Below, piece by piece: positions 1 to 64,000 of a stretch of DNA of 64,000 nt. The DNA lies in the NCBI GenBank assembly GCA_040954595.2, contig CM082587.2, positions 8,313,403 through 8,377,402 of the forward strand, given 5' to 3'. Under the pieces are notes generated by a model. The model worked only from the letters and a program-made list of their open reading frames with translations. It had not been told where the DNA came from and ran no database searches. The DNA is from Balanoglossus misakiensis. Taxonomy: Eukaryota; Animalia; Hemichordata. Position 1 is the stretch's first letter; each line of letters opens with the position of its first letter. Both the position numbers and the translations under genes were made by a program.

Positions 1-73
1 CAGTTGGAAGAAGCACAAGTTTCACCGAGCTAGTTTTTTTTTTTTTAATAACCACCCTAATAAGGAAATTAAA

Positions 74-158
74 CCCTTTCACCACCATGGTTCAGTCCAA
101 ACCCATTGTTTTCTGTGGTAAGGTTGGACCTATGACGAGGGAACTGGGGGTGAAAGGG
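74..158. mobile_element. piggyBac-like MITE (~85 bp), copy 1
   Basis: TIRs CCCTTTCACC...GGTGAAAGGG, left flank TTAAA and right flank TTAA; near-identical copy at 61011-61094. Confidence 0.75.
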
Positions 159-2689
159 TTAAAATGCCATCTTTCCAACAACAACAAAAACATGGTTTGT
201 TAACATTCTCCAATAGTCAGGCTACAAAGATTTTTTTTCGCTAATCTATTGCTATGGAAACCAACCATCATATATTTTGCTTGCCTCTTGGTGCTGTTGC
301 AAGACTTAGTGCACGTGCAGCTATTTTTGCCTCTGAAAATCTAATATATAAAAGAATGACTACTAAGAGTAAATGGTGGTATACGAAAGGACTTGGTCTA
401 AATTGTATTAGACTTTTATTGTTTTTAACTGTTCTGTAATGTTTCCTGTATGAAAACTAAAAAAATTCTTCAGGGTTTTTACCAACACCACTGCCACTAT
501 CAAGAGAAATAGCAGCTCTTGAGGGAGATTCTTTTATTGTATTTTTGTTACTGGTAACTAAAAATGCCATAACTGTCAGTGCAAGTGACGCTGAGGATGC
601 AGATGCACCTTTGCTGTCCTTTGATCCAAGCAATAACTGTACAGTGTTTTGTTCAGGAGTTTGTGAACAGCCATAGAATGGTGAAGAATAGGCAGAGGCA
701 GTTGGGACACATGATTTTATGGAAAGCAAGACAGACAGAGAGACTAGTACCAGGTAGACACAACAGACAGACCTATGTTGTAGGATTGATAAGTAGACAG
801 ACACGTAGATTGGTAGACAGACAATTGACAGGCATAAGACAGTAGAGACAGCAAAGCAAAAGTCAAGAATGTATAATTCTTGGGCAAACACACAAAAGTA
901 CATTTCTGTGAGTAGATGTAGTGCTGTTTTCCATTGAACACATGCAACAGCATGCACAAGACAGGTGGACCAATATTAGTACATTTATGTGATAGTGTAA
1001 AACACAGTTGAATTCGTTATGTTTCTGTTATGATATATTGACTGTGATATTTGTTGTGTATGTTGTAGTTACGTACATGTATTTGATATCATAACTATAG
1101 TGGTTGTTCTCAATTGACATTTTATATTGTTCATGAAAGCTTTTTGTTATTACCATCCTTGTCGATATATTTTGATAACAAAGTTGTTCTTCCAGTGTTT
1201 TTTGTTGTATTTCTTCATCAGAAAGTCAGTCACTGTCAAAACAAGCCAATCATTGTCAGAACAAATCATGGTTATGTGCAGCACATTGCTGATTCAACAG
1301 TATTCTCTTCGAATCAAAATTTGAAGAACTAGAATAAATACTGCCATTGCTTTGCCAATTACTTAGTATACTGCTTTGTGTGTGGGGAGAATACATACAC
1401 TGCGCTGTTGTACACATTGTGATCGGCTGCACATGGATGACGTCTGATGCAGTGTGTTTACTCAGTATCCCTACCTTATTGGTGTATTTGTAACAACATC
1501 TTCTGTGGTATTTTTGAACAGTTTTTATTTCCATTCACCCAAGCCGTACAGTTCTGTGGAATATATGTTTGAATGATTGAATGACAAACACTTGCTTGAT
1601 AGGCACTCTTCTGCTCACAGATGAAATACTTTGCAACCAGACTTCTGACATGAACATTACTAGTATGTCAGTGTGAATGCTGTATTCTATTATTACAGTG
1701 TTTACATGTGATTTCAATCACTGATCAGTGCATTATTCTAAGTGTGTGCCAGACACTTTTGTAAGAGTGTAAATATATAAACAATACATGCAGAATGGCC
1801 CTTGCATGTTTTTTTTTGTGTTTATCATAATGATAATTATGAAGTCCAAATTCTGTTTTCTCATTCAAACTACACATATTTATAACGGAAATTTAGTTTC
1901 TAGAGTGACACCTATGTATGTTGTGTTTGCATTAATGTTTTTCTTCTGTGAACAGACAGTGCCTGGATTGAAAGACTTGGTATTGTGCCCGTGCTCAAGC
2001 CGCCTAGCAATCGTCCATATTGCTTTGTTGCAGCGTTTGACCAGTTTTGTCAATCTGTTTTATTGTGGTTTTATTAATAAACCAAATATGGGAGGTTTAC
2101 TTTTATATATGTCTACTTGCATCAATGCTTTGTTTCACAGTGCTGTACATACATTTTTTTATAAAGATTAAAATCTTCCTTCAAAGAAATTGATGACTCA
2201 AACCCCATTCCAACCCTGAGCCCACACAAAACTATTACAACAGACCACAATCAGTTCAAAGGAAATACTGTTGTTAACATGTACGAATTAGGGAATTTAT
2301 TAGTCAATAGGGTACATGTGTTGGTGGCATTGACTATAAAATGTCACAACAAGGTAAACATCTCATAAAAGGTAGCATGAGTACACTATTAAGTAAAAAA
2401 ATACCTGGTCAGTGAATATCTCGATAATTTCTTCTAGATTTTGGTATTTTCCCATTGTTTTCACAATCACAATGTTTAAATGGCTGAGATTATTTCTGCA
2501 GACATGGCCCCATTGAACAATCATCTTTATATTGCCACTTGGCTTGGTCGGTTGTAACCAGGTTAGCTTCAGACAGTTCCCAGGTAATATCACAAAAGTA
2601 AAATATTCTATAAAAATATGTATTTCTTGAGTTAAAAGTTCTTAACTGTTGACTCTCAGAAAAAATTAACATCTTGTGCATTTCAATGA

Positions 2690-4333
2690 CCGGATGACCT
2701 CATCATGGTAATTTATTGATTTTCATGATCTCCGAGTCTCTGTGGGATTTGTAGGGTCCTACATTGTATTTTGTTTGATGTACATACCACAAGGGAAATC
2801 ATTTAGTTTGTTGGGTCAAGCACAGTGATCTATTCAGGGATTTGATAGTCGGTCAGCCTTTTTTTTTCTTTTGGTGAACTCTACCTACCGCCTGACCTCC
2901 TACCTTGCCTTACTAGAAAAGGGGAGAAAGTTGGCTGGCCTTGCTCTCGCTGGATAACGAAATCACGGCAAGTGATTTTCAAATGTACCCCATATATAGT
3001 TTTCAGTTGTTTCTATTGTGCTATTGACGATCAACAGTGTTGAAATTACCAACCACAAAGTCTACATTTGGAAGAAGATTTTAAATCAGTGCACGTTACA
3101 TGTACTTCAGATGTGACTGCTTTGAAAATAGTGTGCATGTTATTGTCATCTTCTACGTTAAAGTTCTTGATTTCTGATCTTCTTGCGAAGGGCGTCTTCT
3201 CTTCTTTTTGCATTCCTTTTTTCACGTCTTTCTTGTTCCAGCTTGACAAGGAGTTCCTCTCGATCCATATCACTTGCTCTCTTTTTTTTCAAGGATTTCA
3301 CTGTCCCCGTGTCCCTATGTCCTTTTTTCATTGACTGGACATTTTGCCTAAGCGTTGCACATTCTTTGCATTGACTGCCTTTCCTGGTGGCCATACAAAG
3401 CAGCATCCTGCAGTTAACTGACCGGTGTCTTAATTCTTGGCCATTCACTGTTTCCCAATTCTCTGTTTTTCCAGTTGTAACTCCCGTCCGAGTTTTTGTT
3501 TCTTTAGCTATGGCTGCTTTGAAACCAGGGCAAAGATCCGCAAATGCCAGGACAAGGAAGATGTACTCTATCTCCCTCGTGGAGGTGGGCCATGAAGTGG
3601 GTAGGTTGAGATGAGTCGCTGGTACTGGTTTGTTGAGCACCGTCAGTGTCCAGCTCCAATCTTCATTCACTGTGATCTGCCTCATTACCCTGTGACCATT
3701 ACATTGATCTTCATTAAGAAGAATGAACTCAGCCCGGTCGCTCCTGGAATGATTTTTCCATCCATGATGGTTTGGTACAAGTTCAACTAACTCCTGCCAA
3801 GTTAGGTCTTCATTTGCTGTGCCTTGCCTTTGGATGATATTTTTGTACACACGGCTGAGAGTAATGTCAAGGTTCAACAAATAATAGATCAGAAAGCTGA
3901 AACTGACACGGGATATTTTTGACAATTTCATGCTTGCACATATACTGTTTGAGCCTTCTGTGACAGCAATGATCAATACCGTTAAATTCATACATACATG
4001 AAGGTTGCTACTACCTCCCTACACAGACCAACACACATCAGTCAAAACATAAACAAAACAATAGTGAAATTATTGTACTGACTCCATACTTGGGTTTAAA
4101 GCGCCCAGCTTGTCTCCCACGCATGAGCATAACTTCCCATCACGACAGTTTTCCCTGTGTATAGCCAGCAAATGTTCAGCAAATTTTCTGTTCGATGCAT
4201 TCAAATAGTGGACCGCCTTCGCTTCCTTCCATATTTCATGCGCACCGTATAAGTAGATTCTGGTTTTGCCCCTCCTTTTCACCCAAGCTGGTGTCTTTTC
4301 ACGATCTCCGACACAGATTATGGTCGCCGCCAT
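2690..4333 (-). pseudogene. Decayed spliced transposase-like gene, N-terminal half resembling P-element/THAP9-like transposases
   Basis: ORF 4333-4070 has RIYLYGAHEIWKE...SNRKFAEHLLAIH. ORF 3991-3158 has LCPGF...HRSVNCRMLLC...CKECATLR followed by a coiled coil, then a frameshift near 3175 into EIKNFNVEDDNNMHTIF. A further exon at ~2757-2690 reads DPTNPTETRRS*KSINYHDEVIR (in-frame stop; resembles the RWHPxxIR motif). Family assignment is from memory. Confidence 0.45.
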
Positions 4334-5337
4334 CTTCTCTGTTGTTAGGACAGAGCACTGCCCTATGGGATTGACTGTTCACTAAACGTCTGTAACCAGC
4401 GGTTACAGCTGGAACATGCGTGTGAGACGAGCTAGGCGCTTTAAGTAAATAGTAGTTTCCACTACCCTAGGTAAATCACAGAGGTTACAAATGATAATTA
4501 ATGATAATTATCATCGCTTCATCAAATGATGAATTTTAAAGGATACATTTGTTTCTGTCGCCAAACTAGGCCATTTTTAACTCCAGGAATAAGCCTTTGC
4601 AGCAAACGTCCGAACAGGGTGTGATGCATAACGTTTTCAGGCTCAGCACTTTGCTGGACATAAAGTTTATACAAGTCCTGTGTTGTAATCCATCCATCAC
4701 CTCTCTCATAGTTTTCATTGATCCTGAAAAAAAGTGGATAGGTAACAATTGCCCTTTGTCTGTACTGTACAATAGCCTTTTGTCAGTAGTTTACAGTTTG
4801 TTTATGTAAATAAACCAAACAGGTGAGCCACTGTGTAGCTCTCCCACATTTTGTGTATGAACCAATAAAAAACTGCAAGACATGAAGTTCAGATACAGAC
4901 TTGAGCAGGTCACGCGAATGGGTTCGCATTGCTGCCAAGATCTGAGTTAAAATTAAAACGTATTGGCATATTTTAGCGACTAAAAACCACAGTCCCATGA
5001 GGCTTGTTTCTGGTTATTAGGCCAGCGCCGTGTAAACAAACAACCCTCATATGCGACTGTGCTAAAAAAAAACACACACGCTGCACCACATACATGTACA
5101 TTCGCGATGATAGACTTGCATGGACTGTCATAAACGGTACTCACCACCTCATTGCATTGGATACTTTCACGGTATCTGTACTACTGCCACAATTGTTCAC
5201 CATACAGATCGTGCCTTGAGGCGTGACATACCAGTGTTGCTCCTCCATACTCGTGTATGTCATAACATTTAGAACTACTTGTGCAGTTGGCGTTGCTGCC
5301 GCTGGGACCCTACACACGCGATTGTGCTATACCTTGG

Positions 5338-5660
5338 GCCAAGCTTGGCCGAATGTTAAATGAAGCTTGGCGTCAAAGCTTGGTACAAGAGTTTGCGTGC
5401 CGACCTTTGCCGGAGCTTTTGACAACAAAGATTTGTCAAACCTTGAGTGTACCGACCTTCGTTGAAGATTTTGACAGCCAAGCTTAGCCGAACCTTGTGT
5501 TTGCCGACGTTTGCCGAAGATTTTGCGATCCAAGCTTAGCCGAACCTTTGGTGTACTGATCTTCGCTGAAGATTTTGACATCCAAAGCATAGCCGAACCT
5601 TTGGCCTTCCAATCTTTGTGAAAGCTTAACAATTACCAAGCTTCGGCAAAGGTTGTATTT
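5338..5660. repeat. Left subterminal repeat array of the transposon (CCAAGCTT(G/A)GCCGAACCTT-like motif)
   Basis: About 8 degenerate copies of an AAGCTT-cored motif in both orientations just inside the TIR, typical of CACTA subterminal binding-site arrays. Confidence 0.75.
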
Positions 5661-6519
5661 GTTCTGGGGCTGTGACCTGGCGTTTGACCTCGGGTCAAAT
5701 GTATTTATGCTTGTTCTAGGGAGTCTATTTTTCGCTCAGTTTATGAAGTCAATTCTGCTGCCACATTTTTGAAAAGTGTAAAAGTTTCAACATTCTTCCA
5801 TTACGTCCGGAGATATGACCAAAGAATTGACCAAACAAGCTTGTGATTGTGTTCATTCCCTGTATGTTTGAAAAAAAGGCAGCCGAATTGACCCCTCACA
5901 ATCCTGCTTAGTTTACCTCGAATCAGCCGACCCAGTGTATGTGTGTGATGCATTGACCATTGTAATCGTACAGTCTGATTCGAGACGGTGTACCTGTTTA
6001 CCATATTACACTTGTCTGCACATTACTTGGAAACTTTCACCACAAAAGAAACAGCAGGTAGGTAGATGGTTTGTAATATTGCCGGCCTGAGGTATGTAAG
6101 TTTTTCACCGATTCAGATTTAGATATGCACAGTTGACAATAGTATGCAAATCCTCATCTTGGCCCCCTACTCAGATGGAAATGAAAACTTTAAACGTGCA
6201 GACAGTAAATAAGGAAACAAGTACATTTAAAGCAGAAATGTTACAATAAACTGAGCTTACCTTGGTGTATGTAGATCAAAGTACACATAGCCATGATGTA
6301 AACTGTAGTGTAACTTTATTCAACATTATCAATTCGTACGGTATCTGTGAAGAAAATCAGTAAAATATTGTTATAATAAATGTAGATAAATATAAACATT
6401 GTATTTACTAAAATTAACCCAATTAATAAAGCGATAAAACCAGATAATTAATTGAAAACTGAATAATATCATAGAAAGTAGAAATTTAATGGTTAAAAAA
6501 TTTAAGGTAATTCAAACGC

Positions 6520-9500
6520 CTATTCTTCCCCAAGAAATGCCCGTCTCCTTCTTTCATCCCTCTCCATCCAATAATCCCACTTCCCTTCCCTCCCATCCTC
6601 TAAACAACGCTTGTAATAAGCGTCGAAATTGATCCAGTAGTTGTTTGATTCCTTTAGGGCCCTTGTACCAATACAGCCGAATAGAATTTTCTGGTGTGCA
6701 TAGGCTCTCTGGAACAAATATATATGAGGTAAGTAAGATGGTGAATACAACATTGTCTTAAATTTTTACATTTTCTCATTACAGGTTTGGTTGGATTGAT
6801 GTACACTCTACTTGGTATTCAGAAGAAATAGCATGATGTTCGACCAAGTTACAGTACTAAACAAGAGCAAAAAGTATGACTGCAGCCTCTGAAGGAACTT
6901 TATTTTTTGTTGATTTTTTGATTATTAACGTCAACAAATATTGGGTTCTTATTGAGGTTTACAGTCACATACATCGATTTGAAGATCTACTACACAGATG
7001 ATGATACACATGTATGTATACAAACTAAATGGGTTATACATATAATGTTGTTTATAAGTAAAACACAGTGAACATTAGCTTGGATTAAGAAAGGAAACAC
7101 CTGGCATCAATTTCATCACCTTTTAGATTTAATATATTAAAAACTTATAAATTATACTGAATTCCCACATTAAAGGTATACAGTCGCCTCCAATTTACAT
7201 ACGTCCACATATGGCTGAAATGGCATATTTGGGCGTTCGAAAGAACATATGGCGGCGCTCTTTATTTCACGTGTGACACCCACTGAAAATCAGTGATTAG
7301 CTAGATCTCATTTTGCCATGGTAACTATATTATAGCTGATTTTCAATGGGTGACGGTATACCTTTAACATGAAATCAACTCCATAAAAGTGAAGAAGCAT
7401 AAGTGTCCTATCGGCAAATGTTAAAAAAAAAATACTTGTGTTTATAAGGAAAAATTTTTTAATCCAACCACCAGCAAATTCAAATTTTATGTTTTTTAGG
7501 TTGAAGTTTTATGGTTTCTATGGTTGAAATAAAGGGTTTCTATGGTATATCCCTGTTGAGTATTTAACAAATGTATGTAGTATTGCATGTATTAATTATG
7601 GTGATTTAGATGAAAATATTGACAAAATCAAATGTGGTACTAACCATCATTAGAGTCTTATTGAGCATGCCTTCCAGGTTGACATCCCCAACTTGGAAGT
7701 AGGGCCTCCACAGCATTTTGTTCAGTTCCTTTATTGGAACACCTCTGTTGCTTTGAGTTCTTAGGAGCTGTATAGATAAAAAAGACGAATGAACCATGTA
7801 GACTCGAACATAAAGTCTGCAAGTATGAACATGATTCATGTGTTAATATGTATAAGAATTTGTGTGTTATTTGTGTTCACACATTGTACTTACCTTGGCC
7901 CTTACATCTCCTCGCCAATCAGTAAACTTTTTGAGGGCATATGCAATCATTTTCTGAATGTTTGAGGATGTCGCCTGGCCAAATTCAGAAATCAATAGAT
8001 TTTTAATTTTGTCCTTGAAAAAAAAAATGAATAATATATAAGTTTGAAATATTGCTGATATTGGGTTTTGTGAACTTGTTAAATTTGCTGTTACTTAGAC
8101 TCAATTAATCTCTATATAGGAACTTCCTCACGTATAAGAGTTATTTGTACATAAAATATTTCATGCAAAAATCCTAATGCAGGCATACAGAATTACCATG
8201 CTTTCATATTCATTTTAAAGGGTTGTACCTTTGTGTAATGAAATTAAGGCTTTATTATGAGTATATTAAACTAAATATGATAATAATGATGATAAATAAA
8301 CCATATTTTTACATGAGCACTGTTGGATGATAGTTCATTAACTTATACTTGCCATGAATTCTGGAGGTAAGTTATCATTACCAGTATAAAGATAGGTATT
8401 CCTTGTGAACAGATCTTTCAAATAACATAGGTATTCATGCTGTGAAAAAAATCATAACAGTTTTTTTTTTTTTAATCTACCATTCTGTATTCATATTTTA
8501 CAGAAAAAGAACAGAGAGCAGGTGACAGACCATTTGCTCAATGTCATGAAGGCAAATAGTTTTCCGAGAACACATAGTCCAATACTTGGGCTCTAATTGT
8601 CTTAACACATCCTACCTACCTCATACATTTAATATTATAACATGATATTAATTATATGGGGCCATTTTACCTTGCATTTGGCTCTCTCTATCTTCCATTC
8701 TGCTTTGCCCTGTTCTTCTAATCTCTCAACTCTTCGTTTTAGTTGTTTCAATTCTTTTAAAATCTCTTTCAGCATGATGTTGTTTTCTTTTGTCAGCTGA
8801 ACTGTTGTAACACACATTCAAGAGACATTTATTATACACTACATTTATGTAAAAAAAAAATATGGAAATAGTTTTTTGATGCAAAGCCTTGAATTTACAG
8901 ATTTTGGAAATGGAATGTTATAATTTTTAAACTTAAACATGCATTAAGGAAAAATTGTATAAAAAACGGTTATGAGCCAGGTAACAACCTGCATCGATGT
9001 CACTGCTTTCTGTCACTGCGTGTACATTGTTAGCTTCCTGGTTGCTCTCTTGAGAATCCTGTCAATAAAAGGTAATCGCTAAGAATACCCGTTTGAGGCA
9101 ACTGAAAACAAATACCGGTATTAAGCATAACCAATACATATGAGGGCGTACGGACGTCTTTGATAGCGTATTAAATCCATAATCGTTTGGGTGTTTTTTT
9201 ACATGCAAAGAAAAGTTTAACCTTTATACGTGTCGCCTTGAATACTGTAAAACGGGTTATTTTTGGAAAGCTTTCGAAATGGCTTTGATTGTTTACACTT
9301 ATATGAGAACGCTGACATGGAAGTGCTCTGACCTGGTAACCTTACACCCATTCATATTTAAATTGCATACATTTCATTCACCAAAACAAAGAAACCCGCA
9401 CTGAGCCGAGTGCCGACACGGGTTGACATGACCCTGTAACCTTATACCCATTCACATGTAAATTAGTTCATTCATAAAAATCAAAACAAAAAACAACAGA

Positions 9501-9698
9501 GCATCTGAATCGTTCGTATGCCTTATCCTTTACCCCCAATTTTTTTTTTGAATACAGTATGATTTAGTAACCATGACACATTCCCGACAAATGCTTTTGG
9601 GCCATCATTCTTTCTTTAAATTGAATTTTGAACAAATACACACTTACGTCAAATAAATCCTCATTGCTTTCAGTCCCATCGCGTTCGAGTTCCGCCAT
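6520..9698 (-). CDS. Transposon accessory protein, 7 exons, ~256 aa: acidic N-terminus, coiled coil, helical C-terminal domain; function unknown
   Basis: Exons 9698-9648, 9058-8989, 8801-8671, 8439-8353 (GC donor GCAAGT), 8013-7894, 7767-7645, 6708-6520. All phases join into one stop-free frame, MAELERDG...LKEILKELKQLKRRVERLEE...RRRRAFLGEE*. Confidence 0.75.
7174..7363. mobile_element. Kolobok-like MITE in the last intron of the accessory gene
   Basis: TTAA|AGGTATACAGTCGCC ... GGTGACGGTATACCT|TTAA. Confidence 0.75.
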
Positions 9699-9965
9699 CG
9701 CCTATGTAGGTTATTGTAACAAATACTGTTAAGAATATAATGAACCAACTTCGTGCACGATTGTTGACAAAGCGCAAGATGTACATGAGAGTCTTTGGTT
9801 TACACGGAAATGTCATGAACTGGCTGGATACGTGCAGTTTGTATGTTACTGTGCGCGTGAGCGCGTGAGCTCGTGAGATTGTCGTCTGCTGTAATTTGAT
9901 TGCTTAATATTATAGTGACGTATTGAAAGCTGGTTGGTTGATGCACGAAGCAGACGAGACCAGAG
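9699..9965. promoter_or_regulatory. Putative bidirectional promoter of the two transposon genes
   Basis: Only 267 bp separate the two divergent ATGs; locally CpG-richer (TGTGCGCGTGAGCGCGTGAG). Confidence 0.5.
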
Positions 9966-12900
9966 ATGGCAGAAAGTATGGGTCAGGATCGTATTTTCAG
10001 CTGCAAAACCTGTCAGTACAAAACCTTTCGAGATTCCAACTACCGGCGACACGTACAGAGTAAAAGGCATCGAACCCTATGTGCGTTAGATAAGTGGCAG
10101 GTTACAGGGACAGCGACACCAACGTCAAAATTTTCTGATTCATTCATTTGTGACGACCGTAATGAAAGTGCGGATAATTTTTGCACTTTCACTGAGGCGG
10201 AAAGTATCGAAAACCACAATTCCGACACTGAAACAGACGACGATGGCTTGGTAGAATTAAGCGATAGAAATTGGTATCCTTTTCCAAGCAAGATTTTCTT
10301 TTTGTTATATACATTATGCCATTCTGGACCAAGACCGATGGTAAGCAGTTTATATTATACATTGTACAATTGTACTGAAACTTTTCTTGGTTGCATTTTT
10401 GCTGTTATTGTTTTTGCAAGTTAAATACCGAAAAATACATAATTTTTTTAACTATTTTTCTTATTAAATTTATTATTATACAATTACAGTCTCGGGAAAC
10501 AAGGAAATTTGTATGGTACATCCTCCATGAGCTAAACGTTCCAAATGTACCATCGATGGAATCGGTCATGAGTTTTGCCATTCCTGGATTCAATGAAGAA
10601 CTTGTTGGCCAGGTACATATTTAATCATACGATTTGTTAAACATTTGTAAATTTAAAAAAAAAATCACTTTTAAAGCAAAAGTATACTCGTAAATTATCA
10701 TTTTATGGCAACCACTTTAAATGTAATTTAAACAAATGAGACAAGAATCTGTATAGCAAGTTCATTTTTATTTTTATTTTAATCCTTTAGGCAAATACAT
10801 CTGATGGGACACCTTTCTCTTTCATCAAACCATCCGTTTTAATCAAACTCCTCTTAGGGAATCCTAAAATTGCAGCATGCGTGGATAGGTAAGGTATAAT
10901 ATTGATCGTTTCATATCATAATACAAGAAGCACGGTATCAAAAACATTTTAAACCATCACATGTACATATTTTTATTGGTGTTAAAATATAACTTCTACT
11001 TTTGTCACAAAATTTCAAAAGCTTCATGTAGTCACTCATAGGAAGCACTCTTAAAGGGACAAAGCCTCTCTCTCTCGCCGTCTTTTTTCCATAATTATGT
11101 TTGATACAAGACACCATTTACTAGTATGTTATTCTCCAGGTGTTATATTGTGAATCAATGCTCGACCACACTCAACTTCCATTCCACTTGTAGATACAAA
11201 AGTGAAATACTCGCCAAAATGAATAATCGGTTTTTACCATTTATTCATTTTGACGAGACTTTTCTCTCATATTCTACAAAAGCGACAGAGGCTTTGTCCC
11301 TTAATAAGGTGCATTCAGTTTCAAACAAACCCATCTAAAGTAAAAAAAAAGATACAGCTAGTGGGGATGTAAGGTCTAGGAATTCTCTTACAAATACTAT
11401 ATGAAAGAAACCCCAACAATCTGTATACCTGGCATTGAAAAGCCTATACATTTGTCCACTAAATTAACTAGTCGATCCTGGTTTTGATGTTGTATAGATT
11501 TCCAGTGGTGACTGACAAAATCTATGAACAATGTGAAGGACAGAAGTGGGTGGAAGATATTCCAGCACCATATTGGAAGGGGATGTTTGCTGGAGACAGT
11601 GTGTTATTAATGAATGGAGAAACTGTAATAATCAAGTCATTCTTAAGAGAGGTATGAATATGTCCCCTTCTAGGATCTAGTGATATGAAATTTTCAACTG
11701 CTCTAATCCAGGAAAGATAAACATCACACATTACATTTGAAAAAAATACATATCATTTTAAAACATTATTCATGAATTAAACACTACATATTTAAATAAC
11801 AGTAAGTGTAATAATTTGATGATTTAATACAAAATCTTACCACAGAAAATTTAACACATAACATTCAAATCTCATATCTACTTGTAACAGGTCGGTCATA
11901 ATGAAGCTGGTACCTTTAGAAAGATGACAGCTGAGGTACAGAGTGTATTGCTACCTGGTGATGAGCACCTCAACCCATTCAGGGATCTGCTTCATGAAAG
12001 GTACTCTCCTTGGGACACTATTTTAATATCGTTCATCTTTCAATTTACCTAAAGGGACAGTCTCTCTCTCGCTGCATTTTTTCCAATACTTATGTTTGAT
12101 ACAAGACACTGCTTATGTTATTCTACATGCTGATATATAGTGAATCAACGTTCAACCACACACACCTTCAAATCTGCTTGTAGACACAAGAGTGAAAAAC
12201 TCGCCATAATGAAAGTATGGGTCAGGATCGTATTTTCAGCTGCAAAACCTGTCAGTACAAAACCTTTCGAGATTCCAACTACCGGCGACACGTACAGAGT
12301 AAAAGGCATCGAACCCTATGTGCGTTAGATAAGTGGCAGGTTACAGGGACAGCGACACCAACGTCAAAATTTCCTGAACCATTCATTTGTGACCGTAATG
12401 AAAGTGCGGATAATTTTTGCACTTTCACTGAGGCGGAAAGTATCGAAAACCACAATTAAAGGGACAAAGTCTCTTTCTCGCTGCCATTTTCCCATTAATT
12501 ATGTTTGATACAAGACACCATTTATGTTATTCTACATGTGGATTTATAGTGAATCAATGTTGGACAACACGCAACTTCCATCCCACTTGTAGACACGAGT
12601 GAAAAACTCGCCAAAATGAATAATCGGTGTTTACCGTTTATTCATTTTGGCGAGATTTTTACTCTCGTATCCTACAAACGGGATGGAAGTTGTGTGTGGA
12701 TGAACGTTGATTCACTATATATCCACATGTAGAATAATATAAACAGTGTCTTGTATCAAACATATTTAATGGAAAAAAGGGCAACGAGAGAGAGACTTTG
12801 TCCCTTTAAAAATCAATACGTACAAGTCTGGATTTTTCTTTCAAAAACTTAAAATTAAATATTGAACTCATTAGAACACATGCCTTTGTCAAGTGTACAG

Positions 12901-15900
12901 TTTATTGTAATAGACTGTATGTATTTTTAAACTATATCTACTATATATATAGGTCACTAGTCCCAATTATTGGCGAGTCAAAGATTGTAGACACCTATGA
13001 AATATTAGGTACCAGTAACCATGAAGACTACATAGTCACACATGTCATGAATACTGACAACGGCCGGTGGACTTTTAAAGAGGCTACAGCAGAGGTAAGG
13101 GAAAGACAATACATCAACCTATTTCCAACCAAGCAACACCAAAGCATTAATTTAAAAGAATATTAAAATAGTCTTGACTAGCAAATTTCTATTGTGTACG
13201 AAAATATTGCCACGGCATTCTACTTAGGTGATTGTGGAAAATAAAAACATTCAGTTTTTACATAAAATATCATGATGCCTGAGAGTGATTTTTGTTCATT
13301 ACACTTACATTTGGCTATCACGAAAAAGTAAACTACAGTCTATGTAATTACTTGTCTAAGTCAGTGTCAATGCAGTTGGCAAAATTGCTGGGTAAATGGC
13401 TGGTTTTCTGATTGTATTCCTACCACCATCACTGTATACTTTAAATGTCTACAATTTAATTGTGAAACCTTTTTCAGGAAAAAGTGGTATACTCCAGAAA
13501 CACTCGACGGCTTCCGATGTACACCTTACCACTGAACATATTCGTTGATGACACGAGTGGCAATAAATCGAAGCAGTGGAACAGCTACCATGTTCTGTCT
13601 GTCCAGTTGTCTGGCTTACCAATCAAAGAAAAGGATAAACTTAGAAATGTTCACTTCCTTTCAACATCAAACATCGTGCAGTCAACAGAATTGATCGTTC
13701 CTGTTATTGAAAACATCAAGCAATGCAATGATGGTGTTCTTGTGTTCGATGCATCTACTGGGAAAGATGTAATTGTGAGACCAAAGATTGCAATTGGTAT
13801 CTTCGATAGTGTGATGGGATCAAAAATGGCAAATCACTTAGGAGCTACTGCAAACCATCCATGCAGAGTGTGTGATGTAAGTAAGAGATGTGCAATACTG
13901 TGCCGAAGACGTTCCATTCTCACAAGGTCCTTGGGGTTGTGGTTGAATGTCTAGGCTCAAAAAGAACAAAATAGTCTGGAATAAATTAAAGATAAATGTA
14001 TATGTTTTGTAACACAGATTAGCAAGACTACTCTTTCTCAAGTTGGGACTCGGAGAACCAAAAACAAAGTAAAGGAAATAATTAAAGAAATAGAGGCAGC
14101 TGAAACAGAGAGTGAGCGAAGGAAAATTCGTACACGAAATGGCATCAGAGAGGGCTACAACAGCTTTCTCGACATTGACAATTTTAGTCCCTATAGGTAC
14201 GTATGATTTGACCAAATGTAGATATTGTCTACCGAGGAAACAAATTCATTAAATTTGTTAAATAACAAGATACAATCCGGCTTTACATTTTACGCAGAAG
14301 ATGAACAGTTTGTAATTTAAAAAGTGATATAAAATATGAAAAAATTGCATCCAAATTTAGGTGGACATCTACATCTGTTTACTGAAGAGAAACAGATATT
14401 GAAGTGGCTATGATTTAATCTAGAAAATGTATATTGTTATTACCAGTGACACACCCCAAGATAGGCTGCATGCTGTCCTCATTAATCCAAACAAGAACCT
14501 GTTCGGTGAGATTATGAGAATAATGGATGAAAACGACAGAGCAATCCTGAAGCTTTCTTTGGAGGAATTCGATTGGTCTTCATTTGAAAGACGGCTAACT
14601 TCAAAGTCAATGGACCACTACGGCAGTTTCATCGGAAGGCACTACAAAATCTGGGTATGTTAGTTCTAATGAAAACAAAAACAAAACAGAAAGGTGGAAG
14701 AATTTTTTCCAATTAATCAACACAGTAATTTGAAAATAAGAATGCAGGAAGAGCAAAATGATAAAATGGATATTAAACAATGACAGGACATAGTCTATAA
14801 TATGTATCATTTCATGTTTGTGAATATATGTGTGTGTGTGTGTATGTCATTATATAAAAAGACATATAAAGTATAATTTCTTATTTTACAACAGATACAA
14901 ATTGCCCCTTTCCATCTGGCACGGTGTAGCTCTGTCCCAATTGGATACATAAAAGCATACTGTCTTTTGTCAGAAGTAAGTTACAGACACATATAGTAAT
15001 TGAAATTTTTACAAAAAGTGAAGAGAACTAAAACTACTTACCTCCATTCTTTGATGATGTACGTGCAGTCTTATCTACCTTTGGGGAGCACAACCAAAGC
15101 TATCATCTCGTTACTTCTATGCAGTCTACAATGAAATGATTGAATTCAGCAGCACTACTTCTAAAAATGCCAGAGAGTTACAAATTGATTTTGGTAACTG
15201 TGATGACGAGTATATCTGGAAACAAATTTTAAAGGAAAGGAGGATTATACACAATGGAGTGAACAGTATGATTGCTTTAAAATTTTATTATTCCCCTTTC
15301 TGTACCATGTAGATAACTCATCTCATATATAGACATGGATCTTATACAAATGAAGAACTGCAAAATCTACAATTGGCAGTGCAGGAGTTGGTATCAAAAC
15401 TGACGGAGATTGGCAGTACGCTAATAAGGTATCTGACCTTAAAACTTCAGAAAACCCCAAAATCAAGTACGTGGCCGAGCAAAAAAACAAACAAAACAGG
15501 TGTGAATGGGTCTGGCAGACCCTTGTCCGGACAATTTTGGTCCCAGTCGAATGGGGTGGTTTGTGGTTGACCCTGGTCTCAACCTGGTGTTTGTGGACAC
15601 ATTTTGTCAGACTCTGTTCCTAGTTGACGCCCTTTACAGTTAACATAACAGTGTAGGCTATCATTTGACAATGGTAAAATTTGTATAAACAATCAGAAGA
15701 GAATTACATGGTTCTGCTTTATAAGGTCAAAGATTGGTGTGAGGCGACATTGGCCAGGACTATTTCGTTTTAGAAGCATGCATATAACTCACCTAAATTA
15801 ATTTCTTTTAATTGTAAGGAAGCAGACGACACACTATCTTCTGCACATCGCAGGTGATATCATCAAGCACGGGCATGCCCAAGGCTACCAAGCTGAAAAG

Positions 15901-18033
15901 TTCGAGGAAGAAAATGGGAGGGTGAGGTTGGTGCAAACATACACGAACCGACACAATCCCAGTTCGGATACAGTAAATCATCTCGCAAAACAAGAAGTGT
16001 TGCGGTTCCTAATAGATGGTGGGAAGTGGAAAGTAAATGAAAATATGTACGTAATTTCCAAATGATAGACCTAGCTATGACAGTTATATGCCATAGACAA
16101 TAGTTCATGACAGGCAGATATTTTTTCGCATACATGTAAGGTTATACTGACCAATAGAAAAGACAGACTCCCAACGTCTGGGGAAAATACTTTAGAACAA
16201 TTCCGCTGACAGGATTTTGACCAGCTGCTGATTGTCCGATCTAGACTATCAGTGTGACCTGAAATATTTAGAAAGTTCTAGAAGGTCATTCAAATGTCAA
16301 GTTGGAATTGGTAAAACCCTGTTAGAACAATTGTGCAGTATAGAAACAATGCCTCACACATGTTTACTCACCTCTTTCCACAGACCATTACGTTGCATTT
16401 TCAAATGACCTGTATTCTCTCTGTCTGTCATCAAATTGGCAACGTAGGGAGACTTTGAAAGATAACCTGTACACTTTGTCATCAAATACTTTCTCTATGC
16501 ACTGTTCCAAAATCATCCCTAAAAATACAAAATATAAGTTTTCCATATGTCATATCAATTTGTTCTAATGATAATAACATGGACTACAGAAAGCATAATT
16601 CAGACCTCATGTCATCTTTGACTGGTATACACAATTTCATTTGTTGCAGATATGAGGCAGCTCAAGGTGTCAAAGGGTTTGGACAGACAGAAACTGTCAA
16701 CAACTACCTGTTTGGCAGAGAAGCCAGCGTGGTCAAATTTTCCGGCAAACTGGTCCAACCGCACCGAGACCAACACCATCACAAAAAGACAGCATCAACC
16801 AAGGATATTCCACTACACCACCAACAGCTACTGGACTTCTTCCAAGTTCCAAACTTAACATTGGGTGACATAGGAAATGGCAGCTACGCAACCTACAATG
16901 GTGTGGTTGCCAAATCGGATGAGACGGTTAGAGTAGGATCGTCAGTCTTATACAAAGACAAAGACAGCAAGGTATTAATACTAAATATACAGGTGACTTT
17001 TGATGGCATCAAAGAATCGAACACATAGTACTCAAGCTGAGCTCAGATAACTCAAAATTCCATTCCAGTTGACATTTGAAATCTTATCAAGCTTTGTTTT
17101 TTCTCATAAGATATTTAAGCAGTAACCCCACCTCGGACAGGTACATGTATACAAAAATTTTCAACTCCTTGTAAACAGTAACTTTCAAAACAAGGAGAAT
17201 ATTTGCTAACCAAAAAAAAACAAAGAAACTTACAAAAAACTCGCTAAATATTGAATATTTCTGATATCAGAATTGAACAAAAGTTGCACACATATATGTG
17301 TTATGAAATTGTATCCTAAATTTCAAAGCAATCAGAGAAAACAATTTCAAAACAGTTTTAAAGAAAATACTTGTTCGAAAGTGGCAAAAATACAAATATC
17401 ACCAAATTTGTACAATATCTTACTTCAATCACTATAAGGAACAAAGTTCAATGCAATGTGACATGCGGAAACAATTTTTTAAAAAAAATTGGAAAAAAAA
17501 TTCCCCAATAACACATTTATGCAAATATCAGAATTTTTTTTAGCAAAATCTTACTTGGGTTCCCTCTATTTGATAAATTCTGACTAGAGTCACCCCATGA
17601 ACATCTATATCAAGTTTCAAATCAAAGTTATCCATCTGTAATGGCTACATTATATTGATGTCAACAGGTAAAGATTGGAATGGTCAGCGCAATCTTTGAA
17701 GTCAAGATAGGCAGACATCCAATCAGAGGCCTGGTACAGATCCAGGAGTACAATGTACATCAAGAATTTGATGACTTGTTTGGATGTCAGGTTGTACACC
17801 GGGAAGGGAGCTACAAACTAGTACCACCGCAAAACATCATACAAATGGTCAGCATCGTTCACGACTGTTGTGGTGGACATTGTCACCTACAGCTGTTGAA
17901 TAAAGTATTTCAAATAGAAAGAAACAACGTGAGACGCCTTAAAAGCGTATTTAAATGCAATGCAAATCACAATGTGTATCTCCTCAACAGATTTAGGTTC
18001 ACACACCTTAAAAAAACATACGGGGTTGACTAG
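9966..18033 (+). CDS. Transposase of CMC/EnSpm-Plavaka-like RNase H-fold type, 14 exons, ~966 aa, N-terminal C2H2-type zinc finger
   Basis: Exons 9966-10340, 10490-10612, 10791-10888, 11498-11651, 11891-12000, 12953-13094, 13478-13876, 14018-14196, 14447-14654, 14895-14975, 15313-15428, 15819-16046, 16650-16971, 17668-18033. All introns GT-AG, phases consistent, no internal stop seen. Motifs: CKTC..RHVQSKRH, WYPFPSK, FVDDTSGNKSKQWN, IFDSVM..HPCRVC, DTPQDRLH, HYLLHIAGDIIKHG..EKFEEEN, VHDCCGGHC..YLLNRF. Confidence 0.85.
11055..11300. mobile_element. Kolobok-like MITE (AGGGACAAAG TIR) in transposase intron 3
   Basis: TTAA-AGGGACAAAGCCTC ... GAGGCTTTGTCCC-TTAA; same family as 12053-12210 and 12460-12805. 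Confidence 0.75.
12053..12210. mobile_element. Truncated copy of the AGGGACAAAG MITE in transposase intron 5
   Basis: Left half only; aligns with 11055-11220 and 12460-12620, then breaks into the exon-1 duplicate. Confidence 0.7.
12211..12456 (+). repeat. Intronic duplicate of part of transposase exon 1 (zinc-finger region)
   Basis: Near-identical to 9972-10220, with a few substitutions and a 3-nt deletion; gives the 80-aa ORF 12217-12459. Confidence 0.9.
12460..12805. mobile_element. Complete AGGGACAAAG MITE (long palindrome) in transposase intron 5
   Basis: TTAA|AGGGACAAAGTCTC ... GAGACTTTGTCCCT|TTAA; the two halves are long imperfect inverted repeats. Confidence 0.8.
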
Positions 18034-18230
18034 TGGACAGTTACATGCTCACAAAGTAGCCGTGTGGTGCCTCAGTTACCCAGAGGAGGGAGGCTATGGG
18101 TGCTACACCTTGCCCAAGGGTGACCCAGCACAGCAGCAATTAAGGGTGTAGTGACATTCTCCCCCAAGCCCAGGTATTCCCATACTAGGGCCTTGCTGCC
18201 GGATGCAGTTTATTGTCATACCCAGGACAT
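18034..18230 (+). mobile_element. Possible 3' tail of an RTE-type LINE/SINE directly after the transposase stop
   Basis: Abrupt rise in GC; ends in GATGCAGTTTATTGTCATACCCAGGACA, which resembles RTE-type 3' ends I recall from invertebrate genomes. No TSD found. Confidence 0.3.
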
Positions 18231-18455
18231 TACGTATACAGTATGAACAAGTGTCATTGTATTTTTTTTACATATAGTCTTTTGTAGTGTCACTTGAAAA
18301 GTTAATCAAAAAATTGATGCTTCATTTACTAAACAAGTAAAAGTGTAAGCTGTATTCTATAGTATATATCTGTAGTACTTAAGCAATAGAATGTTTTATA
18401 TAAAATAGTACTTTTGATCATTTTTGGTTGTTCAATTTTTTACATCCTTTTATAT

Positions 18456-20446
18456 TGTAACCAGGCATAGACTTCCCCGATTTCCGCCTCTATAATTGTC
18501 CCCAAGGCCCTCCCTCACCCAGACTTGGATCATGCCTTGGGCTTTCGTTCATTTGTGAGAAACCACTTGGATTGTGGGGCTTGTGATTTCCACTCGGGGC
18601 ACCCCAATGTTCTTCATTTGGGTCTGAAAATTGAACTTTGTGTCTGAAAGTGTTTCTGGGCATGTGCGTCATTTGCATTCTGTTGGCAGGGTGCATGATC
18701 ATTATAACACAATATTGCTTGTGGCACAAGTTCAATTAAGATTATACATTGGTTTAATGTTATTATTCAGTTTATATCCACCAGTTTTCACATCTTGTTA
18801 TTTTTGACATTAAAACTTTGTTGATTTGACTTTTGTCTGGCTGCACTTTTCGTTTTTTTTTTTGAAGTTTCAATTTCATGAGAACTACATGCATTAACTT
18901 TATATTGGTGCTATATTGAGGAGGGCAACTACTTTTGGCATTTACACCAGGGCTCCTATTGCTACAATTCATGTAACTGTCTGATGAATAGTCAGAATGA
19001 GAGGAACTTCCTGTTTTTGTGTCGTACACAACTTTCTTGTGAAACTCTGGTGTCAACCTAAGGCGGGGCACGTCTTTCAACATGCCAGGTGTAACCCTAC
19101 CAAATTTGTTTCTAAGAGCAATAATTGCTCGGGCTACCTTCTCCCCTACCCCTGGTAAAGTTTTCAGGGTCCTAATGTTACATGTATTAATATACACTTC
19201 GTGATTGAGGTCATCCTGATAGAATCGGAGACAGCTGGTCAATCACCTCAACAATTAACATAACAAAATTACCCCAGAGGTTCAACTTCAATTCAAAAGG
19301 AACGTCCTGGGTAATAGTGAAACAATTAGGTGCTTATCCCCGGAAGCTAAATCAACCTGGGAAATCACTGTGGTGGGCCCTTCGAGATGTTTGATGAGCC
19401 CGTTAGTGCTGTACTTCTTCCCCTCGTAACTTTTTTTTAAACGTACAGCCAAGTTCGCCAAAATAAAAATCACAATACTTGACACACACTGCTGGTTGTC
19501 CCAGGCAACACCAGCTTAAGGTTGATAAATATAAAACGTTTTTTTATTGAAAAGAATAATCACGAACGTAAATAAATAGGCCACTCGCATGAACCGAGTG
19601 ATAAATAAAAGATGTAAACGGAGTAAAATAAACGAACGCTCACTCACTCCCACACAAAAAAGACGCGGAATGTACCATACCGTTCTCTGGAAACGGCTGG
19701 AAAAGTTTCTGCGCATGCGCGGAACGCTGCTCCGAAACACGTTTTTCTGGAGTGAGGGTCGCTAAAAAATAGAACAGACGACACACGTAAACGCGAACAA
19801 ACAAAATGTGCGATTGAAAATTCAGAAAAATATTCAAGAAAATCCTGAACGCTATCAAAAACAGATGAATGATTCATCAATCGGAATGAAAAACGTGTTG
19901 AAACCAAGAGCAGACTGCTGCCTCTACGACAATGGCCCCGTTTCCACCCACGTGGTTAGTAAGAAAATCCACGGAAAATTCGCTGAAAACTATCTTCAAA
20001 ACCCCGGCACCGTCCCTAAATATCACTAAAAATCCCCCGCGGAAATTAAGAGTTTGCCCAGTGTCTTCTGGCCCCGGTAATTCTCGATATCCCACTTTTC
20101 CTTACCCAGAAAAGCCCCACGTCTCACCCGGACGCAATCGCCGAATTCCGCCGAAGCTCAGAAACACCACTCTACTCCTTCCCCGCGTAACGTGTACTTG
20201 GACCATTTGCCAAGTCTACCTCACTCCAGGTTCGCACGCAAACTGCTCGCAGCGCCAATGTTGTGAAATAGCCGATTCGCCGCGTCCTGACTGACCTATT
20301 ACCACGGGCTATAACTTGACTACGTCTACATGCTCTGCACAGCCCCAAAACCACGCTGTTGGTCCATCCTCAGCCAGGCGTAGACTCCTCCACCGATTCC
20401 CACCGTACCTGGAGGACTGCACTGACGCATGGCGGGGCAGGTCACA
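18456..20446 (-). mobile_element. Probable ~2-kb solo LTR (Gypsy-like) nested in the DNA transposon
   Basis: Ends TGTAAC...GTCACA (TG..CA with 5/6 inverted match); flanks TATAT/TGTAT (4 of 5 match); GC/CpG-richer than its surroundings; contains a decayed ORF start. Confidence 0.45.
18772..19242 (-). pseudogene. Helix-hairpin-helix (ComEA/HHH_3-like) ORF, probably frameshifted
   Basis: VYINTCNIRTLKTLPGVGEKVARAIIALRNKFG matches the VNINxAxxxELxxLPGIGxxxAxxIIxxR HhH pattern. The nearest ATG (MTSITK, ~19215) is out of frame by one base, and coding-like sequence resumes in 18735-18490. Confidence 0.65.
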
Positions 20447-20820
20447 TGTATATGAACTGATCAAAATGGCGGGAAGAAAATTAGATACAATGTAAACGCT
20501 CTACGTGCGAAGTGTTTTTTGAGCTATAGAAATCGAATTCACTGAATTAATGACATAAAGGTTCTGTGTTTCGTGATATACTTTGAATATCTTTTGTCAT
20601 TTTCTCGAAAAAGTTGGTCGATATACTGAACAAATCCGTTTTCCTCCAACGTGCAGGCGAATATTTGCATGTGAAAAGCACACATAGAACGTCACCTATT
20701 CAAATGCAAATTACTAAAAATGACGGAGACTTGCATAAGGGCCCTTTTCCATTGCGGCGGCCCAAATAATATTAAATGAAAATACCACAAACTATGACCC
20801 TGTAAAAAAAATCTTTGCAA

Positions 20821-20823
<3 letters not shown>

Positions 20824-20860
<37 letters not shown>
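20824..20860. repeat. (CA)n microsatellite
   Basis: About 18 CA units. Confidence 0.95.
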
Positions 20861-20867
<7 letters not shown>

Positions 20868-20989
20868 AACGCAATAAAAAAAAATGCCCGTTGTGTGGTC
20901 AAACAGTACTCGTAAGTTGTAGTATCCCTAAGCCAGCGGTAATTAATCGTGAAGTTTTACATGCCGCGGCGCATTTTGATCTATTTCGT

Positions 20990-21210
20990 CGAAAGGTTTG
21001 TCAAATCTTAAAAACAAAGCTTAAATGAAGCATGGTGAGAGAGGTAAGCTTTTTTAAAGGTTTGGCCAAAACCTTCCCCCAAGATTTGATACACAACCTT
21101 GGCACAAGATTTGGAGATAGGCTTGGAGTAACATTTTCAACAAACAAGCTTGGCCAAACCTACAGACGAATACCTTCGGCCAAGATTAGAGTACGGCCAA
21201 GCTTGGCCAA
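20990..21210. repeat. Right subterminal repeat array of the transposon
   Basis: Repeated AAGCTT / TTGGCCAA / ACCTT motifs mirroring 5338-5660. Confidence 0.7.
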
Positions 21211-21703
21211 AGGTATTGCACAATCGCGTGTGTAGAGGTCAAAGGTTAAATGTTTCATTTGATTTTTGAGCAGTTTTCGGGGTTGTGTGTCGCAGGAAAA
21301 CGATCCGTTTTTCAAGGTTTCCCGTTCGTACTTTAGAAATCGGTGGTGACTGGTGTGAAGTAAATTTATTGCTCTTTATTAGGGAGTAATTTTTTTCTTC
21401 GTTGTCGGTAATTTGTGTCAAAAATCCTTCGGCGAAGAAAATGGTCAGTGGAAATTGTTGGCCATTCCGTCTGCTTCGTTTCGAACGAGAATGCACAGCG
21501 CCCCCACGGTAAAACTGGGCTGGGTTAACGTTGACAGCCAGCTCCACGATTAAACACATTTACCAATCTCGCATGCAGTTATTTACATCCTCTGTCAACT
21601 ATAAAATACATCCGTGAGATCATAGCAGTACGTAAAATGGAAAAAAAAATGTGAATCTACAATCGAATATTGGATTCACGTCAAGCGCCGGCGAGGTCCA
21701 GAA

Positions 21704-21776
21704 GGGCCTGTGGCGCAACGGATAACGCGTCTGACTACGGATCAGAAGATTCCAGGTTCGAATCCTGGCAGGCTCG
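21704..21776 (+). tRNA. tRNA-Arg (anticodon ACG)
   Basis: 73 nt GGGCCTGTGGCGCAACGGATAACGCGTCTGACTACGGATCAGAAGATTCCAGGTTCGAATCCTGGCAGGCTCG. Full cloverleaf, A and B boxes, anticodon loop CT-ACG-GA, and a downstream T-run (Pol III terminator) at ~21787. Confidence 0.97.
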
Positions 21777-22038
21777 GGCCTTCAATTTTTTATTCACTCG
21801 GACGTTTTTTTTCCTTTTACTTTTCTATTGTCACTTAGACAACAAAGCATACAGGACTTATTTATTGTCTCTTGTAACGAAGCACGTCTTTTTCACGTCA
21901 CTCGAATTAATTTAACTCATATTTTGGTCAAATAGAACGCCTGCTGCCAGGTAAAATGGCAAACAGCATCGACCGAAACTGTCCTTTCATATACATGTAC
22001 ATATTAATTTCCCCACATGCTCATCTTTGCAAGTGAAA

Positions 22039-22484
22039 TGATGCCGCGGCATATTGATGAACCGGGACATTGTCCTGATCAGGTCACAGTCAGTGTATTC
22101 CAAAGCCTGTGCCCTGATCCCTCACTTCAGTTGGCAAGTGATTCTGAAGAAAGTGATTTTAACGCTGAAAAATTAGCGGAAATCGACAATTTAATCATGC
22201 AAGGTAATGATTACAGAAACGATAACTTAATCAGATACCGGAAAACTAATATTCAGGAGGCCTAATATCTATATAGGAGTTCAAGTTAATGTCGCCTTTA
22301 CGTGATTTTTTTATTTCCAGGTACAGACACAAGAACATCTTCAGCAGATGAAATCGCCGGAACTTCTACAGATACACCGGAGCTCCAGTACCCCAAGAAG
22401 ACGATTCATATAAAGTGGACAGTCAGAAATTTGTTGAGGGGGGCTTCTAGAAGGTATTCCTTCAGAAACAGAGAGGGAAATTAA
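22039..22484 (+). pseudogene. Two-exon gene fragment, possibly the N-terminus of a Crypton/DUF3504-type protein, cut off at the Helentron array
   Basis: The phase-1 donor at 22203 (CAAG|gtaatg) and acceptor at 22320 (ccag|GT) join in frame. PKKTIHIKWTVRNL weakly resembles the NTxxxTxWAVxxF motif. Confidence 0.25.
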
Positions 22485-22490
22485 AAGGAA

Positions 22491-25400
22491 ATTAAAGCTG
22501 CAAGCAGCGTTGAAGGGGCCCAAGCATAGAGTTAATAACCATTAGACTCCATTCAGGGTTGTACCATTCAAATGCGTAGTCTGTATTTGCTCTGGATGTG
22601 GAGATATGGGGAAGTAGGCAACCACCCGAAATGGATGTCTTACAAGTACAAACACAACAACCAAAGGTGAACTTCTACGTTGTAAGTACTTCAGTTACTT
22701 CAAAGGTCAGCTGAGGGTATCCAAAAATTGGGCCAAAAATTAGGATTCTTATTTGGTTCATATTCAAGACAACGGAAAATAATCGCTGTTTGGGTTTGTC
22801 AAATTATATATGGCCATAATAATGAGTTAAGCAAGTAAGTTACAGGTAGCCCCTAAAATTTAGCATTTCCTACCCGACCCCTCTAAACACCTGGCTATAC
22901 ATGATGTGCATGCTAACATATGGAAAGCAGGTCAATGGACACCTGATGTCACCCAAAAATTTGACAAAAAATGTTCTTTCCTGTTTATGTCATGTGCAAC
23001 AAATCCTACATTTGCAGCCCTTTCACTTTGCCTACCATTAGGTATGCACGTAATACATGAATCAAGCAGGTGTCGCAGGTATCCGCTGTATTTGGCATTT
23101 CATGATAGTTTCGCTCCGAATACCAAAGCTGCACTTGTACAACGGGCTGAGGTATGGCACTGTACGACAGAGGTCATCCAAATCAACTTATACATTTGGG
23201 CAAAAACCAACTGACACTTACATTCGTCCCTGTGGAACAAAAACCACACCTATCGCCCTGTTGGTTAGTGTCCAATTAAATGTACAAAATCAATGACTTA
23301 GGCAGGTGCAACAGGTGACCCCGCCTTTGGTATATCTTTATGGTCCCATCCATATATACCCCCCCCACGCCAAAAGTAGGTGAAATGTCACATAAGATCG
23401 CCCATAAGGCTGCATTCACAAACACCTCTTGAAGGGGGGGGGGGGGGGCGGGAGAATTCAATTTTTTTTACCGCTAATTTTCACATGCCCCCCGTACACA
23501 ACCCGAAAAATTTCAAATCCCCCCCCCCTTCCGAACTGCCAAAATTTTGAAATCCCCCCTACCCATTTTCTTTCACAGAGCAAAACACATCACCTAGTAT
23601 CTATCTTGTAAAAAAAGAAAAACAGCGCTCCCATTTTTTAAGAATTTGTATCCTGTGTTGGGTGACATTGTAAACCGAGAATTGAAGGGGGTGGGTTTGG
23701 GAGGGGGTGCACGTAAGAAAATTTTATAAAATACAGAGCTCAAAGCTGCATTTTAATGAACCCGGCAAAGGCAAATTAACTCAACTACCGGTATGTTGGG
23801 GAGGACAACTTTAACCGTCGACGCTCATAGTTATCATGGGTCCCCTGACCTGGGACACTAGATAAACCAATCAATGATTGAAAGGTGTTGATGAATGGAG
23901 GGGGTGGGTGTCCCCCTCCCCATTAGAAAATTTTGTAAAATAAAGGGCGCGAAACTGCATTTTTGTGGACTCAAAATAAATATTTAGTCGTCAAAGTTTT
24001 CAAGTCCCCCCCTTTCAGTCCCTAAATTATTTCCAATCCCCCCCTTACATACCCTCAATTTTTTTCAAATCCCCCCCCTCAATTCTCCTGCCCCCCCCCC
24101 CCTCCTGAGGTGTTTGTGAATGCAGCCTAACTTGACAGGAAAATCGGACTTCATATTGATCCATTTGCAACAAATACCACACTAGCATCCCTTTCATTGA
24201 CCCCACAATTACGCATGCACATAATTGAGTTACGCAGGTGTCACAGGTGACCCCCGAATCGGGCGTATTATTTTGGTCCCATACAGCTGCATGAAGCTGC
24301 GTGCCATTACTGGCGACCTGATAACCCCCACGGCCACCTGCGGGCCAACCCCCATACTGAACTTTCAGTTGCAACGTCACGACTGAAGTAGGAACTGTTG
24401 AACGGCAAAGAAGCCTGATCTCTGATTATTGCTGGTACCATACTCCCTTCGTGCAAGAAAATCATTGGTCTGCTGACGTATTTCGGCCACATTAGCGACT
24501 GAGGGTCAAAGTCCGCAGCCGCATTACATTGAATGTTAACCAGTGTAGCCGGGTCTAGATAGAAACATTTGAACGGCAACAGCTAACAAACTCAGCGTAA
24601 TTCAATAAAACGCCCTAACACAGCCTGAACGCCGATAATGTGTTATCCCAAAATTCATTCCGTGGAAAATAATCACTGGTCTGTTTACGTATTTCAGCCG
24701 ATTTTCCAAGGTCTACTGCAACCCGCCAGAAGTGAGTAGCCTGCTAATGAGATCTCCACAACATTACGTAATGACGGTCAAAGTCCGATGCCCCAGTGTC
24801 CATCCTCAGCCCACCAAAAATGCGAAAAATATTACAAAAATCTTCTTCTCAAAATCGACGTGGCCTAGGACCTTGAAATTTGGCACAGGGGATTTTGGCC
24901 ACATGGTCTACAAAAATCGCGAAAAGAATGTACATTCCCCCATTAACGTGCAAATTAGGTCAATTTGAAAATTTCGCTCGATTATAGCCACCAAGTCACG
25001 TGACTAATTACAAATTCAAAGGGCAGGTGCACCAGTACTCATGGGCCCCAATCATCGTGCCAAACTTCATAGGCGCAGGTGCCGGAATTTCAGAGAAAAA
25101 CGGGAGCAAAAAAACGACTCAAGAAGAAAGAAGAAATATAGCTGCAAGCAGCGATGACGGGCACAAGCTTAAGCCGAAGGTCAAAGGTCATATGTGGTCA
25201 CCCAAAATTTGGGCAAAAAATGTTGATCCCATACTAGTCCAGGTCCAACAAAAACCAGACCTCTAGCCCTATTGGTTTGTCTGAAATTATATATGCGCAT
25301 AATTAATTATGTAAAGTGTAAGACTCCATTAATAGTTCGATCCATCCAAACATAAATGCTGTACCTGTTCTGGATGCCGAGATATAGGAAAATGGGTCAA

Positions 25401-28400
25401 AGGTCATGTGAGGCCACTTGAAAGTTGGGCAAAACATTTTAACCCCATACTAGTCCAGGTCCAAGAAAAACCAGACATCTAGCCCTATTGGTTCGCCTAG
25501 AATTAGATATGCACATAATTAATGAGGTAAAGTATAAGGCTCCATTAGGAGTCACAACCCTCCAAATGCCAAAGCTGTATCTGCGCTGGTTGCCGAGTTA
25601 TGGTAAAGTAGGTCAAAGGTCACCTGAGGTCACCCAAAAATTGGGCAAAAATGTTTGATCCCATACTGGTCCATGTTTAACAAAAATCAAACCTCTAGCC
25701 CTATTTGCTAGCCTGGAATTAGGTATGCACATAATTAATGAGATATGCAGGTGTCACAGGTGACCTTCAATTTTGTCTTTTCAATTTTAGTCACAACCCT
25801 CCAAACGCCAAGTCTGTACCTGCTGTGGATGCCGAGATATATGAAAGTAGGTCAAAGGTCACCTGAGGTCACCCAAAATTTGGGCAAAAATTTTTGATCC
25901 CATACTGGTCCATGTCCCACAAGAACAAAACCTCTAGCCCTATTAGTTAGCCTGGAATTAGGTATGCACATAATTAATGAGTTAAGCAGGTGTTACAGGT
26001 GAGCCCAAAATTTTGCCTTTTATTGTGGTCCCATTCTGCTCACGGGCCAATAGAGAGTCACTGTACAGGACCATTGCACAGCCAACCTGGACATAGCGTG
26101 ATAGCTTAACTATAGAAAGTATAGGCCTATGGCTGGGTCCAAAAATATGAAAAATAAAAAAATCTTCTTCTCAAAATAGACTTGGCCCACGGCCTTGACA
26201 TTTGGCATGTAGGACACTGACCACATGGTCCGCAAAAATCGCTAAAAGAATGTTGATATCTCCATTCATATGCAAATTAGGCCCATTTGAAAACTTTGCC
26301 CATATATGGTCATCAGGTCATGTGACTAATTACACATTCACGAGGGTACTGCACGAGCTCTCATAGACCTGCACCATTGTGCCAAGTTTGAGATTCGTAG
26401 CTTCAGCCATTTCCAAGATCCTAGTTGGCAAAAAAACTGCACAAGAAAAAGAAGTAGAAGAATATAGCTGCAAGCAGCGATGACGGGCACAAGCTTAAGC
26501 CGAAGGTCAAAGGTCATATGTGGTCACCCAAAAACTGGGCAAAAAGTTTTGACCCCCATACTAGTCCAGGTCCAACAGAAACCAGACCTCTAGCCCTATT
26601 GGTTTGTCTGAAATTAGATATACGCATAATTAATGATGTAAAGTGTAAGACTCTATCAATAGTTCGATCTATCCAAACACAAATGCTGTACCTGTTCTGG
26701 ATGCCGAGGAAAGTAGGTCAAAGGTCACCTGAGGCCATCCGAAAGTTTAGCAAAAAATTTTGACCCCATACCAGTCCAGGTCCAACAAAAATCAGGCCTC
26801 TAACCCTATTGGTTCGCCTAGAATTAGATATGCACATAATTAATGGGGTAAAGTATAAGGCTTCATTAGGAGTTCCATGCCTCCAAATGCCAAGGCTGTA
26901 TCTGCGCTGGTTACCGAGATATGGTAAAGTAGGTCAAAGGTCACCTGAGGTCACCCAAAATTGGGCAAGAAATTTTAACCCAATACTGGTCCATGTTCAA
27001 CAAAAATCAAACCTCTAGCCCTATTGGCTAGCCTGGAATTAGGTATGCACATAATTAATGAGATAAGCAGGTGTCACAGGTGACCCCTAGTTTTGTCTTT
27101 TCAATTTTAGTCACAACCCTCCAAACGCCAAGTCAGTACCTGCTGTGGATGCCGAGATATAGGAAAGTAGGTCAAAGGTCACCTGAGGTCACCCAAAATT
27201 TGGGCAAAAATTTTTGATGCCATACTGATCCATGTCCCACAAGAACAAAACCTCTAGCCTTATTAGTTAGCCTGGAATTAGGTATGCACATAATTAATGA
27301 GTTAAGCAGGTGTTACAGGTGAGCCCAAAATTTTGCCTTTTATTGTGGTCCCATTCTGCTCACGGGCCAATAGAGAGTCACTGTACAGGACCATTGCACA
27401 GCCGACGTGGACATAGCGTCATAGCTTAACGATAGAAAGTATAGGCCCATGGCTGGGTTCAAAAATATGAAAAATAAAAAAATCTTCTTCTCAAAATAGA
27501 CTTGGACCACGGCCTTGACATTTGGCATGTAGGACACTGACCACATGGTCTGCAAAAATCGCTAAAAGAATTTTGATATCTCCATTCATATGCAAATTAG
27601 GCCCATTTGAAAACTTTGCCCATATATGGTCATCAGGTCACATGACTAATTAAACATTCACAGGGATACTGCACCAGCTCTCATAGACCTGCACCATTAT
27701 GCCAAGTTTGAGATTTGTAGGTTCAGCCGTTTTCAAGACCTACCTGAGCAAAAAAACTACACAAGAAAAAAAAAAAAAAAAATATAGCTGCAAGCAGCGA
27801 TGACGGGCACAAGCTTAAGCCGAAGGTCAAAGGTCATATGTGGTCGCCCAAAATTTGGGCAAAAAGTTTTGATCCCAATACTAGTCCAGGTCCAACAGAA
27901 ACCAGACCTCTAGCCCTATTGGCTTGTCTGAAATTAGATATGCGCATAATGAATGATGTAAAGTGTAAGACTCCATTAATAGTTCGATCCATCCAAACAC
28001 AAATGCTGTACCTGTTCTGGATGCCGAGATATAGGAAAGTAGGTCAAAGGTCACCGAAGGCCACCCGAAAGTTGGGCAAAAAATTTTGACCCCATACTAG
28101 TCCAGGTCCAACAAAAACCAGACCTCTAGCCCTATTGGCTCGACTAGAATTATATATGCACATAATTAATGAGGTAAAGTATAAGGCTCCATTAGGAGTT
28201 CCATGCCTCCAAATGCAATGCCTGTATCTGCGTGGGTTGCCGAGATATGGTAAAGTAGGTCAAAGGTCACCTGAGGTCACCCAAAATTGGGCAAGAAATT
28301 TTAACCCCATACTGGTCCATGTTCAACAAAAATCAAACCTCTAGCCCTATTGGCTAGCCTGGAATTAGGTATGCACATAATTAATGAGATAAGCAGGTGT

Positions 28401-31400
28401 CACAGGTGACCCCCAATTTTGTCTTTTCAATTTTAGTCACAACCCTCCATACGCCAAGTCTGTACCTGCTGTGGATGCCAAGATATAGGAAAGTAGGTCA
28501 AAGGTCACCTGAGGTCACCCAAAATTTGGGCAAAAATTTTTGATCCCATACTGGTCCATGTCCCACAAGAACAAAACCTCTAGCTGTATTAGTTAGCCTG
28601 GAATTAGGTATGCACATAATTAATGAGTTAAGCAGGTGTTACAGGTGAGCCTAAAATTTTGCCTTTTATTGTGGTCCCATTCTGCTCACGGGCCAATAGA
28701 GAGTCACTGTACAGGACCATTGCACAGACGTGGACAGTATAGGCCCATGGCTGGGTCCAAAAATATGAAAAATAAAAAATCTTCTTCTCAAAATAGACTT
28801 GGCCCACGGCCTTGACATTTGGCATGTAGGACACTGACCACATGGTCTGCAAAAATCGTTAAAAGAATTTTGATATCTCCATTCATATGCAAATTAGGCC
28901 CATTTGAAAACTTTGCCCATATATGGTCATCAGGTCACATGACTAATTAAACATTCACAGGGATACTGCACCAGCTCTCATAGGCCTGCACCATTGTGCC
29001 AAGTTTGAGATTTGTAGGTTCAGCCGTTTTCAAGATCTACCTGAGCAAAAAAACTACACAAGAAAAAAAAAAAAAAAAAAAGATGAAAAACCCCAGTAAT
29101 ACCAATAGGGCACAAGCCTGCTTGGCTTGTGCCCTAAATATAGCTGCAAGCAGCGATGACGGGCACAAGCTTAAGCCGAAGGTCAAAGGTCATATGTGGT
29201 CACCCAAAATTTGGGCAAAAAGTTTTGACCCCTATACTAGTCCAGGTGCATACGGAAACCAGACCTCTAGCCCTATTGGTTTGTCTGAAATTATATATGC
29301 GCATAATTAATGATGTAAAGTGTAAGACTCCATTAATAGTTCGATCCGTCCAAACACAAATGCTGTACCTGTCCTGGATGCCGAGATATAGGAAAGTAGG
29401 TCAAAGGTCACCTGAGGTCACCCAAAATTTGGGCAAAAATTTTTGATCCCATACTGGTCCATGTTCAACAAAAATCAAACCTCTAGCCATATTGGCTAGC
29501 CTGGAATTAGGTATGCACATAATTAATGAGATATGCAGGTGTCACAGGTGACCTTCAATTTTGTCTTTTCAATTTTAGTCACAACCCTTCAAACGCCAAG
29601 TCTGTACGTGCTGTGGATGCCGAGATATAGGAAAGTAGGTCAAAGGTCACCTGAGGTCACCCAAAATTTGGGCAAAAAATTTTGATCCCATACTGGTCCA
29701 TGTCCCACAAGAACAAAACCTCTAGCCCTATTAGTTAGCCTGGAATTAGGTATGCACATAATTAATGAGTTAAGCAGGTGTTACAGGTGAGCCCAAAATT
29801 TTGCCTTTTATTGTGGTCCCATTCTGCTCACGGGCCAATAGAGAGTCACTATACAGGACCATTGCACAGCCAACGTGGACATAGCGTGATAGCTTAATTA
29901 TAGAAAGTATAGGCCTATGGCTGGGTCCAAAAATATGAAAAATAAAAAATCTTCTTCTCAAAATAGACTTGGCCCACGGCCTTGACATTTGGCATGTAGG
30001 ACACTGACCACATGGTCCGCAAAAATCGCTAAAAGAATTTTGATATCTCCATTCATATGCAAATTAGGCCCATTTGAAAACTTTGCCCATATATGGTCAT
30101 CAGGTCACATGACTTATTAAACATTCACGAGGGTACTGCACCAGCCCTCATAGGCCTGCACCACTGTGCCAAGTTTGAGATTTGTAGGTTCAGCCGTTTT
30201 CAATATCCTGTTGGGCAAAAAAACGACACAAGAAAAAAAAAAAATATAGCTGCAAGCAGCGATGACGGGCACAAGCTTAAGCCGAAGGTCAATGGTCATA
30301 TGTGGTCACCCAAAAATTGGGCAAAAAGTTTTGACCCCCATACTAGTCCAGGTCCAACAGAAACCAGACCTCTAGCCCTATTGGTTTGTCTGAAATAAGA
30401 TATGCGCATAATTAATGATGTAAAGTGTAAGACTCTATCAATAGTTCGATCCATCCAAACACAAATGCTGTACCTGTTCTGGATGCCGAGATATAGGAAA
30501 GTAGGTCAAAGGTCACCTGAGGCCATCCGAAAGTTTAGCAACAAAATTTGACCCCGTGCCAGTCCAGGTCCAACAAAAATCAGACATCTAACCCTATTGG
30601 TTCGCCTAGAATTAGATATGCACATAATTAATGAGGTAAAGTATGAGGCTCCATTAGGAGTCACAACCCTCCAAATGCCAAAGCTGTATCTGTGCTGGTT
30701 GCCGAGATATGGTAAAGTAGGTCAAAGGTCACCTGAGGTCACCCAAAATTTGGGCAAAAATTTTTGATCCCATACTGGTCCATGTTCAACAAAAATCAAA
30801 CCTCTAGCCATATTGGCTAGCCTGGAATTAGGTATGCACATAATTAATGAGATATGCAGGTGTCACAGGTGACCTTCAATTTTGTCTTTTCAATTTTAGT
30901 CACAACCCTTCAAACGCCAAGTCTGTACGTGCTGTGGATGCCGAGATATAGGAAAGTAGGTCAAAGGTCACCTGAGGTCACCCAAAATTTGGGCAAAAAA
31001 TTTTGATCCCATACTGGTCCATGTCCCACAAGAACAAAACCTCTAGCCCTATTAGTTAGCCTGGAATTAGGTATGCACATAATTAATGAGTTAAGCAGGT
31101 GTTACAGGTGAGCCCAAAATTTTGCCTTTTATTGTGGTCCCATTCTGCTCACGGGCCAATAGAGAGTCACTATACAGGACCATTGCACAGCCAACGTGGA
31201 CATAGCGTGATAGCTTAACTATAGAAAGTATAGGCCTATGGCTGGGTCCAAAAATATGAAAAATAAAAAAATCTTCTTCTCAAAATAGACTTGGCCCACG
31301 GCCTTGACATTTGGGATGTAGGACACTGACCACATGGTCCGCAAAAATCGCTAAAAGAATTTTGATATCTCCATTCATATGCAAATTAGGCCCATTTGAA

Positions 31401-31792
31401 AACTCTGCCCATATATGGTCATCAGGTCACATGACTTATTAAACATTCACGAGGGTACTGCACCAGCCCTCATAGGCCTGCACCACTGTGCCAAGTTTGA
31501 GATTTGTAGGTTCAGCCGTTTTCAATATCCTGTTGGGCAAAAAAACGACACAAGAAAAAAAAAAAAAAGATGAAAAACCCCAGTAATACCAATAGGGCAC
31601 AAGCCTGCTTGGCTTGTGCCCTAAAAAGATGAAAAACCCCAGTAATACCAATAGGGCACAAGCCTGCTTGGCTTGTGCCCTAAAAAAACAGGGTAAAACC
31701 AATAGGGCACAAGCGCCTGAGGGCGCTTGTGCCCTAAAAACTCCAGCAATAACAGAAGGGGACCAAGCGCCTGAGGGCGCTTGGTCCCCTAA
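22491..31792 (-). mobile_element. Array of ~6 Helentron/Helitron2-like non-autonomous elements (~1.1-1.35 kb units with internal ~120/240-bp subrepeats)
   Basis: Units begin AATATAGCTGCAAGCAGCGATGACGGGCACAAGC at 25135, 26461, 27781, 29137 and 30243, with an older divergent unit at 22491. They carry a GCTGC-AA-GCAGC hairpin and a sub-TIR GGGCACAAGC. The opposite end has the hairpin TAGGGCACAAGC..GCTTGTGCCCTA. Insertions lie in A/T runs with no TSD. Confidence 0.75.
23408..24127. mobile_element. PIF/Harbinger-like MITE nested in the oldest Helentron unit
   Basis: TAA|GGCTGCATTCACAAACACCTC ... GAGGTGTTTGTGAATGCAGCC|TAA: perfect 21-bp TIR, 3-bp TAA TSD, G/C runs inside the ends. Confidence 0.85.
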
Positions 31793-32951
31793 AGAATAAT
31801 AACGCGCATGGTACAGCCCCCAAATCGGGAAAAATTGCTCTTTAATTGCCAGAAATGTTTCTGGGGGCATTGGAAAAATGTCGAAATACGACACAAAAGT
31901 AGTAACTGCTTTGTTTAAAGGCTTATAGCCTATTTGTCACATCAGATGACTTTAACAAGGCTGTTAGTCACCTTTTACAGCACGAACCATCTGACGACGA
32001 ATATAGTAGCGTATAATGTTTATTACAGACTCCACCAAAGCGAAGATGTCCAAAACCCGTGAAATACATATTTGAAAGGGCCAACTTGAAATGTTGGACT
32101 CACCAAAAATCCGAAATACGTGTGTTGGTAAGTGGGTTGGGGAAATTGCGATACCAGGGTGGCAGGTGCGTCAACTTGCCACAGCCAAATATTCCGTGAC
32201 GAAGAAAATAAGAAAATGTATGTATAAAGATAACGGCAGATATGAAAATTGTAAAGCTAACCTAAGTTTGATTGACATGTTAGAGGCTTCCGAGTTGAGC
32301 TCTTACAACTTTCGACAAACAAACCCAGCTTAGAAGAAACGGTCCGACGACAAAATGTCAGAATATCGTTACTTCATATATCCGACTCTTCTTTCGATTT
32401 TTTCCCGTCAGTTAGAAGAATGCCGTGCTAAGTTAGCAAATACCGAGGCCTTTTGGGGGTAGTGTAATTGATGCGCACTGCTACACGACGAGGAACTACA
32501 AAATTCATGGGCAAGTCTGTTTAGGATGAAAACGAATCGCCGTTTGAAAGAGTATCCCTTTTCAAAGACATCCTCAGACGTTATTTTCTTATAGCGGAAC
32601 AACCAGTACAGGAAATCGCTTTTGGAGAATATTGGGAAAAAGAAATCGGCTGCTCACAGAACAGAAACACAACAAAGAAAAAAAAGTGAAATTTCTTCCA
32701 CGGCGCGAGAATTAGTACCACGGGAAAGGTGTCAGAGGAAACGGAAACGAGAAAGAGTAAGAGGGGACCGAGAAAGGGCAAAGAAAAAGCAAAATGAAAC
32801 AAACAAACAAAAAGACAAACCGAATCTTCAACTTATGTGCTGTTCCGATTACATGGTTTTCAAAAATAGGGTAGGAAGGTGGGGATTTTTTAATTTTATT
32901 TTGCAATTAGTTATATCTTTGGCCGCCGCGGTGTAGAAGAATGAGCAGACG

Positions 32952-33062
32952 TAAAACACTTTATTTTCGCGAGTTAAAATTGTCGCGATATTGAGAGAGG
33001 CCACTGTTTCGCGAGTATTAATTTTCGCGTTCTCTTATTTCATTCACTGCATCGTTATCTTC
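32952..33062. mobile_element. Half copy of a CTGTAAAAC/TCGCGA-type MITE
   Basis: Reverse complement of 48690-48800. Confidence 0.7.
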
Positions 33063-34010
33063 AAAATAGGCATGATGGCATACGCGTCGTATATCCGGGG
33101 AAATGTGTTGTAATAAGTTCTCATTTCCATCTGTACAAGGTTAGGTTAGGTCTATTTCATACTGAAAGCCACAGTACTAGTTTGACGTTTATCAAAACCA
33201 ACCCCGAGTACTGAATGACCTAGTCATTTTAATTGAGAAGTTATCAAATTTTCACAAAAATGAACAGTATTCACAGGGTTAGAAAGACTTCTGATTGACG
33301 CACAGCATTCATTGTCAATTCAACTGCGTCCCTTTCTTCAATCACGATAGCCAGGGGCACACCATTTGGTATTTGGAGGAGGGGGGTTCAGGATTTTAGG
33401 AGGGGTGGGGTGTTGCCAGCTATTAAATTTTGGGTCCACGAAATCCTTTGCTCTTACTTCCAGAAAGGCTGGTGTTTTCCACCAACTTCGTAAGCAAGTA
33501 CCGATCCCTGGTTCTCGATCATTATTGTTGAAGCTGGCATGATTGAAAGTTTAGCCTACACTGTGGGTCGTGCATGTGTTGAAGTGTCACACGAACAGAA
33601 ATTCATTTTCTTGTTCTATTCCTGAAGCAAGCTATTTACCGTTATTCTGCTCGGAACATAGCCTTAATATTTTCAACAATCCTATGCTCTAATCACAGTC
33701 GCTGAGCCTGTCGATAATCACAATATACTGAAATAGCGAAAATACATGTATACGAAACAATCAGGGGAATTTTTCTATCCAACTGCGTATATGTAAACGC
33801 TGATTTTTGCCTAGTCAAAATTTCTTGGGCTATAATTAACTCTAGGCCTACCGATTAATGTATGTGTGACCCATTTAATGGGCGTTTCAGATCTAAACTT
33901 GCTTTGTAAATTGTATAAATCACACAAAAAAGTTTCCAAGTATCATCTGGATGGGGGGGGGGTTATGCTATCTGGTTCCTCCCCAAATATTATATGGCCT
34001 GTCCCTTAAT

Positions 34011-34077
34011 ATTTCCCGGAAGTGCACTATACATCTCAAGACCAAGAAGATGTGACGTGAAGACTGTCTGGAGAAAG
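34011..34077 (+). promoter_or_regulatory. Candidate ADAR promoter / non-coding first exon
   Basis: TTCCCGGAAGTG (overlapping STAT GAS and ETS motifs) and TGACGTGA, followed by the donor AAAG|gtaaac at 34077 and a CpG-richer stretch. The next acceptor before the ATG is tatag|G at 38404. Confidence 0.4.
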
Positions 34078-37000
34078 GTAACATTTTATTTTGATCATTG
34101 GATTATTTGATTGGTTGACTTGTGAATGTAATTTTACTTTATTGTGAGCAATTTTGTTGTATGTGCATTTTCAGCTGGATTAGGACGAGTGTTGTACGCG
34201 TACGTGTGCAACACATCATCTCGCGTTCGGTCGGTCGGTAGATGACGGCCACTGCACTGATGCATGTTATAATCCGAGTACTATCATATCACAGGAAGCA
34301 TATATTGGTGCATAGCCTAATTGAAACTATTTACAGGAGACATGCAAGATGTAGACTACTTAGGGTCCGTAGCCCATTAACTTCGTGGATACAGATGCGA
34401 GGTTGTCTGGTCACCAAGACTGTTTGGTGTAAAATTGAGCAGAGAAATTGACATCTTGTGATTGTTGATCTATGCAGTAGATGTTTACTCACATACAGAC
34501 AAACCCCATGAAATCACGCGTTCTTTGGTCGTGTTCTGACAACTGGACGTCTGGGCTAGGATCAGACAGTCCGTCCATCATTGTGGTGTATTTCAGGTCA
34601 TTCATTCCATTCATTCACTGAATTAATGCATTCAAATGCTGAAATGTCTGTTGTGTTCTAAAAAAAGGCCAGACAACGTTGAAGGGGGTTTCCGACATCG
34701 GTGAACACGCCTCCAAAACAACAAACCCGGGTTTTCCATTCGTAAGCAATAACTGGGGAAAAACGTTGGCAGAAAAATGAAACCGATTTAGTGATCATCC
34801 ATTTGGGTTAGAAAACAGCGAGTGTAGACAATCGACAAGACTTGCACGCTTTGCGTTCTAAAATTCACTGAATGCCTGTTTGTTGTTTGTTTTGTTGTAG
34901 AGACCTTTGAACGATCGACGCCGTCCCATAATATATCCAGTGTTATTTTATCAGGCCTGGGGTATAGTGTCTGGTAAGTTAATATTCTGTGTACATGCAT
35001 TTGTTATGTTTTCCATCAGTTCCATAATTACCCGTGAGTATAAGACAATATTTTTGAGCTGTACTCAAAATATGGATTTACTGTTTCACTCAATGTATAG
35101 TGTTTTGTGGTGTTTTCATGTTGAACCCTGAGGCCTGGGGACTCAGTTTCCTGATTGTTATAATTGTATATCAATGAATTGTAAACTGAATAGAAAGAAA
35201 GTAGAGTGTTCCCATTTTACTGTTTAAGTTAGGGGGGGGGGACTCAAATTGTGTGAAAAATGCTGAATCAGCATCATGGCTTTTCTATATACAGTTTTCC
35301 ATGTGTCAAAATTCTATACAGCTATGGAATATGATAAACAGATAACCATACACTGCATCTGAGTAATCATGTACTTAACATTAATGAATTGTAATCTCAC
35401 AGCATTTCTGTCATTCTGCTTTCTGGTGGTACATTATTTAATCCAAGTGACACTCAGATGATTGTTTCTATCAATCATTAATCATGCATTTATCCATAAT
35501 ATCAGAATGTAACTGCAATTAAGATTTAATAACTCGGTATGAATGAAAATAGAGAATATGTCAAAAGATAGCGCATAGCAGTCAAATAGCATTTTCCCTA
35601 CTGGTTTTATTAACACTAAGGAGTTTAATTGATGGAATGCAAAAATACATTTGAACACATCGTTGTAGTCAAACCGCATTTTCTCTACTGTACTGGCGCA
35701 GTGGTTGATTGAGTGACACCTAGGAGTTAAATTTCTGGAATGCAAAAATATATTGGAATGCTGTCTGCATGATGTCAAAGTGAAACAAATCTTGATCTTT
35801 ACTTCCTAATGACTTGGTAATAATCAAAATAGCAAAAGATGATCTCACTGTATCAAGTTACTTTGATCTGAAAGATTCAGCAGCTGCTGACTGTCTAACC
35901 TAGGTCACTTCTTTGCAGAGAGATTCAAATCATCAATTTTCTCTGTGATTTTGTATTTCAATTTGAACTGGAAATTTTCATAGTGAATCTGTGCAGTTTG
36001 AAGCAGATTTTAAAATTAATTCATGTAAACTATTTGTGTAGGAGTTTTAAATAATGACATAAAAACAATGTAAGATTTGCTGTTTGTATTAAAAGACAGC
36101 TGTCATTAAAGGTTAATCGTAATCAATAGATGACACTTTTCAAAGACATATTTCAGATACACATCTGGGAGGTTTACAATTTAATGCATTCTGATTCAGG
36201 TGCAATAAAGGAAAACAATTATCTTCATTCAATGTGATTTTCTTCAGGATGTACAATGTACTAGGTTCTTCTATTCAATATGAAATTAATGTATGAAACT
36301 CAGACTGTGAAATTAGTTAGCAAAGGTTCAGTGTTTCTATATATAATTTCTGTCCCATTCTGGTATGGGTATACAATTTCTACATAAATCAATGGAGCTT
36401 TCTGTCATCAGATACCGATAAGACAAGGAAAAAAAGAAGGGAAAATGTATGCCAATAAAACAATAATTACATTAATTTAGCAAATATGATTATTTCTTGT
36501 CTGTCGGTTTAATGATACACCCGTATTTCATTTTGTGTGCATCAGCTGTCACATCATGTTGAAATGGATATATGTCTGTGTTGAAGGCATGCAAGTTAAT
36601 GGTGATGGCAAGTTAAATATTTGAACTATAAAAATGTTATTGTTGAAAATTATTATCCATAACTGAGTTTAATAGACAAATTAACCTACCCATTCAAATG
36701 ATGTACAATTGGTTGAGTTGAAAGTCCTGCCATTTCTTTCATTCTTGCGAGCCAGATTCACTATCTTGGCGAGAGAAAGCAACTCTGAAAGAGGTCGTGT
36801 TTTGCGACGATGCATTTCTTTATATTTCAGATGTTTGGATTCTGCTTAATAATAAGTGTTTTTATCCAAATTTATATCAACAATATGACAGTGAATGCAG
36901 CTATTCAGTACAAAAATACTGATTCACCATTATTTGTAGATTAATAGCATGTAAAAAGCATGAGTATATTGCTCTATAACATCTCATATCAGTGTAAAAC

Positions 37001-37574
37001 AAAATACAGACAACAAAATACATCTTAAATGCTGTCAAAAGTTCATTTCACACTTCTTTGGAAGAAATAGGATAGTTTGAATACCAAAGGCCAGAACAGA
37101 AGTCTGGCAAAGATCAGCTGACAAATATGAAACTGACCTCGTCTCAGTCACAGTGGTATTTTTCTAATTTAAACACAAACTGAAAATAGCATTAGAATGA
37201 CTCGTCTCAAAATACAATCCCTGGCTTAAATTCATCAAGCATGAATGAATAATCATGTTTTAATTGGTCTGCTGTATGGAAACAGTCAATAGTCAAACTA
37301 TTAAGTCATGATGGATTAGTGAGCCTAGATAGTTTGATAATTCATTGTGATTCATAAGAATTTAATATCGACAGGGATTTCCATTGAAGTGTGCATTGCT
37401 GTTATGATGGCAATACGCCTTTCTCCTGGTTGGTATGTATAGCTGTAAACATGTATAGACCCTTCCACATCTCACTAAATACTCAAACGACAATCCTTCT
37501 GACAAAGCCAATCTGGGTAAAGCTTTAGATGTACTATAGTTAGTTTCAAAAGTCTATGCTGGTTCTGCACTATA

Positions 37575-37750
37575 AAGGGACATAATTTGGGCTTTATTTT
37601 CAGTATTTTTGTTCTGTGTACCAAATGCAATTTCTTGTTCTTCTCTATACAACGTTCATGGTAACATACCTAGTCCTCAGCTTATCAACACAGCCTGTAT
37701 GTGTGTAACGGCTATTGTTATTGTTGACGAATGAATTCTAGTCCGGACTG
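37575..37750. mobile_element. Partial palindromic MITE (GAATTCTAGTCCGGACT core)
   Basis: Aligns in inverted orientation with 49620-49790. Confidence 0.6.
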
Positions 37751-38298
37751 GTACTGTGGTAGTTATCAAAAAATTTTGAAGTGATTTTTTGTTGCACTTA
37801 ACATTTACTTGTAATTGGATAAGAATTTATTCACTATAAATTTGAATGTACTATTATTAACTGTGCATGTATCTTGCTATAATTCTGAGAAAATGATGTT
37901 GTTGTAGACTGGTGTTAGGTACATGATTTCTGCTTTATTCATGTGAGGGCGCTAGACTAATATTATTTGTCAGTGAGAAGATAGTTGATGAAATGTAATA
38001 GTTCCTGCAGATGAAGTCTGGGAGATTGTGTGGGGTTTTTTTGCATTCATTTATCTATCCATTTTCTGCTGTTTTTATTGGTCACTGGTTTTACGGTGTC
38101 TTTAGTGGGTTTTCCTAACCATTTCAATTTACTTCAACACATTTCTTTCAATGATCATACACTTATTCTATAGATAATAATTCTATTATACTATGATTCT
38201 ATACTATGTTTCATAGACATTTAAAAATAACAGAGCATAAACATGTACATACCGTAAAGGCTACAAGTTCAGGATGAAAACAATGTTATTTTTGCAAC

Positions 38299-38330
38299 GA
38301 AACAAACAAACAAACAAACAAACAAACAAA
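38299..38330. repeat. (AAAC)n microsatellite
   Basis: About 7 AAAC units. Confidence 0.9.
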
Positions 38331-38442
38331 AATACAAATATACTTGCACATGATAAAAATATTAAAGTGATCGTGAACAGTTGCATTTCCTTCTATTTTT
38401 ATAGGTGACAGAGATAAAAGATAAAAACCATAGCAAGTCAAA

Positions 38443-41400
38443 ATGGCGGACGATATCATGAAATACCTACAAAATCACAAACACCATTGTTCAAGCAATG
38501 AGTTATCACAGGCTATGGGTGTAACCAAACGACAGATGAATGGTATTCTACAGCAGATGCAAAGAAGAGGGCAGATAGAGAGAGTGCAGGAATCACCAGC
38601 TACTTGGCGCATTCGACATCCACATTATAATTTGGTGGAGGCACCTTTTCACCCTCAAAGAAAAACCTTGTCCAGATTAGGCATCAAGGTAAGCTGTCAA
38701 TTCACTTCTAGTAAAAAGGGATATACCGTACATTTGTACTCATTTTCAGATACCGAAGCAACTAATTTTCAATGTAAAAGAAGGACTAAAAAAGGTACAT
38801 GTACATGTTCAAAGTTAACACAAATAAAATGAACAGAACCAGAGATTGAGGAAATATTCTGTATGAGCGAATAAAGTACATTCAAGAGAAACGATTTCAG
38901 TCAAATTCACTGAGTGAACATTCCTTTGAGTGGAAATTGTCCATAATAAAATATAGTGCACATTTCACAATATAAATAGTACAAGTTGTTTCTGGAGAAG
39001 TTGAATTATGTGATCGACCCACTGTACTATTGAATTCCCAAAGATTGATATTTGGATTTATACACTCAGCTAGGGATGAGGGATGTGATAGAAAGAGCAC
39101 TTTGCATGACAAACACCTAGCCACTTGCCCTCCCCAACACACGCACACACACACACCCTGAAACCAGCCAGAAAGGGTTGCTTGAGTCAGATCATGCATT
39201 TGTAATTGCAAGATGCACTATTTGCAGCAACCTGCTGTGTGATTATAACTCTTCCTGTGCAGTACTGAAAGTTATCGGTACCAGCATCACACCAAGATTT
39301 GGTGTGTAGTTTTCGAGGTATGAACAGAGTCTTAACGTGCAGGTATATGCAGAAGATTGACAAATCAGCATCAGATGATCAGTCCGTTTGAACTTAGCAC
39401 TGCTAATCGATAGCTGTCATGATGTCAACACATGCAATTGTGGTCTGAGGTCAACAATATTGGACTAAGTGGTCTTAAATCATTGTAAATGGGATCTGGC
39501 AATGATGGCAGTTCATGCTTGGTTGTTTACACAGGTTTTCCTAGAATATGGAACTTTCCCTCAATACAAATTTCACTTTTTGAACAATCTGAGACAGCGA
39601 TGAGGTTTCATAGGGTGTCAATGTGATCCTTCCAAACAGCTGAGTAATAGCTGAATCAGAGTCCCTCCACGGAGGGACAGATTCACAGTCCCTCTTTGGA
39701 ATGCAGGTAATTCAAATAATTCCCATGATGCAATATTGCCTAGGCAACCTACTGATTTTATTGAAAATGCAAAATCTGATGAAATGCATGCAGCTTATAG
39801 GATACAATCATAAAACTTTCATTCAAAGAGATCTTTCTAATGTTACATGTCTGTGTGATATTTTTAGTATCTTGAAAAGCCCAGAAATTAGCCTTTTGTT
39901 CTTTGTATATAAACTTCGTTGTTAAATCCCTTCCTTTGTTTGTGACTGTATGGTTTAGAAATTGCCAGGAACTCTAATCCCAATGGCTGTACTTATGACA
40001 ATGATAATGAGTTTTTGAAAATCATTATTAATATGAAGCCATGGTAACCAGTACTCATTAAATCTTTAGAGTAGTTTTGAATTATTGATAGTGGGTATTC
40101 AGAGGTTGGAAGTTAACAGTTTTGTTGCATGAAAGAAGGCGGATATGACAGATATCCTTGGTTACTGAAAACTCGACTGTACACCGACAAGTTACGGATC
40201 AGTGCTCAGTGTAAGGTTAACACATGTAGGCACTGCAGCTGCAACCAGGGTTAATCTGAATTAGCCATTAGCATAATTGATGTGGACAAAGTGGCTGGAT
40301 GTTTATTTTTTCGAGAAAGTGGTGGTGTTGTCAAGTGCTTGAAGTAGTGGCGTAATTGCAAGCAGTGTTTTGCGGTGGTGGACACCTTGCAACCATCTCT
40401 GATGGTAACTTCTTGAAAGTGTTATAAATAGTTCATGTCATCATTGCTTTAGTCGTCAACGTTTCTATCTTTTTTCTCTATAAGTGACATTCATCTAGCT
40501 GAGATGTCATCTGGTCTGTTTTATGCTGACATTTTAATCTCTTACTCCACTGTTTTTATGATAATTTTTATGCTGACATATTCCACACTGATGAATTCAA
40601 GATTCATGATTGCTAGTCCAAACACTAAAGTTAGCATTGGGTTCACATTCGAGCCAAGTCACTTTGCTGAACCTACAAATTCGTGTAACGGTGACTCTGG
40701 TATACTGGTAGTAATATTCAGTCCAGTTGTACAATGCTATCATACTTCAAAATTCACTGAAATGTAAATGAAAACAGATCTGACTTTGATCATGTGACAA
40801 GGCCTATTGCATGGAGAACTTGAACTTGTAGCCATTTGCAACTTTAATTCATATAGCAATGAATAATTAAACAAGCAGTAAACCTAGAACTCTGTCATTA
40901 CCATTTCCCAGTGTCTTTCACTCCTAAGTGGTCGCTGCAATCTGTCTTGTGGTAACTGTGAAACCACATGAAGTTTGTGTTGCAGAAAGATCCAAGATGG
41001 CCACTGGGTGGCAATTCCACTATGAGTCATCCAACGTTGTCTTGGTAGGTCAATCCAGCTGGGACTATGTCATTGACAATGACTAGTGTTGCTCTGAGTC
41101 ATTGTCTATTTCATTGACATTCATGAAAGCCATTAGCTCTATCTGTATTTCAGTGATTCATTATCTTTGTCTTATACATTATTCTTGATCTCTACAGTCT
41201 TTTGGTCGCTTGTTCGTATTTCGTACAAATCACACTTTCTATGACACTGGTAGCCCCCCCCCCCCCCCTCCCATACATCAACCAGTTGGTAAGGAGTTGG
41301 ATAGCATCTGCAGAACCACCTGTTGTACAAGTTCATTTTATTCATCACTGGAGCCATTGAATTAAATGTAACTTAAACCACTCAAGTGCAACTAATTTTG

Positions 41401-44400
41401 CATTAAGAGTTTTCAAAGAATGTCACTTCATGTGCATTTTAACAAATGTTTACTGGTATATCCAGTTTATAGATGACGCCACGTCATAGTTACTCAGAGT
41501 TACTCAGTCATGTCAGAGTACGCAGAAAAAAGTCATTAATTTGCAGGAATTTCTTGTTTTTTGACATTAGAATACTTAAAGCCTCTAGAGCAGCCAAATT
41601 TCACGTTTTTTCCCCACAATAAAATACTTCAAATCTATTCCCTATCCTTTACAATGCCATGATAGCTGTGTACTGTTTGTATGGAGGCTGATGAAATGGG
41701 TGTGGCACCTGTGTAATGTATAGTGTGCTCAAATCACTGAGATGTTCATGTATACTTATTTCAGTAAGCTTATTTTGATGTACCAATCTAAATGGAACAT
41801 AAAATGAGTTAAAATAAAAACTTCAAGCAATTTCAAATTCCCTTTGTCTTTACAATCAATCCTGAGAAAAAAACTACACAGTCATGCACCAGGCCAGTTT
41901 CAATGCAGTATATTGCATTAATATCAGTTGTAAACTAGTCATAAAAGTCATAAACATTATTTTCATAAATACATATGCAGTTATAAACATCATTGATCCA
42001 CCTTATCTGTTTTAAAACACTGGCTACAGGGCTTGATGTGAATGTTATGATTGGCACAACATGGTGATTTTGAAGTTATTTTATTATCTTTTCCAAATAT
42101 CTTCAGAACAAAATGTTTCTTGTCTTTTTATATGGTACCCTCCACATTTTAATGAAAATTACTCACATTAAATCACAAGTTTTCTCAAACTGTCAATGCT
42201 ATCTCGTCACCCTGATTATGAAAGTACTAACAAGCTGACCCTAAATGACCTCACTTTGCATATGTAGCTTGGCCAATCAATGACCATCTCAGTGTTGCAT
42301 CATCACTGCTGCGTAATGATTGAAAATCAAGACTTGGTGTTTAAATCTTCAGTTTGAGAGAACACATGAAATATTGAGCAACAGAACTCCGTGACCTCTG
42401 CATGTGTTTGTGCAGTACAGAAGTTATTTTCACCTGTGATTTTGAGTGTCCGATGAATTTTTATTCACTGCGCTTGAGTGATAGTACTGCAGCGGAATAT
42501 GCTGCATCACTCATGGCACAAATCAGACGCAGCAGTGCTGGAGATGTTTCCTATAATCCCGTATGTTTTGTTGCACATGTGTAGTTTACTGTGAAATCAA
42601 GTGATAAAGTTGTCATTTGCAATGAAAATAATAACAGTGAACAGCTATACAAACCATAACATGATTATAAAGTGACTGGTTGTTGAATTCTATGCATGTA
42701 TTTGCAATCAAGACTCATTGAGAAGCTTCGACCTAGACTTGCAATTTGGGCGCACTCTGAACATCAATCAATACCTAAATCTTGTGGCTCTAGAAATTCA
42801 AATCTGATTTGATTTTTGTTGTCAGTTAAATTTTTTGCAAGTTTGGTGTGTTCTTTTCAGAAGCCAAGATAACTCTTAGTTTGGTTTGATCAAGAACTGA
42901 CCAGTCTTTGATATATGCTTGCCGTAAAACACTACAATATCTGTGGATAAATAATATAATAAGTTTGTTATCTAGCTGCACTGTAGGTCAGGTCTGTCTT
43001 TAATCTGAAAATTTCAAATGGAAGTGTTTGTTTTGAGGTAGATGAGAAATGACGAAATGATAAATGTGCAGCAATATTACTGCAGCTGCAGAAGTCATTG
43101 CTGTCTGCATGACTAAATCCTATACAGCCAGCGACCGAACCACTTTGAATCACAAACACAGTTTCAAACTGAAATCCCCATTAATAGCTGGAATCCATTT
43201 CATAACATGTGTATTCAAACAATTAACAATGATTCTGACCTTTTTATCTTATTTTTCGTCCAGTTGATTAGAATATTGATTGAAATAGATGTTGTTTCAG
43301 AGACTCTTAATAATCCATGCTTGCATTTATATCATTGACTTGTGTTTTTTATGTTTGTAGATGATGTATATTGTTAATGTTTATTTTTCCCATGTGAATT
43401 TAACACTGCATGTCGGGAAAGCAAGCTTTACCTGTATTCCATGACTCAGAAAGCGTTGAAAATGATTAAAATATAATATTATACAATTTCTTAGCAAATG
43501 TATGCTTGATGGTTTAGTTGTAGAATATTGGATGCAGAATGAAAGGGACAAAGCCCAAACATAATTGACTTGATTAATACCTCAAAGTACGGCATTGCCT
43601 ACTTGAATATTAATGCGGGCAGATTAGCCCAAGTACATGTATAGTTTTTAAGTATATGGCTGTCTGCTTTGAAAGCTAAATTATCATAATAGGCCTGCGC
43701 CAATCATTGTACTCAGGACAGGTGGGTTCATTCAGGTAGCAAGACATGCATAATATATAGAAGATATATCTCCATCGCAATCACTTTCATTTCAAATGCT
43801 GCTGCTGTAAACATGTGAAGGTAAGGACGCAGTGTTTCATGTTAGAATTTTTTTTGCCGATTTTCAACGCGGGGTTAGGGTAGTGATTCATATGTGATAT
43901 ACTCCTCATCATGTATTCTCTCGCTCAGTGGGATGCAATCAGGTCATCGGCAGCATTAAGTCACATGTCGCGTTTGCCATTCACGTGGGGTGAGTCGGGG
44001 CGGCGTACTTGACGCAGGAAGATTATGGTTTGATGGGAGAGGCAGGCAGACAGGCGGTGTTATAGACTGTAGTGTGAGGACCTTAGTTTAGACGGTAGAT
44101 GAGAAACAGGACAATGAGAGAGGGCACACTTAGAGTGCCACCACGCACAGAAGATGACTAGTCTAGACTACAGCACAAAGAAGATTTTTATCTCTACATG
44201 TAGATGACAGGCTTCTGTATATATTTCCAGTTAAGTCTCTACTCTTATTCTCCTTTTCGTATTTATGATGTATTGTCTTTCACCTCAACGTCTGTTACTT
44301 CAGTCCTTGTGACGTTCGCAATCAGCTTTCATCTTCGCAGACAAAACGTGTTATGATTGCGACTGCGAGACACGGCACATATATCACATGGGGCAGTTGC

Positions 44401-47400
44401 CATCACATTACCATACATTACGTTAGATTACATTATCGCATATGTTGTAATTTCTTTGCGTGTTTTTAACAAGAAATTCCTGGAACACATATTATTGTTG
44501 CTGGTATCATTTTGACACGCTGCATTTTATTTTATGGCTTTAGCTTATCAATTAAGCCTCCATGAGAAATGTCTTATCCAATGAATCACTGTGTTACTGA
44601 ATAATTCACGACTTCCACCATTGTCATTGCAGTAATGCCATTTCCTCTTATTTCAGACACACAAATTCCTTTCCTTTTTGTCAGACATTTTATGTTGATG
44701 TTAGAAACAGCTCAATGCTGGCCGTGCAGTTCTTTAATAATCGGGCATATCAAATCAATTTACCTAGTACAGGCATCTGTGATGTGTGTATAAAATATCT
44801 TAACATCTGACACTTTGTGGAAATTCTGTCGCCTGGAATAATAATAACAGATCTTTTATTAGTAACAATCAGTATAATCATATGAAATATTTATATCCTG
44901 AAATTATGGCATTTAAAAATATTAATTGACATGGAAGATTGTGTGTTTATCTAGTACCACACAGTTAGACTGAAATTTGCCTGGAGGGTCACTCATTTAA
45001 AGTACAGCTGACACAGTAGTTGCTTCTGAGATGTGATATTTGTGGTTGTTTCGTACAGTTTTTGAGTCGATCCAAATTTGTCATTTTTTGTCAAATTTCA
45101 TGGAAGGTAAAAATCATGAGAGAGGCTTTCGCCAACGTGACATCCAACGCGCCATGAATGTTGATGTCATATTGTATGATGGTTTTTCTGAAACCTGTAC
45201 TGATATAAAATTGAAATCGAATATTGACGAGTTGGAATTACAATAATATAAGACTGTGACCTTGTGATGTATAGTGAATCATCACCCAGTCATTCAGTCA
45301 GTTTTAATGAAACAAGAATACAGACTACTTATGATAATTGTTCAAACTCTTGACATTCAATTATAATTTGAAGGTTGCCAAATTTTACTTAAAATTAAAT
45401 CTTTAATTGGAAAGTATAATAATTATTTCATATGAGAATATACGATTTCACTCATGTATTTAGCCTCTGTTATTTGGAAATAACATGCATAAATATATGA
45501 ATGAGTCAATAAAATACAAGATAACTCTTACATTCAAGGCATAGCTAGATTTAAGAATGTATAGTGTGAATGTTTGGTTCAGTTAGCATTTCAAATAGCA
45601 CTCACGCAGAGATTTTGCATATAGAGTTGACCTTTGCTGAGTAACAGACAGTTAGGTCCTCTGGGAATGTCTGAACTCACAATTGACCCTAGAGCGGGGG
45701 GGGGGAGTGTCTCTACAAGCCATTGACCTTCTCAACAATATTTACAAATAAATGGGTTGTTACAAAGTGGATTGAGGGTTATTCTGATAGCATTGAAGTT
45801 ACGGAGCGATGTATTCATAATGCAGTTTTTACGTCAGTAGTGAAGCAGTTTGATAAAAGTGTAATATTCCTCCATTGTACAGTTTTGCTTGTTCAGTGAC
45901 AATGTTAGTTTATAACAATGAAGAGGATAAATTGTCGAATCATCTTTGCGTCTATTGACATCACGTTATTAATTAACGCAACTGTATTTGTTTTCACCCC
46001 CCAACACAGTGAAACTTGATGTATTCCCATTGTTTCTTACAATAAAGTGGGACTTGCGTATTGTGAAATAGGGGGTGGCCGTGTGGCGTAAAATATTCTT
46101 ATTATGACATGAAAACAAAGTACTTTCAGGCGGAAATGTTAAATGCACATCTCCTTTCATCGGTCGTATCAAATTAAAAAAAAGCAAATGGATTAACTTT
46201 AGAAATATTTCAATGAGAAACAGACTTTCCGCCATATAAACACTCAGTGTCAACAAGAAGTAGTGATAACCAGAGATTGAAAATTGTACACTTAATTCAT
46301 ATAATTTAAACTTAGTGCGGCAGTGACATGGAGGAAATTTAATAATCACTTCCTTTAATTAAATTTACATCAGTGATGCCCTGAAAATTTAACTACCATG
46401 CTGTGATCTTTTGCACAGTTATTAAAAGAGTGTAATTATGGCCAGCTGTCATTCTGGTAGATGTCAAATTTGGACTGTAGCAGTATGAACAGAAACTGTT
46501 TTCCACGCAGAAACATGAATTATGATTTTCTCTGAAGTAAAATGAAAATTCATTAACAGTAGACTTCATGTTTTATAATTTTAGGCAATACTGTATGTTG
46601 ACTGGCGCGAGAAGTTTGTGAAAAATGAAATGTCTGTATAAAGAAGTTCCGTGAGAAGACCTATACAGCCCCCATGTATTTTGTTATTTTTAATCAATAT
46701 TGTTTATTTTGGTGACGCAGTTCAAATTTCAATGATGTGGTTGTCTGTAGACTAAACCAAACTTGACCAATTATTCATCATCTGCAGTCTGTTGGCTATA
46801 TTAAACTTTCTTTTTTCGCGCAGACTGAAAAGTGACCACAGCCATTGGGTGCTTTGCTAGGCTTTTGTGGTCAACAGGAACTGAGATTAACTTTGATGAA
46901 AATTAATGTTTCTGAAACGACATGCCAGTTTGTCCAGACTATTGGCTCTGCATGCCCCACATTGACCTATTGGCTTCACTTCGTAAACTTTAATTGAGGT
47001 CAAAGGGCGTGATGGTTCATAGTGTTTCTCAGACATCATATAGCTCACCACGGTTCCACATCCTGATGATATAAAGTGTCACCCAGGTTTTGTCATGGTT
47101 GCTACAGTATAAACCACACCATACGTGGCCTAACATTAGCTCTTACTGTACCTGTGGTCGACCACTGTTAGTTACATGTGAAACTGGCAGTACTCTCCTG
47201 GACATGTGTTATGTAAATGTTGCGAACATCTTGTTACATGTATCCATGACAAGATGTATGTTAGTATGTGTTCAGCCCAAGTCATGCCTGCATTCACGAA
47301 GGTTTGTACAAATTTGTTTCTAAAATTATGATTTCTTTATTCTGAAAGAGAATTTGTTCTCTGACATTATCGTATACTTCTTGACAGCACACTCATTCAA

Positions 47401-50400
47401 ATTCAGCACTGTTTTCAAATTTCATTTTATGGACTCTCATCAATTTCTCGGCTTTAAAGGTCACTTGTTTGGAGAAAAACGCGATGTCACAGCTAGCTTT
47501 CATTAATATGCAAACCAACACATTTTAGACGCAGACAGTATAGTCACATGATAGGCAATGTTCACACATTCAAAGTGAAAATATGGTGCGTTATTTTCAA
47601 GATGAAAAGCAACGCAGATTACGGTTTCTGAACACAAACAGAAATCTCACAAAGTTCATCCTGGTGCTGGGTGTATATGTTAATGCTTTTATTTTTTTTA
47701 AAAACATCTCAGCAATTCTGTTCTTATTACACTGTACTGCACTGTACTGACTTAAACTATCCTTTCATTTTAAGTGAAATTGTTTGAAGATCAAAATGTC
47801 GTGAGTGTGAAACCAAGCGAAACCTTGGATAGCTCGAATTACATCGTCAAATCATCCAACTCTCGGTTGTATGTCAATTGAGAACAAGTTGCTGTTTTAT
47901 TTGCATGAACCCTGTTGTAGGTTGTTGATAGTCAACTAAGATTTTCATCGTAATTGCCAACTCTAATTCCCAAAAGTGTTCTAAAAAAAAAACATTTTAA
48001 ATTTATGATGTACATGTACTGTACTGTAGTTTTACGGTACTACTACCCAGTACATGGTAGCTGACTGATATCTAAGTTAACGAACTATTTTAAGAAGAAA
48101 TCTAATCATATCACAGATGATTTCTGAATGAATGGCTACAAGTATTTCTAAACGTTATCAAGATTGATGAGAAACTAACTGTGCTTTGCAGTGGTCTGTG
48201 ATTCAGAAATTGTAATGACAAAGATCCATAATTGATACTACTATGCTGTAAGTGGCCTTAATGTTGGTAATGGCATCTGCTAATCTCCCAACATCATAAC
48301 TTACAATTATATCAAACAGACATAATGCACTTAAAAGCTTTCAATTTATCTCAGTTGATATTATTTTAACCGGGAGTGTTGTATTTCGCATATTCCATTT
48401 TGCAAACATGATTGCCATATCTTAAAAAGCAAAGTGACTTTTTACCTCCCACTGGTACATGTACTAGTATATTGCAGCAGTATTAGAAACTACACGATCA
48501 ATGTATGTTGTCCATGTCCTAAAATATCACAATGTATGTACATGTGTGAGTAGGTATGTGGGGGGGGGGGGGCAGTGCTTGTTTTTACTGGTCTGTACAT
48601 AAACACTTTATTTTCGCGAGCAATAAATTTTGGCGAAATACGCGAGAGCCAAAATAGCGTGAAAATAAAAAGTCACGTAATTTTTTTTTAAGATAACGAT
48701 GCAGTGAATGAAATATGAGAACGCCAAATTAATACTCGCGAAACAGTGGCCTCTCTCGATATCGCGAAAATTTCAACTCGCGAAAATAAAGTGTTTTACA
48801 GTATATAATGTACATATGTACTTCCATATATCAGTACAGATTCTCCAATTTAGTGAGAAAATTTAATTTTCAGGAAACAGTGTTATTTCTTTCAATCTGA
48901 CCACATGTGACTATCAAGTGGTAAACATGTGGTTTTGGTGAAGATCTTTCCATCCAGAGTGACATTGATTTTTTTGCTGTAACCACCAAATCCCAAAAGA
49001 CTGGTTGTCAGCTTGGGTGAATCAGTTTGCTATTGACATGGCTGTAGACCATGCCATTAGACCTTATAGGCCAGTGCAGTTCAATACATTCTAATCATCA
49101 CCAAGTCATTGAATGAGAATACAGGAGTCAAAAACATTGGTGCTTTTAAACTTTTGTCCTTTCCTGAAAGGTCTATCTTCTACTGAAATGCGACTCGCAT
49201 TTTTTCAGTCACAGATAATCTCTGGAGATTCCTGTACATACCTCACTGAACAAATTTAATGAGACTTTGAATGTTCTCATACTCGGAACAAACTTAACTT
49301 TTGCTCTGCAGAAAGCCTGAGGAGTGTGTTGTGTTTACTTGTTTGTTTCCATGGTTATAGAAATGTATTTTTTGGTATTAAGAGCAAAATCATTACATTT
49401 AGTAGCTAAGTAGATATTTTTGCATGCAATAGTAGTGTGACCATAGTAACAACATAGCCAGAGTTTTTGAAAGTTTAAAGCTCCATTAGTGGTAACTTTT
49501 TGGTATGTTTTCAGGGTTTTTTTTTATCTACTGCATTTTCTTGTTCAGATCCCTGAAGCATGATGAAATTCCTAGTATTCAGCTTATTAACACAACCTGT
49601 ATGCAAAATTTGAATTCAAGTCCGGACTAGAATTCATTTGTCAACAATAACAGTGTTCGTTTAATACAGGCTAATTTTACAAGTGGAGTACTGGGTATAT
49701 TTAATAGCATGCTGTTTGGAGTCAAACAAGAAATTGTATTTGGTACACAGAACAACAATACAGAAAAAAAGCCAAAAGCTATGGCCAATGAGAATTCATT
49801 TTTTGAAGCGTTTTTTATAATATGCCTTTGTCCATGTATAAAATCTGGATATTGTACACAAATGCATTTGATTGTGTGTCTAGACAGATTGTAAACCATT
49901 GACATCCATCAGACAATGGGATTGCTTAGTCATAGTCTTCACAGCACGTGTCTTGTCATCAAACGAATTGTTTCCATAATTCCCTCTATTCGGGGTATTG
50001 TCCTTTCATCATTCAAAAGAGACCGTTTCAATCAAAGTCATCATACTTAAGAGGGATGTGCATATCATTCGAAAACCTCATGCCAAGGATATTGCAGAGT
50101 GGTTTCCGTATCATTTTGTCATTATTTGCGACGGATGCAATAGCAGCTTTTAATTGTGAAAAAGACAAAATCGTAACTAATACACCATTTTATCATTTGT
50201 GTTTTTCTTTTCTCAAAAAGTCATGTATTACATATGATTGGACTGGGCAGAAGATACACTTTGGGGAAATTTCAGTGCAATGCATTGTAATTATACGACG
50301 ACTGTGAAATTTGATGAGTTTGCCAAAGTGATAATCATTAATTTAAAAAATAGGAATGTATCGAAATAAGACAGAAATAATATGAATGGAAACTTTTTAA

Positions 50401-53400
50401 AGAGATATTCATTAGACAAAGAAAAATATGTGCTACTTGTTGAACCATTTTGGATCATCTTATAATGCATTGGATTTTGTAGAAGAATTTTAACCACTCT
50501 GTTATAAAAGAAAAGTGAAAACCGGAATTCCTGAGATACTGCAAAATTGTCATGGAAATTGGGCTATCCTGCAGAGAAAATTGTTTAAATGTTGAATCTT
50601 CCTACACAGTGTGAGAAAGCTTGACGATAATTTGATCATATCAGCCATACATGTACCCCTGAGTATTTTAGATTGAGATTATCAAATGTGTAAATTCCTT
50701 GTGATATGGCATTAAAACTATTTTTTTTCTTTTACCAGGGATTTAGAAAGGTGGACATTGAAGAGAAAATTCTTGGCGTTTTACAGAAGAAGGACAGCTT
50801 AGCCAGTGTTCCCGATTTACAGAAGGCCACTGGAGTCCGACAGAAAAAAGATATTAATCAGACCCTATACAAACTTCAGAAGAAAGGTGTGATTATAAAA
50901 GTGTCGGATGTGCCACCAAAGTGGGGCTTGAAACACCCGGTGATCGTGGATCACACTGCATCAGACGATCAAAGCAAAGTTGCCTCTGAACCACCACACG
51001 ATGGACAACCAGATATTGATGATGACAACCATGGTGACGATGATGATGATGACATGGGGGAAGATGATGGTGCCGGAGATGGAGATATAACCAATGACAT
51101 TGAAGAGAAAGAGCAAAGTCATTTCAGTGACCATGGAAACAGAATGGATGCGCTGGTATCGCCCCCAAAGATATCAGTAGATATACCGGTAGTTGCTATG
51201 GAGACCAATCACGCTGTCCGCAGTTTCCAGTCGTCAGTGAGCATCACTGATCTGAATCAGAGTGGATCAGTGTCCAACCAGACAGAAATAATGGCAACCC
51301 CCAGCACAGAGGTTGTTATCATCAACAATAACAAAGAAACTTTGAAAATTCAGCTGTTAACAGCCTTAAGCAAGCAGAGTGAGCCCATACATGCCAATAA
51401 CTTGGCCAAGTTGGTGGGTCTGAACAGCAAAAAGGACATCAATCCAATTCTTTTTCCTATGCAGAATATGGGATTGGTTTCCAAGGTATCCAACGTACCC
51501 CCTATGTGGATCATTACAGACAAAGGTGCTGACAATATCAAGGAGCAAGATTTGCAGGCGTCTCCCGAAAGCAGTTTCGTCGTCCCTCCTGATCCAAGAC
51601 AGGTGATTCAACAAGTCGGTGCTAGTGTGTTCAGTCAGCCGGTCGCGACAAACCACGTCAACAGGAGTGAACTGGAGAAAGCTCTCCTGCAGGCCCTATC
51701 GAGCAGAGAATCTTACAAAGCCATGGATTTGGCCAAGGCCGTGGGATTCCAGAGCAAGAAGGACATCAACCCCACTTTATTCCATTTACAGAGAAAGGGG
51801 CTGACCAAAAAGATCAATGACTCGCCGCCCACCTGGTGCATCACCAGCAAAGGCAAAGAACAAATCGAAGGTGAAGACATGCCACTAAGTAGCTGCCACC
51901 CAACCGAGGAGAACGACCCCACTCTCTTCAAGGTCGCGTCCAATCCCTGCATGGAGATGGGACAGACCTCGTCCGCGGACATCAACGCACAACAAAGTTC
52001 GTTCGAAGGCGGTGGGATGAACTTGACTCAACAGATGACTGCCCTCACAGGTGGTGTTGCTGTTAGTAGTATGCTGACCAGTGAAGCCTTTGCGGTCATC
52101 AATAAGAACCCGATCAGTGCTTTGATGGAATATGCACAGTCACGCCAATACAAGTGTTCCATTGATGTACTCTATCAAAGTGGACCACCACACAGCCCAA
52201 GGTAAGAGAATAACCATGCATCACTTTAAAGCCTCTGGAGCTGCCACTTTTTGCATTATTTTCATGATTTTATTTTCCCACTTATAGTGGTCCATCTAAA
52301 TAAGTTTACTGATACTAAAGTGATAGGTATACATCAACATCTCATCGACGCCCGATTGTGGCGATATGTGGGAATTTGAACATGCTATATGTATTAAACA
52401 GGTGTCCCACCCATTTAATCAGCCTCCATATAAACAGTACGCAGCTATCGTGGTATGTGTTGCCAAGAGATGACAAACACATGTACAAGTAATACAGTAC
52501 AGTTTAATGCTGATCTACCGTATATCTTAGTTGATAGAGCATCTGGTCATCTGGTGTGTGTGGGTTACAATTGGAACTGATGAGTTTTCCTCATTTGTTA
52601 TCACCTTCAGATTTACCATGGCGGCAAGTGTGAACGGAAGACGTTTTCCGTCGGTTGTCAGCAAGTCCAAGAAAGACGGGAAGAGAGAAGCAGCGGACAA
52701 GGCATTGCGTGTCCTCATTGCAGAAGGATCCATCAAGCCTCAGATACAGGCAGCAAACATACCAAACAATAACAAGGTACAGTTGAACCTGTGTTTGTGG
52801 TCACCTCAATATAGTGGGAACTTTTCTCTAGAGGCCACTTTTAGACAGTCCCTGTGCAATTCACATGTGCATCAATCAACATGTCTACAAATGCCACCTG
52901 TCTATAAAGGCCAGTTTAGGAAAATCTCTTGACTGGCCACTATAGGCAGGGTTGTACATCATCATTGTACACCTATTGCCGTAACCTATGATGTTCTATG
53001 GTATGATATATACATTGCTCATATTTGTATACATGTAGTACAGGAAGTCCTAATCTGCATAACAGAGACGCTTGCGACAGAGAGTGTGTGTAATGTGACC
53101 GAAAAGTTATTCTATTTTCAGTTGCACGCACATGTTATTTCAGCCCCTAATAGGTCCATTCATATCGTGGTACATATATTCAACCCACAAAAATACTCTC
53201 AAGTGACATAAAATGGGTGTTTAACCATTAAAAGTGTACAATAATAGGGTTATTCACAAAATATGGCCCTGTATGGACTCAGGTTCAGTGAGTTGCATAT
53301 TCCACACATAGCCATATTTTGTAAATAACCCATTATTACAATTCATTGGAAAATGACTGTATTGAGTAACATCTACATTTTTGGGTGCTCAATAGTGTGA

Positions 53401-56400
53401 ATAAAAGGATAAAATTTTAAATTCTGAGTAAATGCTGTCTTTATTTTCAGATTTTTACCAGTGAAAGTCTGCACGCTGACAAGATAGCTGCATTGAGTCA
53501 CCAGACATTTAATGCAGTGGTTGCCAACATCCCAGAATGCATTTCAGGACGTAAGATTCTGGCTGCCTTGGTAATGTTCCGAGACAGTGAGGATCAGGGG
53601 ACTGTTATCAGTCTTGGCACCGGTAAGATGAACTTAATGAACTTAAGATGGGTTAATATTAATGGCTTCTCATTGAATCAAATTTAGCTATATTTGCTGT
53701 AGTGTACATGTATGCAATGCATGATATCTGCTAAAGATTGGTCATTGGAATTTTACCTTCTACATACCGGTAGATCACTTACTATTATATAGCAATGGAA
53801 TCTTGTATATCTGTGTAATATTGTCTGATCTGTGCGGTAACGTAGCCCACAAACTGGGCACATGTCAGCTCTATAATTTGTGCACGCAGAAACCATTAGA
53901 TGTATCACAGCAAGTGGGGCTTCCCAATCATTTTCCTTGATGATAAAACAGGGACAATAAATTAGGCATGGAATAAGCTTCTTTTGCATCGAAGGCCTCA
54001 CTACTACAACTGTTGTTTGCTCTGCAGGAAACCGATGTGTGACTGGAGATATGCTAAGTCTGGAAGGAAACACTGTCAATGATTCACATGCGGAAATCAT
54101 CACAAGGAGATCATTTCTGAGGTAAGTCACTGTCAGAAATTCATGCATACACTGTACAGTAAATACCCGGTAGAATACAACACAATACATTACAATACAG
54201 TATAATACATTTACAACACATTTGCAATACAGAACAGTTCATGTGCAGTACCATACATTTAAAATCAATGTAACAATAGCCAGGAACATAAAAAAGAACA
54301 TAACTTTCCAATTCTTCTTTCAGGTATTTGTATCAACAGTTGAATGTATATTTGGAGAGTCCAACAGAGAGCATTTTTTGTGAGAGCAAACCAAGTGGCA
54401 AGCTAGCAATTCAACAGGGAATAACGTTTCATCTGTACATCAGTACTGCCCCTTGTGGTGATGGTGCCCAATTTTCTAGAGGTGATAGCAGTGGTGAGAC
54501 ATTGACTGGGTTGACGTCGGATGACTTCACTGGCAATGCCAGTCACCAACCAACCTTTACCAAGAGCATTCAGGGTTTGCTACGGACCAAGATGGAGGGG
54601 GGTAAGTCTGTCTGTCTGCCATTACATGACACTTGCTGTCTGGAAATGACACCAATACTGGTGCATTCTGGGAATGTTGTAATGTAGAAATCAAAAGGCT
54701 GTCAGTGAACACATCTAGCTTGAGGCAGAATAATGCCGGCCATGAAAATATTGAGTTCAATCAAAGCAAATGTTGCAGTGTGAGTGTAGCTTTTAACCAT
54801 CTAAACCTTACACTGTAAATATTCTTCAGTTGTGAGATCATTTCAATTCTTTACTATCAATCACGTGATCTGGCAATGTGTCCCATGGCGCAGTCATTTC
54901 CAGATGACGGGCAAGCAATATTTCGGCATCCAGTAAAAGTTTTTCCGAGTATGTTTTTACTTTAGAACCGCCAAACACAAAACATGTATCGGGTATGTTG
55001 CCTCATCAGCCTCATTGCATTTCGTCTGCACAGTCTTTGTCTGCACCACGTAAGTCCACGTTGCTGAAGTTGCCCGTCATCTGGAAATTTCAATGCGAAC
55101 GTAACTGCCACCTGAACGCGTCTGACGTCATTTGACAGCGAAGAATAAACCAGCAGATGATGTGTCTTTAAATTAAGTCACATGATTGTGAAAAACAAAC
55201 ATTTTCTGGCACAGGCATCTGCAGGAAATTCCCAGATGTATCTCACATGCTGGTTTTGTTGAGATTATCGACTGATTACATTTACTTTCTTAGTATCAGA
55301 TGGAAATCATCTTTTGTTACTAACATTGACATGTTTCAATGACAGGTGAAGGTACTATACCCATTGATCGAGACAGTTCAGTTCAGACGTGGGATGGTAT
55401 CATCCGAGGTGAAAGGTTGCGTACCATGTCTTGTAGTGACAAGATTGCTAGATGGAATCTACTGGGTCTACAGGGGGCATTGCTGACTCATTTCATTCAA
55501 CCAATTTATCTGGCTTCTATTACACTTGGTAAGTCTTAGTGTGACCTACTAGTACTAACTTTGTATTACTAAGGGCATGTCATTTCTAGACTATCACAGC
55601 GCCCTCAGTGGTTAATAATTCCCATATGTGCAATCACTGGTTAAACCAAAGTTTACTGTAAAACGGGTTATTTTCGCGGAATATGTGAGAGCCAAAAAAA
55701 TGTGAAAGTGAAAGGTTAAATAAAATGTTTTTCGGAGATAACTATCAAGTAAAAATAAGAGAATGCGAAAATCAATCCTCGCATAACAGTTGCCTCCTTT
55801 AATATCGCGAAAATTTCCTGTCGCGAAAATAACCTGTTTTACAGTAACTTGCTCTGTGCTGTGCTTTGGAATATCAGCGTACAGCAGAGAATCAGAGATG
55901 TGTAGCAGACAAACAGTTGTGTGAGAGACTAGCCACTTTTTAGTGTATCTCTCTTTGCTGTCATCTTCTCTTTGCAAATGAAATGACAAATATTTCTGGT
56001 TTCAGCAGAACTGCAGGAATCACAAGGATTGATAAATAAAGTAGAGAATGTTTGTCTCTAATGATTTCTTTGACTGGTTTTCAGGATCTTTGTATCACCA
56101 TGGACACCTGTCAAGAGCGTTGTGTTGTCGCTTAAGTCACGGCAATCAAGATAAGGATTATAGTGTCACGTTACCATCAGCCTATCAACTGCATCATCCG
56201 CAGCTGGGATGTGTGACAGCATTTGATCCACCCAGAGAAACGGAGAAAACCAAAGCCTTGAGTATCAATTGGTGCATGAACGACCCCAAACCAGAGGTCA
56301 CCGATGGAACCAAGGGCAAATGCTTGGAAAGGTAGGTATCATTGTCTGCTTGCACCAGAAACAACTACTATTATGGAGCATAGAAAAAAACAAAATTGTG

Positions 56401-57480
56401 AAGTTTTCGTGTAATGACTGAAGTTTTATGAATCTACAATGTTTGCAAGTAAGAAATGAATACTAATGTAAGGCCAGGGCTCGAAATTCGCGGTCCGATT
56501 GTGTCATCCTTAATGAACATGGACAAACTTCAGTATGAATGAATGAAAGTGCTGTTCCATACTGCCTATTACATTGCGAAATTTGAGAAGCCCTTCAGTG
56601 ATTTCACTGGTTTATTGGATCTCCAAGATAAAAACCAAATTAAAGTCGGTAACACGTACCGTAACGACAAGCAAGCGGCGAATTTCGTACGGTACATCGC
56701 TGAAGTTTTGCGTGAGGATGTCGTGACGGAAATAACTGAAAGTGAGCTGTACTCCGTGCTCAATGACTCTTCAACGGACAGATCAACTGTCGAGGAAGAA
56801 ATAGTATACGTTCGTGTACTTTGCGATTGTCGCCTTTACATGTAATCATCGGATTTGTATAATTAATAATCGTCTAGTGACAATTGAATATACTGTAGAA
56901 TACTTCATTTTCACTAGGATTTTATTTTCACTGCTTTCGTTGGACTCATTTTTCCGCTAAAATAACATCCCAGTGAAAATTATTATTTTCTATTCTTTGC
57001 GCATCAGTTGACAAGAAATAGAGAAAATAAAATTGCGGTAATATTTAAAATTGTTTTCAGCAAAAATAAATTCCAGTGAAAATAAAGTATTCCATGTTGT
57101 AGTGAAGTTCTAGTCTGTTGCCTGGATGACTTTTGTCAAGGATTGATTACAAATGTCACCTTAATCAAACACATGGCGTTTTATTTTTTGGTGATTGACC
57201 AGTTTTTCTGGCAGTTTTATAATAATAATATTATATTTGCTTCAGATCTGGGCAGTCCAATGTATCGGTGGTTGCTAAGGGACCACTGTACGCAGAGTTC
57301 ATTAATATCTGCAAGAAGTTCAACCGTCAAGACCTTCTTGAAGCAAACACCTACCACAGAGCCAAGAGAATGGCCAAGGACTACCAGCAAGCCAAGATGT
57401 ACATGATTGAATACTTTGAAAAGAACGACTTTGGGAAATGGATGGAGAAACCACCTGAAGAGGAGATGTTTTCAGTGTAA
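38443..57480 (+). CDS. ADAR: Double-stranded RNA-specific adenosine deaminase, ADAR1-type: 4 Z-alpha-like domains + 1 dsRBD + deaminase, ~1027 aa, 9 coding exons
   Basis: Exons 38443-38688, 50739-52201, 52611-52776, 53451-53622, 54028-54121, 54324-54601, 55346-55528, 56085-56331, 57246-57480; all GT-AG and in phase. Z-alpha repeats KKDINxxL(Y/F)...PPxW. ds[33 protein letters not shown]. Deaminase motifs GTGNRC, DSHAE, TAPCGD, TMSCSDK and C-terminal [11 protein letters not shown]. Joining of the first exon is the least certain link. Confidence 0.93.
48593..48801. mobile_element. CTGTAAAAC/TCGCGA-type MITE in ADAR intron
   Basis: Inverted ends TAAACACTTTATTTTCGCGAG ... CTCGCGAAAATAAAGTGTTTTACAG|TA. 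Confidence 0.75.
49485..49800. mobile_element. Palindromic TTAA-AG (Kolobok-like) MITE in ADAR intron
   Basis: Starts TTAAAGCTCCATT; the two halves are degenerate inverted repeats around GTCCGGACT; related to 37575-37750. Confidence 0.55.
53200..53338. repeat. Short inverted repeat (MITE-like) in ADAR intron
   Basis: ATAATAGGGTTATTCACAAAATATGGC (53241) ... GCCATATTTTGTAAATAACCCATTAT (53311-53336). Confidence 0.65.
54897..55087. repeat. Inverted repeat in ADAR intron
   Basis: TTTCCAGATGACGGGCAA ... TTGCCCGTCATCTGGAAA, a perfect 18-bp pair about 155 bp apart. Confidence 0.7.
55656..55843. mobile_element. TA-flanked CTGTAAAAC MITE in ADAR intron
   Basis: TA|CTGTAAAACGGGTTATTTTCGCG ... CGCGAAAATAACCTGTTTTACAG|TA. 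A truncated end of this family also occurs at ~9245. Confidence 0.8.
56475..56845 (+). mobile_element. hAT transposon fragment (ZNF862/DUF4371-like transposase) in the last ADAR intron
   Basis: hAT-like terminus CAGGGCTCGAAATT, then ORF 56543-56845 [53 protein letters not shown], which includes the first catalytic D motif (DxSTD). No right end seen. Confidence 0.8.
56893..57100. mobile_element. Degenerate TA-CTGTA MITE
   Basis: GAATACTTCATTTTCACTAGGATTT ... AAATTCCAGTGAAAATAAAGTATTC inverted ends. Confidence 0.55.
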
Positions 57481-59698
57481 ATATTGTAATTCTTGGAGGT
57501 GAGGGCTTATGAGCAACATTTGTGTGAAGGCAAAGTTGTATAAAGGCTGTTTGAAGCAGATTCGACTCATTTGCATTTGATGGGCACGTACTGATGTTCA
57601 GGCCTCAGAGTGTAGTTGAGATGTGTGCTCTCACGTGTAATGTGTCACGTGCAAGAAGGTGCTTGGTTTGGCCGGACAGATAAATATCATTCCATCACAG
57701 TGTGAATTAGGCCTGCTCATTCCAAATATCACACCACAGCATGGCATTCGACCCATGCAGTGTTTTGGCAAATACCATGGTACCTTGTGCCATGGACGTT
57801 TTGGTCCTGTCTTTGAAACTTTAGAGTCATTCTATCAAGTAATGCCCCCCCCCCAAGTCACACACATGCAGCAGTTCCATCACTTATTCACACCCCACAT
57901 TTTCAATCAATATGTTATCTGTGACTATAGCACAAGTTTAATTTTATCCTTCATCTCATGACTTCTTTTCTCTTAACACGAACAAATCGGTGCAATCTTA
58001 CTTTATTTCCAAGTCAGGTGACCATTTAACCTATGACCTATGACAATCAGCCTTGTGTTGCTGATATTTACAGAAATGAATATGTCACACGTACTACATT
58101 GTATCAGTCAAATATACAGCTTTTGTGAAATGAATACCCTCGACACAAAAATTCTTTTAGCTGTTTGAATTCTGAAAGTGTAAAGTTAATGCTTTGTTCA
58201 TTGTTGTCACATAAAAAATGGTGGTGAAATTGCTACCAGCAAACTTGGATTGAGTGAGTGAAAGGTTGAATGTATCTGTGTCTGCAGTCTATGGTCACAA
58301 CTCATTTCTGATTCACCTTGTACTGTCTGTATACCATGTTGTTGCCATTGACAGCGATAGTCCTTCCAACATACAAAAAACAACAGTAGACTTTGATATA
58401 TTTATCTCAAATAGATGTTAAGTTTTGTGGAAATGTTGACATGTATTCTTGCTATCTCTTTTCTAGTACCTGTATTTTTGTCTGTCTTGTATGAAAATCG
58501 AGTAAAAAAGAGGAAAAAGGAAGGAAAATTCACACAAAAAGTGAAAAAAAAATTGTCCACTATAGTTAGAGCTTTATATTCTTGAAACCTGATCGCTGCA
58601 TAATTGAAGGTAAATTATCTGAGTACTAGTTAAATTTGTTCCCCAGTTGTATTTCAATTAAGCACTGATTGTAACTATGGGATCCGGACTGCTAGCCAGC
58701 TGTAATGTGGTGCAGGTTATAAATCATATCGTAGGTCTTATGGCAATAGTAGAAAATGGTATATCACATCAGTTATGCAAGGAAGTTAGCACTTCATCAT
58801 GTCACATGATAATGTCTCAACCAATCATAATGATTGACTGAAAATTTCCCCAAATTCCACGGGAGGTACCATATGGTTTTTGTACCCTGAATGCAGAGTT
58901 GAATATGGAATGACAGACCTTTGGCTAGATGTAGACCATGTAGATTGTTTCTCAAATGTTTTCTGTTTAAATGTCAAAAATAGTCATTTCAGTGTAGTGT
59001 CAGTCTTTTGAATTTTCACTACAGCAAAATCAAAATGGATTTTGTTTTGTTAGATTCCTAATAGTAACATTGAATCATGTTAGAGAGCATTTGACATTGT
59101 TGTTCCATCGACAATCATGTTTATGATGTAGCATAGCAGGTTTTTAAAACTTTTTGTTGATTGCCATATTGTGCAATTTTGCAGAGCAATAAATTCATTG
59201 GAAGTCAATGAAAGCAATTGTCACATCTGTACATGCATATAGCGGGGCATGGCAGAGATTGAATACAGTTTTTTTGGCAAAATGCGATGGAAATACTGCC
59301 GTAGATATTTCTTTTTACAAGATCCAGGGTAGGCTTGGAGGCAAGGCATACATTTTGTGTGTTGTGCAATGATCAAATGCTGTAATACAACTCACAGAAA
59401 AAGATTCAGTATTCCATAGCTGGGGGGAGGGGATGAAAATGTTTAAGATGACTCTATTATGATGCATTTGTTGTGTTTATTTTTCTTGAGCAATACAAAA
59501 AGGTGTTTTGCTTGTTGTTGTTACATTTCAGTTGACACATTTGTTTTATGTAAGATTTGTTTTCAAGTAAGATTAGACCATGCTGTTTTTTACAAAGAGA
59601 TATTGCCGTCCCGTTCTGTTAATTTTAATTTAATCAATGTCCGTGTTTTTGTAGTGAAACTCTTTTATTAAATGTACGATGTTGTGTTTTATTCACGA

Positions 59699-60026
59699 TA
59701 GCCTGGTCTCCATACCCAGTGTGTTTTACATAGACTCGCACACAAGGGTCTGGACACGCAGTCAACTCTCATGGAACAGATGTTGCTAATTAATGCTAAT
59801 TATTTTCCAAATATTAGCAACGCCCAGGTCATTGCTCCGGCCAATCAGTAATGTGTCACATAAGGTGATTGACTTGAACGATGTCAGAGTCAAGACCATG
59901 CGGTAACCTTGTATTTGAGTTCTATTGACACGCAGATCTTCAAAATCCAAGAGAGTTGACTGCATGCGTGTCCAGACCCTAGTGTGTGAGTCTATCTAAA
60001 ACACACTGGGTATGGAGACCAGGCTA
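59699..60026. mobile_element. MITE with ~70-bp TIRs and a 9-bp TSD (AcademH-like by termini)
   Basis: TATTCACGA|TAGCCTGGTCTCCATACCCAGTGTGTTTTA ... TAAAACACACTGGGTATGGAGACCAGGCTA|TATTCACGA. TAG..CTA ends with a 9-bp TSD fit my recollection of AcademH; MULE is the alternative. Confidence 0.85.
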
Positions 60027-61010
60027 TATTCACGACCACAAGGTGAATAGGGACAGAGCATCTTCAAAAGTTGTTTTGTCACGAGTTTTCAATAAACATC
60101 TGCTCATTCTGATCATTAGAAAGCAAAGAACATAAAAAACACAACTCTTCACAATTCACAAAGAAATAAACCCAGATTTGTACATTGCGTTCATAGTGTT
60201 TGAATTTCATGTTTGCCTAGCTGTAGCTCAGTAGAAAAAAATAGATGTTTAAATCATGTTAACAAGGAAATTTTTAATCAGAATTGCAGAGTATTTATTT
60301 TATGATAATCGTGTTTTTAATTCAGTAAGCAGTTCAGAGTTTATAGGAGGATTTTATCTGTTATGTTTATGCAGTACAGGTCTTGACTGTATCAGTAGCC
60401 TGTTTTTGTACAATACATGTACCATGTATACTATATATACATCTTGGGATAAGGTTGTGTACATTTGGGCCATTTTGTACACCTTGTAAGTTTTCAAATT
60501 TTTCCTGCATTTATTTACTGTTGATTTCAGAACGTTGTGATCGTTTTATTCCGATATCAGAATGACATTTTATGCCAGTCATATCTTGCTATGCAATTTC
60601 ATTGAGAAAGATGAATGAAGTTTACAGTATGGCGACGAAGCTGCTATCTGAGTGTGCTATTCTGGGTATTGGAAACTTTCAAACTGTCAGCATTTGAATA
60701 CGTCCCATATCTCACCTGTATCAGAATGCGCAAAGTAGTGGAGTGGAGTCGTGAGTACTCTGAATGTCGACAACAGCCCCCTCAGTGACAAGAGAGTGCA
60801 GTCATATTGTATTGGAACCAGTGGTTGCAGTGGATTGAGCAGACTTCACGGGCTCAGCTCATGAAAGTGTTGCCAAACACACCGCAACCACTAAGTGTAA
60901 CTGCCTCATCTAGAGAAAGCTTGCCACCATTTCGGTCAATGCAAAAACTCTACACCAGTGCCTCTCTTGTGTTCTCTTACCGGGTCAGAGGTGCCATTAC
61001 GACGGCTTAA

Positions 61011-61094
61011 CCCTTTCACCACCATGGTTTGGTCCAAAGCCATTGTTTCCTATGGTAAAGTTGGACCTCTATACAGGGAAATGGGGTGAAAGGG
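61011..61094. mobile_element. piggyBac-like MITE, copy 2
   Basis: TTAA|CCCTTTCACC ... GGTGAAAGGG|TTAA. Confidence 0.85.
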
Positions 61095-63669
61095 TTAAAC
61101 TAACGGTAATATGCCTGTAAAGCAGCAACCAAATTGCCACTGTATCAAGTCTACTTTTTCACCTGTTGAGGAAGGGTTAACATGGACTACAAGCATTTGT
61201 ACCAGTTTTACATAAGATTTCTAAGCACAGTCAAATTGAGTGCTAATCATCCGTTTCAATGCAACTGGCTTCAAAATAATGATGGGGTCGACTGCAAGAG
61301 AGACAGGTTGAGGAAATAATTAAGTACAGCTTAATGACAGTTGTGTGTTCATTTTGAATGTTGACAGTTTGGAAAAAAATAAGGAAAATATTTATAATAG
61401 CATGTGTTTGTAACAAAAATGTTTGTAGCACATTGTATTTTACATGTACCATTATGTAACAGCATTGTCACAAGACATGGGAGAAAGATATATACATGTA
61501 CCAACATATTAGAGAGCAACTTTATTTTGTGTAGTGTGGTGTGTGTCAAGAGATTTCAATGGTTCTGTTGACACATTTATGTCTCCTTATGTTTCCAGTT
61601 CAACGCAGCAATCTTCGAAACCATGTGAAAGATTACAAGAGAAGTCCTTGACTTCGATGACATTGGTGTTATCATGTGTGTTTTGAATTAAGATTGTTTA
61701 TTTTACTGTGTTTTTGTGCTGCAAACAATTGTTTTGTTTTATGTTTGTGTTTTGGACGCACTTTGAAAGTGTTGTTTTTCAAGTACAATTTGAATCATGG
61801 TACATCACCAGTGTTTTGAATAAAGATGTATTCACTATTGTTGTGCAGAAAAGTGTGTGCGTTTTTTCTGTCACTGTGAAAGGTGTGTAGGCAATACACA
61901 GGATATGAAATGATCCATGGAAAATTATGTCGTTCATATCAATGGTATATGTTCTTTACTGTTGCAAATTTCCCCCCAAGGCTTCAGGTCTTCATAGCCA
62001 GTGTATTGAAGTTGGTAAACCCCTAACCCTGTGTCAGTGATGACAATGTGACCCCCTAGCCTTCTGTTAGAGATGCTGGCGTGAAACGGATTATGGCCCA
62101 TTTTCCCACTACATGTATTTGGACAGAACCCATGGAGAGGAACTACTGTTTAATTCCGAACAACTAAAAAAAATTCACAAAATAGAAGGAAATTTCATAT
62201 GCGCAACCGCAACAAATCTGAGACAGATTCTTCGGATGAAGAGACAGAACCACGAAGACTGTACAACACATGCAAGAGAGGTTTTGGTAATAGAAATGCT
62301 CAGAAAAACCAAAGAAACATTTAGATAGGTTGGCTAGATTATGACTTTTCTCTGGGCTGTTATAAGCAAGTTCATTCTAAATCAGGTGGTGCAACTAGGG
62401 GTGTTATTGTTGGAAAACATAGTACCAAGTTGGATTTGCTAGAAGGTTCAAAGGGGCAATTTTTGCAAATGGTATTTCACCAAAAGGCAGCAGTCAAAAA
62501 TTTGATTTTGACATACAGGAAATAGCACAAAATACCCTTGACAGCAATTCCACAGTTGGCCAAATATGTATAAGTATTCGTCCTCGGTTGATATCATGGA
62601 CATCGCCTCGGTAGTCATATGATATTTGACATACACAACGAGTGAGACATCCCTTCACCGACAATACAGTGGTCGAAAATCTTTTATGTTAACTTTAAAA
62701 ATGGTTTGGTCCCACTGACAGAAGGATTGATTATTCAACGTTTTGCACCTGGGATGAATATATTACCAAACTCAACCAATTACTGCTTAGTAATCAGTTA
62801 ACATGCAATGTTGCTTACGATTTTATTGGCTGTGCATATTTTACACGTGCACTAGTATAAATGCATGGCCACGTATCACATTTGTCTTCCTGGTCAACGT
62901 GTCATAGTCAGCATGGTGAAAGAAGTGTATCAAGGGATTAATGAGTAAAGAAGAAATGGTTAATATGCAGTCTGACATATCACCTGTACTGTACTCCTCC
63001 TTTAGGTTTATCAACTACAAAATGCCATCTTCCACACAAGGGAACGGAGGGGGGCCTGTTATATGGCAATGGAAGGCATACCTATAGGCTAGAAAAGAGG
63101 ATGAATGTAGTGTTATGCAAATTAGCTGTCTCTCCTGGTTTCCAAGCCGTGGACAACACTGCAAACCATTTACAATTCACATCATGACCTATACTTAATA
63201 TGTATTTTTATTGGTTAACTCTGATGGGTTTTGAACACTGTGAGCAGCACCATCCAGCAAATGGGAACAGTTAATAAATGTTTTTCTACTAACATTGTAA
63301 GCTGCTGGACTTTTCTTTCAAGAGGAAAAAAATGTAGGGTCCTTGTGTTGGAATTACAGTTTGTCAGGCTACTGGAAACACTTTATTCCTGAGTTCAAGC
63401 CACCACCCACATTCCCAATATAACATCTAATACTGATGATAATATATGGGATGTTGTGTGTCAAATTCCAGGTACTCCAGTTATTTAATCCAACCACGTC
63501 AGTGATGAAGTGTTCTTCAGTGGCCTTGCAGAGAAGGTAGAATTGGAAAGTACATATGGCTAACAATAATCCAAATACTGCCATTGAAGCAACCCAACAG
63601 TACGTCACAGATGAAGGGTTGTTCAACTACATCAAGAACAATGTTAACTCATGAAAAGGCAATTGCGAT

Positions 63670-64000
63670 AAACCACAGAGAAGAAGTGATAATGAGCAGT
63701 TGCATGAACATAGGAAATAAAGGTTAACAGCATCAAAAATGCATGGTATCCATCGCTCTGTTGAAAGAAATGGTTTTAAACCGTCCAGATCAATAATGGC
63801 ATCAGTAAAGGGCAAGAGTACATTCAGAAAAGCAAATCCACCATTGGCCATCAAATGGGGGAAAGAGAAGGAAGACGTCGCAGTCCAGATGTACCAGAAA
63901 GCCATACCAACCCACCACAAAAACTTGGTTGTCACCAGATGTGGGTTGACTGCCCCTGTAGGAGCTGACTCACATCTTGGTGTATCCCCAGACAGGATTG
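63670..64000 (+). pseudogene. YqaJ/lambda-exonuclease-like (PD-(D/E)xK) domain, decayed, continuing beyond the window; probably transposon-derived
   Basis: Manual translation: QRRSDNEQLHEHRK*RLTASKMHGI...AIKWGKEKEDVAVQMY...CGL...HLGVSPDRI, matching the YqaJ motifs RITAS, A++WG..E..A, CGL, LGASPD. In-frame TAA at 63718-63720. Confidence 0.75.

What the first reader, a model, noticed from the sequence alone, without database searches (positions are those of the whole stretch)
5313..21232. Apparently intact, intron-rich two-gene giant DNA transposon of the poorly described DDxSGNxSKxWN transposase lineage
Seen: 39-bp TIRs with 2 mismatches, a TA TSD, subterminal repeat arrays, and two head-to-head genes whose 14 and 7 exons splice into stop-free frames. 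All nested insertions fall in introns or outside the CDSs. Known: CACTA/EnSpm elements have CAC termini, 2-3 bp TSDs, subterminal repeats and a second TnpA-type protein. Inference: this is a potentially mobile two-component element whose transposase (FVDDTSGNKSKQWN / DTPxxxLH / HxLLH..E.FE..N / HDC) belongs to a family I recall mostly as uncharacterised fungal and animal proteins. Here its ends, target site and partner gene are all visible in one locus.
Basis: partly seen in the sequence, partly recalled or inferred. Interest (0 to 1): 0.85.

Follow-up and report, generated by a model that had tools for sequence, protein, structure and literature searches.

The report
Intact two-gene RAG1-like animal transposon
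This 16-kb stretch of an animal genome has matching inverted ends, TA on both sides and two unbroken back-to-back genes, one predicted to fold like RAG1 (the enzyme that shuffles antibody genes) with a predicted chromatin-reader-like tail; it is likely an animal member of a jumping-gene lineage recently named in fungi, not a new kind.

Summary
Observation confirmed: TIRs 5313-5351/21194-21232 match 37 of 39, TA flanks both ends, and head-to-head genes of 14 exons (966 aa) and 7 exons (256 aa, one GC-AG intron) are stop-free and match Ptychodera proteins at 57-69%. A Ptychodera proxy of the transposase folds like RAG1/Transib (Z 19.5) with the DDE, CxxC and HxxxH residues intact, plus a C-terminal BAH-like domain (Z 9-10). 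The family is not nameless: it fits ESTA (Kojima 2025: CAC ends, TA duplication, RAG1-like, fungal) and CNEST (2026, active in Cryptococcus, clade includes animal proteins). Fungal-type metagenome relatives show one element at two TA sites, ESTA/CNEST-like ends, and a conserved second gene, weakly similar to the partner's homologues. 'Giant' is overstated: introns and nested repeats make the size. Mobility, expression and the partner's role are not shown; contig data only hint at a second site. This scan has met ESTA-like elements before in fungi and dinoflagellates. Verdict: an intact animal variant of a recently named lineage, useful as a test system.

The parts
5311..5312 (.). left TA, presumed target-site duplication
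   Evidence: sequence
5313..5351 (+). left TIR, 39 bp, begins CACACGCG
   Evidence: 37 of 39 match to right TIR
5339..5661 (.). left subterminal repeats (CCAAGCTT-cored unit, 52-bp period)
6520..9698 (-). gene B, partner, 7 exons (9698-9648, 9058-8989, 8801-8671, 8439-8353, 8013-7894, 7767-7645, 6708-6520), 256 aa; acidic N-terminus, coiled-coil-like segment, helical body; intron 4 GC-AG
   Evidence: 69% to P0152
7170..7367 (.). nested TTAA-bounded MITE in gene B intron 6 (Kolobok-like label is recalled)
   Evidence: very high contig depth and loose ends
9699..9965 (.). 267-bp divergent intergenic region, CpG-rich (o/e 1.32 against 0.55 for the window); likely shared promoter
9966..18033 (+). 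gene A, transposase, 14 exons (9966-10340, 10490-10612, 10791-10888, 11498-11651, 11891-12000, 12953-13094, 13478-13876, 14018-14196, 14447-14654, 14895-14975, 15313-15428, 15819-16046, 16650-16971, 17668-18033), 966 aa
   Evidence: N-terminal C2H2 finger zf-met 21.7 bits, cut-off 21.2
13478..16046 (+). exons 7-12: RAG1-like catalytic core, D358, D444, C463/C466, H535, H667/H671, E691
   Evidence: conservation in 129 homologues; fold of proxy P0001
16650..18033 (+). exons 13-14: predicted BAH-like C-terminal domain (about aa 765-955)
   Evidence: proxy model residues 465-657 match BAH domains, Z 8-10
11051..11304 (.). nested TTAA-bounded MITE in gene A intron 3
12050..12809 (.). gene A intron 5: half MITE (12050-12213), 97.6% copy of exon 1 (12211-12457), full MITE (12456-12809, high copy)
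18456..20446 (-). nested 2-kb unit with TGT..ACA ends, 4-of-5 flanking duplication and a start-less HhH ORF (19242-18775); likely retroelement remnant, not cargo
   Evidence: (HHH_3 E 8e-9)
21067..21193 (.). right subterminal repeats
21194..21232 (-). right TIR
21233..21234 (.). right TA, presumed target-site duplication

Best explanation
This is an intact two-gene element with inverted ends and TA flanks, likely a recently mobile cut-and-paste DNA transposon of the ESTA/CNEST lineage (CMCT clade), whose transposase is predicted to fold like RAG1 with a BAH-like tail and whose partner gene likely helps it act on the ends. Shown: ends, open frames, conserved D358/D444/E691 and the CxxC..HxxxH zinc site. 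Inferred from RAG1/Transib: the enzyme pairs the two CAC ends, cuts them out (probably via hairpins on the donor flanks) and inserts with a 2-nt stagger at TA. Inferred with less support (about 50%): the helical, coiled-coil partner binds the subterminal repeats or the transposase and promotes end pairing, much as TnpA does for En/Spm (recalled); it is probably an ancestral part of the lineage, since fungal-type relatives carry a conserved second gene inside their ends. Inferred (about 35%): the BAH-like tail contacts nucleosomes and steers target choice. Both genes would be driven from the shared CpG-rich 267-bp gap.
For: Ends and frames. Catalytic and zinc residues conserved in 117-125 of 129 homologues and present in gene A. 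Proxy P0001 (57% identical) model pLDDT 90.7, pTM 0.88; best PDB matches RAG1 (E 1e-11; Z 19.5, rmsd 4.1, 366 aligned), BbRAGL Z 17.8, HzTransib Z 17.0; tail matches BAH domains (ZMET2 Z 9.9, rmsd 3.7, 128 aligned; 14 of rows 8-22 in the 48,161-chain search are BAH proteins). Homologues in Puccinia, Melampsora, Phakopsora (8 of 8 rust-like picks), the hosts of ESTA; a profile of 17 rust-type proteins matches gene A at 243 bits across aa 9-952. Gene A hits 77 of 80 metagenome loci; L062/L063 are one 7,936-bp element, 99.95% identical, at two different sites, each TA|CAC..GTG|TA; 7 of 12 loci scanned show a CAC(A/G)G end plus TA just past the second gene, as in CNEST (CACGG) and several ESTA entries. 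Second gene found in 16 of 26 loci with >=2.8 kb downstream, 12 of them by construction; its profile ranks the three Ptychodera partner homologues first among 180 proteins (E 4e-4, 6e-3, 0.07); Atlas feature hits for P0152 are fungal hypothetical proteins at 0.92-0.93. Contigs of one sample: one carries the right end plus TAG and then appears to leave the window sequence (record 16).
Against: ESTA and CNEST transposase sequences could not be read (supplement cells cut at 400 letters; CNEST given only as an accession), so clade membership rests on shared features, not on a tree with them. The terminus here is CACAC, rare among ESTA entries seen (most CACCAC) and not CNEST's CACGG. One of 16 homologues scanned (Argopecten P0018) passes the Plavaka cut-off and Atlas feature neighbours include Plavaka clusters. 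The partner link to fungi is weak: the window's own gene B does not score (792 of 2000 shuffles as good; absent at E<=3), hhalign probability is 2% with 1 of 80 block shuffles as good, and the blocks were chosen after seeing the likeness. Fungal partners lie downstream on the same strand, not head to head. All structure comes from a proxy. Several nested insertions show the copy has sat for a while. No empty site was among the rows shown.
Confidence: 0.75

Rival explanations
1. Same chemistry, but the animal elements form their own CMCT lineage beside ESTA and Plavaka, with an independently acquired partner gene.
For: Gene A groups with Ptychodera (100/100) and bivalve proteins (99/96), apart from the basidiomycete group (100/99) in an unrooted 27-row tree; identity to non-Ptychodera homologues is only 21-32%; head-to-head layout, 39-bp TIR and CACAC end differ from fungal members; partner has sequence homologues only in Ptychodera.
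Against: Full-length match to the rust profile, shared DDxSGNxSKxW, DTP..LH, HxxxH and E motifs, same TA and CAC ends in fungal-type relatives; PMC12810828 reports animal proteins inside the CNEST clade.
Confidence: 0.15
2. A domesticated, immobile locus: the two genes are kept as host genes and the ends are relics.
For: Both frames open despite at least five nested insertions, all avoiding exons; CpG-rich promoter with CpG-depleted gene bodies, as for long-expressed genes; no second copy within the 64 kb.
Against: TIRs still 37 of 39 with TA flanks and subterminal repeats intact; Ptychodera holds several divergent copies of both genes on different contigs, the pattern of a transposon family; hint of another right flank.
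Confidence: 0.07
3. Gene B is captured cargo with no role in transposition.
For: No family, fold or binding evidence for B; Pfam gives nothing above cut-off.
Against: Ptychodera partner homologues P0152 and P0167 lie on the same 13.99-Mb contig as transposase pieces P0003 and P0004 (adjacency not shown); fungal-type relatives keep a conserved second gene inside their ends.
Confidence: 0.2

Closest known systems
[quoted passage not shown]
   Same: [quoted passage not shown]
   Different: All ESTA entries seen are fungal (Puccinia, Melampsora, Agaricus); most begin CACCAC; no TET/JBP gene here; no conserved partner gene or BAH-like tail is mentioned in the parts read; 21 exons, head-to-head layout.
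CNEST of Cryptococcus neoformans; PMC12810828 (read: passages on CNEST/CMC, supplement rows; tree figure not seen)
   Same: TA duplications, TIRs of 33 bp starting CAC, CMC-type DDE core absent from Repbase hits; its clade is said to hold unclassified animal transposases including an oyster one; shown to be active.
   Different: 7.2 kb, CACGG ends, one gene described; sequence not available for direct comparison.
RAG1 / ProtoRAG (BbRAGL, PDB 6b40) / Transib (HzTransib, PDB 6pqx)
   Same: Core fold (Z 17-19.5), zinc site, CAC ends, two-gene layout as in ProtoRAG.
   Different: 2-bp TA rather than 5-bp duplication (5 bp recalled), partner is helical rather than a RAG2 kelch-PHD protein, genes diverge, extra BAH-like tail.
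EnSpm/CACTA (PF02992) and Plavaka (PF18759)
   Same: CA..TG ends, subterminal repeats, second gene; predicted structures align at TM 0.70-0.76 by query.
   Different: No Pfam match for P0001, P0002 or the window exons scanned; ends are neither CACTA/G nor the Plavaka TGT or CATCA types.

Membership tests
ESTA (Kojima 2025) | TA target-site duplication | tested here: met
   TA outside both TIRs; empty site not seen here, but a family member sits at two different TA sites (L062/L063)
ESTA (Kojima 2025) | 5'-CAC..GTG-3' termini | tested here: met
   CACACGCG..CGCGTGTG; ESTA entries seen begin CAC
ESTA / CMCT clade | DDE triad with C(2)C and H(3-4)H between second D and E | tested here: met
   D358, D444, C463/C466, H667/H671, E691; 117-125 of 129 homologues
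ESTA (Kojima 2025) | Transposase most similar to RAG1 by structure-based comparison | tested here: met
   On proxy P0001: top hits RAG1, Z 19.5
ESTA (Kojima 2025) | Falls in the ESTA clade of the CMCT tree | not testable with these tools
   ESTA sequences and the Newick file are cut at 400 letters in the supplement copy; only indirect link through rust homologues and ends
CNEST | TIR beginning CACGG | tested here: not met
   CACAC here; CACGG ends occur in metagenome relatives L010, L015, L022, L028
CNEST | Transposase in the CNEST clade | not testable with these tools
   Only the accession is given
EnSpm/CACTA proper | Transposase_21 (PF02992) domain above cut-off | tested here: not met
   None in 6 gene A exons scanned or P0001/P0002; 5 of 16 homologues reach only 14-18 bits, cut-off 28.6
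EnSpm/CACTA proper | CACTA/CACTG termini | tested here: not met
   CACAC
Plavaka | PF18759 domain | tested here: inconclusive
   No match for window exons, P0001 or P0002; 1 of 16 homologues passes (P0018, 32 bits)
Plavaka | TGT..ACA or CATCA..TGATG termini (PMC12730594) | tested here: not met
Transib / ProtoRAG | 5-bp target duplication (recalled) | tested here: not met
   Flanks CCCTA / TAGAG share only TA
ProtoRAG | RAG2-like kelch-PHD partner | tested here: inconclusive
   No Pfam kelch/PHD match; model all-helical but pLDDT 46
BAH domain | BAH fold | tested here: met
   Z 8-10 to many BAH chains on the whole-protein proxy model; domain not folded alone
BAH domain | Aromatic cage / histone-mark binding | not tested
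   No residue-level structural alignment available

The most novel reading that the evidence does not exclude
The ESTA/CNEST lineage is a eukaryote-wide, obligately two-component RAG1-like transposon system whose conserved helical partner is a new kind of cofactor and whose transposase carries a built-in BAH chromatin reader, a parallel to RAG1 plus the RAG2 PHD finger; this locus is an intact, still active animal copy in which all of it can be assayed.
Probability: 0.25. Interest if true: 0.7.

Novelty: new variant of a known kind. Interest (0 to 1): 0.45.

Why it matters
ESTA/CNEST was named only in 2025-2026, from fungi, and has no Pfam model that passes on its closest proxies. In the papers searched no complete animal element, conserved partner gene or BAH-like tail turned up. 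An intact animal copy with both genes, ends and target lets one ask whether RAG1-fold transposases outside Transib/RAG need a partner and read chromatin, which bears on how RAG1-RAG2 arose. It is not a new kind of element, and Repbase Reports and subscription journals were not searchable.

Tried and rejected
No whole genome is held, so copy number and empty sites could not be searched. No RNA holder listed among 3 runs of one sample: no evidence on expression. Contig depth over the element (about 80-108 in X1, 41-300 in X2) against the left flank (54-71) was not used as copy number, as the tool warns and the two runs disagree. Complex prediction of P0001 30-671 with P0152: no answer, score 0.01, alignments not used. 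Single-sequence model of P0152 had pLDDT 46; its fold search gave only generic helices, best Z 7.5. Sequence search of PDB with A1: 0 hits at E<=10. The viral-contig scan did not run (alignment too diverse). Gene B profile against 9,174 locus ORFs: nothing under E 0.5, though 2 of the top 6 were fungal partner exons; tblastn of B against the loci: nothing; hhalign with one L062 fragment: 0.5%; first noisy partner alignment 1.2%; one search stopped on a script error. A generic TIR scan of 39 loci gave mostly chance pairs; in a stricter scan of 34 loci TA was 4 of 17 pairs with a duplication, so only homology breakpoints were trusted. The HhH ORF was considered as a third gene and rejected: no start codon, upstream stop, inside a separately bounded unit. 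BEN-domain likeness of gene B was considered by eye; Pfam gave no support. Iyer 2014 is not held. P0045 was left out of the tree because it was not in A1; no outgroup was available.
Full report
1. Observation. The ends are real: 5313-5351 and 21194-21232 match at 37 of 39 positions, begin CACACGCG and have TA outside each. A 52-bp unit repeats 3.8 times inside the left end; a 19-nt version of its core occurs 5 times left, twice right and nowhere else in 64 kb. Splicing by coordinates gives gene A, 14 exons, 966 aa, all introns GT-AG, no stop, and gene B on the other strand, 7 exons, 256 aa. Gene B needs one GC donor; a Ptychodera flava protein, P0152, aligns at 69% straight across that junction. 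Gene A matches Ptychodera P0002 (60%, aa 1-662) and P0001 (57%, aa 305-958). The host is likely an acorn worm or close relative (inference from these hits). The start codons are 267 bp apart; that gap has CpG o/e 1.32 against 0.54-0.57 in the gene bodies. Nested repeats avoid the exons. Coding sequence is only 3.7 of 15.9 kb, so 'giant' reflects introns and insertions, not cargo.

2. The transposase. P0001 finds 1,327 representatives at E<=0.001 among 1.84 billion. The 30 proteins looked up by name come from Ptychodera, bivalves, a sponge, Pompholyxophrys, Paraphysoderma, agaricomycetes and rusts, with one unnamed. In 129 aligned homologues the columns for gene A D358, D444, C463, C466, H535, H667, H671 and E691 are kept in 117-125 rows. 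Pfam names none of this: no Transposase_21 or Plavaka match in six exons scanned or in P0001/P0002; among 16 proteins scanned five give sub-threshold Transposase_21 scores and one passes Plavaka. The spliced window protein was not folded; the proxy P0001 with 86 rows gave pLDDT 90.7. Its core matches RAG1 (Foldseek E 1e-11; Z 19.5, rmsd 4.1, 366 aligned), ProtoRAG BbRAGL (17.8), Transib (17.0) and P transposase (14.7). Residues 465-657, encoded here by exons 13-14, match BAH domains of ZMET2, BAHCC1, TNRC18, DNMT1 and ORC1 at Z 8-10; in the search of 48,161 chains 14 of rows 8-22 are BAH proteins. These Z values are modest, the domain was not folded alone and the aromatic cage was not examined. 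Atlas models of Plavaka proteins also align along nearly the whole length, so the tail may be wider than this lineage. The N-terminal 300 aa (C2H2 finger) was not modelled.

3. The lineage has a name. Kojima 2025 (PMC12730594; parts 1-3 of 7, passages and supplement listings read) defines ESTA: EnSpm-like elements with TA duplications, RAG1-like transposase and C(2)C/H(3-4)H motifs. All entries at places 1-86 of 88 are from Puccinia, Melampsora or Agaricus and begin CAC. CNEST (PMC12810828; passages and supplement rows read) is an active 7.2-kb Cryptococcus element with TA duplications and CACGG ends, in a clade said to include unclassified animal transposases; I reached it through an earlier scan note. 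Neither paper's transposase sequence was readable, so the tie is indirect. Rust homologues exist (8 of 8 picks) and their profile matches gene A at 243 bits over aa 9-952 (the rows were found with P0001, so this shows homology, not closest kinship). A metagenome scan kept 80 of 112 confirmed loci; gene A hits 77. L062 and L063 are one 7,936-bp element, 99.95% identical, in different flanks, each TA|CAC..GTG|TA; L073/L075 and L015/L032 break homology at like ends. Seven of 12 loci scanned have a CAC(A/G)G end plus TA just beyond their second gene, four of them CACGG. So this transposase family moves, duplicates TA and has ESTA/CNEST-type ends. In an unrooted tree the window protein sits with Ptychodera (100/100) and bivalves (99/96), apart from the basidiomycete group.

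4. The partner. By sequence it has homologues only in Ptychodera (2 hits among 422 candidates); two lie on the same contig as transposase pieces. Atlas feature neighbours are fungal hypothetical proteins of 320-404 aa at 0.92-0.93. The metagenome loci hold a conserved spliced second gene downstream of the transposase, same strand, found in 16 of 26 loci with enough downstream DNA, 12 of them used to build the profile and one a duplicate. That profile ranks the three Ptychodera partner proteins first of 180 (E 4e-4, 6e-3, 0.07) on a shared C-terminal FW..(V/F)D.F pattern. Against this: the window's own gene B does not score, hhalign gives 2%, and blocks were picked after the likeness was seen. 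I put homology at about 60%.

5. Is it mobile? Not shown. Three runs of one sample hold it. Of 7 coding differences among the rows shown, 4 are silent, 3 change a residue, none makes a stop.

6. Mechanism. Shown: architecture and intact catalytic residues. From RAG1/Transib (established knowledge): end pairing, cleavage at CAC, strand transfer; hairpin chemistry is inferred. Partner as an end-binding or assembly factor on the subterminal repeats is inferred by analogy to En/Spm TnpA (recalled), about 50%. Tail as chromatin contact, about 35%.

7. Verdict. An intact animal variant of a lineage named in fungi in 2025-2026. No paper with a complete animal element, the partner or the tail turned up in ten searches; Repbase Reports, subscription journals, figures and full supplement sequences could not be seen and may hold animal families. 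This scan has noted ESTA-like elements, a partner and a reader-like domain in fungi and dinoflagellates (unchecked notes), none by sequence to this protein. Interest 0.45.

Noticed in passing
window 12050-12809: A 97.6% copy of 250 bp of the transposase's own exon 1 sits in intron 5 between a half MITE and a full MITE, with only 2-3 letters shared at each joint; looks like templated repair copying from 2.2 kb upstream.
   Followed up: partly
window 18456-20446: 2-kb TGT..ACA-bounded unit with a PBS-like TGGCG stretch on the minus strand near 19450 and a start-less helix-hairpin-helix ORF (19242-18775); likely a retroelement remnant; contigs show deleted versions (joints 19019-19269 and 19298-19695).
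   Followed up: partly
window 7170-7367, 11051-11304, 12456-12809: Two families of TTAA-bounded palindromic MITEs with very high contig depth and many different flanks.
   Followed up: partly
window about 17190-17300: Another high-depth repeat fragment in gene A intron 13, not identified.
   Followed up: no
window 25178-31130: Blocks of a 210-239-bp tandem repeat rich in AGGTCAAAGGTCA; the element's right flank begins with a similar motif.
   Followed up: no
L062:163-8098 and L063:591-8526: Near-identical complete 7.9-kb element at two TA sites with only about 11-bp TIRs and a diverged second gene: a young fungal-type family member.
   Followed up: partly
L015:6522-14778: Complete-looking 8.3-kb element, TA|CACGG..CCGTG|TA, holding the transposase and the conserved second gene in tandem.
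   Followed up: partly
L054:563-4843: Very long perfect inverted repeat around the transposase match; may be an assembly artefact or a foldback.
   Followed up: no
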